In this document: piece after piece, positions 1 to 64,000 of the stretch
Position numbering within the stretch: the stretch's first letter is position 1
How the letters are laid out: each line of letters begins with the position of its first letter
From: Eubacteriales bacterium
GTDB lineage: Bacteria > Bacillota > Clostridia > Oscillospirales > CAG-272
Length of the DNA stretch: 64,000 nt
Assembly (NCBI GenBank): GCA_045659245.1
Contig: JAZOWN010000055.1
Span: 4,543-68,542, forward strand
Direction: 5' to 3'
Made by a program: the position numbers and the translations under genes
The notes under the pieces: model-generated
The model's input: only the letters and a program-made list of their open reading frames with translations
Told to the model about the DNA's origin: nothing
The model's database searches: none

Positions 1-279
1 CTTTGCGCCCTGCGCAAATACCTGACCTGCGCCGAGAGCGTTGTGACCAACCTCTGAGTTACCCATGTCGTCGTCTGAGGGAAGACCTACGGCTGTGCCG
101 TGAGCCTTGAGAGATACCATGGGATAATTTGCCATAAGCATGTCCAATGTGGGTGTATATGCGGTAGCGACCGCGTTTGCAGCGGATTCGGGAGCAAGAC
201 CTACGCCGTCCATAACTATTGTAAGGACAGGACCCTGCACACCGTCAAAATTAGAAAGCTTTTTAAGTGTTTGTGCCAT
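1..279 (-). CDS. gpmI: 2,3-bisphosphoglycerate-independent phosphoglycerate mutase, N-terminal 93 codons (gene continues beyond the left edge)
   Basis: Own reverse-strand translation from ATG at complement(277..279): MAQTLKKLSNFDGVQGPVLTIVMDGVGLAPES...LKAHGTAVGLPSDDDMGNSEVGHNALGAGQVFAQGAK. The DDMGNSEVGHxxxGAG block is the iPGM active-site signature. Absent from the ORF track because the window edge truncates it. Confidence 0.8.
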   Translation of the reverse strand, partial: MAQTLKKLSNFDGVQGPVLTIVMDGVGLAPESAANAVATAYTPTLDMLMANYPMVSLKAHGTAVGLPSDDDMGNSEVGHNALGAGQVFAQGAK

Positions 280-316
280 AATGACCTCCAAAAAATATTT
301 TATATCAATCTTAAAT

Positions 317-345
317 ATTATACAACCTTTTGGCAATTTTTTCAA
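317..345 (-). promoter_or_regulatory. sigma-A-type promoter candidate for gpmI
   Basis: Minus strand reads TTGAAA (complement 340..345), 17 nt, TATAAT (complement 317..322), about 38 nt upstream of the gpmI ATG. Confidence 0.45.
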
Positions 346-417
346 TAGGCTTGCAAAATTTTTTCTGAAAATCTTAGAAAATTAAAATTATTTTCGCTTA
401 TAAAATTAATAATATAC

Positions 418-446
418 TTGAATTTATTAAAAAAAAGGTGTATAAT
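418..446 (+). promoter_or_regulatory. sigma-A-type promoter candidate for the mrp-like gene
   Basis: TTGAAT (418..423), 17 nt, TATAAT (441..446). The TTG used as ORF-track start at 418 is the -35 element, which argues for the downstream ATG at 490. Confidence 0.5.
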
Positions 447-489
447 AGGATGTGCTGGATTATTTTTTCAAAATGAAAGGAATTTAAAT

Positions 490-1326
490 ATGTCAGAATG
501 TACTCATAACTGCTCGACGTGCTCTTCGAACTGTTCTTCAAAGGACAAAAAATCTCTCACAGAGCCTGCACACGAGCTGAGCAGCGTTAAACACATAATC
601 GCAGTTGTCAGCGGAAAGGGCGGAGTTGGAAAGTCTCTCGTTACCTCGATGCTTGCAGTCAATATGCAAAGACTCGGATACAAGACCGCGATACTTGACG
701 CGGACGTAACGGGCCCGTCTATCCCCAAGTCCTTTGGACTTAAGGCGTCCGTTGAGGGCGACGACAAGGGAATGATACCCCCAAGCACCACATCGGGAAT
801 TGATATTATGTCAATAAATCTTATGCTTGACGACGAAACGAAGCCCGTAATTTGGCGTGGCCCCGTTATCGCAGGCGCGGTAAAGCAGTTCTGGACGGAC
901 ACCATCTGGCACGACATTGACTACATGTTTATCGACTGTCCTCCCGGAACGGGCGACGTTCCGCTTACGGTATTCCAGTCTATTCCGATAGACGGTATAG
1001 TTATCGTAAGCAGTCCTCAGGAGCTTGTTTCTATGATAGTTGAAAAGGCCGCTAACATGGCTGCTATGATGGACGTTCCGGTTTACGGTATCGTGGAGAA
1101 TATGAGCTACGCTAAGTGTCCTGATTGCGGTAAGGAGATAAAGGTTTTCGGCGACAGCCATATTGACGCAATTGCAGAGAAGTTCGGTTACGACCTGCTT
1201 GGAAGAATTCCTATGGACTCGAAGCTTTCTGCCCTCGTTGATAAGGGTTGGATAGAGATGATGAATAACGATTATCTCGATCGTGCCGCAGAGATACTTG
1301 TTAACAGAACGCAGAAAAAGATGTAA
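490..1326 (+). CDS. Mrp/NBP35 (ApbC) family Fe-S cluster carrier ATPase
   Basis: Deviant Walker A VVSGKGGVGKS, ParA/MinD-like core, CPDCG motif near the C-terminus, Cys-rich N-terminus MSECTHNCSTCSSNCSS. Start moved to ATG 490 (GAAAGG Shine-Dalgarno upstream), in frame with track ORF 418..1326. Confidence 0.85.
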   Translation: MSECTHNCSTCSSNCSSKDKKSLTEPAHELSSVKHIIAVVSGKGGVGKSLVTSMLAVNMQRLGYKTAILDADVTGPSIPKSFGLKASVEGDDKGMIPPSTTSGIDIMSINLMLDDETKPVIWRGPVIAGAVKQFWTDTIWHDIDYMFIDCPPGTGDVPLTVFQSIPIDGIVIVSSPQELVSMIVEKAANMAAMMDVPVYGIVENMSYAKCPDCGKEIKVFGDSHIDAIAEKFGYDLLGRIPMDSKLSALVDKGWIEMMNNDYLDRAAEILVNRTQKKM

Positions 1327-1331
1327 AAATC

Positions 1332-1360
1332 GGGGCAGGCGCAGAATATGCGGCCGCCCC
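1332..1360. terminator. GC-rich hairpin between convergent genes (terminator, better suited to the minus-strand LRR gene)
   Basis: GGGGCaGGC...GCCGCCCC imperfect stem. On the minus strand it is followed by a T-run (complement of AAAAAT at 1325..1330). No T-run on the plus side. Confidence 0.5.
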
Positions 1361-1368
1361 TATCGTCA

Positions 1369-2172
1369 TTATCCCGGAACGTAATTTAAGGTGATCGATA
1401 TTTTTTTGAAATAATCGTTGCCCTCAAGGACCTCGATCTTTTGGAAATCGCTTACGCTTCCTTCGTACAATATGCTCGTTATCTTGCTGCCCTCCTCAAA
1501 TGCAAAGGCGGCAATTGCCCGAACGTCGGTGCTTAACAGATAAGACGTTGCGGAAATATTCATAGGAATGCAAATAAGAACGGACTTATCCTCGGAAAAG
1601 AGAACACCGTCAGCGGAGGAGTAGATCGGGTTGTCGCCCGAAACGCTTATCTCTGTAAGCGATCTGCATCCTCTGAACGCTCCCGCACCTATGGTGCGAA
1701 CGCTCGCGGGAATGCTTATGCTGACTATATTTTTACAGCCCTCGAACGCGCCGTCTGCAATCTTTACTACCTTGTCACCGGATGGACTGTACGTAGGGAT
1801 ATCAATTTGTGTAAGCGTGCACGTTCCTATTCCGTCGATAGCACAGGTGCCGTTTCCAAGGCTTACGTAATTAAGTCCGTTTATTCCGCTTACGTCAACA
1901 GGCGGAAGCGTATCATCGGGCTCCTCGGTTTTTTCGGTTTGCACGGATTCGGTGCTTTCGGTATCTTCTATGGGGTTGAATACGGCGATGTTGCTGTCGG
2001 TGTCGGGCGTTTCCACAGAGTCTTTGCCGTCGCCCGCACCCTCGGAAGCTTTTCGGCTGAAGCTCGCTATTATACAGCTTGCAATTATTGCGATAAGTAT
2101 CAAAGTCGCAAGCATTCCGATAACAACAGATTTCTTTTTGGGGTCGTTTTTGATCGTTTCTAACATTTTCAT
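1369..2172 (-). CDS. BspA-type leucine-rich-repeat surface protein with N-terminal membrane anchor
   Basis: N-terminal TM VVIGMLATLILIAIIASCIIASF. Repeats of the LRR_5/BspA kind: IADGAFEGCKNIVSISIPASVRTIGAGAFRGCRSLTEISV, VRAIAAFAFEEGSKITSI. Confidence 0.7.
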   Translation of the reverse strand: MKMLETIKNDPKKKSVVIGMLATLILIAIIASCIIASFSRKASEGAGDGKDSVETPDTDSNIAVFNPIEDTESTESVQTEKTEEPDDTLPPVDVSGINGLNYVSLGNGTCAIDGIGTCTLTQIDIPTYSPSGDKVVKIADGAFEGCKNIVSISIPASVRTIGAGAFRGCRSLTEISVSGDNPIYSSADGVLFSEDKSVLICIPMNISATSYLLSTDVRAIAAFAFEEGSKITSILYEGSVSDFQKIEVLEGNDYFKKISITLNYVPG

Positions 2173-2340
2173 TTTTTAACTCCTTAATTTTTAACTTGTA
2201 TTCAAATATTACCATATTTTGGTAATTCTGTCAACAAGATTCGTTCGACAAAAAGCAGTGAAAAAGACAACGTTTTTTGTAAAAATCGTTGTAATCGTGC
2301 GTGTTCAACACATATTTACCGAATTTTCAGAGAGATTTTT

Positions 2341-3369
2341 ATGAGTATTATTTTAGGAAAATATAATTTACCGAACGGACTGATGTTAGCGCCTATGGCG
2401 GGTGTTACTGACAGCACCTTCCGACTTCTTTGTAAGAGGCTTGGTGCTGAATTTACAGTAAGCGAAATGGTGTGCGCAAAAGCTCTTTGCTATGAGCAAA
2501 GGAGTAAAAAAATAAGTGAAAAAAGTGCCACGGCGGCGCTTGCTCGCGTAAAGCTCGAGGAGATGCCGATGGCGGTGCAGATATTCGGCAGTGAGCCCGA
2601 ATTTATGGCGGAGGCTGCTAAAATGATAGAGAGCAACTCTTATCGAGGCTGCCTTTCAAGCGCTGTGCCTGCCTCAATAGATATAAATATGGGTTGCCCC
2701 GTCAGAAAAATCACTGCAAATGGTGAGGGAAGCGCACTTATGAAAAATCCCAAGCTGGCGGCAGATATTGTAAGGGCGGTAAGGGGCGCTGTGAGTATTC
2801 CAGTTACGGTTAAAATAAGAGCCGGATGGGATGAAAAAAGCGTTTGCGCTCCTGAATTTGCCAAAGCGCTTGAGGATGCGGGCGCTGACATGGTGTGCGT
2901 TCATGCAAGAACCCGAGAGAGACTTTATTTACCGGGAATAGACTTGTCGGTTATAGAAAAAACAAAAAAAGCCGTCAGCATTCCCGTAGTAGGAAACGGT
3001 GACGTGCGAAGTGCTGCTGACGCGCTTGAAATGATAAACAAGACGGGCTGCGACGGAATAATGGTCGGCAGAGGTGCCGAGGGCAATCCTTGGATATTTT
3101 CTGAAATTTCCGCAGCTCTTTGCGGAGAAAAATTTGATTATCCTGATTTCGAGTCGCGTATGCGCGTAGCGCTCGGTCAGCTTGACGAAATGATAACAGA
3201 GAAGGGCGAGAGAACGGGAGTTGCCGAGGCGAAAAAGCACATGGCGTGGTACGTAAGCGGAGTGCGTGACTCCAACAAAGCGCGCGCTGAGCTGATGACT
3301 GCAACAACGTCACATCAGATAAAAGAGATCGTTGAACGCTTGATAGTTAATGCAAAAGCGGAGGAGTGA
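2341..3369 (+). CDS. dusB: tRNA-dihydrouridine synthase
   Basis: LAPMAGVTDSTFRLLCKRLGA, catalytic-Cys block IDINMGCPVRKI, TIM-barrel blocks VTVKIRAGWD and VHARTR, C-terminal helical domain. Confidence 0.85.
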   Translation: MSIILGKYNLPNGLMLAPMAGVTDSTFRLLCKRLGAEFTVSEMVCAKALCYEQRSKKISEKSATAALARVKLEEMPMAVQIFGSEPEFMAEAAKMIESNSYRGCLSSAVPASIDINMGCPVRKITANGEGSALMKNPKLAADIVRAVRGAVSIPVTVKIRAGWDEKSVCAPEFAKALEDAGADMVCVHARTRERLYLPGIDLSVIEKTKKAVSIPVVGNGDVRSAADALEMINKTGCDGIMVGRGAEGNPWIFSEISAALCGEKFDYPDFESRMRVALGQLDEMITEKGERTGVAEAKKHMAWYVSGVRDSNKARAELMTATTSHQIKEIVERLIVNAKAEE

Positions 3370-3371
3370 GA

Positions 3372-3983
3372 ATGAAAAAGGCAGCAATAATCACGCTCGA
3401 TCCTGCTGTAAAGGATTTTATTACCCCGGAGCTTGAGCTTTTTGGATATGAGGTGAATATCTATACAAATGCGGCTAATTCATTTGAATTTTTCGATTTT
3501 GTTATTGTAGACGTGGATACAGTAGCCTCGGGAATTACCGATATTTCCGTTCCGATCGTCGCTTTATCTCAAAGATACGGCACTCAAATAGACGGCAAGG
3601 GAAGTATGCTTTCATGGCCTTGCAGACTTTCAGATATATTGAGACTTTGCGAGTCGTTTTGTAACGTGTCTAATGCCGAGAGTCAGAATAAGCACAGAGA
3701 TGCCGACACGGTAAGCGTTATTGATGCAAATACCATCGTGGTAAACAATCATTACGTAAAGCTTTCGCGGCATGAGATGGCACTCTTGCAGGAGCTTTGT
3801 GATTCCGATGGAGAGATCGTTTCAAGAGAGCGGATCATGGCGCTGCTTGGCGCTGACGACGGAAATATTTCCGACGTATATATCTGTCACCTAAGACGGA
3901 AGCTTGACGGCCCGCTTGGGAGAAAGCTTATAATTACCGAACGCGGCAAGGGGTACAGAACGAGCCTAAGGCTTTTAAAGTGA
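3372..3983 (+). CDS. OmpR/PhoB-type winged-helix transcriptional regulator with degenerate receiver-like N-terminus
   Basis: C-terminal wHTH: LSRHEMALLQELC...IVSRERIMALLG...VYICHLRRKLDGPLGRKLIITERGKGYR. ATG 3372 follows the GGAGGAG Shine-Dalgarno, which lies inside the last dusB codons. The track start at 3366 is GTG. Confidence 0.65.
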   Translation: MKKAAIITLDPAVKDFITPELELFGYEVNIYTNAANSFEFFDFVIVDVDTVASGITDISVPIVALSQRYGTQIDGKGSMLSWPCRLSDILRLCESFCNVSNAESQNKHRDADTVSVIDANTIVVNNHYVKLSRHEMALLQELCDSDGEIVSRERIMALLGADDGNISDVYICHLRRKLDGPLGRKLIITERGKGYRTSLRLLK

Positions 3984-3999
3984 GTGAATTAAACGAAAA

Positions 4000-4025
4000 A
4001 ACGAACTGCCAAAAGGCAGTTCGTT
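4000..4025. terminator. bidirectional intrinsic terminator
   Basis: Perfect 11-bp stem AACGAACTGCC / GGCAGTTCGTT with AAAA loop, A-run upstream and T-rich downstream, between convergent genes. Confidence 0.75.
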
Positions 4026-4030
4026 TATAT

Positions 4031-4255
4031 TCAGTTCTTCTTTTCAAGATAGTTTACAACGTCACCGACTGTGGTGAAGCCGCGGATCTCATCGTCATCT
4101 ATGTCGATGCCGAATCTGTCCTCACAGATCATAACGAGATCTGCAAGCTCGATAGAGTTAATACCAAGGTCATTGGAAAGCTCCGACTCCATGGTTATTT
4201 CGTTTCTGTCAATTTGAAGCTCATCAACGAGAATGTTAACAAACTGTTCGTACAT
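4031..4255 (-). CDS. acyl carrier protein (stand-alone)
   Basis: 74 aa, acidic. Phosphopantetheine-site block LGINSIELADLVMICEDRFGIDI aligns with ACP LGxDSLDxVELVMxLEEEF. The overlapping plus-strand ORF 3980..4291 has no recognisable features. Confidence 0.75.
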   Translation of the reverse strand: MYEQFVNILVDELQIDRNEITMESELSNDLGINSIELADLVMICEDRFGIDIDDDEIRGFTTVGDVVNYLEKKN

Positions 4256-4443
4256 TACGTCCTCCTGATTTGTTGTATGTTATATTATTAGTGTGAGTAT
4301 TTCTCACACAGCACCATTATATTACAAAAATGGTATTTTGTCAAGCAAAAAATTAATATGTAAAATACTTAATACTAAAAATTCAAGAATTATTAACTTT
4401 TTAACTAAATGCAGAATATCAAAAAGAAGGGAGGCGTGTATTC

Positions 4444-6741
4444 TTGGGACTGTTTCATAGGCGTCCGCTGTGCTTATTTTGCTTACTGTTTATCATTACG
4501 GCTGCGATCCCAGCGCAGGTAGCGCTTGGGGTGAAAACGTGGATAGTCGTCTCCGTGGGGATAGCCTTAATTTTTTGCAGTGTGCTTTTCATAATACTTA
4601 AAAAGAACAGAATGCACGTTCTTTTTTCGGTGCTTTGCTTATTGGTAATGCTCGCGTCGATTGCGAACGTCGCGCTCAGGGTCGATCTGCCCCGTGATAG
4701 AGCCCAAAAATATGAGGGAAAATATAATGCGGCTATAAGTATCATAGATAAAGAGTATTCCTCAAGATATACTGATAAGTACGTCGTTTACATAGAAAAT
4801 ATAGATGGCGAGGAAGTTCGCAAAAAATCTATCCTGACCTGCTCCTCGGATACCCCTCTCAATATCGGTGACGTGCTATATGCTGAGGTTGAGATCTCGC
4901 CTGTTAAGAAAGATGCGGACGAAAGCCGCTATCTAGACAACGATATTCTCTTAAGCGTTGATCTTGACGGGAACGCCGCGGCGCTTGTAGACCGCTTTGA
5001 TTATGAAGCGCCGCTGTGGGAGCGGATCTTTGCCCGTAACGGAATACACGTGACCTTATTTCAGATGCGCGAGCTTGTTAGCAACAGAGCGGTCACGGTG
5101 TTTGGCGAAGAACTGGGCGGTATGGTAAAGGGCTTTCTTATCGGAGATACGTCGGATATGTCAACCGAGACGCTGAGAGATTTCCGCAGAACGGGCGTAT
5201 CTCACCTGTTTGCGGTAAGCGGAATGCACATTACTGTTCTCCTTGGCTTTGTTGAATTGATCTTAAAAAAGCTTTACGTTCCAAAGCTCGGAAGAATGGC
5301 GGTAGTCTCTCTTTTGTCCGTCGGCTTGCTTTGTCTTACGGGATTTTCAATGTCAGCGCTTCGCTCCGTATTTATGCTGTGGATAGTTTACATAGCCTTT
5401 TTGCTTTCCGAGGAGCCCGATGCGCCTACTACGTTGTTTATCGCAGTATCGGTCACCATGCTTATTTTCCCGTATTCCGTATACGAGCTTGGTCTGTGGA
5501 TGTCCTTTTTGGCAACGCTCGGGCTTTTAACGGTATATCCGTTAGTAAACGAAGCAATCAGATTACCTAAAATAGAGAACAGATTTATTGCTGTGTCTGT
5601 CAAGGCAATAAAGGCGGCTGCGATGACGGCGGCAATGACCTTGATCTCAACTATGTTTTTGCTTCCTATTCAGTGGTATTTCTTCGGAGAGCTTTCTCTG
5701 GTTTCCGTGCCCGCGAATATGCTGCTCTCGCCTATCAGCACCGTATTTATGATCTTTGGACTCGCATTTATGCTTTTTGGTTCTATTCCGTACGTAGGCT
5801 CTGTCGGAGTCGCCGCAACGGAAAAAATTGGCGCGGCTATGATCTGGGTAGCAAAAAAGCTTTCTGCGCTTTCTGTTGCAACCATCTCCTTGCGATATGC
5901 CTTTGCTTGGATATTGGTCGTACTGTTTACAGTAGCACTCGTAGTGCTTCTTGTTATAAAGCTAAAAAGAAAATGGCTCATTTGCGTTCCTTTTCTTGTG
6001 TTTTCTCTTTCACTTGGGATAGGCGTTGCGGCATATAACTCATTTGCACCTAATAATATGACGTATTATAAGAGTGGAAGCAGTGAGACTGTGGCTATTA
6101 GAAGCTGTGGAAAGACGTGTATAGTTGATATGTCGAGCGGCGCATACGACGGCTTTTCCGATGCGCTTACGGATTCAGCTAAGTACGGCGCGACCTACGT
6201 TGACAGTATAATCTTTACGAATATAACCAATTATCACATATCGTCAATGGAGTATTTTCTTCGCAAGAACATAGTAAAAAGTATATATATACCAAAGCCT
6301 ATGGAACAGGCTGACATAAGTCGTGCGCTGGAGCTTTCAAAGCTTGCAGATAGGCTCGGCGTTAACGTATATCTTTATGAAAACGGAGACTCATTTACGG
6401 TAGGAAACGTGACGCTCGGCGTGGGAAATTTCCGCGACGGCGAGCAAAAGGGAAATGCCGTTTTCGTGTACGGACAGGACGAGAGCTTGGGATATGTTGA
6501 CGAGTGTACCTTTGAGATGTGCAGTCCCGAGGTCATTGATTCGTTTACCTCGGAATGTACGGGGATAATTGTCGGCGGTGACAATACACATGAGGATAAT
6601 TTTTCGTGCGCGGTTTTGCCGAGCGCTACCGTGATATATACCTCGGAGGAGGTGGCGCGAAGAAGCCTTGTTGAGGCATCGGACGAGCATAGCTACTTTA
6701 TAAGCGGAAAATATCAAACAGTTACGCTGACGTTCAAATAA
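4444..6741 (+). CDS. comEC: ComEC/Rec2 family DNA-internalisation channel protein
   Basis: Competence-domain hallmark FRRTGVSHLFAVSGMHITVLLG, many TM segments, N-terminal OB-like region, C-terminal metallo-beta-lactamase-like region with a degenerate His motif. TTG start preceded by GGGAGG. Confidence 0.8.
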   Translation: MGLFHRRPLCLFCLLFIITAAIPAQVALGVKTWIVVSVGIALIFCSVLFIILKKNRMHVLFSVLCLLVMLASIANVALRVDLPRDRAQKYEGKYNAAISIIDKEYSSRYTDKYVVYIENIDGEEVRKKSILTCSSDTPLNIGDVLYAEVEISPVKKDADESRYLDNDILLSVDLDGNAAALVDRFDYEAPLWERIFARNGIHVTLFQMRELVSNRAVTVFGEELGGMVKGFLIGDTSDMSTETLRDFRRTGVSHLFAVSGMHITVLLGFVELILKKLYVPKLGRMAVVSLLSVGLLCLTGFSMSALRSVFMLWIVYIAFLLSEEPDAPTTLFIAVSVTMLIFPYSVYELGLWMSFLATLGLLTVYPLVNEAIRLPKIENRFIAVSVKAIKAAAMTAAMTLISTMFLLPIQWYFFGELSLVSVPANMLLSPISTVFMIFGLAFMLFGSIPYVGSVGVAATEKIGAAMIWVAKKLSALSVATISLRYAFAWILVVLFTVALVVLLVIKLKRKWLICVPFLVFSLSLGIGVAAYNSFAPNNMTYYKSGSSETVAIRSCGKTCIVDMSSGAYDGFSDALTDSAKYGATYVDSIIFTNITNYHISSMEYFLRKNIVKSIYIPKPMEQADISRALELSKLADRLGVNVYLYENGDSFTVGNVTLGVGNFRDGEQKGNAVFVYGQDESLGYVDECTFEMCSPEVIDSFTSECTGIIVGGDNTHEDNFSCAVLPSATVIYTSEEVARRSLVEASDEHSYFISGKYQTVTLTFK

Positions 6742-6814
6742 GCTTTGTCAAAACAAGGCTTTGCTTCATATCATAATAATGTAATTCCAAAATCTCTTAA
6801 TGGGAGATAGAAAT

Positions 6815-7720
6815 ATGAAGCACAAATATAAATTTGCTATTCTTGGCGGAGATATGCGCCAATACGCGGTTGCAAGGTCGATCTGCGCAAATGAAAACAT
6901 CAGTATTTGCGTAAGCGCGCTTTGCCGTGAATGCACAGACGACACCGAAATACGTGAGTGTGACGACGTGCGCGAGGCTCTTAAAGATGCCGATGCGGTG
7001 GTGTTGCCCTTGCCCGTAAGCACGGACGGAGTGACCTTGAACTGTCCCGGATACCTTGAAAATCAAAGAATTACACTTGACAGTATTATTGAAGCCATGG
7101 AGGAAAAATCAATACTTTTCGGCGGACGAATACCACCAAGTACAACTGTAAAGGCGCAGGCAAAGGGAATAAAGGTTTACGATTATTTTCTTTGCGAGCC
7201 ATTGCAGATAAAGAATGCATATATCACCGCAGAGGCGGCAATAAGCATTGCCATGAACAGCCTCGATAAGTGTTTGCGAGGAGCGACAGTAGCGGTGACG
7301 GGAACGGGAAGAATATCAAGGCTTCTCTGCGAGCTTCTTTTAAAGCTTGGAAGCCGAGTTACGGTTGCGGGCAGAAATGCCGATGCGCTCGCATATTTTG
7401 AAATCATGGGGTGCAAAACGCTTCTCATAGATGGGGAGAGCGGCTGGAGCGGCGAGCTTGAGCGTGGGTATGATATAATCTTCAACACCGTACCCTCATG
7501 GATATTCGACAGAAAATTTCTCGAGCGTGCGGATAAAACCCTGACTGTTATAGAGCTTGCGTCAGCACCCGGCGGAGTTGACATCTGCGCAGCGCGCGAG
7601 CTTGGTACGAACGTTTTATGGGCTTCCTCGCTTCCCGGAAAGTACGCTCCGCATACTGCGGGAATACTTATCGGTGAGTGCGTTTGCCAAGCCTTCGAAA
7701 AAATGGAGGTGAGGAAATGA
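6815..7720 (+). CDS. dpaA: dipicolinate synthase subunit A
   Basis: FAILGGDMRQ N-terminus, Rossmann block VAVTGTGRISRLLCELLLKLGSRVTVAGRN, typical length, followed by dpaB with ATGA overlap. ATG 6815 chosen (GGGAGA Shine-Dalgarno 7 nt upstream). Track start is 6800. Confidence 0.8.
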   Translation: MKHKYKFAILGGDMRQYAVARSICANENISICVSALCRECTDDTEIRECDDVREALKDADAVVLPLPVSTDGVTLNCPGYLENQRITLDSIIEAMEEKSILFGGRIPPSTTVKAQAKGIKVYDYFLCEPLQIKNAYITAEAAISIAMNSLDKCLRGATVAVTGTGRISRLLCELLLKLGSRVTVAGRNADALAYFEIMGCKTLLIDGESGWSGELERGYDIIFNTVPSWIFDRKFLERADKTLTVIELASAPGGVDICAARELGTNVLWASSLPGKYAPHTAGILIGECVCQAFEKMEVRK

Positions 7721-8277
7721 TCGGCTTTGCTATGTGCGGCTCCTACTGTACACATAAATATGCGCTTGCACAGCTTAAAATGCTCATAGAAAGCGGATAT
7801 GATGTCTTGCCGATAATGAGCGAGAACGTTTATTCGACCGATACGCGATTTGGAAAAGCCGAAAAGCTTATAAGTGACGTCACCGAAATGTGCGGTCACG
7901 AGGTGATCCATACTGTTCTTGATGCAGAACCGATAGGACCTAAAATGGCACTTGAAGCAATGATAATCTGTCCTTGCACGGGAAACACCCTGGCAAAAAT
8001 GGCAAACGGTATTACCGATACAGCGGTGACAATGGCGGCAAAAGCTCATCTGAGAAGCGACCGTCCGCTTGTAATTGCGCTTGCCTCAAACGACGCCCTC
8101 TCGGCAAACCTTAAAAATATCGGTCAGCTTCTTTCACGAAAGTGCGTATATTTTGTGCCGCTTTATCAGGACGATCCGAAGAATAAGCCACATTCGCTTA
8201 TCGCCGATTTTTCACTTCTCAAACCCACGCTTGACGAAGCAATAAAGGGGGAGCAGTATCAAAAGATTTTTATTTAG
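7717..8277 (+). CDS. dpaB: dipicolinate synthase subunit B (flavoprotein)
   Basis: MIGFAMCGSYCTHKYALAQLKMLIESGYDVLPIMS and PCTGNTLAKMANGITD match SpoVFB-type flavoprotein blocks. ATG 7717 overlaps the dpaA stop (ATGA), with GGAGGTGAGG Shine-Dalgarno. Confidence 0.85.
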   Translation: MIGFAMCGSYCTHKYALAQLKMLIESGYDVLPIMSENVYSTDTRFGKAEKLISDVTEMCGHEVIHTVLDAEPIGPKMALEAMIICPCTGNTLAKMANGITDTAVTMAAKAHLRSDRPLVIALASNDALSANLKNIGQLLSRKCVYFVPLYQDDPKNKPHSLIADFSLLKPTLDEAIKGEQYQKIFI

Positions 8278-8330
8278 ATAAGGTAAAAAGTGGCAGCCAA
8301 AAACTTGAATAATACTACCGCAAAAACGTC

Positions 8331-8376
8331 AATACTCCCGATATAACAGAGGCTAAGCCTTGATATCGGGAGTATT
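8331..8376 (+). promoter_or_regulatory. RBS-sequestering hairpin immediately upstream of sigG
   Basis: Perfect 14-bp inverted repeat AATACTCCCGATAT (8331..8344) / ATATCGGGAGTATT (8363..8376), 18-nt loop. The right arm contains the GGGAG Shine-Dalgarno and ends 1 nt before ATG 8378. Confidence 0.7.
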
Positions 8377-8377
8377 T

Positions 8378-9151
8378 ATGTATTATAATAAAGTTGAAAT
8401 CTGCGGCGTAAATACGTCGGAGCTAAAGGTCCTCTCGGACGACGAAAAGAAGACGCTTCTCGAGCGTATAAAGCAAGGAGACGAAGCAGCTCGGCGAGAT
8501 CTCATAAACGGAAACCTGAGGCTTGTTTTAAGTGTAGTTCAGCGATTTACGGGCAGGCGAGAAAATCTTGACGATCTCTTTCAGGTGGGGTGTATAGGGC
8601 TTGTCAAGGCGGTGGATAATTTCAATACCGACCTTGACGTAAAATTTTCCACCTATGCCGTTCCCATGATAATCGGAGAGATCCGCAGGTATCTTCGGGA
8701 TAATAATTCCATAAGGATAAGCCGCTCGGTGCGCGATCTTGCTTACCGCGCGCTTCAGGCAAAGGAGGAGCTTATAAAGGCAAAGGAATGCGAGCCGACG
8801 GTCGACGATATAGCAAAGCATCTGGGGGAGAGCAAGGATGCGATCGTCCGAGCGATGGAAGCTATAATTGAGCCGATCTCTCTTTACGAGCCGGTGTATA
8901 ACGAGGGAGGAGATTCGATATACGTCATGGATCAGATAAGCGATACAAACAGCTCCGACGAGATCTGGCTTGAAAGCATTGTGTTAAAGCAAGCTATGAA
9001 AAGCTTAAACGAGCGAGAAAAGACTATTATCAGCCTGCGGTATTATAAAAACAAAACTCAAATGGAGATAGCAGAGGAGATCGGTATATCGCAAGCGCAG
9101 GTGTCAAGACTTGAAAAAGGCGCACTTGAGCACATGAGAAGACAAATTTAA
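8378..9151 (+). CDS. sigG: RNA polymerase sporulation sigma factor SigG
   Basis: MYYNKVEICGVNTSELKVLSDDE, NGNLRLVLSVVQRF, DDLFQVGCIGLVKAVDNF, KFSTYAVPMIIGEIRRYLRDNNSIRISRS and TQMEIAEEIGISQAQVSRLEK are close to B. subtilis SigG as I recall it. Confidence 0.85.
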   Translation: MYYNKVEICGVNTSELKVLSDDEKKTLLERIKQGDEAARRDLINGNLRLVLSVVQRFTGRRENLDDLFQVGCIGLVKAVDNFNTDLDVKFSTYAVPMIIGEIRRYLRDNNSIRISRSVRDLAYRALQAKEELIKAKECEPTVDDIAKHLGESKDAIVRAMEAIIEPISLYEPVYNEGGDSIYVMDQISDTNSSDEIWLESIVLKQAMKSLNEREKTIISLRYYKNKTQMEIAEEIGISQAQVSRLEKGALEHMRRQI

Positions 9152-9195
9152 CGAATAAAAATTACCTTTATTTGCAATGTTTTTTTGTAAAGTAC

Positions 9196-9224
9196 TTGAA
9201 AAATGTGCAAATATATGTTATAAT
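9196..9224 (+). promoter_or_regulatory. sigma-A-type promoter candidate for the esterase/phosphatase pair
   Basis: TTGAAA (9196..9201), 17 nt, TATAAT (9219..9224). Confidence 0.5.
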
Positions 9225-9260
9225 TATGTTTAACAGAGGATTTTTGGTGTCGGTGGTTAT

Positions 9261-10211
9261 ATGGTTTTATCATTTGATCAAATAAAAGAAATAACCGTAG
9301 GTGCGGTTTATATGGAAAATATTGACGGGGAAATAAAGCCCTATAAATATTTTCCTTACATGATTCCCATGTGGGGCGAGATAAAGGCTACGTTTGCGGA
9401 AAGAGCGAAGCACACCACGGGAATACGTCTTGACTTTCATACAAATTCAAGGCACTTGAATTTGGAGATCGAATTTCCCACAAAATTTGAAATATATATC
9501 GACGGATTTTTCAGATATACTATGAAAAATACGCAATCGCTGTCCGTTGATATTGATACTCCCAATGGAGAGCCTGTCGAGGACGCGCGCATTACCGTTT
9601 ATTTTCCCTCGCATAAGGAGGGTAAGCTTAAGTCTATTGAGCTTGACGACGGAGCGTACGTAAGGCGGCACGATTTTGACAGAAAGATACTCTTTATGGG
9701 TGACTCCATAACGCAGGGTTGGGAATCGGGCTTTGACTCGCTGTCGTTTGCTAATAAGGTATCAAGATATTTCAATGCCGAAAGCGTTATACAAGGCGTT
9801 GGCGGCGCGTGCTTCTATCCCGAATTTCTTGAGAGACTGCCAATGGATCTTGATTGGGTAGTCGTAGCGTATGGAACGAACGATTTTACGTTCCGAGAGA
9901 ACTTTGATGAGTTTTATGCGTATATGTGCGAGTACATGGCAAAGCTTTCGAGGATATACGGAGATAAGAGAGTATTCGTTATTTCTCCTATATGGCGAGT
10001 GCTTAAGGAGAATGAGTCTCCCGAAAGATTTAAAAAATACAGAAGCGCGATTGCAAGCGAAGCCCAAATGTACGGATTTATCCATATAGACGGTGCATCT
10101 CTCGTACCACCTATAAGCGATCTCTATACCGATGGCTTGCATCCAAACGGAATTGGATTTTCCTTATATGCGGAAAATTTAATAAATATATTAAAAAAAG
10201 AAAAGAGGTAA
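9261..10211 (+). CDS. SGNH/GDSL hydrolase (CE2-like esterase architecture: N-terminal beta-sandwich plus SGNH domain)
   Basis: Block I ILFMGDSITQGW, block III AYGTNDF, block V DGLHPN. About 140 aa of extra N-terminal domain. Confidence 0.7.
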   Translation: MVLSFDQIKEITVGAVYMENIDGEIKPYKYFPYMIPMWGEIKATFAERAKHTTGIRLDFHTNSRHLNLEIEFPTKFEIYIDGFFRYTMKNTQSLSVDIDTPNGEPVEDARITVYFPSHKEGKLKSIELDDGAYVRRHDFDRKILFMGDSITQGWESGFDSLSFANKVSRYFNAESVIQGVGGACFYPEFLERLPMDLDWVVVAYGTNDFTFRENFDEFYAYMCEYMAKLSRIYGDKRVFVISPIWRVLKENESPERFKKYRSAIASEAQMYGFIHIDGASLVPPISDLYTDGLHPNGIGFSLYAENLINILKKEKR

Positions 10212-10214
10212 TTT

Positions 10215-11615
10215 ATGAGAAAATTTAAGATCATTTCACTCATGCTTGCAATTTTATTGATGCTTTTGTCATTTGTTTCTTGTAATAATAACACGGGCGA
10301 TGCTGACACCAGCAATACAGACACGCAGAGCGCAGAAACAGAAAGCTCCGATGTAAGACAGATAAACGGCGTTCCGCTTGAGGAATACACCATAGTTTAC
10401 AGCGCTAAGGATGTTGACTACAGCCAGCGTGCCGCTAAGTACATAAGCGAGCAGATCGAGGCTCGCACCACTGTAAAGCTTGATGTCAAGAAAGACGATT
10501 CTGATAGCTTTGCGCATGAAATAGTAGTTGGAGAAACCTCTCGTGATATTTCAAAAGCACTTGATGCCGATACAAAAAACGTGCAGTTTGCCATCCTCGC
10601 TAACGACAGCCACATCGCTCTTGAGGGAGACTATTTCGTAATCGCCGCTGCGGCATATTTCTTTGTTGAAACATACGTAACGGGCGAGTACTTTGACACA
10701 CAGGTGCCCAAGGAAGTAAGCATACACGAGCCGATAGTAAAGGAAGCAAAGAATTTCATCATGCTTATCGGCGACGGAATGGGATATAACCAGACGAAGA
10801 TGTTTGAAAAATTTGATGCCAAGGATATATCATACAGTGACGGTGAGGATATATTCTACGGACATCTCCTTCCTTATGAGGGAGAGTCCAAGACTGCAAG
10901 CGCTAATAACAAAGTAACGGATAGCGGAGCAGGCGGAACAGCACTTGCTACGGGATATAAGACAAATAACAACTATATCGGAAAGGATACAAAAAAGAAA
11001 GACGTTCAGTCCTTGACGGAGCTTGCAGGCTCTTTGAATATGGCTACTGCGGTAATGTCAACAGAGGGACAAGGCGGAGCTACACCGGCAAGCTTTTCTG
11101 CTCATGCTAATGACAGATATGACGAGGAAGGCATAGCTGCTTCTCAGAAAGCGCTCCAGGATAAGTATGGAACGATCATAGATTGTGAGTACAACTATTT
11201 CGACAAGGCGGGTATTAGAGCTATTGAAAAAAAGGTTAACAATACTCTCACGAAGCTCTCTGAAAATGAAAACGGATTTTTCATGATGTATGAGGAAGCG
11301 AAGATCGACTCTTATTGCCACGGAAACAATTTGGACAGTACCTTTAAGTGCATGGTTCGCTTTAATCAGGTTATAGGTATCGTTATGGAATTTGCGTTTT
11401 ATAATCCCGAAACGTTTGTTCTTATTACAGCTGACCATGAAACCGGCGGATTAAATGAAAAATTTGAATTTACAAGTGGTAACCATACCGGTGTAAACGT
11501 TCCGATCTATGCTTTTGGTGACGGAGCTAATAAATTCAATAAGATGGTTGTTGAAAACATAAAAATTCCCAAGACGATCGCTTCGTTCTGGGGTGTAACA
11601 AAGTTCGGTCAGTAA
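10215..11615 (+). CDS. alkaline phosphatase family lipoprotein with extra N-terminal domain
   Basis: Lipobox LLSFVSC. Alkaline-phosphatase blocks MLIGDGMGYNQ, VTDSGAGGTALATGYKT (nucleophile Ser), ITADHETGG and a late H-containing block. Confidence 0.75.
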   Translation: MRKFKIISLMLAILLMLLSFVSCNNNTGDADTSNTDTQSAETESSDVRQINGVPLEEYTIVYSAKDVDYSQRAAKYISEQIEARTTVKLDVKKDDSDSFAHEIVVGETSRDISKALDADTKNVQFAILANDSHIALEGDYFVIAAAAYFFVETYVTGEYFDTQVPKEVSIHEPIVKEAKNFIMLIGDGMGYNQTKMFEKFDAKDISYSDGEDIFYGHLLPYEGESKTASANNKVTDSGAGGTALATGYKTNNNYIGKDTKKKDVQSLTELAGSLNMATAVMSTEGQGGATPASFSAHANDRYDEEGIAASQKALQDKYGTIIDCEYNYFDKAGIRAIEKKVNNTLTKLSENENGFFMMYEEAKIDSYCHGNNLDSTFKCMVRFNQVIGIVMEFAFYNPETFVLITADHETGGLNEKFEFTSGNHTGVNVPIYAFGDGANKFNKMVVENIKIPKTIASFWGVTKFGQ

Positions 11616-11634
11616 TTTAATTAATATCAATAAT

Positions 11635-11669
11635 AAAGCGGGTACGCAATCAAATTGCGTACCCGCTTT
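11635..11669. terminator. bidirectional intrinsic terminator
   Basis: Perfect 16-bp stem AAAGCGGGTACGCAAT / ATTGCGTACCCGCTTT with 3-nt loop and A/T-rich flanks, between convergent genes. Confidence 0.8.
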
Positions 11670-11676
11670 ATTATAT

Positions 11677-12261
11677 TTATAATACCAAAAGCTCACTTAC
11701 CGGAGCGCCGTCCATATTTAATACAACGTCGCAAAGAGCAAGCTCATCACGGTCATGAGAAACCATAATAGCCGTTTTGCCCCTTAAATGCTCGAGAACC
11801 GTCTGTACGGTATTGCGTTTGTTTTCCTCGTCAAGCCCCTTGAAAGGCTCGTCAAGCAAGAGAAGCTCGGGCTCGTATGCAAGTGCTCTTGCAATTGAGA
11901 CACGCTGTTTCATGCCTCCCGAAAGCTCATGGGGATATTTATTTTCACTGTCGCTTAAAAGCAAACTGAGATAGTATAGCGCCTTTTGCTTATCGGGGCA
12001 AGTACAGATTACGTTTTCAATGGCACTTAACCACGGAAAAAGGCGAGGATCCTGAAAAATATATCCTATCCTTTCCGTGTCCTTTATAATACGTCCTCCC
12101 TTGAGCTTTACCGTTCCCGCTATTGCATTTATAAGCGTAGTTTTTCCGACACCTGATGCACCGGTAATGCCGTAAATCTTTCCTTTTTCAAATTCAAACG
12201 AAAGATTTTTAATAACGGTTTGCGTATCAAATTCTACCGTGATATTTTCAAGCCTTATCAT
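11677..12261 (-). CDS. ABC transporter ATP-binding protein (NitT/TauT-type importer)
   Basis: Walker A GASGVGKTT, signature LSGGMKQRVSIARAL, Walker B LLLLDEP, H-loop VSHD. ATG at 12261 preferred (GGAGG 8 nt upstream) over the GTG at 12270. Confidence 0.8.
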   Translation of the reverse strand: MIRLENITVEFDTQTVIKNLSFEFEKGKIYGITGASGVGKTTLINAIAGTVKLKGGRIIKDTERIGYIFQDPRLFPWLSAIENVICTCPDKQKALYYLSLLLSDSENKYPHELSGGMKQRVSIARALAYEPELLLLDEPFKGLDEENKRNTVQTVLEHLRGKTAIMVSHDRDELALCDVVLNMDGAPVSELLVL

Positions 12262-13033
12262 TCTTGTCACCTCCCGGAAGAATTTTCAGACGTTTTCCCG
12301 CTTTTTCAATTCCTAAAATAAACAGCTTTTCAAAAACCATACTCAAAATGATAACTACCAGCGTCCATGCAAAGAGGTTAGGCAGCTCCAAGTAGGTTTT
12401 GGATAAATAAAGCTCCGTGCCGATAGCCTTTTGCGGAGTTGTTAGCACCTCTGACGAAATTCCAGCTTTCCAAGCAAGACGGAGACAGGACTTGCACGCC
12501 GCCATGAAAAACGGCGCAACGGACGGAATATAAAGCTTAAAAAGCTTTTGTGAGAGAGAAAATTTGTATACGCTTGCTACCTCGATAAGTGTTTTGTCGA
12601 CAGAGCGTATTCCCTCGGAAACGTTTGACCAGACTATGGGAATAACAATAAGCGAGGTTATAAAAATGGGGAGTGTTCCACTGCTTATCCACAGCCATGC
12701 AAGTATTATAAACGAAGCTATCGGAGTTGCCTTGATAACACCGAGCAGAGGAGAGAGAAGCGTGTCAAGCACGCGCACGTTCACGGTCAATACCGCAAGC
12801 AGCGTGCCAATGATAATTGAAATGAGTATTCCTATAAAAACGCGCAAAAGTGAGAGCGCCGTTGATATCCAGAAATCTGCCGTTACGATAAGAGACGCGA
12901 GAGCCTTGATTACGGATATGGGGGAGGGGAAAAGGAATTCACTGTTGACCGCAAAGGAGACCAACGCCCATACGGCAACCCAGAAAGCGGTCACGCCAAT
13001 GATTTTTAATACTTTAAGTGCTACTCTTTTCAC
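12248..13033 (-). CDS. ABC transporter permease (NitT/TauT family)
   Basis: About 6 TM segments, BPD-type permease length, overlaps the ATPase gene start by 14 nt. Confidence 0.75.
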   Translation of the reverse strand: MKRVALKVLKIIGVTAFWVAVWALVSFAVNSEFLFPSPISVIKALASLIVTADFWISTALSLLRVFIGILISIIIGTLLAVLTVNVRVLDTLLSPLLGVIKATPIASFIILAWLWISSGTLPIFITSLIVIPIVWSNVSEGIRSVDKTLIEVASVYKFSLSQKLFKLYIPSVAPFFMAACKSCLRLAWKAGISSEVLTTPQKAIGTELYLSKTYLELPNLFAWTLVVIILSMVFEKLFILGIEKAGKRLKILPGGDKNDKA

Positions 13034-13075
13034 GGTCGTTGATCTCCTTTCATATAATTTTATCTAAAAATTTGA

Positions 13076-14056
13076 TTATTTAGCAACGTAATAGAACGCA
13101 TCAGTGGGCATAGCACCGCCGATCGAGGTCTTGTCGTATGCGAAAATCTTTTCGCAGAAGGTGTTCATAACGGGCTTCATGTCCTCGCCCGCAATATAGC
13201 AGATGTTGCAGCCGGGAAGAGCCTTCTTGGCAACACCGGCCTTGGGGAGAATACCCGCGTTTACTATCATATCAATAGCCTCGTCCGAGCCTGCGCTTAT
13301 AAACTCGACGGAAGCCTTGTAGTCCTCGAGGAACTTCTTGATCTCGGTGGGATGCTCCTCGGCAAAGGCAGTGTTTACAACGAGACAGCCCTGCACGAGT
13401 GTGTTTTCACCGTTGATCTTTTCCCACTCGTCGGTAAGGTTGAGGGCAACGGTTACGCTCTGGTTGCCGCTCGTTGTTACGCTTACCTTAGGCTCGGGAA
13501 GAACTGCAAGCGAGGCTTTTCCTGCGATTACAGCAGTTTGAAGCGCGTCGGGGCTGTTGTAAGTGGTAGCGTCGATTGTTACGTTCTTAACGCCTGCGGC
13601 GCTAAGAAGTGCCGCGGTGATATATTCGGGGTTAGCGCCCGCACCGGGAACGTAAACCGTCTTTCCCTCAAGCTCGGAGAGAGAGGTTATATTTTCGCCG
13701 TTCTGCAAGAGATAAAGAACACCGAGCGTGTTGAGCGCAAGCAGCTGAAGCTTGCCCTCGGATTTGTTGAAGAGCTTGACCGCAACGTTAGTGGGAAGTG
13801 CGGCTATCGCACACTCACCCTTGGTAATAGCGGCGGTTATCGCATCAGCCGAGGGATAGAGGGTGATGTTATAGTTCATATCGTCGGTACCGTTATTTGC
13901 GGAGTCGATCATCTGTGCCATACCGAGAGCTGTAGTGCCGTTGAGCGCGTATACCTTGATCTCAAGCTCCTTGTCTGCCTTAACGCAGGACGCAAAGGGA
14001 AGAAGAAGAGCGAGAGTAAGTGTCAGAACGATAATACGAATAAGATTTTTTTTCAT
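13076..14056 (-). CDS. ABC transporter substrate-binding lipoprotein (NMT1/SsuA-like)
   Basis: Lipobox LLPFASC, periplasmic-binding-protein-like sequence, first transporter gene of the operon. Confidence 0.65.
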   Translation of the reverse strand: MKKNLIRIIVLTLTLALLLPFASCVKADKELEIKVYALNGTTALGMAQMIDSANNGTDDMNYNITLYPSADAITAAITKGECAIAALPTNVAVKLFNKSEGKLQLLALNTLGVLYLLQNGENITSLSELEGKTVYVPGAGANPEYITAALLSAAGVKNVTIDATTYNSPDALQTAVIAGKASLAVLPEPKVSVTTSGNQSVTVALNLTDEWEKINGENTLVQGCLVVNTAFAEEHPTEIKKFLEDYKASVEFISAGSDEAIDMIVNAGILPKAGVAKKALPGCNICYIAGEDMKPVMNTFCEKIFAYDKTSIGGAMPTDAFYYVAK

Positions 14057-14092
14057 GGTTTTTATCCTTTCAAAATTGTTTTTTATAAAATC

Positions 14093-14764
14093 TCATTTGC
14101 CGTATTGCAAAAGAGCATATTTATCGGGAATTAATATTTTTTTTCCGTCTCTTATAATTAAGCCGTGATAAGAAAGTGCATCGAGCGCTCTGTAAAGTGA
14201 GGCTCTGCCGATATTTAACATCTCAGAAAGAGAAGACATGGAAACGGTTTGATCGAAAACACCGTCGCGCTCGTTTTCGGCGAGAAAAACACAAAGCTTT
14301 TTTTCTGTGCTTTTTGCGGTAAGCGTTGATATTTTTTTGTTCAGATATACGATCTTATTGCTCAAAAGACTAAGATAAGAAATAAGCATCTCCTTGTCGT
14401 TCTCGATAAGCGCTTTAAATGCGCCACCGTCAATAAGAATAGCGGTCGTATCTCCTTTTGCTGTAATAACGCTTGGAAAGCTCTCGTTGTCAGAATAAAG
14501 ATTTGCTATACCGAACACGTCGTTTTCGTTTATTATTTTTAGCAACGTATTGTCTGGAGACGTCGAGGTTGCGACTATCGCTCTTCCTGTCATTATTATG
14601 CAGACGTATTTTTCCTTGCATTCGGGAGAAATAATGATCTCACCCGCTGTGTATTTCTTTAAGTATACGTTTTTGTCAGTCAGATAAGCGTCTAAATTTT
14701 CAGGATGTGCGTGCCTTAATATTGAATTTTTACAGAGATATTCTCGAATATTTTTTTGAAGCAT
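14093..14764 (-). CDS. Crp/Fnr family transcriptional regulator
   Basis: N-terminal cNMP-binding-like beta-roll, C-terminal HTH SLSEMLNIGRASLYRALDALSYHGLI. Only 36 nt from the downstream SBP gene, so probably one operon. Confidence 0.75.
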   Translation of the reverse strand: MLQKNIREYLCKNSILRHAHPENLDAYLTDKNVYLKKYTAGEIIISPECKEKYVCIIMTGRAIVATSTSPDNTLLKIINENDVFGIANLYSDNESFPSVITAKGDTTAILIDGGAFKALIENDKEMLISYLSLLSNKIVYLNKKISTLTAKSTEKKLCVFLAENERDGVFDQTVSMSSLSEMLNIGRASLYRALDALSYHGLIIRDGKKILIPDKYALLQYGK

Positions 14765-14781
14765 ATCACACCTCTCTAAAC

Positions 14782-14797
14782 TGTCTCAAATGAGACA
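14782..14797. promoter_or_regulatory. 7-2-7 perfect palindrome TGTCTCA-AA-TGAGACA in the leader of the Crp-family gene (candidate operator)
   Basis: Read directly. It lies 18 nt upstream of the start codon, just 5' of the Shine-Dalgarno (AGAGAGGTG on the minus strand). Confidence 0.4.
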
Positions 14798-14944
14798 ATT
14801 ATATTATATATCAAATGACATCAAAAGTCAATAGACAAGGCTTGATTATATGTAAATAAAGTGTTAAATATGCATTCGAGGTATTCAATTAAAGAAAGAA
14901 AGGTAGTATAATGAATAGGATAGATAACAAAAAGGAGAAAGAAT

Positions 14945-15844
14945 ATGACTCTTTTAATACTTGCTGCGGGTATGGGCTCTCGCTACGGCGGATTAAAGCA
15001 GCTCGATCCGATAACCGACAACGGAGAATTTATATTGGATTTTTCTGTTTACGACGCAATGGTAAGCGGCTTTGAAAAGATCGTTTTTGTTATAAAGGAA
15101 GAAAATCTCGGGCTGTTCAGAGAAACGGTCGGAAAACGATTTGAGGACAAGATCAAGGTTGAATATGCTTTCCAGAAGCTTGACGATCTGCCTTGCGGCT
15201 ACTCTGTCCCAGAGGGTAGAGTTAAACCGTGGGGAACGGCTCAGGCTATGCTCGCTGCTCGCAATATAGTTAAAGAACCATTTGCGGTCATCAATGCGGA
15301 CGACTTTTATGGCAGAAGCGCGTACAGCTCCTTGGCGGCGCATTTGAATAAGGCTGAGGCTACGCAGTACTGCATGGTCGGATACATACTTGAAAACACG
15401 CTTACCGAGAACGGAACGGTATCAAGAGGCGTGTGCGAGGTCGATGACGGATATCTTGTTGACGTTGTTGAGAGAACCAAGATATGCCGCGACGGCGACA
15501 GAGCGTTCTTCGAAGAAGGAGAAAATAAGATCGAGGTTGCCCGTGATGCGGTCGTTTCAATGAACTGCTGGGGCTTTACACCCGATATTTTCGAAAAGGT
15601 AAGTCTCGGGTTTGAGAAGTTCTTGTCCGAGAACAACGGCGACATAAAGCGCGAATATTATCTTCCTTTCGCAGTTAAGGAGATAATGGACAAGGGAGAA
15701 TGCTCCGTGAGGGTATATTCTTCGGAGGACTCATGGTACGGAGTTACTTATAAAGAGGATAAGCAATACGTATATAACAGCCTCGCAGCATTAAAGTCTC
15801 GCGGAACGTATCCTCAAAAATTAAACGAGAAGAAGGAGAAATAA
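14945..15844 (+). CDS. sugar-phosphate nucleotidyltransferase family protein
   Basis: N-terminal [17 protein letters not shown] nucleotide-binding loop, NADDFYG block, directly upstream of galE. Confidence 0.6.
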
Positions 15845-15846
15845 AA

Positions 15847-16860
15847 ATGGCAATACTAATTACAGGCGGTGCGGGATACATCGGAACACATACTATGGTT
15901 GAGCTTCTCGAGGCAGGCAGAGAGCTTGTTGTAGTGGATAATTTCTACAACAGTAAGCCAGAGGCGCTTGAAAGAGTTAAAAAGATTACGGGTAAGGATT
16001 TTAAATTTTACAAGGTCGATCTTCTTGATTACGACGCACTTGACAAGGTTTTCGAGGAAAACGATATTGACAGCTGTATTCATTTCGCGGGACTTAAGGC
16101 AGTCGGCGAATCTTGTGCAAAGCCCTTGTTCTATTATCATAACAACATAACGGGAACGCTTAATCTTTGCAATATTATGCAGAAGCACGGCGCGAAGCGC
16201 ATAGTGTTCAGCTCGTCTGCGACTGTTTACGGTAAGCCTGCATACGTTCCGATAACCGAGGATTTCCCTCTGTTTACGACCAACCCCTACGGCGAGACCA
16301 AGCTCATGATCGAGAGAATTCTTAAAGATCTTCATGCGGCTGACAACGAATGGAGCGTATCTGTTCTTCGTTACTTCAACCCCATCGGTGCGCACAAGAG
16401 CGGACTTATCGGAGAGGATCCGCAGGGAATACCGAATAACCTTTTGCCCTATATCACGCAGGTGGCTTCGGGAAAGCGCGAGTGTCTTTCTGTTTTCGGT
16501 AATGACTATAACACCCCCGACGGAACGGGAGTTCGTGATTATATTCACGTCGTTGACCTTGCAAAGGCGCATCTTAAAGCTATTGAGCGCGCTGAGACGA
16601 TCACTGGAATTGAATACTTTAACGTAGGAACGGGTGTCGGATATTCCGTGCTTGACATCATAAACGCATACGAGGCTGCAACGGGAATTAAGATCAATTA
16701 TAAGATAGTTGACCGCCGCCCCGGAGATATTGACGAATGCTACGCTAACCCCACCAAGGCATATGAGGTGCTTGGCTGGAGAGCGGAGAATAATATTGAG
16801 GATATGTGCCGCGATTCCTATAATTGGCAGATCAAAAACCCCAACGGATACGAGGGATAA
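15847..16860 (+). CDS. galE: UDP-glucose 4-epimerase
   Basis: [31 protein letters not shown] (YxxxK), [22 protein letters not shown]. Confidence 0.9.
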
Positions 16861-16863
16861 GGC

Positions 16864-17925
16864 ATGAGTATTGAGAAAAAGCTCTTTGGAACGCTTTCTG
16901 ACGGCAGAGAGGTATATGCGTATACCTTGAAAAACGCAAAAGGTACGTCGGTAAAGATATTGAACTACGGCGGTACGCTCGTCGAGCTTAACGTAGCGGA
17001 CAGAAATGGGAAGATCGAGGACCTTATCGGCGGCTACGACACGCTTGATTCATACGTTAACGGTGACGGATATCAGGGTGCCCTTATAGGAAGATTCGGC
17101 AACAGGATCAATAAGGGTAGGGTTACTCTTGAGGGCGTAGACTATACCTTGTTTATCAATAACGGTGAGAACCATCTCCACGGCGGAGAGTTCGGCTTTG
17201 ACAAAAAGATATGGGATGCAGAAGTATTTGACGGAGAGGAGCCCATGCTGAAGCTTCACGTCATCTCTCCTGACGGCGACGAGGGCTATCCCGGAAATGT
17301 TGACCTCGCCGTTACATATAAGCTGACAATTGAGAACGGATTATCTATACGCTATGAGGCGACTACTGATAAAGCGACTCCTATAAACCTTACTAATCAT
17401 ACCTATTTTAATCTCGGCGGATATAATTCGGGTAGCGTTCATTCCCATATACTCACGCTTGATGCAGATACGTATTTGCCCACCGACGAGCGCCTTATTC
17501 CTACGGGAGAGTTGAGAAGCGTTGAGGGAACGCCCTTTGACTTCCGCGCCCCCAAGAAAATTGGCGAGGATATAAGCTCCGACAACGTTGACATAAAGCT
17601 TGGCGGCGGATACGATCATTGCTTGAATTTTGTGGGCGGCGAAACGGCAGAGCCCGTTAAGAGAGGCGAGCTTTACGAGGAAAAGAGCGGCAGAGTAATG
17701 GAACTGTATACAAACCAGCCCTGCGTTCAGCTCTATACGGGAAATTTCTTGACTAATGAGAAATATCCCTTCAAGGGCGGCTATCCGCAGAGTATTCAGA
17801 CCTTTGTCTGCCTTGAAACACAGCACATGCCCGACTCCATAAATCAGAGCGGCTTTACCGATTGCGTGCTTCGTCCCGGCGAGAAATACGATTTTACTAC
17901 GGAATACCGTTTTTCGAAAAAATAA
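16864..17925 (+). CDS. galM: aldose 1-epimerase (galactose mutarotase)
   Basis: GRFGNRI, NNGENHLHGG, TNHTYFNL, GYDHC, CLETQHMPDS blocks. Confidence 0.85.
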   Translation: MSIEKKLFGTLSDGREVYAYTLKNAKGTSVKILNYGGTLVELNVADRNGKIEDLIGGYDTLDSYVNGDGYQGALIGRFGNRINKGRVTLEGVDYTLFINNGENHLHGGEFGFDKKIWDAEVFDGEEPMLKLHVISPDGDEGYPGNVDLAVTYKLTIENGLSIRYEATTDKATPINLTNHTYFNLGGYNSGSVHSHILTLDADTYLPTDERLIPTGELRSVEGTPFDFRAPKKIGEDISSDNVDIKLGGGYDHCLNFVGGETAEPVKRGELYEEKSGRVMELYTNQPCVQLYTGNFLTNEKYPFKGGYPQSIQTFVCLETQHMPDSINQSGFTDCVLRPGEKYDFTTEYRFSKK

Positions 17926-17926
17926 G

Positions 17927-18161
17927 GGGGCTGCTTAATTCGGATGCAGAAGTCGTGATTTGGGACTCGTAGGCGTACAGGCGTACGCCAGAGGGCCAAA
18001 GCACGGCTAAAAAACACAAATACAATAAAAAATGAAATTTGAGAGATTTATCTCGAAAATTTCTACATAAAAAACCGCTTTCACTATCGTTTTTTGATAG
18101 CAAAAGCGGCTTTTTGTTTTATATTCTTGTGTTTTTGTTCTGCGCTGAAGGAAGCAGCCCC
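17927..18161. repeat. 10-nt inverted repeat GGGGCTGCTT / AAGCAGCCCC bracketing the galM-uxaC convergent spacer
   Basis: Copies at 17927..17936 and 18152..18161, each 1-3 nt beyond the stop codon of its gene. Partial extension of similarity for about 13 more nt. Confidence 0.4.
18068..18120. terminator. bidirectional terminator between galM and uxaC
   Basis: Stem CCGCTTTcaCTATC / GATAGcaAAAGCGG (5+7 bp with a 2-nt internal mismatch), flanked by an A-run upstream and CTTTTTGTTTT downstream. Confidence 0.6.
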
Positions 18162-18164
18162 ATG

Positions 18165-19526
18165 TTAGAAATTAAAGTAGTTCTTTGCGTTCGTATAGCA
18201 AATTCCCGTAACGATCTCCTTGAGAGTATCATAATCCTCGGGGTACTCTCCGTCAGTCACCCAAGTACCAATCAGGTCGCAGAGAATACGTCTGAAATAT
18301 TCGTGACGGGGGTAGGAAACGAAGCTTCTGCTGTCCGTCAGCATTCCTATAAAGCAGGAGAGTGTGCCGAGATTTGCAAGCGCCTTCATCTGCTCAACCA
18401 TTCCGTCACGCTGGTCGTTGAACCACCAACCGCTTCCGAATTGCATTTTACCTACCGTCGGGCCCTTCTGGAAGTTTCCTATCATTGAACCCAATACGTA
18501 GTTGTCCTTGGGATTAAGGGTGTAAAGAATGGTTTTGGGAAGATAACCGTTGGTTTCAAGGCTGCCCAGGAATGCGGAAAGCTTTTCTGCAATACACAAG
18601 TCGTTTATGGAGTCAAATCCAATATCCGGACCGAGCTTTTTGAACATAGGAGTGTTGTTATTACGAAGCGCACCGATGTGAAGCTGCATTGCCCAGTCAA
18701 GACGAGCGTATTCCTTAGCGCAAACGCTAAGCATTGCAGTCTTGAATATCTCGATCTGCTCTTGTGTAAGAGACTCTCCCGCCAAGCGAAGCTCAAACAC
18801 CTTAGCGGCGTCTCCCTCTGCATAGGGAATATATTCGAGCGAGTGGTCGGAAAGACGGCAACCGTAGCTGTTAAAGAATTCAATTCTGCTTTTTATCCAA
18901 GCTATAAGCTCGTCGTAGCTCTTAACACCGATATTGTTGATATAAGGAATAAAGGTGTCCTTGCCGATCTCGATCGCCTTGTCGGGACGGAACGTGGGAA
19001 GAACCTTTACCTCAAAATCCTTCAGTTGCTTGTGATATTCAAGCGTGTCTGCGGGATCATCGGTCGTGCAGAGCGCTTCAACGTTGGATCTCTTGATAAG
19101 CTCTTTAGCTCTGTAATCCGCACGAGCAAGCTTTTCGTTGCAGATGTTCCAGATCTCCTCGCAGGTGCTCTCATCAAGAGCAACGTCTATATCAAAATAT
19201 CTCTTAAGCTCAAGATGCGTCCAGTGATAAATGGGGTTGCCGATAAGGCGGGGCATCGTTTTTGCAAACATCTTGAACTTCTCATAGTCGTCAGCGCCGC
19301 CGGTTATATATTCCTCGTCAATACCGTTGGTACGAAGCTGACGCCATTTGTAGTGGTCGCCGCCGAGGAAGAGGTCGGTTGCGTTGCGGAACTGATAATT
19401 TTGCGCGATCTGCGCGGGAGAAAGATGACAGTGGTAGTCGATTATCGGCAGATCCTTTACATATCCGTAAAGCTTTTTAGCCGCATCGGTCTTTAACATA
19501 AAGTTATCGTTTACGATGTTTTTCAT
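18165..19526 (-). CDS. uxaC: glucuronate isomerase
   Basis: N-terminal LPIIDYHCHLSPAQIA, plus WWFND and other UxaC blocks. About 450 aa. Confidence 0.85.
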   Translation of the reverse strand: MKNIVNDNFMLKTDAAKKLYGYVKDLPIIDYHCHLSPAQIAQNYQFRNATDLFLGGDHYKWRQLRTNGIDEEYITGGADDYEKFKMFAKTMPRLIGNPIYHWTHLELKRYFDIDVALDESTCEEIWNICNEKLARADYRAKELIKRSNVEALCTTDDPADTLEYHKQLKDFEVKVLPTFRPDKAIEIGKDTFIPYINNIGVKSYDELIAWIKSRIEFFNSYGCRLSDHSLEYIPYAEGDAAKVFELRLAGESLTQEQIEIFKTAMLSVCAKEYARLDWAMQLHIGALRNNNTPMFKKLGPDIGFDSINDLCIAEKLSAFLGSLETNGYLPKTILYTLNPKDNYVLGSMIGNFQKGPTVGKMQFGSGWWFNDQRDGMVEQMKALANLGTLSCFIGMLTDSRSFVSYPRHEYFRRILCDLIGTWVTDGEYPEDYDTLKEIVTGICYTNAKNYFNF

Positions 19527-19639
19527 AAAATTACCTCTTAAACAAAATTTACAGGTATATTATACATCAAAGACGTATATTTTTCAAGGGGTTTAATAAT
19601 ATATGTTTAAAAATAATTATTTAAAAATTAGATAACATA

Positions 19640-19668
19640 TTGAAAAATATGAAAAATAATGATATAAT
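19640..19668 (+). promoter_or_regulatory. sigma-A-type promoter candidate for the cysK-like gene
   Basis: TTGAAA (19640..19645), 17 nt, TATAAT (19663..19668). Leaves only a ~30-nt leader. Confidence 0.5.
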
Positions 19669-19706
19669 GGTAGGGAATAGTTTAAGACATATTTGAGGTA
19701 TACGGA

Positions 19707-20633
19707 ATGATTTGTAATTCAATACTTGATGCGTTGGGAAATACGCCTATTATAAGACTTTCCCACATGTGCGATGAAGACAGCGCAGAGGTCCTCGTAA
19801 AATTTGAGGGACTGAACGTTGGCGGCTCAATAAAAACGAGAACTGCGTATAACATGATACTTGATGCCGAGAGGCGCGGACTTATAAATTCCGACACGAT
19901 AGTAGTTGAGCCTACGAGCGGAAATCAGGGAATAGGTCTTGCGTTGGTTGGCGCTGTCAGAGGATATAAGACGGTAATAATCATGCCCGACTCTGTAAGC
20001 GAGGAAAGAAAGAAGCTCGTTGAGCACTACGGCGCAGAGGTCATACTTATTCACGACTCGGGAAATATAGGCGCGTGCATTGAGGAATGTATGCAAACGG
20101 CTTTGCGTATGCAAAGAGAAAACCCTAACGTGTTCGTTCCTCAGCAGTTTGAAAATCCTGCGAACCCCTCTATTCAAAGAGAGCAGACTGCCGTAGAAAT
20201 ACTCGAGCAGGTCGGAAAGCCGATACACGGCTTTTGCTCGGGAATAGGAACAGGCGGAACTATTACGGGAATCGGAGAAACCTTGAAGGCGGCAAACCCC
20301 GATATTGAGATATGGGCAGTAGAGCCCGAGCACGCCGCGATCCTTTCGGGCGGCTCTATCGGAACGCATATACAAATGGGTATCGGTGACGGACTCATTC
20401 CCAAGATACTTAACGTAAATATTTACGACGATATTTGTATCATCAAGGACGAGGAAGCGATAAGAACGTCCAAGGAGCTTGCATCTAAAGAGGGCATTAT
20501 GTGCGGAATATCGAGCGGCACCAACGTTGCCGCCGCGCTTCGCCTCGCTAAAAAGCTTGGAAAGGGAAAGACGGTCGTTACTGTTCTTCCCGATACTGCC
20601 GAAAGATATTTCTCAACGCCTTTGTTTGAATAA
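19707..20633 (+). CDS. PLP-dependent cysteine synthase family protein
   Basis: GNTPIIRL, PLP-Lys block NVGGSIKTRTA, TSGNQGIGLA, GIGTGGTITG, SSGTNVAAAL. Confidence 0.75.
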   Translation: MICNSILDALGNTPIIRLSHMCDEDSAEVLVKFEGLNVGGSIKTRTAYNMILDAERRGLINSDTIVVEPTSGNQGIGLALVGAVRGYKTVIIMPDSVSEERKKLVEHYGAEVILIHDSGNIGACIEECMQTALRMQRENPNVFVPQQFENPANPSIQREQTAVEILEQVGKPIHGFCSGIGTGGTITGIGETLKAANPDIEIWAVEPEHAAILSGGSIGTHIQMGIGDGLIPKILNVNIYDDICIIKDEEAIRTSKELASKEGIMCGISSGTNVAAALRLAKKLGKGKTVVTVLPDTAERYFSTPLFE

Positions 20634-20635
20634 TC

Positions 20636-20666
20636 AAAAAGTGCCGGATACTTCCGGCACTTTTTG
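20636..20666. terminator. bidirectional intrinsic terminator
   Basis: AAAAAGTGCCGGA-TACT-TCCGGCACTTTTT between convergent cysK-like and trxB. Confidence 0.8.
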
Positions 20667-20668
20667 AT

Positions 20669-21577
20669 TTAAAGTGAGTCAATATATCTGCAAGCGGCAA
20701 GCGCGGCAACGGCGCCGTCTGCGGTCGCAGTAGTGATCTGACGAATTGATTTCGTGCGGCAGTCACCAGCAACGAAAACGCCCTCCGTATCGGTAAGGCA
20801 CGCCTCGTCCGAAACGATATATCCGTATTCGTTAAGAGCGGTCAAATTCTTGAAAGCCTCGTTTTCGGGCGCATGACCGATAGCAACGAAAAGACCGTCA
20901 ACGGGGAGAGTATAGTGCTCGCCCGTCTTGGTGTTGTGAAGCTTGACTCCCGTGAGTATAGAGTCTTTCTCGAAACCCTCGACTACGGTATCAAATATCA
21001 TTTTTACGTTTTCTTTCTTTTCAAGTGCGCGAACCATTTTAACCTCGCCCGTGAGCATGGAAAGATTTTGGATTATAATTACCTCACTTGACGTTTCGCT
21101 GAGCATCATTGCCTCAACCAATGCTGAGTTTCCGCCGCCAACGACTCCGACTCTGCGTCCTGAATAGAAAGCTCCGTCGCATACCGCGCAAAAGGAAATG
21201 CCTTCTCCAATAAGCTCTTCCTCGCCCTCAACACCGAGGTGTCTGTGGCGCGCACCCGTAGCAATAATTACTGCGCGGGCTTCAAATTCGCCGAAGTCCG
21301 TAATTACGGTCTTGGTCGCTCCGTTATCCTTAACGCCCGTAACCTCCGCAAGCTCAATATCAGCACCGTGTGCGGTGACCTGCTCAAGAAGTCTGTCGGC
21401 AAACTCATTTCCGCTTATCTCGGGAAATCCGGGATAATTTTCAACCTTAGGCGAAAAAGTTATCTGACCGCCAAAAGTTTCTTTTTCTATGAGAAGAACC
21501 TTTTTCTCGGCGCGGAGCGCGTAAAGCGCCGCGGTAAGTCCTGCGGGGCCTGCGCCAATAACAATAATATCGTGCAT
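20669..21577 (-). CDS. trxB: thioredoxin-disulfide reductase
   Basis: IVIGAGPAGLTAALY, redox-active CAVCDG, GGGNSALVEA. Start moved to MHDIIVIG (ATG at complement 21575..21577) with GGAGG Shine-Dalgarno. Confidence 0.9.
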   Translation of the reverse strand: MHDIIVIGAGPAGLTAALYALRAEKKVLLIEKETFGGQITFSPKVENYPGFPEISGNEFADRLLEQVTAHGADIELAEVTGVKDNGATKTVITDFGEFEARAVIIATGARHRHLGVEGEEELIGEGISFCAVCDGAFYSGRRVGVVGGGNSALVEAMMLSETSSEVIIIQNLSMLTGEVKMVRALEKKENVKMIFDTVVEGFEKDSILTGVKLHNTKTGEHYTLPVDGLFVAIGHAPENEAFKNLTALNEYGYIVSDEACLTDTEGVFVAGDCRTKSIRQITTATADGAVAALAACRYIDSL

Positions 21578-21596
21578 ACTGTACCTCCAAAAATTT

Positions 21597-21622
21597 GGGG
21601 TGTTGCGTTTTCGCAACACCCC
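21597..21622 (-). terminator. hairpin (terminator/attenuator-like) between nrdD stop and trxB Shine-Dalgarno
   Basis: 11-bp perfect stem GGGGTGTTGCG / CGCAACACCCC with 4-nt loop. On the minus strand it is followed by AAATTTTTGG and then the trxB GGAGG. Confidence 0.55.
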
Positions 21623-21629
21623 GTTTGTT

Positions 21630-24005
21630 TTATGCCTTTACAGAGTCAATAAATTTGCGAATATTGGAAACGTTAACTATTTTCTCTGCTTTTCCGTCCT
21701 TGATAACTACAAGAGTGGGAGCCTGCATGATTCCGAACTGCTTTGCAGCATCAAGATCCTTGTTTGCGTATACCTTTTCGTAAACGATGCCCGCATCGTC
21801 AAGGAACTTTTCTGCCATCTTGCAGTTAGGGCACGTCTCGGTCTTGAAAAGAATGATCTTGTTCTCACCCTCACACTCGCAAGCAGCCTCTTCCTTTACC
21901 GTCGCAGTAGATCTTTTCTGGAACTTCTCAACAGAAGCGGAAATATTGTAAAGCTTACGGTTCTTGTATTCCTCGGACTTACCGTCGTTCCAGTTCTGTA
22001 CAGGGCGGTAGTAGCCGGTAATACGGCTGTAAACCTCGGTCTTCTCTCCGCAAAGAGGACAAACGAACTTCTCACCGGGGATATATCCGTGTGCCTTACA
22101 TACGGAGTACGTGGGAGACAGGGTGTAGTAGGGAAGCTTGTAGTTTTCAGCGATCTTGCGTACAAGGCTTGCAGCAGAATCCCAAGAGGGAAGCTTTTCA
22201 CCGAGGAATGCGTGGAATACGGTTCCGGAGGTGTAGAGCGTCTGAAGCTCGTCCTGAATATCAAGAGCTTCGAATATATCGTCAGTGTAGCTGACGGGGA
22301 GGTGAGAGGAGTTGGTGTAGTAAGGAGTCTTTCCGTTCTCGGAAGCCGTGATGATCTCGGGGAATCTCTTAACGTCGTGCTTTGCAAGACGGAAGGAGGT
22401 GGACTCAGCGGGAGTAGCCTCGAGGTTGTAAAGGTCACCGTACTTCTCCTGGTAGTCGGAGAGTCTTTCTCTCATGTGGTTGAGAACGTCCTTGGTGAAC
22501 TCCTGAGCCTCTACGTTGGTAAGATCCTTTCCGATCCACTTAGCGTTAAGGCAAGCCTCGTTCATACCGACAAGACCGATGGTAGAGAAGTGGTTGTTGA
22601 ACGTTCCAAGGTATCTCTTGGTGTAGGGGTACAGACCCTCGTCGAGAAGCTTGGTAATGACCGTTCTCTTGATCTTAAGGCTTCGAGCAGCAATATCCAT
22701 CTGACGGTCAAGGCGCTTGTAGAAGTCGTCCTCGTTTTCAGCAAGATATGCAATTCTCGGAATATTAATGGTAACAACACCTACAGAACCCGTGCTCTCA
22801 CCGCTTCCGAAGAATCCGCCGGACTTCTTGCGAAGCTCACGGAGGTCAAGGCGCAGACGGCAGCACATACTTCTTACGTCGCTGGGCTCCATATCGCTGT
22901 TGATATAGTTTGAGAAGTAAGGAGTACCGTATTTAGCGGTCATTTCAAAGAGAAGCTTGTTGTTCTCGGTCTCGGACCAGTCAAAGTTAGAGGTGATGGA
23001 GTAGGTGGGGATAGGATACTGGAAGCCACGTCCGTTAGCGTCGCCCTCGATCATGGTTTCGATAAACGCCTTGTTTATCATATCCATTTCTTTCTTGCAA
23101 TCCTTGTACTTGAAGTCCATTTCCTTGCCGCCAACGATAGCGTTAAGCTCAGCAAGGTCTGCGGGAACGGTCCAGTCAAGGGTTATGTTGGAGAAGGGAG
23201 CCTGAGTACCCCAACGAGAGGGAGTATTTACACCGAAAATAAAGGATTCGATGCACTTCTTGACCTGATCGTAGGAAAGGTTGTCTACCTTAACGAAAGG
23301 TGCAAGATAGGTGTCAAAGGACGAGAACGCCTGCGCGCCTGCCCACTCGTTCTGCATGATTCCGAGAAAGTTAACCATCTGGTTGCAAAGAGTTGCAAGG
23401 TGGCTTGCGGGAGCAGAGGTGATCTTTCCGGTAACACCGCCAAGACCCTCCTGAATGAGCTGCTTGAGCGACCAACCTGCGCAGTAGCCGGTAAGCATGG
23501 AGAGGTCGTGGATGTGGAGATCTGCATTTCTGTGAGCGTTTGCGATCTCGTCATCGTAGATCTCGGAGAGCCAGTAGTTTGCGGTGATAGCACCGGAGTT
23601 GCTGAGGATAAGACCACCGACGGAATAGGTTACGGTAGAGTTCTCCTTAACACGCCAGTCGATGTTCTTGACGTAGCTGTCAACGATATCCTTATAGTCA
23701 AGGATAGTAGACTTCATGTTACGCATCTTTTCTCTCTGCTTACGGTAGAGAATATATGCCTTTGCAACGTCAGCATATCCCGCCTGAACGAGAGTGGACT
23801 CAACGCTGTCCTGGATGTCCTCTACGGAGATCAAGCCTTCCTTTATTTTAGGCTCGAAATCAGCCGTTACCTTAAGTGCGAGGAAATCAATGATAGAGGG
23901 GTGATACTGCTTTTCTTGAGCTTCGAATGCAAGCTTGATAGCTTCGCTGATTTTCTCAAGACTAAAATCAGCGACCTTGCCGTCACGTTTTAAAACCTGA
24001 TACAT
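21630..24005 (-). CDS. nrdD: anaerobic ribonucleoside-triphosphate reductase (class III) with fused C-terminal thioredoxin-fold domain
   Basis: ATP-cone N-terminus VLKRDGKVADFSLEKISEAI. Zn ribbon CKAH...CPLCGE. Glycyl-radical motif RITGYYRP (complement 22002..22025). An extra 123 aa follow, ending in KIILFKTETCPNCKMAEKFL...QAPTLVVIKDG, with CPNC at complement 21822..21833. Confidence 0.9.
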   Translation of the reverse strand: MYQVLKRDGKVADFSLEKISEAIKLAFEAQEKQYHPSIIDFLALKVTADFEPKIKEGLISVEDIQDSVESTLVQAGYADVAKAYILYRKQREKMRNMKSTILDYKDIVDSYVKNIDWRVKENSTVTYSVGGLILSNSGAITANYWLSEIYDDEIANAHRNADLHIHDLSMLTGYCAGWSLKQLIQEGLGGVTGKITSAPASHLATLCNQMVNFLGIMQNEWAGAQAFSSFDTYLAPFVKVDNLSYDQVKKCIESFIFGVNTPSRWGTQAPFSNITLDWTVPADLAELNAIVGGKEMDFKYKDCKKEMDMINKAFIETMIEGDANGRGFQYPIPTYSITSNFDWSETENNKLLFEMTAKYGTPYFSNYINSDMEPSDVRSMCCRLRLDLRELRKKSGGFFGSGESTGSVGVVTINIPRIAYLAENEDDFYKRLDRQMDIAARSLKIKRTVITKLLDEGLYPYTKRYLGTFNNHFSTIGLVGMNEACLNAKWIGKDLTNVEAQEFTKDVLNHMRERLSDYQEKYGDLYNLEATPAESTSFRLAKHDVKRFPEIITASENGKTPYYTNSSHLPVSYTDDIFEALDIQDELQTLYTSGTVFHAFLGEKLPSWDSAASLVRKIAENYKLPYYTLSPTYSVCKAHGYIPGEKFVCPLCGEKTEVYSRITGYYRPVQNWNDGKSEEYKNRKLYNISASVEKFQKRSTATVKEEAACECEGENKIILFKTETCPNCKMAEKFLDDAGIVYEKVYANKDLDAAKQFGIMQAPTLVVIKDGKAEKIVNVSNIRKFIDSVKA

Positions 24006-24048
24006 TTTTAATCTCCTTTATTTCGTTATAATTTTTTCGTGCATATAT

Positions 24049-24077
24049 ATTATATGACAAAATTCCTCAAATGTCAA
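24049..24077 (-). promoter_or_regulatory. consensus sigma-A promoter for nrdD
   Basis: Minus strand reads TTGACA (complement 24072..24077), 17 nt, TATAAT (complement 24049..24054), 44 nt upstream of the nrdD ATG. Confidence 0.6.
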
Positions 24078-24088
24078 TTGTGAGAAAT

Positions 24089-24134
24089 CACAATATATTG
24101 TGCCTTTTATTGGTCGTTATCACAATATCTTGTA
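24089..24134. promoter_or_regulatory. NrdR box pair 1 (two boxes, starts 32 bp apart)
   Basis: CACAATATATTGTG (24089..24102) is a perfect match to the palindromic NrdR core CACwATATATwGTG. CACAATATCTTGTA (24121..24134) has 2 mismatches. Confidence 0.75.
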
Positions 24135-24152
24135 TAATATTCGCTTTTTGAC

Positions 24153-24187
24153 CACTATATATAGTGTGTCGGAAACTATATATAGTG
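24153..24187. promoter_or_regulatory. NrdR box pair 2 (two boxes, starts 21 bp apart)
   Basis: CACTATATATAGTG (24153..24166) is a perfect match. AACTATATATAGTG (24174..24187) has 1 mismatch. Confidence 0.7.
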
Positions 24188-24217
24188 CTTCACCCAGGCG
24201 AAATCTTTAAAATTCTA

Positions 24218-24246
24218 TTGAAACATGCGCTTTTTTTTGATATAAT
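24218..24246 (+). promoter_or_regulatory. sigma-A-type promoter candidate for the PHP-domain gene
   Basis: TTGAAA (24218..24223), 17 nt, TATAAT (24241..24246). Confidence 0.5.
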
Positions 24247-24306
24247 GTATTCGGGGAGCACGTAGCGAGTCACTAACAGTTATTAAAAATAAGAAAGGGA
24301 GCCTCT

Positions 24307-25107
24307 ATGAAATACATAGTAGATCACGATTATCACATTCATTCAAAGCTTTCGACCTGCTCGTCTGATCCGTTACAGACGCCGGATAGAATGTTGAGGT
24401 ATGCTAAGGAACACGGACTTAAAAGAATTTGTATTGCGGACCATTTTTGGGACGACGCCGTTGAGGGCGCATCTGATTGGTATGCACCGCAAGACTATGC
24501 TCATATATCTGAGTCACTTCCGTTGCCGCAGGATGCGGACGTGGAGTTCTTGTTCGCATGTGAAACGGAGCTGGATAAAAACCTTACGCTCGGACTGTCT
24601 CCCGAAAAGTATGATAAATTTGATTTCATTATTATTCCCACAACGCATCTTCATATGAAAAACTTTACCGTTGAGGCAGATGCAACGCTTGAGATGCGCG
24701 CGGATGCTTACGTGAAAAGATTTGAAAAGATACTTTCTATGGATCTTCCTTTTCATAAGGTCGGAATAGCGCACTTGACGTGCCCGCTTATCGCAAAGAA
24801 GCCCCCCGAGGCTTTTATTGAGGTTTTGGATATGGTCTCCGACGAAACTTTCGAGAGACTTTTCACAAAAGCGGCAGCGCTTGGCGTGGGAATAGAGCTT
24901 AACTTCCAAACAAATTACGAGGAAGAAGCCATGGAGCGCATATTAAGGGTATACAGAATTGCAAAAAAATGCGGCTGTAAATTCTATTTGGGCAGCGATA
25001 CTCATAAGGAGTGTTATTTGGACGGCGGCTATAACAGGCTTTGCCGGATCGTTGATATGCTCGAGCTTGAGGAAAGCGATAAGTTTATTTTAAATATAAA
25101 TAGGTAA
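24307..25107 (+). CDS. PHP (polymerase/histidinol-phosphatase) domain metal-dependent phosphoesterase
   Basis: N-terminal DYHIHSKLSTCSSD, then ICIADHFWD, CETE, IPTTHLH, GIAHL, LGSDTH. This His/Asp/Glu pattern is typical of PHP-fold hydrolases. Confidence 0.6.
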   Translation: MKYIVDHDYHIHSKLSTCSSDPLQTPDRMLRYAKEHGLKRICIADHFWDDAVEGASDWYAPQDYAHISESLPLPQDADVEFLFACETELDKNLTLGLSPEKYDKFDFIIIPTTHLHMKNFTVEADATLEMRADAYVKRFEKILSMDLPFHKVGIAHLTCPLIAKKPPEAFIEVLDMVSDETFERLFTKAAALGVGIELNFQTNYEEEAMERILRVYRIAKKCGCKFYLGSDTHKECYLDGGYNRLCRIVDMLELEESDKFILNINR

Positions 25108-25120
25108 ATATTAAAAAGCG

Positions 25121-25157
25121 GTGGCACATCTGGGATACAGATGTGCCACAGTTTTTT
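25121..25157. terminator. intrinsic terminator (bidirectional position)
   Basis: 12-bp perfect stem GTGGCACATCTG / CAGATGTGCCAC with GGATA loop, followed by AGTTTTTT. Confidence 0.8.
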
Positions 25158-25163
25158 GAAAAA

Positions 25164-25853
25164 TCATATTCCTCGAAGCTCTGCGTGCTTTACGTAGGGC
25201 TTTACTGCATTAAGCATCTCACGCATCGTTTCCTCGGAGTGCGCGGAATATTCGGAACAGATCAAGTCGCCCGAATCTTTAAAGGCTTGTAAATAGTAGC
25301 CCTCTGCGCCCAAAATAAGGCTTCCGAGAGAGATCATGTCGTCGAGCGTATGCAGCTCCTTAACCACAGTGGTCCTGAATTCGTACGAAACGCCGCTATT
25401 CATGATAAGATCTATGCTTTCCTTTATCTCGTCAAGATCGATATCAGCTCCGACCGAAAGCGTATATTTTTCGAGAGAATTTTTTATATCCATAGCTATG
25501 TGATCGACAAGCCCAAGCTCAATTATTTTCCTTAGAAGCTTTGGACGCGAGCCGTTTGTATCAAGCTTTATCGCGAAACCGAGCGCATGAATTTTTTCAA
25601 TAAAGGGAATAATATCGTGTTGAAGCAACGGCTCACCGCCTGTTATGCATACGCCGTCCAAAACGCCTACGCGCTTTTCTAAAAACTTGAAAAATTCCTC
25701 CTCGGATATATCGTCCACCTCCTTGGGGGACAGAACAAGCGAAGCATTGTGACAGAACGGGCAACGGAAATTACAACCACCCGTAAAAACAGTACACGCA
25801 ACCTTGCCCGGAAAGTCAAGCAGGGTGGTTTTTTGAAGACCTTTTATTTGCAT
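25164..25853 (-). CDS. nrdG: anaerobic ribonucleoside-triphosphate reductase activating protein (radical SAM)
   Basis: TLLDFPGKVACTVFTGGCNFRCPFCHN, then GVCITGGEPL. About 229 aa. Confidence 0.9.
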   Translation of the reverse strand: MQIKGLQKTTLLDFPGKVACTVFTGGCNFRCPFCHNASLVLSPKEVDDISEEEFFKFLEKRVGVLDGVCITGGEPLLQHDIIPFIEKIHALGFAIKLDTNGSRPKLLRKIIELGLVDHIAMDIKNSLEKYTLSVGADIDLDEIKESIDLIMNSGVSYEFRTTVVKELHTLDDMISLGSLILGAEGYYLQAFKDSGDLICSEYSAHSEETMREMLNAVKPYVKHAELRGI

Positions 25854-26012
25854 ATTAGCTCCTTAATAAAGATATTGTTCAAAAAACGACGTGTCTTTCG
25901 ACTTTTGCCGTTTTTTTGTATATTTTTTTGTATTTTTGTAAATTATGTCAATTGAAAATAAAAAAATTTAATGTTAAAATTAATACAGATATTTAACAGC
26001 AAAGGAGAAAAA

Positions 26013-27770
26013 ATGACAATTTTTGATATTTTAAAATTAATATTCGGTATTTCACTTTTTCTGTTTGGAATGAACCTTATGGGGGAAACGCTAAAGAAAA
26101 GCGCGGGACGCAGGCTTAAGGTCATACTCGGCAAGCTTGCGGGTAGTCCGATAAGGGGGGTTGCCTTGGGCATCGGTGTTACCGCCGTTATACAGTCGTC
26201 GTCTGCTGCCACGGTTATGGTCGTTGGCTTTGTAAATTCAGGCACAATGCTTTTATCACAAGCAGTTGGAGTTATAATGGGAGCAAACGTCGGCACGACG
26301 GTAACGTCATGGATAACTGCCTTGGCAGGACTCGAGGGCGGAAGCTCTGTAAGCTCAATAATGCAATGGTTCAAGCCGTCAACCTTTACTCCGATCATCG
26401 CGCTTATCGGCTTATTGTTTTATTTGAGCACAAAAAGTGACAAGCGAAAAAACATCGGACTTATACTTTTAGGTTTTTCCGTGCTGATGATCGGAATGGA
26501 AACTATGTCCGATTCTGTATCGGGGCTTGCGGGTAACGATACCTTCCGTTCGATTCTGTTAGCATTTGAAAATCCGCTTCTCGGCTTGTTGGCGGGAATG
26601 GTACTCACCGCGATTATTCAAAGCTCGTCGGCGTCAATCGGAATATTGCAGTCCTTTACCGCAACGGGAGCTATTACCTTTGGTAACGCAGTTCCTATCA
26701 TAATGGGACAAAATATCGGAACGTGTATAACAGCTCTTATTTCCTCGGCAGGAGCAAGTAAAAACGCTAAAAGAGCAGCAGTTGTGCATCTCTTATTCAA
26801 TGTTTTCGGATCTATTATAGGACTTATAATTTTCTATATTTTAAAGCTTGCGTTTAATCTCGCGTTTCTTGACGGAAGCATCGATATGTGGGGAATTGCA
26901 ATAGTTCATACTGTTTTTAATATTGTTTCGTTTTTGGTGCTTTTCCCACTTTCAAAGCAAATTGAAAGGCTTGCCGTTGTACTCGTTCGTGACAAAAAGG
27001 GTAATGATGAGTTTAGCATATTTGACGAAAGACTTCTCGAAATTCCGTCCGTTGCTATTGAACGTAGCCGCGAGGGTACTTTGAAAATGGCGAGTACTTC
27101 AATAAAGGCTTTTGAGGACAGCTGCTTGTTGCTTGAGTCGTACGACGAGAAGATAGCCCAGAGAGTGCGGAAATATGAAAGCATATCCGATGAATATGAG
27201 GACAGGCTTGGCACGTATCTTTTGAGAATATCCGAAAAAAGTATACTTGAGTCCGAGAAGAACGAGTCAACACGACTCCTACACATGATTGGTGATTTTG
27301 AGAGAATTTCAGACCATGCTGTAAATCTTGTCGAATCGGCAGAGGAAATGGACGATAAAAAGCTACGCTTTTCGATAAGCGCCCAAAAGGAAATATCCGT
27401 ACTCATAAGCGCCGTGCGTGAAATAACTACGCTTACGTATGACGCCATAAACGAAAAGGATATTGAGAAAGCAAAGCGCGTTGAGTCGCTGGAACAGGTT
27501 ATTGACGGAGTTCGCGACAAGATAAAGAGACACCATATAGTGCGGCTCCAAAGCGGAGAATGCAGCATGGAGCACGGATTTATTCTATCCGATATTCTTA
27601 ACAATCTTGAACGTATAGCCGACCATTGCTCAAATATAGCAGGCTGCTATATAGAAATGTCCGAGCATAAGTCGCTTGAGCTTCATAAATATCTGAAAAA
27701 ATACAGAGACGAAAATCAAGCCTTTGAAGCACATTTTAAGGAATATTCCGAAAAATACGTTATAGAATAA
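26013..27770 (+). CDS. Na/Pi cotransporter family protein with C-terminal PhoU-like domain
   Basis: MTIFDILKLIFGISLFLFGMNLMGE, duplicated QSSSA motifs (VIQSSSAATVM, IIQSSSASIGI), PhoU-like repeats ERISDHAVN and ERIADHCSN. ATG 26013 follows AAAGGAG. Confidence 0.8.
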   Translation: MTIFDILKLIFGISLFLFGMNLMGETLKKSAGRRLKVILGKLAGSPIRGVALGIGVTAVIQSSSAATVMVVGFVNSGTMLLSQAVGVIMGANVGTTVTSWITALAGLEGGSSVSSIMQWFKPSTFTPIIALIGLLFYLSTKSDKRKNIGLILLGFSVLMIGMETMSDSVSGLAGNDTFRSILLAFENPLLGLLAGMVLTAIIQSSSASIGILQSFTATGAITFGNAVPIIMGQNIGTCITALISSAGASKNAKRAAVVHLLFNVFGSIIGLIIFYILKLAFNLAFLDGSIDMWGIAIVHTVFNIVSFLVLFPLSKQIERLAVVLVRDKKGNDEFSIFDERLLEIPSVAIERSREGTLKMASTSIKAFEDSCLLLESYDEKIAQRVRKYESISDEYEDRLGTYLLRISEKSILESEKNESTRLLHMIGDFERISDHAVNLVESAEEMDDKKLRFSISAQKEISVLISAVREITTLTYDAINEKDIEKAKRVESLEQVIDGVRDKIKRHHIVRLQSGECSMEHGFILSDILNNLERIADHCSNIAGCYIEMSEHKSLELHKYLKKYRDENQAFEAHFKEYSEKYVIE

Positions 27771-27781
27771 GAAAATTTTAT

Positions 27782-27814
27782 AGGGGTACTGAAAAAGTAC
27801 CCCTTGCTTTTTTT
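27782..27814 (+). terminator. intrinsic terminator
   Basis: AGGGGTAC-TGAAAAA-GTACCCCT followed by TGCTTTTTTT. Confidence 0.8.
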
Positions 27815-27864
27815 AAAAATATATGCTATAATTATGGTAATTTAAATTTACCCAAGGAGCAATT

Positions 27865-28740
27865 ATGAATTTAGGTGAGAAAATAAAGGCGCTAAGGACA
27901 GGCAAGCTTATGACACAGTCCGAGCTTGCGGGGAGTGAGATCACTCGAAATATGCTCAGCAGAATAGAAAACGGCGCGGCACAGCCGTCGCTTGATACCC
28001 TCAAATATATCGCCGCAAAGCTTAGCGTATCTGCGGGATTTTTGCTTGCCGAGGCAAGCGACGAGGATATGTATATGAAGCACAGCGACATAACCGGCAT
28101 AAAAACCGCTTATCTTACGGGAGATTACAGAATTTGCCGAGATATGTGCATAAATTCAAAGAGCGCCTCGGATGACGAGATACAGCTTATTCTTGCGGAA
28201 TGTACAAAGGGAATTGCGATCGAGGAATTTAACCGCGGCAATCTTCACCTTGCATGTGAGTATTTTGATCTGGCGCTTGAATCTTGCGCAGGCACTATCT
28301 ATGACACTACGTATCTGTCGTCAATATGCGCTATGTACTTTAAGTATATGAGATATATTTCCGCAACCCTATCTTCAAACAGCATAGACGAAACTGACGT
28401 GCCTACCTATGCCGCTATGAATGATACCTTTTGCTCTTATGCGGGTGCATTCCTTGAACGCAAAAACGAGGGGAAGGATATAACCGAGCTTACGGGAGAT
28501 GACGGAAAGGGACCGTACAGCACGCACCTTTTGGCGCTTGATTACATAGAAAAAGGAGATTTCGGAAGCGCGTACGATTGTCTTCACGCCATACTTGTAG
28601 GCGAGGAGCAGATCCCTGAGCCTATGATGTATTTTATCTTCTGCGATCTTGAGAAATGCTGCAAGGAAATATCGAATTTCAAGGGCGCGTATGAGTATTC
28701 AATAAATAAGATCGAGCTTTTGCAAAAAATGCTTTCTTAA
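27865..28740 (+). CDS. XRE-family HTH regulator with TPR-like C-terminal domain
   Basis: HTH LGEKIKALRTGKLMTQSELAGSEITRNMLSRIENGAAQPSLDTLKYIAAKL, plus about 220 aa of helical-repeat-like sequence (GDYRICRDMC, GNLHLACEYFDLALE, GDFGSAYDCLHAIL). Confidence 0.7.
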   Translation: MNLGEKIKALRTGKLMTQSELAGSEITRNMLSRIENGAAQPSLDTLKYIAAKLSVSAGFLLAEASDEDMYMKHSDITGIKTAYLTGDYRICRDMCINSKSASDDEIQLILAECTKGIAIEEFNRGNLHLACEYFDLALESCAGTIYDTTYLSSICAMYFKYMRYISATLSSNSIDETDVPTYAAMNDTFCSYAGAFLERKNEGKDITELTGDDGKGPYSTHLLALDYIEKGDFGSAYDCLHAILVGEEQIPEPMMYFIFCDLEKCCKEISNFKGAYEYSINKIELLQKMLS

Positions 28741-28744
28741 AGCA

Positions 28745-29524
28745 TTAATTATTTACTGTATCCTTGCGAACGAAAACGCGCAACATAAGCCACGAAACGG
28801 CATAAACAAAGGCTAAAACCATAATGTCCGAGAGATAATACGCGATCATCAGGATTATTTCGGCGACGCTCTCGGGCGCTCCGTGCGCTACTGTGTACGT
28901 TATGTCGGCGCTTATTCTCATACCTACGTTTATGGCTGCCAGCATGATACCCGACATGAGCGCACACGTTTGAAGGGGATTTTTAGTTGAAAATACCTTA
29001 TTAAAATCCGAAGAAGCATCGTTATAAAGGCTGCCCGTTCTCAGGGCTGCCTTTTTCTTTGTGTCGAGTTTTTCCTTGTACGTCTTACCTATGGATACGG
29101 ATACAAGAGCGACAAGAAGCACCTGGATTGCCTCTATCGCGAGATAAATAAGGGGATTGATAATATCTAATTCTCTGAACGTGATGTAGGTCAAGAGCAC
29201 GGATACAGCTCGGCGAGCAGCGGAAAGACCTAAATAAATTCCGCATACCGCGGCGAGCTTTTTTGTTGAGTAAAGCACGGCGCAGTAAATTATCACGGAG
29301 TAGAATATCGCAAACGCGATATTTTCAAGAAGGTCCGTATTTATTACGTTTATCACGAAAAGCAGAAGCTCGTTTCGAGTTAAATAATCGGCGTCAAGAA
29401 CGACGTATAGCTGGCTCAGTAGCGTAGTCAAGGTGAACATTGCTACACAAGAAAGCGCCATTATCGTTTTTAGGGGCAGAGGGCGCGAGACTGTGCCAGA
29501 TGCGGATACATTTTTCTTTTTCAT
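28745..29524 (-). CDS. hypothetical polytopic membrane protein
   Basis: 259-aa ORF with about 6 hydrophobic segments, good Shine-Dalgarno (GGAGGAAAT upstream of ATG), no motif I recognise. Confidence 0.5.
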   Translation of the reverse strand: MKKKNVSASGTVSRPLPLKTIMALSCVAMFTLTTLLSQLYVVLDADYLTRNELLLFVINVINTDLLENIAFAIFYSVIIYCAVLYSTKKLAAVCGIYLGLSAARRAVSVLLTYITFRELDIINPLIYLAIEAIQVLLVALVSVSIGKTYKEKLDTKKKAALRTGSLYNDASSDFNKVFSTKNPLQTCALMSGIMLAAINVGMRISADITYTVAHGAPESVAEIILMIAYYLSDIMVLAFVYAVSWLMLRVFVRKDTVNN

Positions 29525-29651
29525 ATTTCCTCCGAAAAAGTTACGTACGAATATTTTACCACACTGTAAGATAAAATTGGTTATACAATTGTAAATAATT
29601 TTTATATAGTAAAAAAATAATATTTAAAGTCGAATTTTGCTTCTAAATATA

Positions 29652-29680
29652 TTGACAAAGGTGTGCTTTGGTTGTATAAT
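29652..29680 (+). promoter_or_regulatory. consensus sigma-A promoter for the transporter gene
   Basis: TTGACA (29652..29657), 17 nt, TATAAT (29675..29680). Confidence 0.6.
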
Positions 29681-29732
29681 AATCGGGTTGCGAAAATTCA
29701 AGACTAAATACAATTAAGAGGATAAATCAGAA

Positions 29733-31022
29733 ATGACATCTACGATAATAATTGCTGTCGTTACCGTTGTTTTATTTATGGCGAGCGTTCTTTTTTTACC
29801 GAGCGTGGGGAAGAACGGAAAATTCAAAATATACCCGCTTATCCCGTTTGTCGGCGGTGCTTTGATGGTACTTTTCGGAAATCTTTCTATGGGGCAGGTA
29901 TTGACCTCGTTTACGGAAAATACGTCTGTAAATCCAATAAAAATTCTCGTTTTGTTTTTGTCAATGACGGTGTATTCGTTGATACTCGACCGCACAGGAT
30001 TTTTCGGATATATTTCGGGCGTCGTCTTAAAGCATGCGGGACATAATCAGTATGCAATATTTTTCTCCTTGTATGCCGTGATTGCTATTTTGACAGTTTT
30101 CACTTCAAACGATATCGTAATTCTAACCTTTACGCCATTTATATGCAAATTTTGCCGTTCGGCAAAAATTGACGTTATTCCGTACCTGATAATGGAATTC
30201 GTAGTTGCGAACACATGGAGTATTTTGTTGCTTATAGGAAACCCGACGAATATCTACATATCGGGTGCGTTCGGTATAAGCTTTGCGGAGTATTTTGTTC
30301 ACATGGCGCTTCCTACGGTAGCCGCGGGAGCTGTGTCGCTTATTATAATGCTGCTTATATTCGGAAAACGCTTGCGGACTCCGATAAATACAGACGCCGA
30401 GGTTCAAGAGATAAACGATAAGCCGCTTATGATAGTGGCGCTTTCTCACCTAATTGCTTGTATCGTTTTACTAGCAATATCGCAGTACACGGGAATTGAA
30501 ATGTGGCTTATATCCTTGGGTGTGTCTGCTTCTCCGGTGATCGCGTCTCTCGCGGTGTTGGCGGCAAGGAAGAAAAGCTTTGCTCCGATAGGATTTGCCA
30601 TAAAGGGAATGCCCTTTGAAATAGTGCCGTTTGTCATAGGAATGTTTATCATAGTAATGGGTCTTGACAATTCGGGAATAACCGCATTTTTGGCAGAGCA
30701 TATAAAGCTTGGTGACGGGATCTTTTCGTATGGCTTTGCATCTCTGTTCTCCTCAAATCTGCTTAACAACATTCCAATGAGCGTGCTGTTTAGTAAAATA
30801 CTTTCGGTTTCTCCGTCAATGCCGGATGTTTACGCTACCATAATCGGATCGAATATAGGCGCATTTTTAACACCGATCGGGGCGCTTGCGGGAATAATGT
30901 GGTCAAATCTCATAAAGGAAAATGACGTTAAATTTTCTGTGGGAAGGTTCGTGGTTTACGGTGCGGAGATCGCCGTGCCTACGATGACGGCGTCGCTTTT
31001 GGTCGTCAGTGCGCTCGGATAA
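29733..31022 (+). CDS. ArsB/NhaD-superfamily (citrate-transporter-like) permease
   Basis: 429 aa, about 10-12 TM segments, blocks such as NDIVILTFTP, GNPTNIYISG, SNLLNNIPM and GSNIGAFLTPIG typical of this ion-transporter superfamily. Confidence 0.6.
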   Translation: MTSTIIIAVVTVVLFMASVLFLPSVGKNGKFKIYPLIPFVGGALMVLFGNLSMGQVLTSFTENTSVNPIKILVLFLSMTVYSLILDRTGFFGYISGVVLKHAGHNQYAIFFSLYAVIAILTVFTSNDIVILTFTPFICKFCRSAKIDVIPYLIMEFVVANTWSILLLIGNPTNIYISGAFGISFAEYFVHMALPTVAAGAVSLIIMLLIFGKRLRTPINTDAEVQEINDKPLMIVALSHLIACIVLLAISQYTGIEMWLISLGVSASPVIASLAVLAARKKSFAPIGFAIKGMPFEIVPFVIGMFIIVMGLDNSGITAFLAEHIKLGDGIFSYGFASLFSSNLLNNIPMSVLFSKILSVSPSMPDVYATIIGSNIGAFLTPIGALAGIMWSNLIKENDVKFSVGRFVVYGAEIAVPTMTASLLVVSALG

Positions 31023-31130
31023 AATATATAATTATTATATAAATGTAAATTTATTTAAATAACTGTTTACAAAAGCGGAAAAATGTAGTAGAATATATAC
31101 GTATATTTATTACTGTGAGGTTGTACTGAT

Positions 31131-31844
31131 ATGGCGAATACACCTAAATACAAAAGAGTGCTCCTGAAGCTTTCGGGAGAAGCGTTGGCAGAGGGTGCTG
31201 ACGGAATACTTAACTTTGATTTTATCGCTTCTGTTGCTCAAACGCTTAAGACGTGTGTTGAGGCAGGCGTTCAGATCGGAGTAATAGTAGGAGCGGGAAA
31301 TATCTGGCGCGGCAGACAGGGCGGAAGCATGGACAGAGTGCGTGCGGACAGCATGGGTATGCTCGCGACGGCAATAAACGCGCTGGCACTTCAAGATACG
31401 TTTATACAGGCAGGTCTTGACACAAAGGTCATGACGGCAGTTGAAATGGAAACGTTTGCGGATAAGTACGTGACGCGTGATGCTGTAAAGGCGCTTGAGG
31501 ACGGAAAGGTCGTTATTTTCGGATGCGGTCTTGGCGCTCCGTATTTTTCAACTGACACGGCGGCTGTGCTTCGCGCGGCTGAAATTGGAGCAGATGCCGT
31601 TTTGATGGCAAAGAATATTGACGGAGTATATTCGGCAGATCCCAGAATTGATCCGACTGCCGTAAGATACGACGAAATAACCTATAAGGACGTACTCAAA
31701 AAAGAACTTAAGGCTCTTGATCTTACCGCTACTACTTTCTGTATGGATAACGATATCAGATGCTATGCATTTGAGCTTAAGGATCCAATGAACATATACA
31801 GAGTAATAATGGGCGAGAAGATCGGAACAGAGCTTCGCAGATAA
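31131..31844 (+). CDS. pyrH: UMP kinase
   Basis: YKRVLLKLSGEAL, VGAGNIWRG, DTAAVLRAAEI, GVYSADP. Confidence 0.9.
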   Translation: MANTPKYKRVLLKLSGEALAEGADGILNFDFIASVAQTLKTCVEAGVQIGVIVGAGNIWRGRQGGSMDRVRADSMGMLATAINALALQDTFIQAGLDTKVMTAVEMETFADKYVTRDAVKALEDGKVVIFGCGLGAPYFSTDTAAVLRAAEIGADAVLMAKNIDGVYSADPRIDPTAVRYDEITYKDVLKKELKALDLTATTFCMDNDIRCYAFELKDPMNIYRVIMGEKIGTELRR

Positions 31845-31866
31845 AATTATAACGGAGGATAAAAAC

Positions 31867-32421
31867 ATGAAACTCGACACAAAGACTTACGAAGCAAAAA
31901 TGGTAAAGGCTATTGCCAGCTATGAGGAGAACCTTTCCTCGATACGCGCAGGACAGGCAAATTCCGCAGTACTTAACAAGGTGAACTTTGAATATTGGGG
32001 CGCTCCCACACCTATTACCTCTATGGCTGATATAAGAGTTGCAGATTCCAAAACTCTTACAGTAACTCCTTACGACGCTACCACGCTCAAGGAAATGGAA
32101 AAGGCTATCCTTGCGTCCGATATCGGTATTACCCCCTCTAACGACGGCAAGATTATCCGCCTTGTTTTCCCTCAGCCTACCGAGGAGCGCCGTCGTGAGC
32201 TTGTAAAGCAGATACAGAAGTTCGGTGAGGATGCAAAGGTTGCTATCCGTAACATAAGACGCGATGCAAACGATGCATGCAAGAAGATGAAAAAGGACGG
32301 TGAGATGACCGAGGACGAGCAGAAGGCATCTGAAAAGTCCGTACAGGACCTTACCGACAAGTACATTAAAGAGGTTGACTCTGTTACTTCAAAAAAAGAA
32401 AGCGAGATCATGAAGATCTGA
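31867..32421 (+). CDS. frr: ribosome recycling factor
   Basis: LSSIRAGQANSAVLNKV, ITPSNDGKIIRLVFPQPTEERRRELVK, RNIRRDAND. 184 aa. Confidence 0.9.
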   Translation: MKLDTKTYEAKMVKAIASYEENLSSIRAGQANSAVLNKVNFEYWGAPTPITSMADIRVADSKTLTVTPYDATTLKEMEKAILASDIGITPSNDGKIIRLVFPQPTEERRRELVKQIQKFGEDAKVAIRNIRRDANDACKKMKKDGEMTEDEQKASEKSVQDLTDKYIKEVDSVTSKKESEIMKI

Positions 32422-32441
32422 CCGCTTTATGTGATGATACA

Positions 32442-32461
32442 GGGCGGGTTTATGCCCGTCC
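32442..32461 (+). terminator. weak hairpin after frr (possible partial terminator)
   Basis: GGGCGGG-TTTATG-CCCGTCC (7 bp including one G-U), followed by a T-rich but interrupted tract TTATCTCTTT. Confidence 0.3.
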
Positions 32462-32500
32462 TTATCTCTTTATATGGGAATATTGGAAAGGTGAGTTTTT

Positions 32501-33211
32501 ATGGCTAAGGATACCGCAAAAAAAAGTGAACAGCCCTCTGCCGTTGGACATATTGCCTTTATAATGGACGGAAACGGCCGTTGGGCAAAACGCAGAGGAA
32601 TGCCGCGAGAATTCGGGCATAAGCATGGCGCAGAGGTCTTCAGAAAAATAATGCGCCGATGTGTTGAGCTTGATATAAAGGCATCGACTTATTACGTTTT
32701 TTCTACCGAGAACTGGAAAAGACCGCAGCACGAGGTCGATGCGATCATGGCGCTTCTTGATAAATATCTTGATGACTGCGAAAAGGAAGTATACGAAAAC
32801 GACGTACGCTTTATATTTATTGGCGACACGTCCCTTTTTACCGAGTCTGTGCAAAAAAAGATGAGGAAAATAGAAAAGGTTTCGGAGGATAAGAAATATA
32901 TCGTCAATCTTGCGCTTAATTACGGCGGAAGAAGTGAAATAACCAATGCTGTCAATTCGCTTATAAAAGAGGGAAAAACCGAGCTTTCGGAGAAGGATAT
33001 AACCGATGCTCTTTATACTAAGGAGTCACCGCCTCTCGATCTCATTGTAAGAACGGGGGGAGACCTGAGAATTTCCAATTTCCTTTTGTGGCAAGCGGCG
33101 TATGCCGAATTTTATTTCACAGACAAGCTCTGGCCGGATCTTGTCCCCGATGACATAAACAAAATCGTTGATAATTTTACAAATAGAAGCCGAAGATTTG
33201 GCGGAGTTTAA
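32501..33211 (+). CDS. uppS: isoprenyl transferase (undecaprenyl-diphosphate synthase)
   Basis: HIAFIMDGNGRWA, FSTENWKRP, RTGGDLRISNFLLWQAAYAEF. Confidence 0.9.
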   Translation: MAKDTAKKSEQPSAVGHIAFIMDGNGRWAKRRGMPREFGHKHGAEVFRKIMRRCVELDIKASTYYVFSTENWKRPQHEVDAIMALLDKYLDDCEKEVYENDVRFIFIGDTSLFTESVQKKMRKIEKVSEDKKYIVNLALNYGGRSEITNAVNSLIKEGKTELSEKDITDALYTKESPPLDLIVRTGGDLRISNFLLWQAAYAEFYFTDKLWPDLVPDDINKIVDNFTNRSRRFGGV

Positions 33212-33226
33212 TTTTTGGAGATAATA

Positions 33227-34066
33227 ATGATACAAAGAATTATAACGGGAGTCGTTGGCGTAGCAATAATCATACCGTTGTTTATATTTTCTAACACTAT
33301 TGCTTTTACCGTTGCAATTGCCTTCGTTACCGTAATGTGTTTGTTTGAAATGTTTCGATGCATGGGAATACATAAAAAGTATGCTATAACGATGCCTGCA
33401 TACACTTTGGCGGCGGTCGTACCGTTCTTTTTGCGTTTCCTTGGCGACAACACGAATGCAGCCAAGCTTTGCTTTGTTGTTAGTGTTATATATTTGACAA
33501 TAGTGTTTGCCGCTATGATATGGTCACACGGAAAGATCAAGTTCAACGATAGCATGGCAATATTCGTAATTACTGCGTATATAATTGCAGGTACGAACTC
33601 GATAATTTTCGTAAGAGATTTTGAGGACGTTGGACAGTCCCTGTATTTGCTGATATTCCTCGGTGCATGGATGACTGATATTTTTGCATATTTTTCAGGA
33701 TATTTCTTTGGAAAGCATAAGCTTATTCCCGATGTAAGTCCTAAAAAGACGATAGAGGGAAGCATCGGCGGAATTATCGGTTGCGTGCTTACGTTTGTCG
33801 TTTACGGATTAGTGGTTGATATTGCATTCGAAAGAACGGCAAATCTGTTCTTCTTGGCTTTGGTAGGCTTTATAGTATCGGTCGTTTCTCAGATCGGAGA
33901 TCTTTTGATGTCAGTCATAAAGCGTCACTACGGCGTTAAGGATTACGGAAAGATCTTCCCCGGACACGGCGGTATGCTTGACAGACTTGACTCCGTGCTT
34001 ATCGTTTCGTTAGGTATGGCGGCAGTTTGTATGGTTGCCGAGGTGCTTGAAATTCAGCTGTTCTAA
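33227..34066 (+). CDS. cdsA: phosphatidate cytidylyltransferase
   Basis: Signature SVIKRHYGVKDYGKIFPGHGGMLDRLDS, multi-TM. ATG 33227 follows GGAG. The track start at 33215 is TTG. Confidence 0.85.
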   Translation: MIQRIITGVVGVAIIIPLFIFSNTIAFTVAIAFVTVMCLFEMFRCMGIHKKYAITMPAYTLAAVVPFFLRFLGDNTNAAKLCFVVSVIYLTIVFAAMIWSHGKIKFNDSMAIFVITAYIIAGTNSIIFVRDFEDVGQSLYLLIFLGAWMTDIFAYFSGYFFGKHKLIPDVSPKKTIEGSIGGIIGCVLTFVVYGLVVDIAFERTANLFFLALVGFIVSVVSQIGDLLMSVIKRHYGVKDYGKIFPGHGGMLDRLDSVLIVSLGMAAVCMVAEVLEIQLF

Positions 34067-34078
34067 GGAGTAGCTTAT

Positions 34079-35233
34079 ATGTATAATAAAAACATTGCCG
34101 TGCTCGGTTCAACAGGCTCGGTTGGAGAGCAAGCGCTCGACGTTGCCGATAAATTTGGAATGACGGTAAGCGCGATCAGCGCTAACCGAAACGTAAAAAG
34201 AGTTGAGGAGCAGGTAAGAAAGTTCAAGGTGTCCTCGGTTGCAATGGCAGACGTAGAGGCGGCGGCAGAGCTGAAAACAAAGCTTGCAGATACCAACACG
34301 AGGATTTATGTCGGTGAGTCAGGTATATGTGAGATGGTAGCGTCGCAAAAGTGCGACTGCGTAGTCAACTCGATAATAGGCGAAGCGGGGCTTTTGCCGA
34401 CTCTTGCTGTTATTGATTCGGGCTCACGCTTGGCTCTTGCCAATAAGGAGTCTCTCGTTGTCGCGGGCGAGATAGTAATGGATGCGGCCAAGAAGAAGCA
34501 CGTAGAAATTCTTCCCGTTGACAGTGAGCACTGTGCTATATATCAGTGCCTCAAATCAGGAAAGCAGTCTGAAATAAAGCGTATATTGCTTACAGCTTCG
34601 GGCGGTCCGTTCTTTGGAAAGAAGGCTTGTGAGCTTAAGGACATAAAGGTTGACGAGGCGCTTGCACATCCTACGTGGAAAATGGGGGCAAAAATAACAA
34701 TTGATTCCGCAACGCTTATGAATAAGGGCTTTGAGGTCATTGAGGCGGCGCATCTGTTCGGTGTTACTGCCGACAAAATAAAAGTGGTGGTACATCGCGA
34801 AAGTATAATACATTCAATGGTTGAATATATTGATAACAGCGTTATAGCACAGCTGTCTGTACCCGATATGCGGCTTTGCGCGCAGTATGCAATTACTTAT
34901 CCCGACAGATGTGATGCGGTAATTGAGGAGCTGGATCTTGTAAAGGCTTCAAAGCTTACCTTTGCAGAGCCTGATACGGAAACGTTCTTACTACTGTCTT
35001 ATGCCATCGACTGTATCGGCAAGGGCGGCGCATTACCTGCGGTGCTTAACGCCGCAAATGAAGTGGCGGTTGCCGAGTTCCTTAAAGGAAGCATCGGATT
35101 TTACGCTATTACCGAGACTGTTTGCTCGGTGGTTGATTCTATGCAAACAGCCAAAGACGTTCATACACTCGAGGGAATTATCGAGTGTGACAGAGAGGCA
35201 AGACGCGCGGCGTACAAATTACTTAAAAAATAA
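34079..35233 (+). CDS. dxr: 1-deoxy-D-xylulose-5-phosphate reductoisomerase
   Basis: IAVLGSTGSVGEQALDV, LANKESLV, PVDSEHCAI, LTASGGPF, HPTWKMG. Confidence 0.9.
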   Translation: MYNKNIAVLGSTGSVGEQALDVADKFGMTVSAISANRNVKRVEEQVRKFKVSSVAMADVEAAAELKTKLADTNTRIYVGESGICEMVASQKCDCVVNSIIGEAGLLPTLAVIDSGSRLALANKESLVVAGEIVMDAAKKKHVEILPVDSEHCAIYQCLKSGKQSEIKRILLTASGGPFFGKKACELKDIKVDEALAHPTWKMGAKITIDSATLMNKGFEVIEAAHLFGVTADKIKVVVHRESIIHSMVEYIDNSVIAQLSVPDMRLCAQYAITYPDRCDAVIEELDLVKASKLTFAEPDTETFLLLSYAIDCIGKGGALPAVLNAANEVAVAEFLKGSIGFYAITETVCSVVDSMQTAKDVHTLEGIIECDREARRAAYKLLKK

Positions 35234-35276
35234 GTGATTGACAGCGGTGTTATTAAACTTGATAAAGGAGTTTTTG

Positions 35277-36329
35277 ATGTTAAGCTTTATCGGATATTTT
35301 TTGATAATATTGCTGATTTTCGGTGTATTGATTTTTATTCATGAGCTTGGGCATTTTCTGGTGGCTCGCGCTTGCGGTGTGACTGTAAATGAGTTTGCTA
35401 TCGGAATGGGTCCGAAGCTTATATCTAAAAAATCAAAGAAAAGCGGAACGGTGTATTCCTTGAGAGTCTTTCCTATCGGTGGATACGTAAGTATGCAAAA
35501 CGAGGACGGACTAGACGAGAGCATCCCACCCGACGACAAAAACGCGTTTTGTAACAAAAGCGTTCCAAAGAGAATGCTAATTACCGTCGCAGGCGCGGTC
35601 ATGAATCTGCTGCTCGGATTTATTCTTATGACGGTGCTTGTTTTCGCATCTCCCCAACTCGGTTCTACCGTTATTGCAAAATTTGACGATAACGCGATCT
35701 CCAAGGGACAGCTCATGGTCAACGACGAGATTATCAAGGTGGAGTCGGTAAGGGTACACACTTGGAACGAACTTGCGTACGAGATAATGAATTCGGGCTA
35801 CGAGCCTGTTGATATTACCGTGCGCCGTGGCGGCGAGGTAATAGTTGTCGAGGACGTCAGCTTCGGTGTATTTGATGAGAGTGGGGCGACCTTTGGCGAG
35901 GTCGATTTTATCCCCTATGCGGAAGCCAAAACGTTCCCGAACCTGATTAAGCATTCCTTTTTTCGCTCGGTATCTACCATAAAAATGGTTATCGACTCTG
36001 TTGTCGGAATGATAAGCGGACGGTTTGGAATCGAAGCGGTATCGGGGCCTGTTGGCGTGGTCGGAGTGGTAGAGAACGCCGCAAGGAACGGCTTTATGAG
36101 CTTTTTATATATTGTTTCAGTTCTCACTATAAATTTGGGAGTGTTTAATCTTCTTCCTTTTCCCGTGCTTGACGGTGGACAGCTGCTGTTTTTAGCAATT
36201 GAAGGAATTATAGGACGTCCCGTGAATAGAAAAATACAGTCGTATATCAATTTCTTGGGAGCTATAATTCTGTTTGGATTTATGATATTTATAACCTGTA
36301 TGGTCGTATTAAATTTGATTTTCAAGTAA
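35277..36329 (+). CDS. rseP: RIP metalloprotease RseP (site-2 protease)
   Basis: HELGHFLVA zinc motif, PDZ-like middle region, NLLPFPVLDGG. ATG 35277 follows AAAGGAG. The track start at 35238 is TTG. Confidence 0.85.
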   Translation: MLSFIGYFLIILLIFGVLIFIHELGHFLVARACGVTVNEFAIGMGPKLISKKSKKSGTVYSLRVFPIGGYVSMQNEDGLDESIPPDDKNAFCNKSVPKRMLITVAGAVMNLLLGFILMTVLVFASPQLGSTVIAKFDDNAISKGQLMVNDEIIKVESVRVHTWNELAYEIMNSGYEPVDITVRRGGEVIVVEDVSFGVFDESGATFGEVDFIPYAEAKTFPNLIKHSFFRSVSTIKMVIDSVVGMISGRFGIEAVSGPVGVVGVVENAARNGFMSFLYIVSVLTINLGVFNLLPFPVLDGGQLLFLAIEGIIGRPVNRKIQSYINFLGAIILFGFMIFITCMVVLNLIFK

Positions 36330-36334
36330 GAAAA

Positions 36335-37414
36335 ATGAAGTATAACGAAATAAGAAGAAAAACGAGAAAAATAAAGATCGGGAACACTGTTATTGGCGGA
36401 AACGCTCCTATTGCAATTCAGTCGATGACCAATACCGATACTCACGATGCAAAAGCGACCTGTGAGCAGATACTTGCACTACAAGGGGCTGGCTGCGATA
36501 TTGTCAGAATTACCGTTCCCGATATTGAAGCGGCGGAAACAATAACGTATATCAAAGAGCAGGGGATCACTATTCCGATCGTTGCGGATATACACTTTGA
36601 CTACCGCGTGGCGCTTCGCTGTGCGGAGCTGGGCGTAGATAAAATACGCATAAATCCCGGCAATATTGGCGATGACGATAGAGTAAAAGCCGTTTGTAAC
36701 GCTTGTAAGTCAAGAAACATACCGATACGAATTGGTGTAAACGGCGGCTCACTTGAAAAGGAAATATTGGCAAAGTACGGCGCGCCGACTCCCGAAGCAC
36801 TCGTGGAGAGCGCTATGTATCACGTTTCCTTACTCGAAAAATTTGATTTTTATGACACCGTTGTTTCTATGAAAGTGTCCGATCCCTATAAAATGATACT
36901 TGCCAATAAGCTGCTCGCAGAGCGTTGTGACTACCCCTTGCATCTCGGTGTTACGGAGGCAGGCGGCAGGGAGCGCGGCTCAATTAAAAGCGCCGTTGGG
37001 ATTGGCGCGCTTCTTTGCGAGGGTATTGGCGACACAATAAGAGTTTCGCTTACCGACGATCCCGTAGAGGAGATAAAGGCGTCAAAGCAGATATTGCAGG
37101 CTATTGACATCGAGGGACAATCGGGAATGGACATAGTAAGCTGTCCTACCTGCGGCAGAACGAAAATAGACCTTATACCGATAGTTGCTGAGTTCGAAAG
37201 GGTTGCAGAGCGCGAGGGTCTTCTTGACGCACCCATTAAGGTCGCTATTATGGGATGCGTTGTAAACGGTCCAGGAGAGGCGAAAGAAGCGGATATAGGA
37301 ATTGCGGGCGGCAAGGGTGAGGCAGTTCTTATTAAAAAAGGTGAAATTATAAGAAAAATATCGGAAGCCGATATTGTTTCGTGTCTTATAAACGAAATAA
37401 AGCAAATGATATAA
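36335..37414 (+). CDS. ispG: 4-hydroxy-3-methylbut-2-en-1-yl diphosphate synthase (flavodoxin)
   Basis: PIAIQSMTNT, DIVRITVP, RINPGNIG, SCPTCGRT, GCVVNGPGE. Confidence 0.9.
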   Translation: MKYNEIRRKTRKIKIGNTVIGGNAPIAIQSMTNTDTHDAKATCEQILALQGAGCDIVRITVPDIEAAETITYIKEQGITIPIVADIHFDYRVALRCAELGVDKIRINPGNIGDDDRVKAVCNACKSRNIPIRIGVNGGSLEKEILAKYGAPTPEALVESAMYHVSLLEKFDFYDTVVSMKVSDPYKMILANKLLAERCDYPLHLGVTEAGGRERGSIKSAVGIGALLCEGIGDTIRVSLTDDPVEEIKASKQILQAIDIEGQSGMDIVSCPTCGRTKIDLIPIVAEFERVAEREGLLDAPIKVAIMGCVVNGPGEAKEADIGIAGGKGEAVLIKKGEIIRKISEADIVSCLINEIKQMI

Positions 37415-37432
37415 AAAACGCAGGAGCTTGAT

Positions 37433-40400
37433 ATGGCCCAAAAAACTTTAAAAGAGCTTTTAAATAAATATCTTCCGCCTCCCGAATACGAGTCCGTATT
37501 GGAGTCGGGAACCGTTTCGCGCTCCCGAATTGATAAGGAAAAGCGAATTCTTGAGGTGTTTGCGGATTTTGATAGTATAATATCTAAGGACAAGCTATAC
37601 GATATTGAGGCGCAGGTCACGGAAGCCTACAAGCTTTCGTTCTTCAGACTTTTTCCTCATTATCCGAGTTCGCTCTTTAAATATGAATATATTCCCGAGG
37701 TGCTCCGTCAAACCGAGCGCGTTGGTTGTGTCGCAAAGGGCTTTTTTAACGACTGTACTTACGTTTTGGACAGCGATACGCTGAAAATCAAAATTGCTTT
37801 TTCCGAAAATGGGGTGATTTTGCTTGAAAGAGCGGAAACACCGAGAATTATAGAGGGTATAATCAAAAGCGAGTTTGATATAGCGATAAGTGTTGTTATT
37901 GAGCATGACAAGTATAGCTCGCTCGAACTTTCTGAGACCCAAAAAGGGCGCCTTGAAGCTTACGACAGACAGATACTTGAAGCAGAGAAAAATTACGGAA
38001 GCCGTGGCTTTGAGTCGTTCGGCGACTCGCCCAAGACTGCAGAGGAGCAGATACAGAAGCTGCCGCGAATCAGCTCTGTTTTCAGTGAGGAAAACGCAAG
38101 CGTTAAAAAGGAAAACGGCATAATTACGATAGGCTGCCGCTCATTTGACGTTTCGACGCCCGAATATGTTTTAGGCACACGCTTTGAGATAAATCCCGTC
38201 CCGATCTCTACGGTAACAAGACCCGTGAGAAACGTAACCTTTGTCGGTGAGATATTTCAGTTTACAAAGGAAGCAAACAGAGCGGGAGATAAGTTTAATA
38301 TTACGTTTGCGATATTTGACGGCGACTCGTCGATATTCGTAAAGAGATATTCGCTTAGCGCCGAGGATGCGGGAGAAATATGCGCGGTAATTTCCAAGGG
38401 AAAATCGGTAGCGATACGCGGATACACAAAGGCAGAGCGAAATGATGCCGACGAGCTTTACATGAGCTTTTCCGACGTTGCCGTTATTTCTGCCGTAAAT
38501 CGTACGGATACCGCAGAAAAGAAGAGAGTAGAGCTTCATTTGCATACAAATATGTCGAGTATGGATGCTCTTATTCCCCCCGACGTTATAGTTAAGACCG
38601 CACAGAAGTGGGGACACTCCGCAGTTGCGATAACCGACCACGGAAACGTTCAGGGATTCCCTGCGGCAATGCTTGCGGCGGACAAATGCGGAATGAAGGT
38701 TATTTACGGTATGGAAGCGTACTTTGTAAATAATACCGCAAGCGCAGTCTTTGGTAAGTACGAGGGCGAATTTACCGATGAGATGGTAGTATTCGACATT
38801 GAGACTACGGGACTTTCCAAAAAGGACTGCAAGATAACTGAAATAGGCGCTGTAAAGATCAAGGACGGACAAATTATTGATAAATACAATACGTTTGTCA
38901 ACCCAATGTGCCATATTCCCGAGGAGATACAGGAGCTTACCTCTATAACCGATGAAATGGTGGCGGATGCACCGACGATAGATAAGGTTCTCCCCGAATT
39001 TTTGAACTTTGTCGGAGAGGGCTTGCTCGTTGCTCATAACGCCGATTTTGACACAGGCTTTATACGTGTTGCGGCAGACGAGTGCGGTATAGAATTTAAT
39101 AATCCGTACCTTGATACGCTTGCGCTGTCAAAGTATATAAATCCCGAAATGAAATCCCATAAGCTCAATATTTTGGCAAAGCACTATGAGCTTGAGGATT
39201 TCCACCATCACAGAGCGTGTGACGATGCAGAGATACTCGCAAAGATATACTTTGCGATGACCTCGCAGATGCACGAGATGGATATTACCAACTTTAAGGA
39301 TCTCGGAAACGAGATGCGTACAAAGGCAGATCCGCTTAATCTGCGCACGTATCACCAGATAATTCTCGTCAAGAATCAGACGGGACTTAAAAACCTCTAT
39401 AAACTCATATCCTCGAGCTACATAAAGTATTTCCACCGTTTTCCGAGAATACCCAAGACAGAGCTTGAGGCGCACCGTGAGGGGCTTATAATCGGCTCTG
39501 CGTGTGAGGCAGGAGAGCTTTTCAGGGCTATACTTGATAACAAGCCCGAAAAGGAGATAGAGGACATAGTTAATTTCTATGACTATCTTGAAATACAGCC
39601 TATATGCAATAACAGATTTTTGATAAACGAGGGTGTTGTTGCGGACGAGGAAGGACTTAGAGAGCTTAACCGACGTATTGTCGCGCTCGGAGAAAAGTAC
39701 GGAAAACCTGTTGTTGCAACGTGCGACGCTCATTTTCTTAATAAGGAAGACGAGATATTCAGAAAGATACTTCAAGCAGGTCTTAAATATAAGGATTTTG
39801 ACAGAGATATTCATTTGTATTTCAGAACCACCGAGGAAATGCTTGAGGAGTTTTCATATCTTGGTGAGGAAAAGGCTCGCGAGGTGGTAATTGACAATAC
39901 CAACCTTATCGCAGACATGATCGGCGACGTGCGCCCTATACCCAAGGGATCGTATACTCCTCACATGGAGGGCGCAGAGGAGGAGCTTCAGAAGCTTTGC
40001 TGGACAAAGGCGCGCTCAATGTACGGTGACGAATTACCTGAAATCGTAAAGAACCGTCTTGATAAGGAGCTTACCTCAATTATAAAGAACGGCTTTGCGG
40101 TTCTTTATATGATTGCGCAGAAGCTTGTTTGGTACAGTGAAAGTCAAGGGTATCTCGTAGGCTCGCGTGGCTCGGTAGGCTCGTCATTTGTTGCTACTAT
40201 GGCGGGAATTTCCGAGGTAAATCCGTTGCCGCCACACTATTATTGCCCGAATTGCCGTAACTCGGAGTTTTTTACCGACGGAACGGTGGGCTCGGGATTT
40301 GATCTGCCCGACGCAAACTGTCCTAAGTGCGGAACAAAATATTGTGCAGACGGTCACGATATTCCGTTTGAAACCTTCCTTGGCTTCTACGGAGATAAAT

Positions 40401-41824
40401 CTCCCGATATCGACCTTAACTTTTCGGGTGACGTTCAGGGCAAGGTGCATAAGTATACCGAGGAACTGTTTGGTGCTGAAAACGTGTTCCGCGCGGGAAC
40501 GCTTGGAACGCTTGCGGACAAGACCGCTTTTGGATTTATTGCAAAGTATTTTGAGCAAAAGGGCGTTAGCATAGGTAGAGCCGAAATGGAGCGCATGATA
40601 CAGAACTGTGTCGGCGTAAAACGCACTACCGGTCAGCACCCCGGCGGAATAATAGTTGTTCCGAGAGAATATGAGGTGTATGACTTTACTCCCGTACAGC
40701 ATCCCGCCGACGACCCACATTCGGATACAATTACTACGCACTTTGCGTTCTCTTATCTTCACGATACGATCCTTAAGCTTGACGAGCTTGGACACGATAT
40801 TCCGACCAAATATAAGTATCTCGAGCGCTTTTCGGATACGAGCGTAATGGACGTTCCAATGAATGACCCCGAGGTTTACGAGCTGTTTGCTTCAACCAGA
40901 CCTCTCGGTGTCACCCCAGAGGATATTGATTCGCAGATAGGTACGTTTGGCTTGCCCGAGTTTGGTACGCGCTTTTTGCAGCAGGTGCTTATAGAGGCAA
41001 AGCCTAAAAATTTCGCGGATCTTTTACAGATTTCGGGACTTACGCATGGAACGGACGTTTGGCTCGGCAACGCGCAGGATCTGATCAAAGAGGGTATTTG
41101 CGATATTTCGCAGGTTATCGGAACACGTGACGGTATCATGCTTGACCTTATCAGATACGGTCTTGAAAACGCACTTGCATTTAAGATAATGGAGAGCGTA
41201 AGAAAGGGAAGAGGCTTGACTCCCGAGTGGGAAGCGGAAATGCGCGCCCACAACGTTCCCGAATGGTATATCGGCTCTTGTAAGAAGATAAAATACATGT
41301 TCCCCAAGGCGCACGCAGCGGCTTACGTTATGTCCGCTATCCGTCTTGGTTGGTATAAGGTCCATATACCGATCGCGTTTTATTGCTCGATGTTTACCGT
41401 TGCACCCGGCGCGTTTGACGCAGAGGTCGTTATGCGCGGAAGAAGCGGTGTCATGGCAACCATTAAGGATATAGAAAAACGCGGAAAGGAAGCTTCTCCT
41501 AAGGAACAAAGCTCTATTCCTGTGCTTCAGCTTATAAACGAATGTATGGCTCGCGGCATCAGATTTTTGCCGATAGATATTGAAAAGTCCGATTCTTATA
41601 TATTCTTACCGGAAAACGGAGCGATACGTATGCCGTTTTCTGCGCTCCCGGGACTTGGTGAGAATGCGGCAATAAATATTATCGAGGCGAGAAAAGAAGA
41701 AAAATTCTTCTCAGTTGACGACTTGAGAATACGCGCAAAGCTTACAAAGAGCGTTATAGAAATATTGCGTAAAAACCACGTATTGGACAACCTTAACGAG
41801 ACGGATCAGTTATCGTTTTTCTAA
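37433..41824 (+). CDS. polC: DNA polymerase III PolC-type (Gram-positive replicative polymerase with built-in 3'-5' exonuclease)
   Basis: 1463 aa. PHP block VELHLHTNMSSMDA, DEDDh exonuclease motifs VVFDIETTGLS, AHNADFD and HRACDDA, Zn-finger CPNC...CPKCG, and polymerase core PDIDLNFSG. Confidence 0.95.
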   Translation: MAQKTLKELLNKYLPPPEYESVLESGTVSRSRIDKEKRILEVFADFDSIISKDKLYDIEAQVTEAYKLSFFRLFPHYPSSLFKYEYIPEVLRQTERVGCVAKGFFNDCTYVLDSDTLKIKIAFSENGVILLERAETPRIIEGIIKSEFDIAISVVIEHDKYSSLELSETQKGRLEAYDRQILEAEKNYGSRGFESFGDSPKTAEEQIQKLPRISSVFSEENASVKKENGIITIGCRSFDVSTPEYVLGTRFEINPVPISTVTRPVRNVTFVGEIFQFTKEANRAGDKFNITFAIFDGDSSIFVKRYSLSAEDAGEICAVISKGKSVAIRGYTKAERNDADELYMSFSDVAVISAVNRTDTAEKKRVELHLHTNMSSMDALIPPDVIVKTAQKWGHSAVAITDHGNVQGFPAAMLAADKCGMKVIYGMEAYFVNNTASAVFGKYEGEFTDEMVVFDIETTGLSKKDCKITEIGAVKIKDGQIIDKYNTFVNPMCHIPEEIQELTSITDEMVADAPTIDKVLPEFLNFVGEGLLVAHNADFDTGFIRVAADECGIEFNNPYLDTLALSKYINPEMKSHKLNILAKHYELEDFHHHRACDDAEILAKIYFAMTSQMHEMDITNFKDLGNEMRTKADPLNLRTYHQIILVKNQTGLKNLYKLISSSYIKYFHRFPRIPKTELEAHREGLIIGSACEAGELFRAILDNKPEKEIEDIVNFYDYLEIQPICNNRFLINEGVVADEEGLRELNRRIVALGEKYGKPVVATCDAHFLNKEDEIFRKILQAGLKYKDFDRDIHLYFRTTEEMLEEFSYLGEEKAREVVIDNTNLIADMIGDVRPIPKGSYTPHMEGAEEELQKLCWTKARSMYGDELPEIVKNRLDKELTSIIKNGFAVLYMIAQKLVWYSESQGYLVGSRGSVGSSFVATMAGISEVNPLPPHYYCPNCRNSEFFTDGTVGSGFDLPDANCPKCGTKYCADGHDIPFETFLGFYGDKSPDIDLNFSGDVQGKVHKYTEELFGAENVFRAGTLGTLADKTAFGFIAKYFEQKGVSIGRAEMERMIQNCVGVKRTTGQHPGGIIVVPREYEVYDFTPVQHPADDPHSDTITTHFAFSYLHDTILKLDELGHDIPTKYKYLERFSDTSVMDVPMNDPEVYELFASTRPLGVTPEDIDSQIGTFGLPEFGTRFLQQVLIEAKPKNFADLLQISGLTHGTDVWLGNAQDLIKEGICDISQVIGTRDGIMLDLIRYGLENALAFKIMESVRKGRGLTPEWEAEMRAHNVPEWYIGSCKKIKYMFPKAHAAAYVMSAIRLGWYKVHIPIAFYCSMFTVAPGAFDAEVVMRGRSGVMATIKDIEKRGKEASPKEQSSIPVLQLINECMARGIRFLPIDIEKSDSYIFLPENGAIRMPFSALPGLGENAAINIIEARKEEKFFSVDDLRIRAKLTKSVIEILRKNHVLDNLNETDQLSFF

Positions 41825-41850
41825 AAAACATCAAAAAGGAGGGAATAAAA

Positions 41851-44106
41851 ATGAAGAGGATAATATGCGTTTTCTTGTGTATCATTTTTTGTGCTTCCGT
41901 TTTTATGCCCTCCGCTTTTGCCACGGAGGCTGTGGATACGGAAAGCGAGATGAGCGCCGATGCTTTTCTCGGCGCTGTCACGTTTTCCTGCATTCTTGAC
42001 GCTGAAAATAATCAAGTACTCATTTCGGGAACAGTTCGTCACGACTTTATGATAAGCCACCCCGATTATGAAATACACATATATTCGGCAGCCCCCTCCG
42101 AAGACGTTCAAAGGGCAGTTACGGCTGACGGCGTGCTTCCGTTGGCTAAAACCTCTATGTCTGTAAGATTTACGTTTTACATAGAAATTGAGAGTGCAGT
42201 TGACAGATTTTCAAATTATGCGGTCGTATTATCTTCGCCCGAGGGAGAAAACTTCCTTGCGGCAGAGCCGCTTATGCCTGCAGTTGCATCAACGTATCAA
42301 GACGTCGCCGACGACCGTTCTCATTTCAAAGGAATTTATACAGACAGTGGAATTTCCATTATAGACAAGGGAATAGGTACCGCTGTTATAGACGTTGACT
42401 TTAATTTGCTTAAAGGTGATGCGGCAGACAGTATTGTACATACCGTAAAAAATTCCTCTTACTTAATAAGAAGATCCTACGTTGATAAGCTTGACAACGC
42501 GATCTTATCGGCATCTCTTAATAAATGTAACGTTTATTTGAGATTTTTATATCACTCCGACGTCGATGCAACTAAATGCGCGCTTCCGTCTCTTTATACT
42601 TACGAGGAGCTTGAATACGTATACGCTTTGGCTGAATTTCTTGCTAACAGATACGTACAGGATAAGGGAAGCATTGCGGGGATCGTTGTCGGAATGAGCG
42701 CAGATGACATTGAAACTGTAAATTATATCGGGAATATGTCGGTTGACGAATATTGTGACCTTTATGCGTTTTACGTTTCTGTTCTCGCGAGTGCGGTAAG
42801 ACAGGCGACACCGAGCGCCGATGTGGTTATCCCCGTATCTGACAAAAATGATTATACCTACGACGGTTACGGCGACTTGGCGCTTTCTCCAAGCAAGCTT
42901 TTAAACAACGTTATAAGTGCCTTGGACAGAAGCTTTTCTCAAGAATTTAACTGTTCGGTTATGATTGAATCTAAATCTGTGCCATTCGGTATAGACGGAA
43001 AGATGCTTGCTGACGGTATTGACACGGAAAATATTGATGATAGTCGTATTGGCGCGTATAACGTGTCCGCTTTTTTGGGATATTTAAATTCTCTGCGAGC
43101 GAGTCACGAAAGCGCACCTATCTCTGTGATGTACATGTGGCACGCTGACGGAGCGCTTGAGGGCAATGCGCTTTCGTGCGCTTACGTATATAACTATTTG
43201 AAGCTGCTTCAAAGCAAAGAAATATCCTGCTTTTTACTTCAAACGGATAAAAGCAGTCAGGATAATGATATTTCTACCTTGATCAAGCTTATTGATACTC
43301 CAAATGCCGCAGAGCAGATGGATTCTTTGCTTGAATATTTCAAGGAAGATTCATGGAACGACATGCTGTCCGAAAACGTCTCTATCCCAGCCTTTGGGAA
43401 AATTTGGAGTAAGACGTTTTATGAGGAAAAGCCCCAAAACATAAAGGGAAGCTTCGCTTATATGGATTTTGCCGTTGCCTCGGACTTTAACAGTATTGTA
43501 ACGGGTGAGAATTGCTCGTCTGTTCTTTCCGATCAGGATTCCGATGAATTCAGAGCACTTCGCGCGGTATCTATGCCGTTAGAGATAGGACAGTCTACAC
43601 AGATAATCGGCAGATTAAAATATCCCGAAAGTTATTCTTATACCTCTGTAATGTCGATCACCATAGAGGCGGAAGACACATCTGCGTCCGACGACGCGCT
43701 CTATGAGGTTACACTAACCGTAGGAGAGCAAAAAAACAGGCTTGTCGCAAAGGGAATACTCAAAAACGGAGCAAGAACAGAGCTGTACTTTGACGTTTCC
43801 GACTATGCACAGGAAAACCTTGCAGAGTATTTAACGGTAAGCGTTAAAAGTCTTACGGAAAAATCAAGCTCGCTTTCAGTTTGGGTGCACGACGTAAAGG
43901 GATTTAGTACTGAATATTCCACAGAGGAGCTCGAAACGCTTATCAGCGCCAAGCGTCAGGAGTTACGAAATCTCGACGAAACTGACGACAGCGGATTTGA
44001 CTATAAAATTATTTTAATAATTATAGGTGTTACGTTTGCGGCGTTTGCCTTGGGTGTAGTGCTTATGATCCTGTTCAGACGTGACGATACGTCAAAGAAA
44101 GAATAG
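41851..44106 (+). CDS. hypothetical secreted protein, C-terminally membrane-anchored (signal peptide, ~690-aa ectodomain, TM, short charged tail)
   Basis: Signal peptide MKRIICVFLCIIFCASVFMPSAFA|TEAV. C-terminal TM IILIIIGVTFAAFALGVVLMILF followed by RRDDTSKKE. Strong Shine-Dalgarno AAAGGAGGG. No catalytic motif I can name. Confidence 0.6.
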   Translation: MKRIICVFLCIIFCASVFMPSAFATEAVDTESEMSADAFLGAVTFSCILDAENNQVLISGTVRHDFMISHPDYEIHIYSAAPSEDVQRAVTADGVLPLAKTSMSVRFTFYIEIESAVDRFSNYAVVLSSPEGENFLAAEPLMPAVASTYQDVADDRSHFKGIYTDSGISIIDKGIGTAVIDVDFNLLKGDAADSIVHTVKNSSYLIRRSYVDKLDNAILSASLNKCNVYLRFLYHSDVDATKCALPSLYTYEELEYVYALAEFLANRYVQDKGSIAGIVVGMSADDIETVNYIGNMSVDEYCDLYAFYVSVLASAVRQATPSADVVIPVSDKNDYTYDGYGDLALSPSKLLNNVISALDRSFSQEFNCSVMIESKSVPFGIDGKMLADGIDTENIDDSRIGAYNVSAFLGYLNSLRASHESAPISVMYMWHADGALEGNALSCAYVYNYLKLLQSKEISCFLLQTDKSSQDNDISTLIKLIDTPNAAEQMDSLLEYFKEDSWNDMLSENVSIPAFGKIWSKTFYEEKPQNIKGSFAYMDFAVASDFNSIVTGENCSSVLSDQDSDEFRALRAVSMPLEIGQSTQIIGRLKYPESYSYTSVMSITIEAEDTSASDDALYEVTLTVGEQKNRLVAKGILKNGARTELYFDVSDYAQENLAEYLTVSVKSLTEKSSSLSVWVHDVKGFSTEYSTEELETLISAKRQELRNLDETDDSGFDYKIILIIIGVTFAAFALGVVLMILFRRDDTSKKE

Positions 44107-44129
44107 ATTTAAAATTTTATGAAAGGGCG

Positions 44130-47100
44130 GTGACGGATGTGTCCGAATTTGTACATCTTCATCTTCATAGCGAATACAGCTTGCTTGACGGTGCTTGTAG
44201 AATAAGCGACATACCCGTCAGAGCCAAAGAATGCGGACATACCGCGGTAGCCTTGACCGATCACGGAGTAATGTACGGCGCTGTAAGCTTTTACAGGGCA
44301 TGCATCAAGGAAGGTATTAAGCCGATAATCGGATGCGAGGTCTACATTGCGTCGGGGTCGAGATTCGACAAAACCGTATATTCCGACGGAAACGGTAAGT
44401 ATAATCACCTTGTGCTTTTGTGCAAAAACGAGGTGGGTTACAGAAATCTCATATATCTCGTATCAAAGTCGTTTACCGAAGGATTTTACTCCAAGCCCCG
44501 TATAGATATGGAGCTTTTAAAAGCTCATTCCGAGGGCTTGATCGCGCTCTCCGCGTGTCTTGCGGGAAAGATCCCCTCGCTTTTGTCTGCGGGAGATTAT
44601 AATGCCGCAGTTGAGTATGCCAAGGAGCTTTCGTCGATATTTGGCAAGGATAATTTTTATATAGAGCTTCAAAATCATGGTCTGAGCGAGCAGCTTCAGA
44701 TCTTACCGCAGCTTGTAAGACTTGCGGAAGAGTGCTCTCTGCCGCTTGTTGCTACCAATGACTGTCACTATTTGCGCCGCGAAAACGCGACCACACAAGC
44801 GGTGCTTATGTGCATACAAACGAATAACGTTATAACCGACGGCAGACCTATCGGCTTTGAGGTAGACGAATTTTACTATAAAAATACTGCTGAGATGAAG
44901 ATGCTTTTCGGTAAGTATCAGGGCGCAATTGAAAACACGGTTAAAATTGCGGATATGTGTAATTTTGAGTTTTCCTTTGACGAGCCTAAGCTTCCTACCT
45001 ATAAAACACCCGACGGACTTTCGTCGTCGAAATATCTGCGCTCTCTTGTATTTAAAGGTATTGAACGGCGCTTGGCGGACGGCTCGCTCGTATTTGAGCC
45101 GCAAGGTGAAAAAGCGTATCTTGAGCGCATTGAATATGAGCTTTCCGTTATCTCCGACATGGGATATGACGACTACTTTTTGATAGTTCAGGATTACGTC
45201 GCGTTCGCAAAATCAAGGGATATTCCCGTAGGTCCAGGCAGAGGCTCGGGAGCTGGCAGCCTTGTTGCGTTTCTTATAGGAATTACCGACGTTGATTCTA
45301 TAAAATTCGACTTGCTTTTCGAGAGGTTTCTTAACCCCGAGAGAGTTAGTATGCCCGATATTGATATTGACTTTTGCTATAACCGCCGAGACGAGGTCAT
45401 ACAGTATATGTATGACAAATACGGGAGCGACCACGTCTCGCAGATCATAGCCTACGGTACGCTTGCCGCGCGTGCGGCGATACGTGACGTCGGCAGAGCA
45501 CTCGGTATGACGTATGCAGATGTCGATCCCGTTGCGAGAGCCGTGCCGCACGAGCTTGGAATGACGCTTAAGGATGCGTTAAAGCTTCCCGAGCTTAAAA
45601 CGCTTTACGAAAGCTCGGAGCCGGTAAAAAGACTTGTTGATACCGCAATGGAAATAGAGGGAATGCCGAGAAATATCACGGTTCACGCGGCAGGTCTTGT
45701 CGTAACGGATGAGCCGATAGCGAAATACGTGCCCCTTGCCGTGAGCAATAGCGCGATAGTTACGCAGTTCGATATGGATACGATAGCACAGCTCGGACTT
45801 CTCAAATTTGACTTTTTGGCGCTTCGTTACCTTACAATAATGAACGATGCTTGTTCTTTTGTTAAGGAAATCAATCCGGATTTTAATATTTCAGCCGTTC
45901 CTTATGACGATAAAGCAACCTACGATCTTATCTCGTCGGGAGCTACATTGGGTGTATTTCAGCTTGAATCCTCCGGTATGCGCCAGATGCTCTCCGAGCT
46001 TCGTCCCGAGCGTTTTGACGATATAATAGCGGCAATTGCCTTGTACAGACCGGGGCCCATGGACTCTATACCTAAATATATAGAGTCGCGCCACAATTCG
46101 GATAAAATATCGTATGACCACCCATTGCTTGAGCCGATACTGAGATCCACCTACGGATGTATCGTATATCAAGAGCAGGTAATGAGTGTTTTCCGCGAAA
46201 TGGCGGGATATACCTACGGCCACGCAGATGTAGTAAGACGTGCGATGTCCAAGAAAAAGGCAGACGTTCTTAACGCAGAATATGAAAGCTTCATTTTGGG
46301 CGCAAAGGAACGAGGCGTTGACGAAACGCTTGCGGGAAAGATATTTAACGATATTTCTTCCTTTGCAAATTATGCGTTCAATAAGAGCCATGCGGCGGCA
46401 TACGCAGTTATATCATACAGAACTGCATATTTGAAAGCGCATTATCCGTGCGAGTATATGGCGGCACTTATGACGTCGGTGCTTGGAAATCTTACTAAGC
46501 TTGCTGAATATATCACCGAATGCGGCAGATTCGGAATCAAGGTCTTACCGCCCGATATAAACGAGAGCCGTACGTATTTTCACCCGAATAACGGAAATAT
46601 CGTTTTTGGACTTCTTGCACTCAAAAACGTCGGAAAGCAGTTCGTTGAAAATATAATTCGCGAGCGTACGGGCGCGCCGTTTGCCGATTTCGAGGATTTC
46701 GTACAGAGAATGTCCGATTACGATATAAACAAGCGCATGGTTGAGGGGCTTATAAAAGCCGGTGCGTTTGATAAGCTGGGAACGTATAGAAGCAGGTTGC
46801 TTTCGTCGTACGAGCGGCTTATTGATATTCGTACTGAGAAAAACAGGAGCAATATTTCGGGACAGCTTGATATGTTCTCGTCTGCCTTTTCGTCGGGTAA
46901 CGCAGAGATAGCCCCAAAGTTTGAGTATCCCAACGTTCCTGATTTTTCCCTCAAGGAAAAGCTGATGCTTGAAAAGGAGAGCTCGGGAATGTATTTCTCG
47001 GGACACATGATCGATAGCTATTCCGCACACGTAGAAAGCCTCAACGTGACGGAAATTGCAGAGCTTTTAGATGCAGAAGCTGTAAAAGAGAAGCAAGCGG

Positions 47101-47642
47101 ACAAGCTTTGCGGAATTATATCGTCCCTTACTCTTAAAACGACCAAAAATAATCAGAAAATGGCGTTTATAACAGTAGAGGACAGATATGGCGAGATCGA
47201 ATGTCTTGTTTTCCCGAAGATATATACGCAGTTTTATCAGTATATTCGCGTTGATTCTCCCGTATATATTGAGGGAAGCGTTTCATTGCGCGAGGACGAG
47301 CGGCCGAAGATCCTTGTAAATGTGATAGACGAGCTTATTGATAACGCTAAGTATAAGCCAAGCACAGATACAAAGCCTGATAAAACAGGAGTAGTGACGA
47401 CTGTTGATGTTCACCCCACAAAGGCTTATACAAAAATATATCTACGAGTTCCGGATTTTAATTGCCGTGAGTATTTAAAGACAAAGAATTTAGTTGATAT
47501 TTTTGAGGGAAATGTAAAAGTAATTTTTTATAATTCCGAAAGCTCGACTTACGTTAATTATCAAGGCGGAATAACTGCTACTGAATATATACTTTCCGAG
47601 CTCCGAGAGATCTTAGGAAAAGAAAACGTAGTATTGAAATAG
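44130..47642 (+). CDS. dnaE: DNA polymerase III subunit alpha, DnaE-type
   Basis: 1170 aa. PHP FVHLHLHSEYSLLDG, VGPGRGSGAGSLVA, MPDIDIDF, HAAGLVV, FNKSHAAAY, C-terminal OB-fold region. GTG start 23 nt after the preceding stop. Confidence 0.95.
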   Translation: MTDVSEFVHLHLHSEYSLLDGACRISDIPVRAKECGHTAVALTDHGVMYGAVSFYRACIKEGIKPIIGCEVYIASGSRFDKTVYSDGNGKYNHLVLLCKNEVGYRNLIYLVSKSFTEGFYSKPRIDMELLKAHSEGLIALSACLAGKIPSLLSAGDYNAAVEYAKELSSIFGKDNFYIELQNHGLSEQLQILPQLVRLAEECSLPLVATNDCHYLRRENATTQAVLMCIQTNNVITDGRPIGFEVDEFYYKNTAEMKMLFGKYQGAIENTVKIADMCNFEFSFDEPKLPTYKTPDGLSSSKYLRSLVFKGIERRLADGSLVFEPQGEKAYLERIEYELSVISDMGYDDYFLIVQDYVAFAKSRDIPVGPGRGSGAGSLVAFLIGITDVDSIKFDLLFERFLNPERVSMPDIDIDFCYNRRDEVIQYMYDKYGSDHVSQIIAYGTLAARAAIRDVGRALGMTYADVDPVARAVPHELGMTLKDALKLPELKTLYESSEPVKRLVDTAMEIEGMPRNITVHAAGLVVTDEPIAKYVPLAVSNSAIVTQFDMDTIAQLGLLKFDFLALRYLTIMNDACSFVKEINPDFNISAVPYDDKATYDLISSGATLGVFQLESSGMRQMLSELRPERFDDIIAAIALYRPGPMDSIPKYIESRHNSDKISYDHPLLEPILRSTYGCIVYQEQVMSVFREMAGYTYGHADVVRRAMSKKKADVLNAEYESFILGAKERGVDETLAGKIFNDISSFANYAFNKSHAAAYAVISYRTAYLKAHYPCEYMAALMTSVLGNLTKLAEYITECGRFGIKVLPPDINESRTYFHPNNGNIVFGLLALKNVGKQFVENIIRERTGAPFADFEDFVQRMSDYDINKRMVEGLIKAGAFDKLGTYRSRLLSSYERLIDIRTEKNRSNISGQLDMFSSAFSSGNAEIAPKFEYPNVPDFSLKEKLMLEKESSGMYFSGHMIDSYSAHVESLNVTEIAELLDAEAVKEKQADKLCGIISSLTLKTTKNNQKMAFITVEDRYGEIECLVFPKIYTQFYQYIRVDSPVYIEGSVSLREDERPKILVNVIDELIDNAKYKPSTDTKPDKTGVVTTVDVHPTKAYTKIYLRVPDFNCREYLKTKNLVDIFEGNVKVIFYNSESSTYVNYQGGITATEYILSELREILGKENVVLK

Positions 47643-47655
47643 TTTTTTCTTATGA

Positions 47656-47685
47656 GAAAGAGCCACGCAAATGCGTGGCTCTTTC
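47656..47685. terminator. bidirectional intrinsic terminator
   Basis: 13-bp perfect stem GAAAGAGCCACGC / GCGTGGCTCTTTC with AAAT loop, between convergent dnaE and the BofC-like gene. Confidence 0.8.
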
Positions 47686-47693
47686 TTTGTATT

Positions 47694-48095
47694 TTATCCG
47701 TCATAATCCTCAATTATAGCATTTAATTGCTTTTCACCCACGATCTCAAAGCCTTCTTCAAGCATTCGCTTGTCAGCCTCGGGAAGCGTTTTGACGTATA
47801 CCTCTAAAACCTTAATAAGTGTTCCGGATTCGTCGAAAATGCCGATCTTATCCATGTGCTCACGCACAATATATATCTTTTCTTTGTCAGCCGTTTCCGT
47901 TTCGGGTTCTTTTATCTCGTCCTTTACGACGTAAACGTACTCTGTCTGTATTGAGCTTTCTTCAATTATAACCTCGTTTATGTCGCGCGAATTAAATACA
48001 AACCACAAAGAGATAACAAGTATTGCAATCATTAGGATTGCATATATCACCGTTATTTTTAAAATTAAGTTAATCTTATTGTTTGCGCTTTTCAT
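47694..48095 (-). CDS. small membrane-anchored protein, BofC C-terminal-domain-like
   Basis: N-terminal TM ILKITVIYAILMIAILVISLWFVF. The C-terminal IYIVREHMDKIGIFDESGTLIKVLEVYVKTLPEADKRMLEEGFEIVGEKQLNAIIEDY resembles, from memory, the BofC/PepSY-like pattern 'GxVxVF...LPxxDxxxLxxGIxV...ELxxLLEDY'. Confidence 0.45.
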   Translation of the reverse strand: MKSANNKINLILKITVIYAILMIAILVISLWFVFNSRDINEVIIEESSIQTEYVYVVKDEIKEPETETADKEKIYIVREHMDKIGIFDESGTLIKVLEVYVKTLPEADKRMLEEGFEIVGEKQLNAIIEDYDG

Positions 48096-48197
48096 ATATA
48101 TCTCCGCAATTTTTATATTATTGTTTCTACCGAGATTATAAATTATACCGATTGGTGCAATAATATACGTGGATATATTTTTTAATAGGGAGAAAAT

Positions 48198-50660
48198 ATG
48201 GTAAAAGCGCTATTATCCAAAATATTAAAGATCTTCTTGTTGTTACTTATAGTTATCGGTGTCATGCTTACGGTGATCGGAATTTCCTTTGCAATATATA
48301 TTGACAGATACGTTGAAAAGAGCATTGATGAGAGCATGTTTTATATTGTAGGCTCTGATTCACAGACTAAAATCTACTATTATGAGTACGAGGACAGAAC
48401 AAACAGAGTGGGAGAGGCAGTCGAGCTTTCAGAGACCTTGTACGGAGGGTATAGGAGCAAATACGTCGCTTACGGACAAATCCCCGAATATCTGAAAGAC
48501 GCATTCGTCAGTATTGAGGATAAGCGATTTTATAAGCATAAGGGCGTTGACTGGTTCAGAACGTTGTCCGCGGGAGTAAATTATTATTTGAAATTCAGTG
48601 ACAGCTACGGCGGCTCTACCATAACCCAACAGCTAATAAAAAACGTTACGGATAAGGACGAATACTCGTTTCAAAGAAAAATTCAGGAAATATTCTGGGC
48701 GCTCGATCTTGAAACAAAGATGGATAAAAACGAAATACTTGAATTGTATTTAAACATCATAAATCTTTCGCAAGGGTGCTACGGTGTCGGCGCGGCGGCG
48801 GAATATTATTTCTCAAAGGATATCTCGGAGCTTACGCTTTCCGAATGCGCTTGTATCGCAGCGATCACAAACAGCCCCACCTATTACGATCCGATAAGAA
48901 ATCCCGAAAATAACGACAGAAGAAGATTGCTGATCCTCACTCAAATGTATGAGCTAGGATATATAAGTGAGGTAGAATACACGACCGCAAAAAACGAGCA
49001 AACGGTGCTAAACGTAAAGGAGAGCGGTGCAGAGACGGCAATTAACTCCTGGTACGTTGATATGGTCGTAGAGGACATTATGAACGATCTTATGAGCACT
49101 TACGGTTATAGCCGCCCTATGGCAAGCCTTGTGGTCTATACGGGGGGGCTTAAAATATACACAGTTATGGATCCCGACGTACAAGAAACGCTTGAAGAAT
49201 ACTATAAAGATCTATCTAACTTTTCGGTTGGAAAAGCGGATGTGCCGCAGTCCTCAATGATAGTAATTGATCCAAAAACGGGAGATATACTCGGTGTTGC
49301 GGGAGCGGTTGGTGAAAAGAACGCGAACCGAATACAGAATTATGCAACGTATACGGTACGTCCCGCAGGCTCGGTAATAAAGCCGCTGTCCGTTTATGCA
49401 CCGGCGATGGAGTCGGGAATAATTACGTGGTCGAGCGTGTATGACGATACCCCTGTAAATTTTGGCAATTATAATCTTGACAAGGAAAAGGGAAATATCG
49501 TTCAACCCGTGGCGTGGCCGAAAAATGCAAACGGAACGTATAGAGGGCTGACTAACGTAAACTACGCCATCGAGCATTCAATAAATACGGTTACGGTCAA
49601 GGTGCTCGAGGACCTCGGACTTGAGTCGTCATTTGATTTTCTTTACGAAAAGCTTAAAATGAAAAGCTTGATCGCTACGAAAACATTAAATAACGGAAGC
49701 GTTATTACAGACAAGGACTACGCAGCATTGGCGCTTGGACAGTTTAATTACGGAGTTACGGTGCGCGAGATCACTGCGGCATATTCAATTTTCGCAAATG
49801 ACGGTATATATAACAACTACCGTTCGTATTACGTTGTTACAGACTCGCATGACGAGCATGTCCTCGAAAATAAGTATCACGGAGAAGCGGTCATAAGCGA
49901 GGAAAACTCGGATATTATGACAATGATGCTTCAAAACGTGGTCGCAAACGGAACGGCAACAGATATAACTATTGATAAAAGTGTCAGCTGTGCGGGGAAA
50001 ACGGGAACGACACAAAACAAAAACGATCTTTGGTATATAGGTTACACTCCATATTTTATTGGCGGTGTTTGGCTTGGATACGAATATCCAAAGCCACTTA
50101 GTGATTATTCGAGCAATATTTGCATAAAGATATGGGATGATATAATGAAAGAGCTTCACTTCGAGTATATTTCAGAGGGAAATGTTCTTGATTTTTCGGT
50201 TAGTGATAATATAGTAGAGTGTGAGTATTGCGTAGATTCGGGGAAGCTTATCACAACAGCTTGCCGTCAAGACCCGAGAGGACAGAGAAGTGAAAAGGGA
50301 TATTTTGTAAAGGGAACAGTGCCTACCGAGCCTTGCGACAGACATGTTTCCGTTTCTTACGATTCTTTAAGCGGCGGAGTCATGGTTGGAGAATGTAAGG
50401 AAAACGTAACTAAGGTTGGACTTATAAAGGTGGAAAGAAGCTTTCCAATACAAATATACGTTACCGACGCGCAATATACTTGGCGTGATATCGGCAAGGA
50501 TGTTCTTCCCGAAACAGCACCAACGCTTCCATTTTATGATAATTTATTGAAGAAAGACACGTTTTCTGGTATAACCCGCACGGATAAACAATATAACAGA
50601 GCATGCAGGGAGCATTTTAACTATTTTGAATGGAAGAAAAAGCAAGAAGAAAGCGGCTGA
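48198..50660 (+). CDS. class A penicillin-binding protein (PBP1A family transglycosylase/transpeptidase)
   Basis: GT51 motifs SIEDKRFYKHKGVD, GGSTITQQL, RKIQE. Transpeptidase motifs SVIKP (SxxK), SIN (SxN), KTGTT. N-terminal membrane anchor. Confidence 0.9.
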   Translation: MVKALLSKILKIFLLLLIVIGVMLTVIGISFAIYIDRYVEKSIDESMFYIVGSDSQTKIYYYEYEDRTNRVGEAVELSETLYGGYRSKYVAYGQIPEYLKDAFVSIEDKRFYKHKGVDWFRTLSAGVNYYLKFSDSYGGSTITQQLIKNVTDKDEYSFQRKIQEIFWALDLETKMDKNEILELYLNIINLSQGCYGVGAAAEYYFSKDISELTLSECACIAAITNSPTYYDPIRNPENNDRRRLLILTQMYELGYISEVEYTTAKNEQTVLNVKESGAETAINSWYVDMVVEDIMNDLMSTYGYSRPMASLVVYTGGLKIYTVMDPDVQETLEEYYKDLSNFSVGKADVPQSSMIVIDPKTGDILGVAGAVGEKNANRIQNYATYTVRPAGSVIKPLSVYAPAMESGIITWSSVYDDTPVNFGNYNLDKEKGNIVQPVAWPKNANGTYRGLTNVNYAIEHSINTVTVKVLEDLGLESSFDFLYEKLKMKSLIATKTLNNGSVITDKDYAALALGQFNYGVTVREITAAYSIFANDGIYNNYRSYYVVTDSHDEHVLENKYHGEAVISEENSDIMTMMLQNVVANGTATDITIDKSVSCAGKTGTTQNKNDLWYIGYTPYFIGGVWLGYEYPKPLSDYSSNICIKIWDDIMKELHFEYISEGNVLDFSVSDNIVECEYCVDSGKLITTACRQDPRGQRSEKGYFVKGTVPTEPCDRHVSVSYDSLSGGVMVGECKENVTKVGLIKVERSFPIQIYVTDAQYTWRDIGKDVLPETAPTLPFYDNLLKKDTFSGITRTDKQYNRACREHFNYFEWKKKQEESG

Positions 50661-50675
50661 TTTTCAGCCGCTTTC
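50649..50675. terminator. bidirectional intrinsic terminator overlapping the PBP stop codon
   Basis: 11-bp perfect stem GAAAGCGGCTG / CAGCCGCTTTC with ATTTT loop. Confidence 0.7.
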
Positions 50676-50680
50676 TATAT

Positions 50681-52438
50681 TTAGTTTGCGTTGTTAGCAA
50701 ATTGATTGTTATAAAGCTTTGTGTAGAAGCCGTTCATCACAAGAAGCTCTTTATGAGTACCTTGCTCAATGATATTTCCATCATTCATAACGAGAATTTT
50801 ATCGGCTTCGAGAATTGTTGATAGGCGGTGCGCGACAATAAAGGAGGTCTTACCGTCCATCATAGACGTAAATGCCTTTTGTATGCGTATTTCCGTTCTC
50901 GTATCTATTGAGGACGTAGCCTCGTCAAGTATGAGCATTTCGGGATTGGAGAGGATAACTCTTGCAATGCAAAGAAGCTGCTTTTGACCTTGCGAGAGCG
51001 TACCGCCGTCCTCACCTATAACAGTGTCGTATCCCGACGGAAGCTTTCTTATAAAGCTGTGAGCGTGCGCCGCCTTTGCTGCGGCTATGATCTCCTCGTC
51101 GGTTGCAGACGGTTTACCGAATCTAATGTTGTCCTTTATCGTTCCCGCAGAGAGCCACGTGTCCTGCAAAACCATTCCAAATGTATCGCGCAAAGTGTGG
51201 CGGGAAATATCCTTTATATTTCTTCCGTCAAGAAGTATCTCGCCCGATCTCACGTCGTAAAAACGCATAAGAAGATTTATAAGCGTAGTTTTTCCGCAAC
51301 CCGTAGGCCCGACTATTGCTATATGCTGTCCTGCCTCTACCGACAAATTGAAATCTTTTATAAGCACTTGATCGTCGGTGTACGAGAAGCATACGTTCTT
51401 AAATTCGACGTTACCCTTGAAATCTGCATTTTCGCCTCGTGCTTCTTCTTTGAGAGTGGGGGATTCAATAAGCTCAAATACGCGCTGTGCGCATGCAATT
51501 GAGTTTTGAAGCTCCGTGATAACTCCCGAAATCTCATTGAACGGCTTTGTGTACTGAGTTGAGTACGCAAGGAAGCTCGAGAGCATACCTACGCTCAACG
51601 CCATAGGGAAGCTTATGTGTACGAGCGCTCCGCAAAGCGCAACGAGAGCGTAGACTGTGGCGTTAACAAATCGTGTAGAGGGATTAGTGATAGATGAAAA
51701 GAATATCGCCTTTACCGATGCTTTACCGAGTCTATCGTTTATTTCGTTAAAATCGTCAATTGCAAATTTCTCTCTGTTGAATGCGAGAACAAGCTTATGT
51801 CCCGATATCGCCTCGTCAATAAGAGAGGTCTGCTCACCTCGTATCTCCGACTGAAGCTTGAACATCGAATACGTTCTTTTAGCTATAAATGAAGCAACGA
51901 AAAATGACAGAGGAGTAAGCAATACGACCAACAGAGTTATCGGTACGTTTATTACAAACATAAATAAAAGCGTTCCGACGATAGTTATAATGCTGCTGAA
52001 AAACTGTGTAAATCCAAGCAGAAGTCCGTCCGCGAATTGGTCGGTATCCGTAATAATTCTGCTTACCACCTCGCCCGTAGTGCGTGAGTCGATATAGGAG
52101 ACAGGGAAGCTCTGAAGCTTTACAAATGCCTCGTGACGGATATTTCGTACGATTCCGTAAGTCATGCGGTTGTTCAGTACGTTGATAAGCCACTGGAGAA
52201 GCGCAGTTATCATTACTGAGGCGCCTATCTTTATAAGTATTAAATATATTGCCTCGTGGTCGACAGCCCCCTTGCTGATCGCTTGGTCGATAGCCTGACC
52301 GACGAGAATTGGAACGTATAGGGTAAGAGCTACGGAAATTGCCGTAAATACGAGAGATAAAATGAAGTGAAGCCTATAAAATTTAAGATATTTCAGTATT
52401 TTGAAAAAAGCCTTAACGTTTCCTTTGTTTGCCTTCAT
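50681..52438 (-). CDS. ABC exporter fused permease/ATPase (heterodimer partner 2)
   Basis: 6-TM N-terminal half. Walker A GPTGCGKTT, signature LSQGQKQLLCIARV, Walker B LILDEATS. Confidence 0.85.
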   Translation of the reverse strand: MKANKGNVKAFFKILKYLKFYRLHFILSLVFTAISVALTLYVPILVGQAIDQAISKGAVDHEAIYLILIKIGASVMITALLQWLINVLNNRMTYGIVRNIRHEAFVKLQSFPVSYIDSRTTGEVVSRIITDTDQFADGLLLGFTQFFSSIITIVGTLLFMFVINVPITLLVVLLTPLSFFVASFIAKRTYSMFKLQSEIRGEQTSLIDEAISGHKLVLAFNREKFAIDDFNEINDRLGKASVKAIFFSSITNPSTRFVNATVYALVALCGALVHISFPMALSVGMLSSFLAYSTQYTKPFNEISGVITELQNSIACAQRVFELIESPTLKEEARGENADFKGNVEFKNVCFSYTDDQVLIKDFNLSVEAGQHIAIVGPTGCGKTTLINLLMRFYDVRSGEILLDGRNIKDISRHTLRDTFGMVLQDTWLSAGTIKDNIRFGKPSATDEEIIAAAKAAHAHSFIRKLPSGYDTVIGEDGGTLSQGQKQLLCIARVILSNPEMLILDEATSSIDTRTEIRIQKAFTSMMDGKTSFIVAHRLSTILEADKILVMNDGNIIEQGTHKELLVMNGFYTKLYNNQFANNAN

Positions 52439-54159
52439 TATTGCTCACCTCCTTTTGGGAACTGTGAGTAATAGATATCTTGGTAAACCTCAGACTCCGA
52501 TAGCAGATCGGCGTGCTTTCCGGCTCCTACAAGGCGACCGTCGTCATGCACGAGAATAAGATCTGCATTCATAAGCGATGCCGCTCTTTGTGATACGATA
52601 AACACGGTGGGATTATATTCAAGATCGGCAATGGCAGAGAGCAGCTTTGACTCCGTTAAAAAGTCAAGGGCGGATGTCGCGTCGTCCAAAACCAAAATTT
52701 CAGGTTTCTTCATGAGTGCACGAGCGATGGTGAGTCTTTGACGCTGACCGCCCGAAAAGTTATTTCCGTTTTGAGCTACCTCGGTGTCAAGTCCTTCTTT
52801 TTCTTCTACAAACTCCTTTGCCTGCGCTAGCTCCAATACGTTCCAAGCATCTTCATCTGTTGCATTGGGGTTGCCCCATTCAAGATTTGAACGAATATTG
52901 CCCTTAAAAAGTCTGGGGCTTTGAGGAACAACACCGACGATATTGCAAAGCTCCTCCTTTTCATATTCGCAAGCGTTTTTGCCGTTAATGAATACGTTTC
53001 CGCACTTAGGTGAATAAAGACCGGGTATAAGATTTACAAGCGTGCTCTTTCCCGAGCCCGTTCCGCCGATTATTCCGACTCTTTGCCCTTTTTTTATTGA
53101 AAAGCTTATGCCCTCAATAGCACAGTCGCCGTGTTCACTGTATCCGAAAGAAACGTTTTGGAAATTAACCGAACTACCGTCGTCGCAAGTCCTTACATCA
53201 GCCTCTTTTCTTTGCTCTGCGGGCATAGCAAGTATGGCGGATACGCGCGAAGCGCTTGCAGCAGCCTTAGTCAGAGTGATTATAAGAGAGGCAAGCTTTA
53301 TAAGCTCAACTAAAATTTGCGACATATAGTTATAAAGCGCAACGAGTTCACCTTGGGTTATATCTCCCGAGTCAACCTTTAACGCGCCCGAACGGATAAG
53401 TATAATGATGGCAAAATTTATGATTACGTAAGTAAGGGGATTCATAAGAGCGGAAATACGTCCCGCGAACATCTGGATTTTTGTAAGCTTATTGTTTTTA
53501 TCGTCGAAATCGGCAGTTTCCTCAAGCTCGCGATTAAAGGCTCTTACAACTCTCGTACCGTTGAAGTTGGAGCGAACCTTTCCCAGTACAGAATCAAGGC
53601 TTGATTGCGATTTTTTGAATACGGGCATGCTTATAAGCATAATACCGAACACGACAATTGCCAAAAGGGGAATTGTGACAGCAAAAATGAGAGCCAAGCG
53701 CACGTCTATCGTAAACGCCATTATCATAGCACCGAAAACTATAAACGGCGAGCGCATAAACAGACGCAGAAACATGTTTATTCCCGTTTGCACGGAATTT
53801 ATGTCCCCCGTCATTCTCGTAATAAGGGTTGACGTACCGAGCTTGTCCGTATCCGCGTAACTGAAGGATTGAATATGCGCAAAAAGCTTGCTTCTGATTT
53901 TTGTAGAAACGCCAACAGCGGTCTTTGCGGAAAAATATTGAGCGCATATAGCGGAGATCAAGCCAACAATACCGAGCAAAAGCATAACCCCACACATTAA
54001 AAAGACGGTGCGCGTGTCATTCTGCCCGATTCCGACGTCCATAATTCTTGTTACCGCTAACGGAACTAACAGCTCAAAAATTGCCTCAAGGCATATAAAA
54101 AGAGGGGCAAGCACAGACTGAACTCTGTACCCCTTAAAAAATTTAAGTAACGATTTCAA
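52438..54159 (-). CDS. ABC exporter fused permease/ATPase (heterodimer partner 1)
   Basis: 6-TM N-terminal half. Walker A GGTGSGKST, signature FSGGQRQRLTIARAL, Walker B LVLDDATS. Its stop overlaps the partner's ATG by 1 nt (TAATG). TTG start after GGAGGAG. Confidence 0.85.
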   Translation of the reverse strand: MKSLLKFFKGYRVQSVLAPLFICLEAIFELLVPLAVTRIMDVGIGQNDTRTVFLMCGVMLLLGIVGLISAICAQYFSAKTAVGVSTKIRSKLFAHIQSFSYADTDKLGTSTLITRMTGDINSVQTGINMFLRLFMRSPFIVFGAMIMAFTIDVRLALIFAVTIPLLAIVVFGIMLISMPVFKKSQSSLDSVLGKVRSNFNGTRVVRAFNRELEETADFDDKNNKLTKIQMFAGRISALMNPLTYVIINFAIIILIRSGALKVDSGDITQGELVALYNYMSQILVELIKLASLIITLTKAAASASRVSAILAMPAEQRKEADVRTCDDGSSVNFQNVSFGYSEHGDCAIEGISFSIKKGQRVGIIGGTGSGKSTLVNLIPGLYSPKCGNVFINGKNACEYEKEELCNIVGVVPQSPRLFKGNIRSNLEWGNPNATDEDAWNVLELAQAKEFVEEKEGLDTEVAQNGNNFSGGQRQRLTIARALMKKPEILVLDDATSALDFLTESKLLSAIADLEYNPTVFIVSQRAASLMNADLILVHDDGRLVGAGKHADLLSESEVYQDIYYSQFPKGGEQ

Positions 54160-54245
54160 TTACAACGGCTCCTCCGTAGTTAATAATGCATAAATATATT
54201 ATAATATGAAATCCAATTTTTTTCAACTGTTTTTCAAAAAAAGTA

Positions 54246-54274
54246 TTGCAAAACGTAAAAAAGTGTGATATAAT
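54246..54274 (+). promoter_or_regulatory. sigma-A promoter with extended -10 for tRNA-Val
   Basis: TTGCAA (54246..54251), 17 nt including TGa, TATAAT (54269..54274). The tRNA 5' end is 12 nt downstream. Confidence 0.6.
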
Positions 54275-54286
54275 ATCAACCGTTAC

Positions 54287-54363
54287 GGAGGCATAGCTCA
54301 GTTGGTTAGAGTACTTGCTTGACATGCAAGGGGTCGCAGATTCGAGTTCTGCTGTCTCCACCA
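54287..54363 (+). tRNA. tRNA-Val (anticodon GAC), CCA-encoded
   Basis: Hand-folded cloverleaf: acceptor GGAGGCA/TGTCTCC, D arm GCTC-AGTTGGTTA-GAGT, anticodon arm CTTGC-TTGACAT-GCAAG, variable GGGTC, T arm GCAGA-TTCGAGT-TCTGC, discriminator A, CCA. 77 nt. Confidence 0.9.
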
Positions 54364-54404
54364 AAGCAAAAGACAGAGGTCAAACGACCTCTGTCTTTTG
54401 CTTT
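54363..54404 (+). terminator. intrinsic terminator after tRNA-Val
   Basis: 18-bp perfect stem AAAGCAAAAGACAGAGGT / ACCTCTGTCTTTTGCTTT with 6-nt loop. The T-run lies within and after the 3' arm. Confidence 0.8.
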
Positions 54405-54504
54405 GCCAAAGTCCATCGAAACGAAGAATCTCTCAAACGCGTAGCGTTTGATGGTTTTGCGCAAGGACTGACTGCGGGTTAAATATACCTATAGGCGCAA
54501 AACA

Positions 54505-54524
54505 AGATTCTGAGTTCTGCTGTC
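54505..54524 (+). repeat. direct duplicate of the tRNA-Val 3' end (T-arm/acceptor fragment)
   Basis: AGATTCtGAGTTCTGCTGTC matches tRNA positions 54338..54356 (AGATTCGAGTTCTGCTGTC) with a single inserted T. It overlaps the stop codon of the spoVB-like gene. Confidence 0.7.
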
Positions 54525-56091
54525 ATTTGGTTTTTAACATATATTTTACTCTATTTACTACCTTTTCCGCCTTAATACCTCTGCAAATAATAAGGAAAAG
54601 CACGTACAAAAGGGAAGAGATGACTATAAGCACCCATACGTTGCTAACGGATAATATTTTTCCGAAGAAGATATTTACAAGCTGTGTAGAAGCGATTATG
54701 CAAGCAAGTGGTCTGCCTATCCAGAGAAATGCGCGTGTCTTTACGCGGCTTTTCATAAGCAACCGTGTTATGCTTAAAACGCCATTTAGTATTTCGGTAA
54801 AATAAACGGTTACTATGTATCCCATGATCCCCATGCTCGGAAGAAGTATCGCGACAAGTATGACGGATATTAGCGCGTCTACAATATTAACTATCATAGA
54901 GTACACGTGCTCTCCCATGCCCTTGAGCATGGCATCAACGGCGGTATCAAGATACATTACGGGAATAAGCGGAGCTATCATTAGTATGTATTTTCCCGCA
55001 TCGGTTGCTTCGGGATAAACTGTCTGTCCGAGTCTTAATGAAAAGCACATTATTACGCCCGCACAGCCTATTGAAAACATAAGTACTGTTTCAAGCACAG
55101 TACAAACTATGCCCTTAATTCTTCGCTCATCACCCACAGAGAATGATTCTGCAACCTCGGGAATAAGAAGCCCCGCAAATGATGCGCTTATCGCAGCGGG
55201 GAACAGAACAAGGGGAAATACCATACTGCCAACTGTTCCGTAAGCCGCCAAGGAAAGGTCGCGCGAGCTTCCGCTTTTTTCAAGTCCTATAGGAATGAGA
55301 ATATGCTCGATCGTAATAAGAGCGGAGCGCATATAGGCGCTGAATGCAAGCGGAAGTGCATTTTCAATCACCTTTTTTGTCATCGATCTGCCTGCCGAGG
55401 TCGGCGAGTCGGAAGCTACTTTTTTTCGTTCCGTTAAGTAAAGCATCAATCCTATAAAGAACGAAATAATCTCGGAGAGCGCACCGCCGCATATTACTGC
55501 AAGGCAGGCACTTTCGGTGTCCTTCGCACTCCAAAGAGAAAGAAAAGCGATACATGCAAAAATTCTTATTCCTTGTCCGAGAATTTGCGTAACGGCGTTT
55601 TTGTATACGTGTCTTACCGCCGAAAAATATCCGCCGAGCACAGAGGACACCGATATTGGAACAAACGTCAGAGAAAGCACCTTAAGCGGCAAAACAGTTC
55701 GCTCGTCGCGTAAAATTCCAATACCGATATTTGAGGAAAATAAAAAAAGCACCACGGTTGCTATTATGCTGAAAAACAAAGCATAAAGAACGCAACGAAT
55801 AAGTATTTTTCTTACTTCATTTCGCTTTTTTGCAGGTACGCCTCTCTCGTTTGACTCCGATGTATCTCCTATGGCTTCCGCAACGATACGTGTGGTCGCA
55901 AGGCTTATTCCCGAGGTCGCAAAGGTTATTCCAAAGCCGTACACGGTCGAGATCAGCGAAAAAAGTCCCATGGCAACTGCGCCGATACGGTTGGATATAT
56001 AAACGTTAAAAGCCATTGAAACAGAGCGTATAAGCAGCGTTACCACCGCCATTAATGCGCCGTTCATAACAAACCTTCTTAATCTGTTCAT
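54523..56091 (-). CDS. MOP-superfamily flippase, SpoVB/MurJ-like (stage V sporulation protein B candidate)
   Basis: MNRLRRFVMNGALMAVVTLLIRSVSMAFNVYISNRIGAVAMGLFSLISTVYGFGITFATSGISLATTRIVAEA parallels the SpoVB N-terminus. About 14 TM segments. Start moved to ATG at complement(56089..56091) after GGAG. The 59-codon upstream extension in the track runs through the guaB promoter. Confidence 0.65.
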   Translation of the reverse strand: MNRLRRFVMNGALMAVVTLLIRSVSMAFNVYISNRIGAVAMGLFSLISTVYGFGITFATSGISLATTRIVAEAIGDTSESNERGVPAKKRNEVRKILIRCVLYALFFSIIATVVLFLFSSNIGIGILRDERTVLPLKVLSLTFVPISVSSVLGGYFSAVRHVYKNAVTQILGQGIRIFACIAFLSLWSAKDTESACLAVICGGALSEIISFFIGLMLYLTERKKVASDSPTSAGRSMTKKVIENALPLAFSAYMRSALITIEHILIPIGLEKSGSSRDLSLAAYGTVGSMVFPLVLFPAAISASFAGLLIPEVAESFSVGDERRIKGIVCTVLETVLMFSIGCAGVIMCFSLRLGQTVYPEATDAGKYILMIAPLIPVMYLDTAVDAMLKGMGEHVYSMIVNIVDALISVILVAILLPSMGIMGYIVTVYFTEILNGVLSITRLLMKSRVKTRAFLWIGRPLACIIASTQLVNIFFGKILSVSNVWVLIVISSLLYVLFLIICRGIKAEKVVNRVKYMLKTK

Positions 56092-56197
56092 CACGCACTC
56101 CTGAAATTTATACTTAACTATATGCAACTTTCTGCATTGATATATAAAAATGACCCCAAAAAAGTACTTTTTGACGAATAAAATCTTTATAAAACAG

Positions 56198-56226
56198 TTG
56201 ACAAAAGTCGAATAATTTGATATAAT
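56198..56226 (+). promoter_or_regulatory. consensus sigma-A promoter for guaB
   Basis: TTGACA (56198..56203), 17 nt, TATAAT (56221..56226). Confidence 0.6.
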
Positions 56227-56245
56227 ATTTCCTAATAAATTATGA

Positions 56246-57745
<1,500 letters not shown>

Positions 57746-57761
57746 TTTTAACAGTAAATAT

Positions 57762-57799
57762 AAAAGCACTGCAAATTTTTCCGGTTTGCAGTGCTTTTT
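57762..57799 (+). terminator. intrinsic terminator after guaB
   Basis: 14-bp stem AAAAGCACTGCAAA / TTTGCAGTGCTTTT with a T-run. Confidence 0.8.
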
Positions 57800-57896
57800 C
57801 TTGCTTTTTAACCTTAAAAAAACAAAAAAGGTATATACAAAAATCTTTTTCTGTGATATAATGTATTATGTATATATTTTTTTATTCGGAGTTTTT

Positions 57897-58721
57897 ATGG
57901 AAAACAAAAAATTTAAGGGTAATAAAAATGAACGCGGAAGATTTAACGACCGCCGCAACGGTAAAAATTTTCAGGACGAAACTGTCAACGAGGGACTGGT
58001 CGTCGGTAGAAATGCGGTAAGAGAGCTTTTGAAATCAGGGCGTGATGTGGATAAGATCTTCGTTCAGCGCGGAGAGCGCGAGGGCTCTATCGTCGTTCTC
58101 GTTTCCGAAGCAATCGAGCGCCATATTCCCGTAGTCGAGGTTGAAAAAGCTAAGCTTGACAAAATGACCGCATTCGCTACACACCAAGGAATAGTTGCAA
58201 TGGCGGCAGAAAAGGAATACTGCACGGTTGACGATATTCTTGCAATCGCGGAGCAAAGAGGAGAAAGACCTTTTATCGTTATTGCCGACGGTATTACTGA
58301 TCCACATAATCTTGGTGCGCTGATAAGATGCGCCGAGGGAGTTGGGGCACATGGACTTATAATCCCCAAGCGCCGCGCCGTCGGACTTACTCCCGTTGTG
58401 ACAAAGGCGTCCTGCGGTGCTATTGAACACCTTGCAATAGCAAAGGTAACAAATCTTGCATCTACTGTTGATATACTACGCCAAAAAGGAATTTGGGTAT
58501 TTGCGGCAGAAGCGGGCGGAGATGCTTACTACAATACCGATTTTAAATGTCCTTGTGCTATCGTTCTTGGTAGCGAGGGCGAGGGAGTATCACGCTTACT
58601 CAAGGAAAAGTCCGATTATATAACCTCTATTCCGATGTACGGACACGTTAATTCGTTTAACGTATCAACGGCAGCCGCCGTAATTCTTGCAGAGGTAGCA
58701 AAGCAACACAGACTATCCTGA
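57897..58721 (+). CDS. rlmB: 23S rRNA (guanosine-2'-O)-methyltransferase RlmB / SpoU-TrmH family
   Basis: Basic N-terminal tail, L30e-like GRNAVRELLKSG, SpoU blocks DPHNLGALIRCAEG, LGSEGEGVS, SFNVSTAAAV. ATG 57897 follows GGAG. The upstream 165 codons of track ORF 57402.. overlap guaB and its terminator. Confidence 0.8.
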   Translation: MENKKFKGNKNERGRFNDRRNGKNFQDETVNEGLVVGRNAVRELLKSGRDVDKIFVQRGEREGSIVVLVSEAIERHIPVVEVEKAKLDKMTAFATHQGIVAMAAEKEYCTVDDILAIAEQRGERPFIVIADGITDPHNLGALIRCAEGVGAHGLIIPKRRAVGLTPVVTKASCGAIEHLAIAKVTNLASTVDILRQKGIWVFAAEAGGDAYYNTDFKCPCAIVLGSEGEGVSRLLKEKSDYITSIPMYGHVNSFNVSTAAAVILAEVAKQHRLS

Positions 58722-58735
58722 TTTTTGGAGGCAAT

Positions 58736-61700
58736 ATGAGCAGAGAACAGAACATTGACGATATTTTACAGCTTCTTAAGGATTCCTATTCAGGCGAGTC
58801 CTCAGAAGAATCGGTCGTTAATATTGAGGCTTCAGATCAAAGTATATCAAACGAGGCTTTACAGGAGCAGCTAAAAAATCAATACATAAGCACGTCCGAC
58901 TCGTATGAATCTGAAAAAGCAGATAGCGCTGACGGTTATTTTATTGACGATGATTTTCTTGCAGAGGCAGTCTTGGCGGAAGCGCTTGATGCTGAGCAGC
59001 TCACCGAAGACAAAGAGGTGTTTGAGTCCGAAGACTCTCACGACTCAGTAGGCGTTATTCTTGAGGAAATTGACAGTCAGCCGACACGCGCCTTCGAATT
59101 TTTACAAAAGACGCTCAACGAAGCGACGGAAGACGAAGAAGAAATCTATGAAGATGATCTTCCCGAGGATAACGTCGATGAGCTTATAGCGGCTATGTCA
59201 CCAATACCCGAAGATGAATTTAATAATGACGAGCTGCTTGACGAGACAGTCGAAGTTGAGGCGTTTTTTGACGAGATCTTATCTGATGTTGAGAACACCT
59301 TCGATGTGAAAGAGCTTTTTGAAGAAAATGTAGGAAATGAAGTAAATGAAGAACATGAAGAAGATGTTGAGAATTTCATTTTCTCTGAGGAGTCTCTGAT
59401 CGAAGAGATCGCCTTGGAGCTCGAAACTCCGGAATTTGATGAGCAGGAGCAAATTTACGCGGATAAAAGTCTTGATGACGAAATATTCGTTGACGAAGAC
59501 GCGCCCGTTGAATTTTCAAGCGAGGACGAGGAAAGCGTAGAAGTTGCTGCTGATATTGCTCCTGTCGTGGAAGAAAAAGCAGAAAAGCATGAAACGTTCC
59601 TGGCTTCCATGAGAAAAACGGGAATTGATTTCACAACGGACGAAATATACAACTCGACCGTTGAAAAATCTCACACCAAAGAAGAACCAGTTACGGACGA
59701 ACAAGCAGATATACTGAACACCATCAACGATCAAGAAAAATTTGAAGAGGCACCCATAACAGCTGACGAGGAGCTTGACCTCTCAACAATAAACATTATG
59801 ATGCAGTTCTGCGAGAAGCAGGAGCTCGAAAAGACGATCGGTGACGAAAAGGTAGACGGATTCTTAAAGGCTGAAGATCTAACTGCAAACGAAGGGGAAG
59901 TGTTTAGGGAATTTGACGATAAAGAATACGCTGACGCTTCTCAGAACGACGAGATTCTCGCGAAATACAAGAAGAATCACAAAAGTGCGCTTCTTTCGAT
60001 GCTTGGATGCATAGCGATCGCGGCACTTGCGTTTGTATACGAGCTTCTTCCTTTGTTTGACGTAGAGCTTTCCGGAATACTCAGTTACGTTGAATATCCC
60101 GCTGTATATGCTTTACTTGGATTACAGTTCGTGGCGTTTGCGGCGGCTATATGCTACAAAAAGCTTTGGAACGGAATGAAGGGAGCGTTTTCGCTCACTC
60201 CGAACACATATTCGATAATTGCTATAATATTATGGCTTACGGCGATTTATGATACGGTAGTCGTTATAATACTCAGCGTTGCAGGCGATGCCTTGCCTTC
60301 GATGTATAACGCAACGGCAGTAATTATAACCGCACTTCTTGCATCTGCCGAGTATCTTACGGTAGTTCTTGAAATGAAGGCATTTGAGGTGTATTCCTCG
60401 GATGCAAAGAAATATACGGCTATAAAGGAAGCGCGCCGTGGCGGTATTGGCTCAAAGATGTACGACGGAGGACTTGAGGAGGATAAGGCGGTCTATTCCA
60501 TAAAGAGCGTTGATTTTCCGAACGGATTTTTCAGAAGCATAAAAGCTAAGCATTCCAAAAACAAGCTTCTTACAGTTCTTATTATACCTGTTCTCGTGAT
60601 AGGAATAATTGCCTCTGTGGTGTCCGCAATTCTCGGTTCGTCCGCATATGCATCAAGTGCCGCATTTATCGTATGCGTTTACGCAATTTTGCCCGTTGTA
60701 TTAATATTTACAGAGATATTACCTTATACAGTAGCAATGATTAAGCTTTCTAAGAGAGGAAGCGCATTTGCAGGCATAGAAGCAGTCAAGAAATATGATA
60801 ACTGTAACGTATTCGTATTTAACGATTTGCACATGTTCAAAAAGTGTAAGACCGAGGATGTTGGTATTGCAATATACGATACTTCCGTCGGATACCTGGT
60901 CCTTGGCTGTATAGACGCACTGTATTCAAAGATCGGCGGACCTCTTTCGGGAATGAAAATGAATCTTCCCGACGTATTTAAATTCCAAAACGTTTCGATC
61001 AAGCGAATTACCAAAAACGGAATAGAAGCCATTATAGACAAGAAACACACTCTTGTTGTGGGAGAGGCTGCATTCTTGCAACGCTACGGTCTTAATTTTC
61101 CGCCCAACGAAAAGGATAACGGCAGGTCAACGCTCTGCGTCTCGCTTAACGGAAAAATAAGCGCAAAGCTCAGCGTGAAATATGAAGCCGAGCCTGTGTT
61201 TGAGATGCTTGTCGAAAGACTGAATGCGGATGGTATCTCCTCTGCTATTGAGACCTACGATCCGCTTATAAACAGCTCGATGGTCGCTTCTGCAAGAACT
61301 CTTGGCGACTCGCCCATTAGTGTTGTACATAAGAAATCCGAGGACTTTAAAACAGAAAGCAGCAACCGTTACAGAAGTGAGGCGGACGGCGTCATTTCTT
61401 GTGGCTCGCGTCTTAAGCTGGCGGAACTTATCGTGTGGATAAAGAAGCTCTCGAGGCTTAACGGAATAACACAAAAAATTGCTATCGCGTTTTCTTCATT
61501 AGGAGCTGTATTGGCAGCCTTGATATTAGTGTTTGGTATTACGGAATACGTAAATCAGCTCTATATACTTTTCTATTTGCTTGCGGAAGCGATAACGATG
61601 CTTGTCCTGACCTTTGCTTTGCTGCCGACATCGAAATATTTTACGGTTGACGCACTTTACCGAGAGCTTGAGAAAAACAACACAAGGCTTTTAGAAAAGC

Positions 61701-61771
61701 AGCAGAAGGAAGCACAGCGACAGCTCAAAAAGTCCAAAAAACCAAAGAAACCGAGTGAAATTAATGAATAA
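58736..61771 (+). CDS. large membrane protein: hyper-acidic ~410-aa N-terminal region plus degenerate P-type-ATPase-like core (catalytic motifs absent)
   Basis: Continuous 1011-codon ORF with Shine-Dalgarno TGGAGG upstream. D/E-rich aa 1-410, about 8 TM segments, by-eye alignment to P1B ATPase blocks with DKTGT->NDLHM (60821..60835), TGDN->TYDP, no TGES, no GDGxND. The CDS itself is well supported. The fold assignment is tentative. Confidence 0.55.
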   Translation: MSREQNIDDILQLLKDSYSGESSEESVVNIEASDQSISNEALQEQLKNQYISTSDSYESEKADSADGYFIDDDFLAEAVLAEALDAEQLTEDKEVFESEDSHDSVGVILEEIDSQPTRAFEFLQKTLNEATEDEEEIYEDDLPEDNVDELIAAMSPIPEDEFNNDELLDETVEVEAFFDEILSDVENTFDVKELFEENVGNEVNEEHEEDVENFIFSEESLIEEIALELETPEFDEQEQIYADKSLDDEIFVDEDAPVEFSSEDEESVEVAADIAPVVEEKAEKHETFLASMRKTGIDFTTDEIYNSTVEKSHTKEEPVTDEQADILNTINDQEKFEEAPITADEELDLSTINIMMQFCEKQELEKTIGDEKVDGFLKAEDLTANEGEVFREFDDKEYADASQNDEILAKYKKNHKSALLSMLGCIAIAALAFVYELLPLFDVELSGILSYVEYPAVYALLGLQFVAFAAAICYKKLWNGMKGAFSLTPNTYSIIAIILWLTAIYDTVVVIILSVAGDALPSMYNATAVIITALLASAEYLTVVLEMKAFEVYSSDAKKYTAIKEARRGGIGSKMYDGGLEEDKAVYSIKSVDFPNGFFRSIKAKHSKNKLLTVLIIPVLVIGIIASVVSAILGSSAYASSAAFIVCVYAILPVVLIFTEILPYTVAMIKLSKRGSAFAGIEAVKKYDNCNVFVFNDLHMFKKCKTEDVGIAIYDTSVGYLVLGCIDALYSKIGGPLSGMKMNLPDVFKFQNVSIKRITKNGIEAIIDKKHTLVVGEAAFLQRYGLNFPPNEKDNGRSTLCVSLNGKISAKLSVKYEAEPVFEMLVERLNADGISSAIETYDPLINSSMVASARTLGDSPISVVHKKSEDFKTESSNRYRSEADGVISCGSRLKLAELIVWIKKLSRLNGITQKIAIAFSSLGAVLAALILVFGITEYVNQLYILFYLLAEAITMLVLTFALLPTSKYFTVDALYRELEKNNTRLLEKQQKEAQRQLKKSKKPKKPSEINE

Positions 61772-63617
61772 TCAGATCAGTACAATTTTAAAATCAGTAT
61801 CAAAGCCCGGAAGATATTCGGGCGGAGAATACGGCCAGATCATAAAAGATAAAGAAAAAGTAAAAGCGCGTTTTGCCTTTTGCTTTCCTGATACTTACGA
61901 AATAGGAATGTCCAATCTTGGCATGAGAATACTTTATGGTGTTCTCAACCAAGAGGAGGACGTTTGGTGTGAAAGAGTCTATGATCCTTGGCTTGACATG
62001 CAGGAGAAGATGGTAGAGCATGACATTCCGCTGACTGCGTGTGAGAGCGGAGATACTATCTCTGAGTTTGACATGATAGGCTTTACGCTTCAGTACGAAA
62101 TGAGCTATACGAACGTCTTGAACATGTTAAAGCTTGCTAAGCTTCCGCTCTATGCAAAGGACAGAGATGATTCAATGCCTATAATCATCGGCGGCGGACC
62201 TTGCGCGTATAATGCAGAACCGGTTGCAGACTTTTTCGATCTTTTTAACATAGGCGAGGGCGAGGAAATGCTTCCCGAGCTTTGCCGTCTTTACATAAAA
62301 ATGAAGGACGCGGGAAGATACACCAAAGCAGAGTATCTCCACGAGGCAGCTAAAACCATAAAGGGAATTTACGTACCCTCACTCTATGAGGTTACGTATA
62401 ATGATGACGGTACTGTAAAGGCGTACACCCCGAAATACGACGATATACCCACGAAAATTCAGAAGCGAATTATGACGGATATGGATAGGTCGTATTTTCC
62501 CGACAAGGTGGTTATGCCGTATATCGAAACTGTTCACGACAGAGTTATGCTTGAGGTGTTCAGAGGCTGTATACGAGGTTGCCGCTTCTGTCAGGCGGGA
62601 ATTATTTACCGTCCTGTCAGAGAAAAATCCCCCGAGGTCCTCAACGAGCAGGCGAAGTGCCTTTACGAGGCTACGGGATACGACGAAATTTCTCTTACCT
62701 CACTTTCAATAAGCGATTATACAGAGCTTCCCGAGCTTACCGATATGCTTCTTGAATGGACGAATGATAATATGGTAAGTCTATCGCTTCCGTCCTTGCG
62801 TGTAGATAGCTTCACAAAGGAGCTTATGGACAAAATTGCGTCTGTACGCTCGTCGTCGCTCACGTTTGCGCCCGAAGCGGGAACACAAAGACTGCGCGAC
62901 GTAATAAATAAAAACGTTCGCGAGGAGGACCTTATGCGCGCCGTGAACGTTGCGTTTGAGGCTGGTAAAAACACAGTAAAGCTCTACTTTATGTCAGGAC
63001 TTCCGACGGAAACTTACGACGACTTAAAGGGAATTGCCGAGCTTGCTTCTCACGTTATAGATGAGTATTACCGTTGTCCGAACAGAAACCGCGCAAAGAA
63101 GCCGCAGGTTACTATCAGTGTTTCCTGCTTTATCCCCAAGCCCTTTACGCCGTTCCAATGGGAGGCGCAGGATACTATGGAAATGCTTGCTGAAAAGCAG
63201 GAGTACCTTGGTTCGCAGATAACCGACAAAAAGATAAGATACACCCATCACGATGCAAAGGTCAGCCGTATTGAAGCGGTGCTTGCAAGAGGGGACCGAC
63301 GACTTGCTCCCGCACTTGCGCTTGCTGCTGACGAGGGCTTTAAGTTTGATGCGTGGGATGAATGCTTCGATTACGACAAGTGGATCTCCGTATTTGAAAG
63401 ATGCGGTATTGATCCGGCGTTCTACGCAAACAGAAAGTTTGGTCTTGACGAGGTTTTGCCTTGGGATATTATTGATTGCGGAGTTACCAAGGAATTTCTC
63501 CGTCGTGAGCGTGACAAGGCTTATGCAGAGAATACAACGCCCAATTGCCGCGAGCATTGCAGCGGTTGCGGAGCTAACAGACTTGGAGGTGAGCGCACGT
63601 GCTGTCCGAAGAAATAA
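61764..63617 (+). CDS. B12-binding-domain radical SAM protein (TIGR03960-like)
   Basis: N-terminal KPGRYSGGEYG, B12-like domain, radical-SAM cluster CIRGCRFCQAG, C-terminal Cys-rich CREHCSGCGAN. ATG 61764 overlaps the upstream stop by 8 nt. Confidence 0.8.
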   Translation: MNNQISTILKSVSKPGRYSGGEYGQIIKDKEKVKARFAFCFPDTYEIGMSNLGMRILYGVLNQEEDVWCERVYDPWLDMQEKMVEHDIPLTACESGDTISEFDMIGFTLQYEMSYTNVLNMLKLAKLPLYAKDRDDSMPIIIGGGPCAYNAEPVADFFDLFNIGEGEEMLPELCRLYIKMKDAGRYTKAEYLHEAAKTIKGIYVPSLYEVTYNDDGTVKAYTPKYDDIPTKIQKRIMTDMDRSYFPDKVVMPYIETVHDRVMLEVFRGCIRGCRFCQAGIIYRPVREKSPEVLNEQAKCLYEATGYDEISLTSLSISDYTELPELTDMLLEWTNDNMVSLSLPSLRVDSFTKELMDKIASVRSSSLTFAPEAGTQRLRDVINKNVREEDLMRAVNVAFEAGKNTVKLYFMSGLPTETYDDLKGIAELASHVIDEYYRCPNRNRAKKPQVTISVSCFIPKPFTPFQWEAQDTMEMLAEKQEYLGSQITDKKIRYTHHDAKVSRIEAVLARGDRRLAPALALAADEGFKFDAWDECFDYDKWISVFERCGIDPAFYANRKFGLDEVLPWDIIDCGVTKEFLRRERDKAYAENTTPNCREHCSGCGANRLGGERTCCPKK

Positions 63618-63676
63618 AAAACAGCAAGCTGCTTCTAAAAAAGCAGTTAAAGTCACTTCCTGAACTCGAAAGACCT

Positions 63677-64000
63677 TTGACTGTCAGACTGAAATTCCGA
63701 AAGACGGGAAGCCTGCAATATATCACACATTTGGATCTGCAAAGAACGTTTAATCGCGTAATATCGCGCGCGTGCCTACCCGTATGGTACACCAAGGGCT
63801 TTAATCCTCATATAAAGCTCGTATTTTCCACACCTCTTAGCATAGGCGCTCAAAGTGTATGTGAATATCTCGATATTAAAATTGATAGAGAGATGCCGTG
63901 TGAGGAAATTATGAAGCGGCTCAACGCAGAGCTTACCGACGAGCTTTATATCACGGACGCATATTTTCCAAGCCGTGATTTCTCGGAAATAGCTTGGGCG
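63677..64000 (+). CDS. radical-SAM-associated protein (DUF2344/TIGR03936-like), N-terminal part; runs off the right edge
   Basis: Own translation from TTG 63677: MTVRLKFRKTGSLQYITHLDLQRTFNRVISRACLPVWYTKGFNPHIKLVFSTPLSIGAQSVCEYLDIK..., matching the family pattern 'RxKFxKxGxxxxxSHLDLxRxxxRAxRRAxxPxxYSxGFNPxPK'. The start codon is uncertain because the frame stays open upstream. Confidence 0.7.
   Translation, partial: MTVRLKFRKTGSLQYITHLDLQRTFNRVISRACLPVWYTKGFNPHIKLVFSTPLSIGAQSVCEYLDIKIDREMPCEEIMKRLNAELTDELYITDAYFPSRDFSEIAWA

Follow-up and report, generated by a model that had tools for sequence, protein, structure and literature searches.

A conserved clostridial membrane protein homologous to P1B-type ATPases that lacks nearly all of their canonical catalytic motifs

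The window (the whole 64,000-nucleotide stretch of DNA analysed) comes from a gut bacterium and contains an open reading frame, here called X, which lies between a gene for an RlmB/TrmH-type RNA 2'-O-methyltransferase and a radical SAM gene; the ATG of the latter and the X stop codon share an 8-nt overlap (ATGAATAA). The coordinates of these genes and of the features of X are presented in Table 1.

Table 1. Genes at the locus and features of X.
Feature	Residues	Position	Strand	Evidence
RlmB/TrmH-type RNA 2'-O-methyltransferase gene		57897..58721	+	Pfam SpoU_sub_bind and SpoU_methylase; stop 14 nt before X start
Shine-Dalgarno GGAGG of X		58727..58731	+	4 nt before ATG, inside 14-nt spacer after rlmB stop; direct sequence reading
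Gene X	1-1011	58736..61771	+	ORF list; acidic disordered N-terminal region and P1B-ATPase-like membrane core
N-terminal helix motif M-x-x-EQNIDDIL-x-LLK-x-SV	1-18	58736..58789	+	Column conservation 0.7; AF2 helix 7-19
Acidic predicted-disordered region	20-345	58793..59770	+	33.7% D+E, net charge -96; pLDDT mostly <50
Juxtamembrane helices, LD-x-S-TINLMMQF-x-x-x-x-ELE-x-TIG	348-384	59777..59887	+	AF2 helices 349-358, 361-368, 370-384, pLDDT ~80
MA, MB/MB' (kinked), M1, M2	401-437, 455-484, 491-516, 525-553	59936..60394	+	AF2; P1B-specific extra pair and first core pair
A (actuator)-like domain, vestigial	554-609	60395..60562	+	AF2: two strands, two short helices
M3, M4	610-632, 637-673	60563..60754	+	HMMER/hhalign, AF2
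First half of P domain, strand 690-696 and motif I remnant	676-708	60761..60859	+	HMMER/hhalign to CopA; AF2 strands
N-D-L-H-M in place of DKTGT	696-700	60821..60835	+	hhalign register; frequencies; motif spectrum
N (nucleotide-binding)-like domain	709-815	60860..61180	+	HMMER to LpCopA, ATP7B, CopB; hhalign
Second half of P domain	816-890	61181..61405	+	Alignment, AF2, residue frequencies
M5 with cytoplasmic stalk, M6	893-932, 941-962	61412..61621	+	AF2; whole-chain Foldseek matches
C-terminal cytoplasmic helix	971-1001	61646..61738	+	AF2 helix; core clade only
Radical SAM gene		61764..63617	+	Radical_SAM_N2 and Radical_SAM

The rlmB gene was found directly upstream of X in all 30 loci in which that flank was present, and the radical SAM gene downstream in 30 of 31, as determined from annotated loci and tblastn synteny. 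In related loci DUF2344 comes after the radical SAM gene, giving a cassette of the order rlmB–X–radical SAM–DUF2344 in 30/31 loci with spacers of 14-60 nt, which was kept also in sister-clade loci with unrelated outer flanks. No transport-related genes were observed beside X in the loci examined, the partners being RNA-modification-type enzymes. In core-clade loci the identity of X ranged from 33-88% as compared with 75-98% for its neighbours, and this much faster divergence is what release from catalytic constraint would be expected to bring. Sequence searching identified 92 close homologues, and at E<=1e-30 the family comprised 2012 clusters (50% identity), mostly from uncultured Clostridia and every one unnamed. 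Neither Pfam, NCBIfam nor the homologue records gave a name or family model for X, in agreement with the first-pass annotation, which knew of no characterised family of this type. When sequence runs were searched, X was present in DNA metagenome runs only.

The first-pass annotation had aligned X by eye to P-type ATPases, and it could be argued that this likeness is a chance product of aligning a generic multi-pass membrane protein. Pfam and NCBIfam indeed returned no P-type or HAD domain in X, the HAD and E1-E2 models being unmatched, and when the PDB was searched with the single sequence, the P/N domain of CopB was matched with no better than E=0.06. In contrast, a family profile built from 88 sequences matched LpCopA (3rfu) with E=3.1e-10, as well as ATP7B, CadA and CopB, and every match with E<0.1 was a P-type ATPase; hhalign against E. 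coli CopA gave a probability of 96.3% (E=1.6e-9) over 406 columns. The template-free AF2 model (pLDDT 91.5, pTM 0.87) was searched with Foldseek, and the best 50 listed matches were all P-type ATPases (best E=2.4e-12, probability 1.0), of which the best nine were P1B pumps (E=2e-12 to 5e-10), with KdpB next. The agreement of profile, hhalign and Foldseek refutes a chance likeness, to which we give practically no credence, and demonstrates that the C-terminal 600 residues of X are homologous to P1B-type ATPases.

In the AF2 model eight TM helices follow P1B order, interrupted on the cytoplasmic side by a small domain (554-609) before helix 610-632 and by a P/N domain (676-890) before helix 893-932, bearing out the roughly eight hydrophobic segments and two soluble loops read originally. 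The hhalign alignment to CopA begins at MB, from CopA residue 213 onwards. Residue frequencies identified E436, Q464 and D506 as conserved polar residues of MA-M2, although D506 is D in only 20% of the sister clade. Both HMMER and hhalign paired allPisl of M4 with IACPCAL, which identifies P653 (60692-60694) as the Pro of CPC/xPx; it is conserved in 100% / 98% of sequences, the helix is broken at 652-654 in the AF2 model, and L652 and V654 stand where the Cys on either side of it would be. The earlier placement of CPC at LPY (661-663) was nine residues off and was rejected. The P1B ion-site residues YN and MxxSS were absent from M5/M6 by residue frequencies. A conserved S891-R-L-K-L-A-E marks the start of the stalk, and P964 is conserved after M6. 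No sequence similarity was detected between the C-terminal part of X and the CopA C-terminus, and a proposed ExADIVLM-type block in this region had no detectable sequence support; the topology alone, a strand followed by a 40-residue helix into M5, makes it plausible. By column conservation the TM sequences were the least conserved folded part of X.

The A-like domain was, as first described, short (~56 residues) and without the TGE glutamate, the position of which is Gly in X. Here hhalign set KMYDGGL of X opposite AMLTGEP of CopA, at low confidence and with large deletions. The pair G578-G579 is kept in 95-98% of the core clade and in 100% of an 81-sequence alignment (A2). With its eight-helix core and M4 Pro kink retained, X might use only its inherited P1B membrane domain, as a channel (passive), a uniporter or a protein that handles lipids, and its degenerate headpiece would then gate or plug it; E436, Q464 and, in the core clade, D506 provide conserved polar or charged residues in or at the ends of the TMs, and the TM+A region is strongly constrained, with an omega (dN/dS, against an 88%-identical orthologue) of 0.055. 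Such a function is nevertheless improbable given that the sister clade does not conserve D506, that none of the canonical binding-site residues of M4/M5/M6 is present, that the TM sequences are less conserved than the other folded parts, and that the adjacent genes are of RNA-modification rather than transport type.

In the headpiece, strand register (DVMVF of X against DTVVF) placed N696 opposite the phospho-Asp D523 of E. coli CopA by hhalign, and the first-pass equation of NDLHM with DKTGT was correct by both HMMER and hhalign, as were its coordinates (60821..60835). Its statement that there is no phospho-Asp was too strong, however: N696 does occupy the aligned position, which is variable in the core clade, but the adjacent D697, one residue past it, is conserved in 100% of the core clade and 93% of the sister clade. 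In the sister clade 86% of sequences carry D or E at the phospho-Asp position itself, and motif I reads [DE]-D-[KR]-[DE], extended [DE]-D-[KR]-[DE]-V-F-P. H699 is 94% conserved. Within the N-like domain SEHPL is replaced by IGGPLS (734-738), with G734, G735 and P736 93-100% conserved and the P1B nucleotide-binding His/Glu gone; G-x-G-V is replaced by K-N-G-I-E (760-764; family form (K/R)NG) and v-G-N by VVG776.

In the second P-domain half T840-Y-D842-P843 (61253-61264) replaces TGDN. The block with this substitution and the N-domain block, both proposed from the by-eye alignment, were reproduced by HMMER and hhalign. T840 is 99% conserved in the core clade and T or S in 99% of the sister clade, D842 is 99% and 100% conserved, respectively, and P843 96-99%. 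Y816 is 100% conserved, F822-E823 also lies in this half, and a strand ISVV ends in H865 (61328-61330), which is found in 98% of the core clade and is R/K in the sister clade. The GDGxNDxP strand-helix-strand is missing, as had been proposed: helix 868-874 and strand 886-889 lie only 11 residues apart, and CopA has ~45 more between the counterparts. Not one of the 328 relatives carried DKTGT, GDGxND or TGE at the right place. Conserved at 93-100% in the core clade are D697, G734, G735, P736, G776, Y816, T840, D842 and P843, and at 95-100% in the sister clade Y816, G776, P736 and D842; the cleft-forming loops are replaced by other conserved residues (D-L-H, GGPLS, NGIE and VVH). The description of a P-type-like protein with every catalytic motif erased is accurate as to the homology and the loss of DKTGT, TGE, the CPC Cys and GDGxNDxP, but not for the M4 Pro, T-x-D-P and D697, which are essentially invariant. 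Judged from its sequence, the catalytic site is remodelled and not erased or degraded, and its cleft may support non-canonical chemistry or ligand binding.

The same residues raise the question of a highly divergent, still catalytic HAD/P-type enzyme, which might pump slowly, act as a phosphatase or accept phosphate in a phospho-relay. The register would then have shifted by one residue to make D697 the phospho-acceptor or nucleophile; T840 would serve as motif II, H699 (core) or D/E (sister) as the n+2 acid/base, and H865 or K/R as a cation like that of motif III, with D842 substituting for the lost motif IV ligand. HAD-superfamily phosphatases carry the motifs DxDx[TV] (I), S/T (II), K/R (III) and acidic (IV), and X resembles them in its reduced HAD/Rossmann P domain and in having T840 at motif II. 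The sister-clade motif, moreover, keeps "DK" and when counted from D697 reads D-[KR]-[DE], that is D-x-D, like HAD motif I; conservation of D697, of T840 (T or S), D842 and P843 (96-100% of sequences) and of the M4 Pro, together with an omega minimum on the P/N headpiece, would also be in keeping with activity. Weighing against this, every HAD and P-type enzyme holds Mg2+ with the GDGxNDxP strand-helix-strand, and X has lost this unit entirely, leaving no motif IV strand, and strand register sets D697 opposite the Lys of DKTGT rather than the Asp, one residue out of nucleophile register. The TGE glutamate is Gly in a truncated A domain, other residues stand in place of the His, Glu and first Gly with which P1B pumps bind adenine, no ion-binding residues were found in M4-M6, and no HAD model in Pfam or NCBIfam matched X, nor did the E1-E2 models. 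We consider a catalytic X unlikely.

Against the 88%-identical orthologue, omega for whole X was 0.10, with the lowest value (0.033) for the P/N headpiece and 0.16 for residues 1-408. Purifying selection on X is therefore strong, and it is the headpiece, supposedly dead, that feels it most. Recent pseudogene-like decay of a CopA/ZntA-type pump in one genome would account for the catalytic motifs missing from the window copy, but the 1011-codon ORF is intact and preceded by a strong Shine-Dalgarno sequence, the same substitutions are common to all relatives down to ~20% identity, omega is 0.03-0.16 across all segments and the clusters number in the thousands. The conserved motif states and an omega far below 1 refute decay, the chance of which we put at next to nil. 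As the motifs are absent in all 328 relatives and purifying selection is strong, X represents an old, maintained pseudo-pump family rather than a decaying copy. Comparison of orthologues and of dN/dS, both suggested in the first-pass annotation, thus excluded the decay it had allowed for, and AlphaFold with Foldseek supported its P-type assignment; its Pfam and profile check succeeded by profile and hhalign and failed with Pfam and NCBIfam. Its inference of a pseudo-ATPase unable to run a phosphoenzyme cycle agrees with the lost motifs and maintained selection, although the remodelled site keeps D697 and T-x-D-P.

With respect to the termini, residues 1-400 contain 32.8% D+E (net charge -109), and no HMA metal-binding domain was found by Pfam. 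Small conserved helical islands lie in the acidic region at about residues 38-50, 68-77 and 286-298, and outside the conserved helices pLDDT was <50. The N-terminal helix motif has a sister-clade counterpart, S-x-x-ELL-x-x-L-x-x-N, and the juxtamembrane motif is kept in both clades as D-x-NLM-x-A-x-G-x-EDEL-x-K-x-VG. Helix 971-1001 and the ten residues that follow it make up a basic tail (29% K+R over residues 971-1011); sister-clade proteins stop directly after M6 and are without this helix.

Taken with modest confidence, our reading is that X is a repurposed, non-pumping P1B descendant, a pseudo-pump serving as a membrane switch or scaffold. It keeps the eight-helix membrane core with its helix-breaking M4 Pro and a P domain with an inserted N domain. 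Gone are the GDGxNDxP strand that binds Mg2+, the TGE glutamate and the greater part of the A domain, the His and Glu that bind adenine, the CPC, YN and MxxSS ion ligands and, within its own clade, the acidic side chain of the phospho-Asp position; an ATP-driven E1P/E2P transport cycle would then be beyond it. The P/N cleft appears refitted with D697, H699, G734-G-P-L-S, N761-G-I-E, T840-x-D842-P and H865, and its most likely ligand is a metal, a small anion or a peptide of a partner protein. Whether the cleft is filled would be relayed through the P domain to M4/M5, as in real pumps, making X a conformational switch embedded in the membrane. The acidic disordered tail of 400 residues, standing in place of the metal-binding domains of real P1B pumps and carrying conserved short helices, would tether interaction partners, regulate X itself, or do both. 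The constant place of X in the rlmB–X–radical SAM–DUF2344 cassette suggests partners or outputs in RNA or ribosome modification, although this synteny shows co-transcription and not necessarily shared function. A pure scaffold role is argued against by the headpiece, not the tail, being the most conserved part of X, and on sequence grounds the invariant D697, T-x-D and M4 Pro would also fit a very divergent, still active enzyme rather than a pseudo-pump.

Among known systems, P1B pumps (CopA of L. pneumophila (3RFU/4BBJ), A. fulgidus and E. coli; ATP7B, ZntA and CadA) are the best sequence-profile and fold matches of X. X shares with them the eight TMs with the extra MA/MB pair, kinked MB and helix-breaking M4 Pro, the N domain inserted after the first P-domain strand, a hinge Y/D...F-E-x-L helix and a T-x-D closing the second P strand. 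It differs in having N-D-L-H-M for DKTGT, L-P-V for CPC, an A domain about half the length (P1B, ~115 residues) and the acidic tail instead of an HMA domain; the SEHPL His, GxG, the GDGxNDxP segment and the YN or MxxSS ligands are lacking, and X is encoded in an RNA-modification-type cassette, not in a metal-resistance operon. KdpB (P1A, a KdpFABC subunit), the next-best fold match (E=8e-10 to 1e-6), is likewise a compact bacterial P-type core and works as part of a larger assembly, but it keeps all catalytic motifs and is without the MA/MB pair, and no KdpA-, KdpC- or KdpF-like neighbours lie beside X. The sole precedent found for a conserved P-type module with lost catalytic residues was that of the alveolate guanylate cyclases (P4GC; Cryptosporidium, Plasmodium GC-beta), in which a degenerate P4-ATPase module with the DKTGT Asp and A-domain Glu altered or missing is thought to be regulatory and not to pump (PMC13466520). 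P4GC is eukaryotic, of P4 (flippase) type and cyclase-fused, whereas X is bacterial, P1B-derived and free-standing; motif loss in P4GC is partial and lineage-specific, while X has lost far more, including motif IV by physical deletion.

X, the protein of the 1011-aa ORF, combines an acidic N-terminal region with a membrane core resembling that of a P1B ATPase. Searches of Pfam-A and NCBIfam with full-length X or its C-terminal 603 aa gave no P-type or HAD match, only sub-threshold noise (CNNM, DUF3267), and the single X sequence compared with the P/N domain (P domain with inserted N domain, the headpiece) of CopB gave an E-value of only 0.06. With a family profile built from 88 homologues (alignment A1), the part of L. 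pneumophila CopA (3RFU) between M3/M4 and the TGD strand was matched at E=3.1e-10; ATP7B, CadA and CopB were also matched, while matches to Na,K- and H,K-ATPase were weaker and limited to the M4 region. By hhalign, A1 aligned with E. coli CopA over 406 columns at 96.3% probability (E=1.6e-9), the aligned part reaching from helix MB as far as the strand that follows TGD. A template-free AlphaFold2 (AF2) model of residues 409-1011 had a mean pLDDT of 91.5 and a pTM of 0.87. When this model was compared with the PDB using Foldseek, P-type ATPases made up all of the top 50 matches listed, the best nine listed being P1B pumps (CopA, ATP7B) with KdpB and ZntA next (E 2.4e-12 to about 1e-5, probability 1.0). 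TM-scores were about 0.5, as would be expected for multi-domain proteins in differing conformations. The resemblance of X to P-type ATPases is real, and the P-type-like scaffold which the first-pass annotation had read from the sequence was borne out, as profile, hhalign and fold comparisons all matched these pumps.

With respect to architecture, X has two features of the superfamily, a HAD-like P domain, lying between M4 and M5, whose first strand is followed by the inserted N domain, and a membrane core with the helix-breaking proline of M4. It also has the two extra N-terminal transmembrane helices of P1B pumps (MA and a kinked MB), giving eight in all and the same 2+2+2+2 topology as in those pumps. 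No HMA metal-binding domain was found in X by Pfam; the N-terminus is instead rich in Asp and Glu. X is a homologue of P1B ATPases, but by its motifs it would lie outside the functional P-type enzyme class, because four of the defining motifs tested were absent.

Features of X (residue numbers) and of the genes near it (nucleotide positions in the window)
Feature	Coordinates	Strand	Remarks
X	58736..61771	+	1011-aa ORF
Shine-Dalgarno GGAGG of X	58727-58731	+	inside the 14-nt spacer 3' of the upstream gene's stop
RlmB/TrmH-type RNA 2'-O-methyltransferase gene	57897..58721		directly upstream of X; SpoU_sub_bind and SpoU_methylase domains
Radical SAM gene	ATG at 61764		downstream of X; 8-nt overlap with X stop codon
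Class A penicillin-binding protein gene	48198-50660	+	
Two adjacent ABC exporter half-transporter genes	50681-54159	-	
MurJ/SpoVB-like Polysacc_synt/MatE flippase gene	54523-56268	-	
Island M-x-x-EQNIDDIL-x-LLK-x-SV	aa 1-18		one of the best-conserved stretches of X
Island S-x-E-x-L-x-x-x-LK-x-QY	aa 38-50		
Island Y-x-x-D-x-DFL-x-E	aa 68-77		
Island ETF-x-ASMRK-x-G-x-DFT	aa 286-300		
Island LD-x-S-TINLMMQF-x-x-x-x-ELE-x-TIG	aa 347-369		
MA	401-437		AF2 helix
MB/MB'	455-472 / 474-484		AF2, kinked
M1	491-516		AF2 helix
M2	525-553		AF2 helix
A-like domain	554-609		AF2: two strands, two short helices
M3	610-632		AF2 helix
M4	637-651 / 655-673		AF2, broken at P653
P domain, first part	676-708		AF2
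N domain	709-815		AF2
P domain, second part	816-890		AF2
M5	893-932		AF2, single 40-residue helix including stalk
M6	941-962		AF2 helix
C-terminal helix	971-1001		AF2, then basic tail

Motif states were assessed as residue frequencies in 220 aligned representatives of the core clade (X and its closer relatives) and the sister clade (a second, more distant branch of the family), and by a regular-expression check of 328 relatives of at least 600 aa. In place of DKTGT, X has N696-D-L-H-M by both HMMER and hhalign. The preceding strand is in register in hhalign (D-V-M-V-F with D-T-V-V-F of CopA), which places N696 opposite the phospho-Asp and D697 opposite the Lys; the position assigned to this motif in the first-pass annotation (60821..60835) was correct. 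In the core clade the residue at 696 varies (N 28%, S 14%, G 12%, E 12%, K 8%). D697, one residue beyond the phospho-Asp position, is present in 100% of the core clade and 93% of the sister clade, and H699 is present in 94% of the core clade; the sister clade has D, E or N there, and its whole motif reads [DE]-D-[KR]-[DE]-V-F-P. The TGDN motif has become T840-Y-D842-P843, with Gly changed to Tyr or Phe and Asn to Pro; T840 (T, or S in some sister-clade members), D842 and P843 are kept in 96-100% of both clades, conservation of T840 and D842 being 99%, with T or S at 840 in the sister clade. The GDGxNDxP strand-helix-strand is deleted, leaving in the AF2 model only an 11-residue loop between helix 868-874 and strand 886-889, and the HMMER and hhalign profile alignments end just before this position. 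For the piece C-terminal to it (family aa 855-1000) hhalign found no similarity to the CopA C-terminus. The earlier pairing of this part of X with the ExADIVLM block (SEADGVISC...) therefore had no sequence support, and the fit is topological only, a strand followed by the long M5 helix.

The A-like domain is cut to about 56 residues. A low-confidence hhalign pairing sets K-M-Y-D-G-G-L opposite A-M-L-T-G-E-P of CopA, from which the TGE loop would tentatively survive as x-G-G with its glutamate gone; G578 and G579 are conserved in 95-98% of the core clade and in 100% of A2 (an alignment of 81 sequences). In the N domain, SEHPL has become I-G-G-P-L, with His changed to Gly and the upstream Glu to Tyr (Y730), and G-G-P is 93-100% conserved. 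G-x-G-V is represented by (K/R)-N-G-I-E (K-N-G in X), the first Gly being lost, and v-G-N by V-G-(D/E) (V-G-E in X), the Asn being lost. X thus lacks the P1B nucleotide site (E-x-x-S-E-H-P-L, G-x-G, G-N) and keeps the shared Pro, Leu and two Gly. In the membrane, P653 lies opposite the CPC proline in HMMER and hhalign (a-l-l-P-i-s-l with I-A-C-P-C-A-L), is conserved in 100% and 98% of the two clades, and coincides with the AF2 helix break at 652-654. CPC corresponds to L-P-V at 652-654, the positions beside P653 being variable, and not to LPY at 661-663 as proposed from the sequence alone, which is nine residues off register. The CPx/xPC metal motif and equivalents of the YN and MxxSS metal ligands of M5/M6 were absent from X.

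None of the 328 relatives had DKTGT, GDGxND or TGE at the proper site in the regular-expression check, which recovered [TS]-x-D-P in 325, GGP[LM] in 302 and F-x-D-x-x-h-F in 315. The strings DKTGS, TGES or GDGQND in the relatives P0026, P0230, P0266 and P0272 fell outside the motif sites and were rejected as chance occurrences. The description of a protein with every catalytic motif erased was accordingly too broad: DKTGT, TGE and GDGxNDxP are gone, but T-x-D-P, the M4 proline and D697 are conserved.

Selection on X was estimated as omega (dN/dS) by the Nei-Gojobori method against the orthologue at locus L009, which is 88% identical over the C-terminal 603 aa. Whole X gave an omega of 0.10 at a dS of about 1.1, which is high yet estimable, more distant pairs being saturated. 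The headpiece was the slowest-evolving part (0.033), followed by the transmembrane and A region (0.055), the C-terminal end (0.14) and the N-terminal tail (0.16). A pseudogene or decaying gene was rejected on omega and family-wide conservation. The pseudo-ATPase reading thus survived the decay alternative raised with it, with omega of 0.03-0.16 and motif loss in all relatives. On sequence grounds, X has the features of a pseudoenzyme: homology to an enzyme, catalytic residues lost in all relatives, and purifying selection.

The family is large, conserved and unnamed. At a cutoff of E<=1e-30, a profile search of 1.84 billion cluster representatives returned 2012 proteins, the 150 best matches spanning nearly the whole profile. 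When the C-terminal domain of one sister-clade member was used as query, 863 further proteins were found, all annotated "hypothetical protein"; searches with full-length sister-clade proteins were swamped by the acidic low-complexity tails and gave 7 hits. A genome scan with a single A2 peptide pattern found 18 loci, all from MAGs. Named relatives were likewise all "hypothetical protein", from MAGs labelled Oscillospiraceae, Ruminococcaceae, Eubacteriales, Lachnospiraceae or Clostridia, with no precomputed Pfam domain among them, and a name look-up of the family clusters returned no names.

To run the canonical E1P/E2P cycle, a pump must have the DKTGT acceptor Asp, the GDGxNDxP aspartates to hold Mg2+, an N domain that positions ATP, a mobile A domain with its TGE glutamate, and ion ligands in M4-M6 (PMC10654040). 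All relatives have lost the Mg2+ segment by deletion and carry substitutions in the remaining four elements, so that ATP-driven pumping by X would be excluded with high but less than absolute confidence. The loops of the catalytic cleft are not degraded; they carry a strongly conserved new set of residues (D697, H699, GGPLS, NGIE, T840-x-D842-P, H865), and the coupling elements (proline kink of M4, long stalk of M5) are kept. Judged from these patterns, the best explanation appears to be that X is a repurposed pseudo-pump. Its P/N cleft would bind a ligand, metal or peptide, the scaffold would pass this binding event to the membrane domain and/or the acidic tail, and the tail would recruit or regulate partners, plausibly the co-encoded RNA-modification-type enzymes.

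The main rival reading is that D697, T840 and D842 may still support a non-canonical phosphoryl chemistry. The sister-clade sequence [DE]-D-[KR]-[DE] can be read either as D kept at the canonical position or as DK or DxD shifted by one residue. HAD motif II is present in X as T840, and motif I can be read only if the register is moved by one residue, giving D697-x-H699 in the core clade and D-x-[DE] in the sister clade. The candidate for motif III, H865 in core-clade proteins and R or K in those of the sister clade, is uncertain, the motif IV strand is absent, X lacks the four-motif set of HAD hydrolases, and no HAD family of Pfam or NCBIfam was hit.

The tail, which in the pseudo-pump reading would recruit or regulate partners, is highly acidic: the N-terminal 400 residues of X contain 32.8% Asp+Glu and carry a net charge of -109. 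The region is predicted to be disordered (AF2 pLDDT mostly <50). Three short helices (7-19, 39-51, 72-86) and a bundle of helices immediately before MA (349-384) are the exceptions. These helices coincide with islands of conservation, of which the first and last have recognisable versions in the sister clade. Short conserved helices within long acidic disorder are the pattern of a tethered interaction or autoregulatory tail, and we infer that this may be such a tail.

The candidate partners are encoded next to X. Among the 31 related genomic loci examined, an rlmB-type gene lay directly upstream of X in all 30 with the flank present, and a radical SAM gene, followed by or fused to DUF2344, lay directly downstream in 30 of 31. 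The order is RlmB-type SpoU methyltransferase, X, radical SAM (Radical_SAM_N2) and DUF2344 (window 57897-63617; L001-L009 and L011-L031), the last two forming one fused protein in L007 and L008. Spacers between rlmB and X were 14-60 nt, and gaps between X and the radical SAM gene ranged from -4 to +114 nt. In the window the X stop codon TAA lies across the radical SAM ATG (61764-61771, ATGAATAA), and this overlap suggests translational coupling. The cassette was also kept in the sister clade and in relatives at about 20% identity with unrelated outer flanks, the distant loci having glgB/SLH, a sigma factor with the germination protease GPR, or tig-clpP-clpX. Conservation of the cassette through such rearrangements argues for co-transcription of the four genes and probably for a functional link among them. 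At one sister-clade locus (L030), the nearby germination protease GPR (Peptidase_A25, 18-929) indicates that at least some hosts of the family are spore formers.

X diverges far faster than its neighbours (window 56279-63617 compared with L009, L005 and L011-L027): identity to the window in core-clade loci was 33-88% for the X C-terminal domain, compared with 89-100% for guaB, 73-97% for rlmB and 84-98% for radical SAM. The dS of guaB against L009 (0.17) was far below the 1.1 of X, which suggests codon-usage constraint on guaB or recombination in the region. The RlmB protein begins with a basic N-terminal extension of about 30 residues rich in K, R, N and G (aa 1-30, window 57897-57990, MENKKFKGNKNERGRFNDRRNGKNF...). 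It was present in core-clade loci and L007 and absent in L006, L029 and L030. From its composition the extension could pair electrostatically with the acidic tail of X; such pairing was rejected as a general feature because the extension is missing from sister-clade RlmB proteins.

P-type ATPases are among the best-understood membrane machines, and DKTGT is their textbook definition. To our knowledge, the TCDB families described as "functionally uncharacterised P-type ATPase" retain the signature motifs. A literature search for bacterial P-type ATPases described as pseudo, inactive or lacking DKTGT gave no example. The sole precedent found for conserved degenerate P-type modules was the P4-ATPase/guanylate cyclase chimeras of alveolates, in which the DKTGT Asp and LDGET Glu of the P4-ATPase part are altered in some lineages (PMC13466520); unlike X, these modules belong to eukaryotes, are joined to a cyclase and have been reduced far less. 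The X family, at roughly 2000 clusters at 50% identity, keeps a P1B scaffold under strong selection without phosphorylation, dephosphorylation, Mg2+, nucleotide or ion-site motifs. It would represent the first clear pseudo-pump of prokaryotes and, as a natural experiment, would show what the P-type scaffold is capable of minus its catalytic cycle. With this assignment, a "hypothetical protein" that is abundant in uncultured Clostridia of gut and rumen also receives a structural label, and a four-gene cassette is defined. Since the radical SAM and DUF2344 proteins of this cassette are uncharacterised too, the association could assist in assigning functions to all members.

A more far-reaching proposal, which we consider unlikely, is that X represents a new class of bacterial membrane proteins derived from P-type ATPases. 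The remodelled P/N cleft (D697, H699, T840, D842, H865 and the GGPLS and NGIE loops) would then form a novel centre for binding a ligand, metal or phosphoryl group, its chemistry differing from that of any P-type or HAD enzyme, and would switch the membrane core and acidic tail to recruit or regulate the RlmB-type methyltransferase and radical SAM/DUF2344 at the membrane. If true, a pump scaffold would, unexpectedly, be physically linked to RNA or ribosome modification in Clostridia.

The window also holds polC, dnaE, a class A penicillin-binding protein gene, two ABC exporter genes and guaB. PolC is a mark of a Bacillota chromosome. In a search for RNA runs, the public runs containing the sequence were DNA metagenomes only, from bovine gut and faeces. 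The polC (37433-41824) and dnaE (44130-47642) genes lie on the same strand with only the gene of a 751-aa DUF5722 protein (41851-44106) between them, an unusually close pairing of two replicative polymerase genes. In related loci guaB is flanked by the same flippase and ABC genes as are listed for the window in the table. At the gathering threshold, Rfam gave a single match in the 64-kb window, a tRNA gene (54287-54360).
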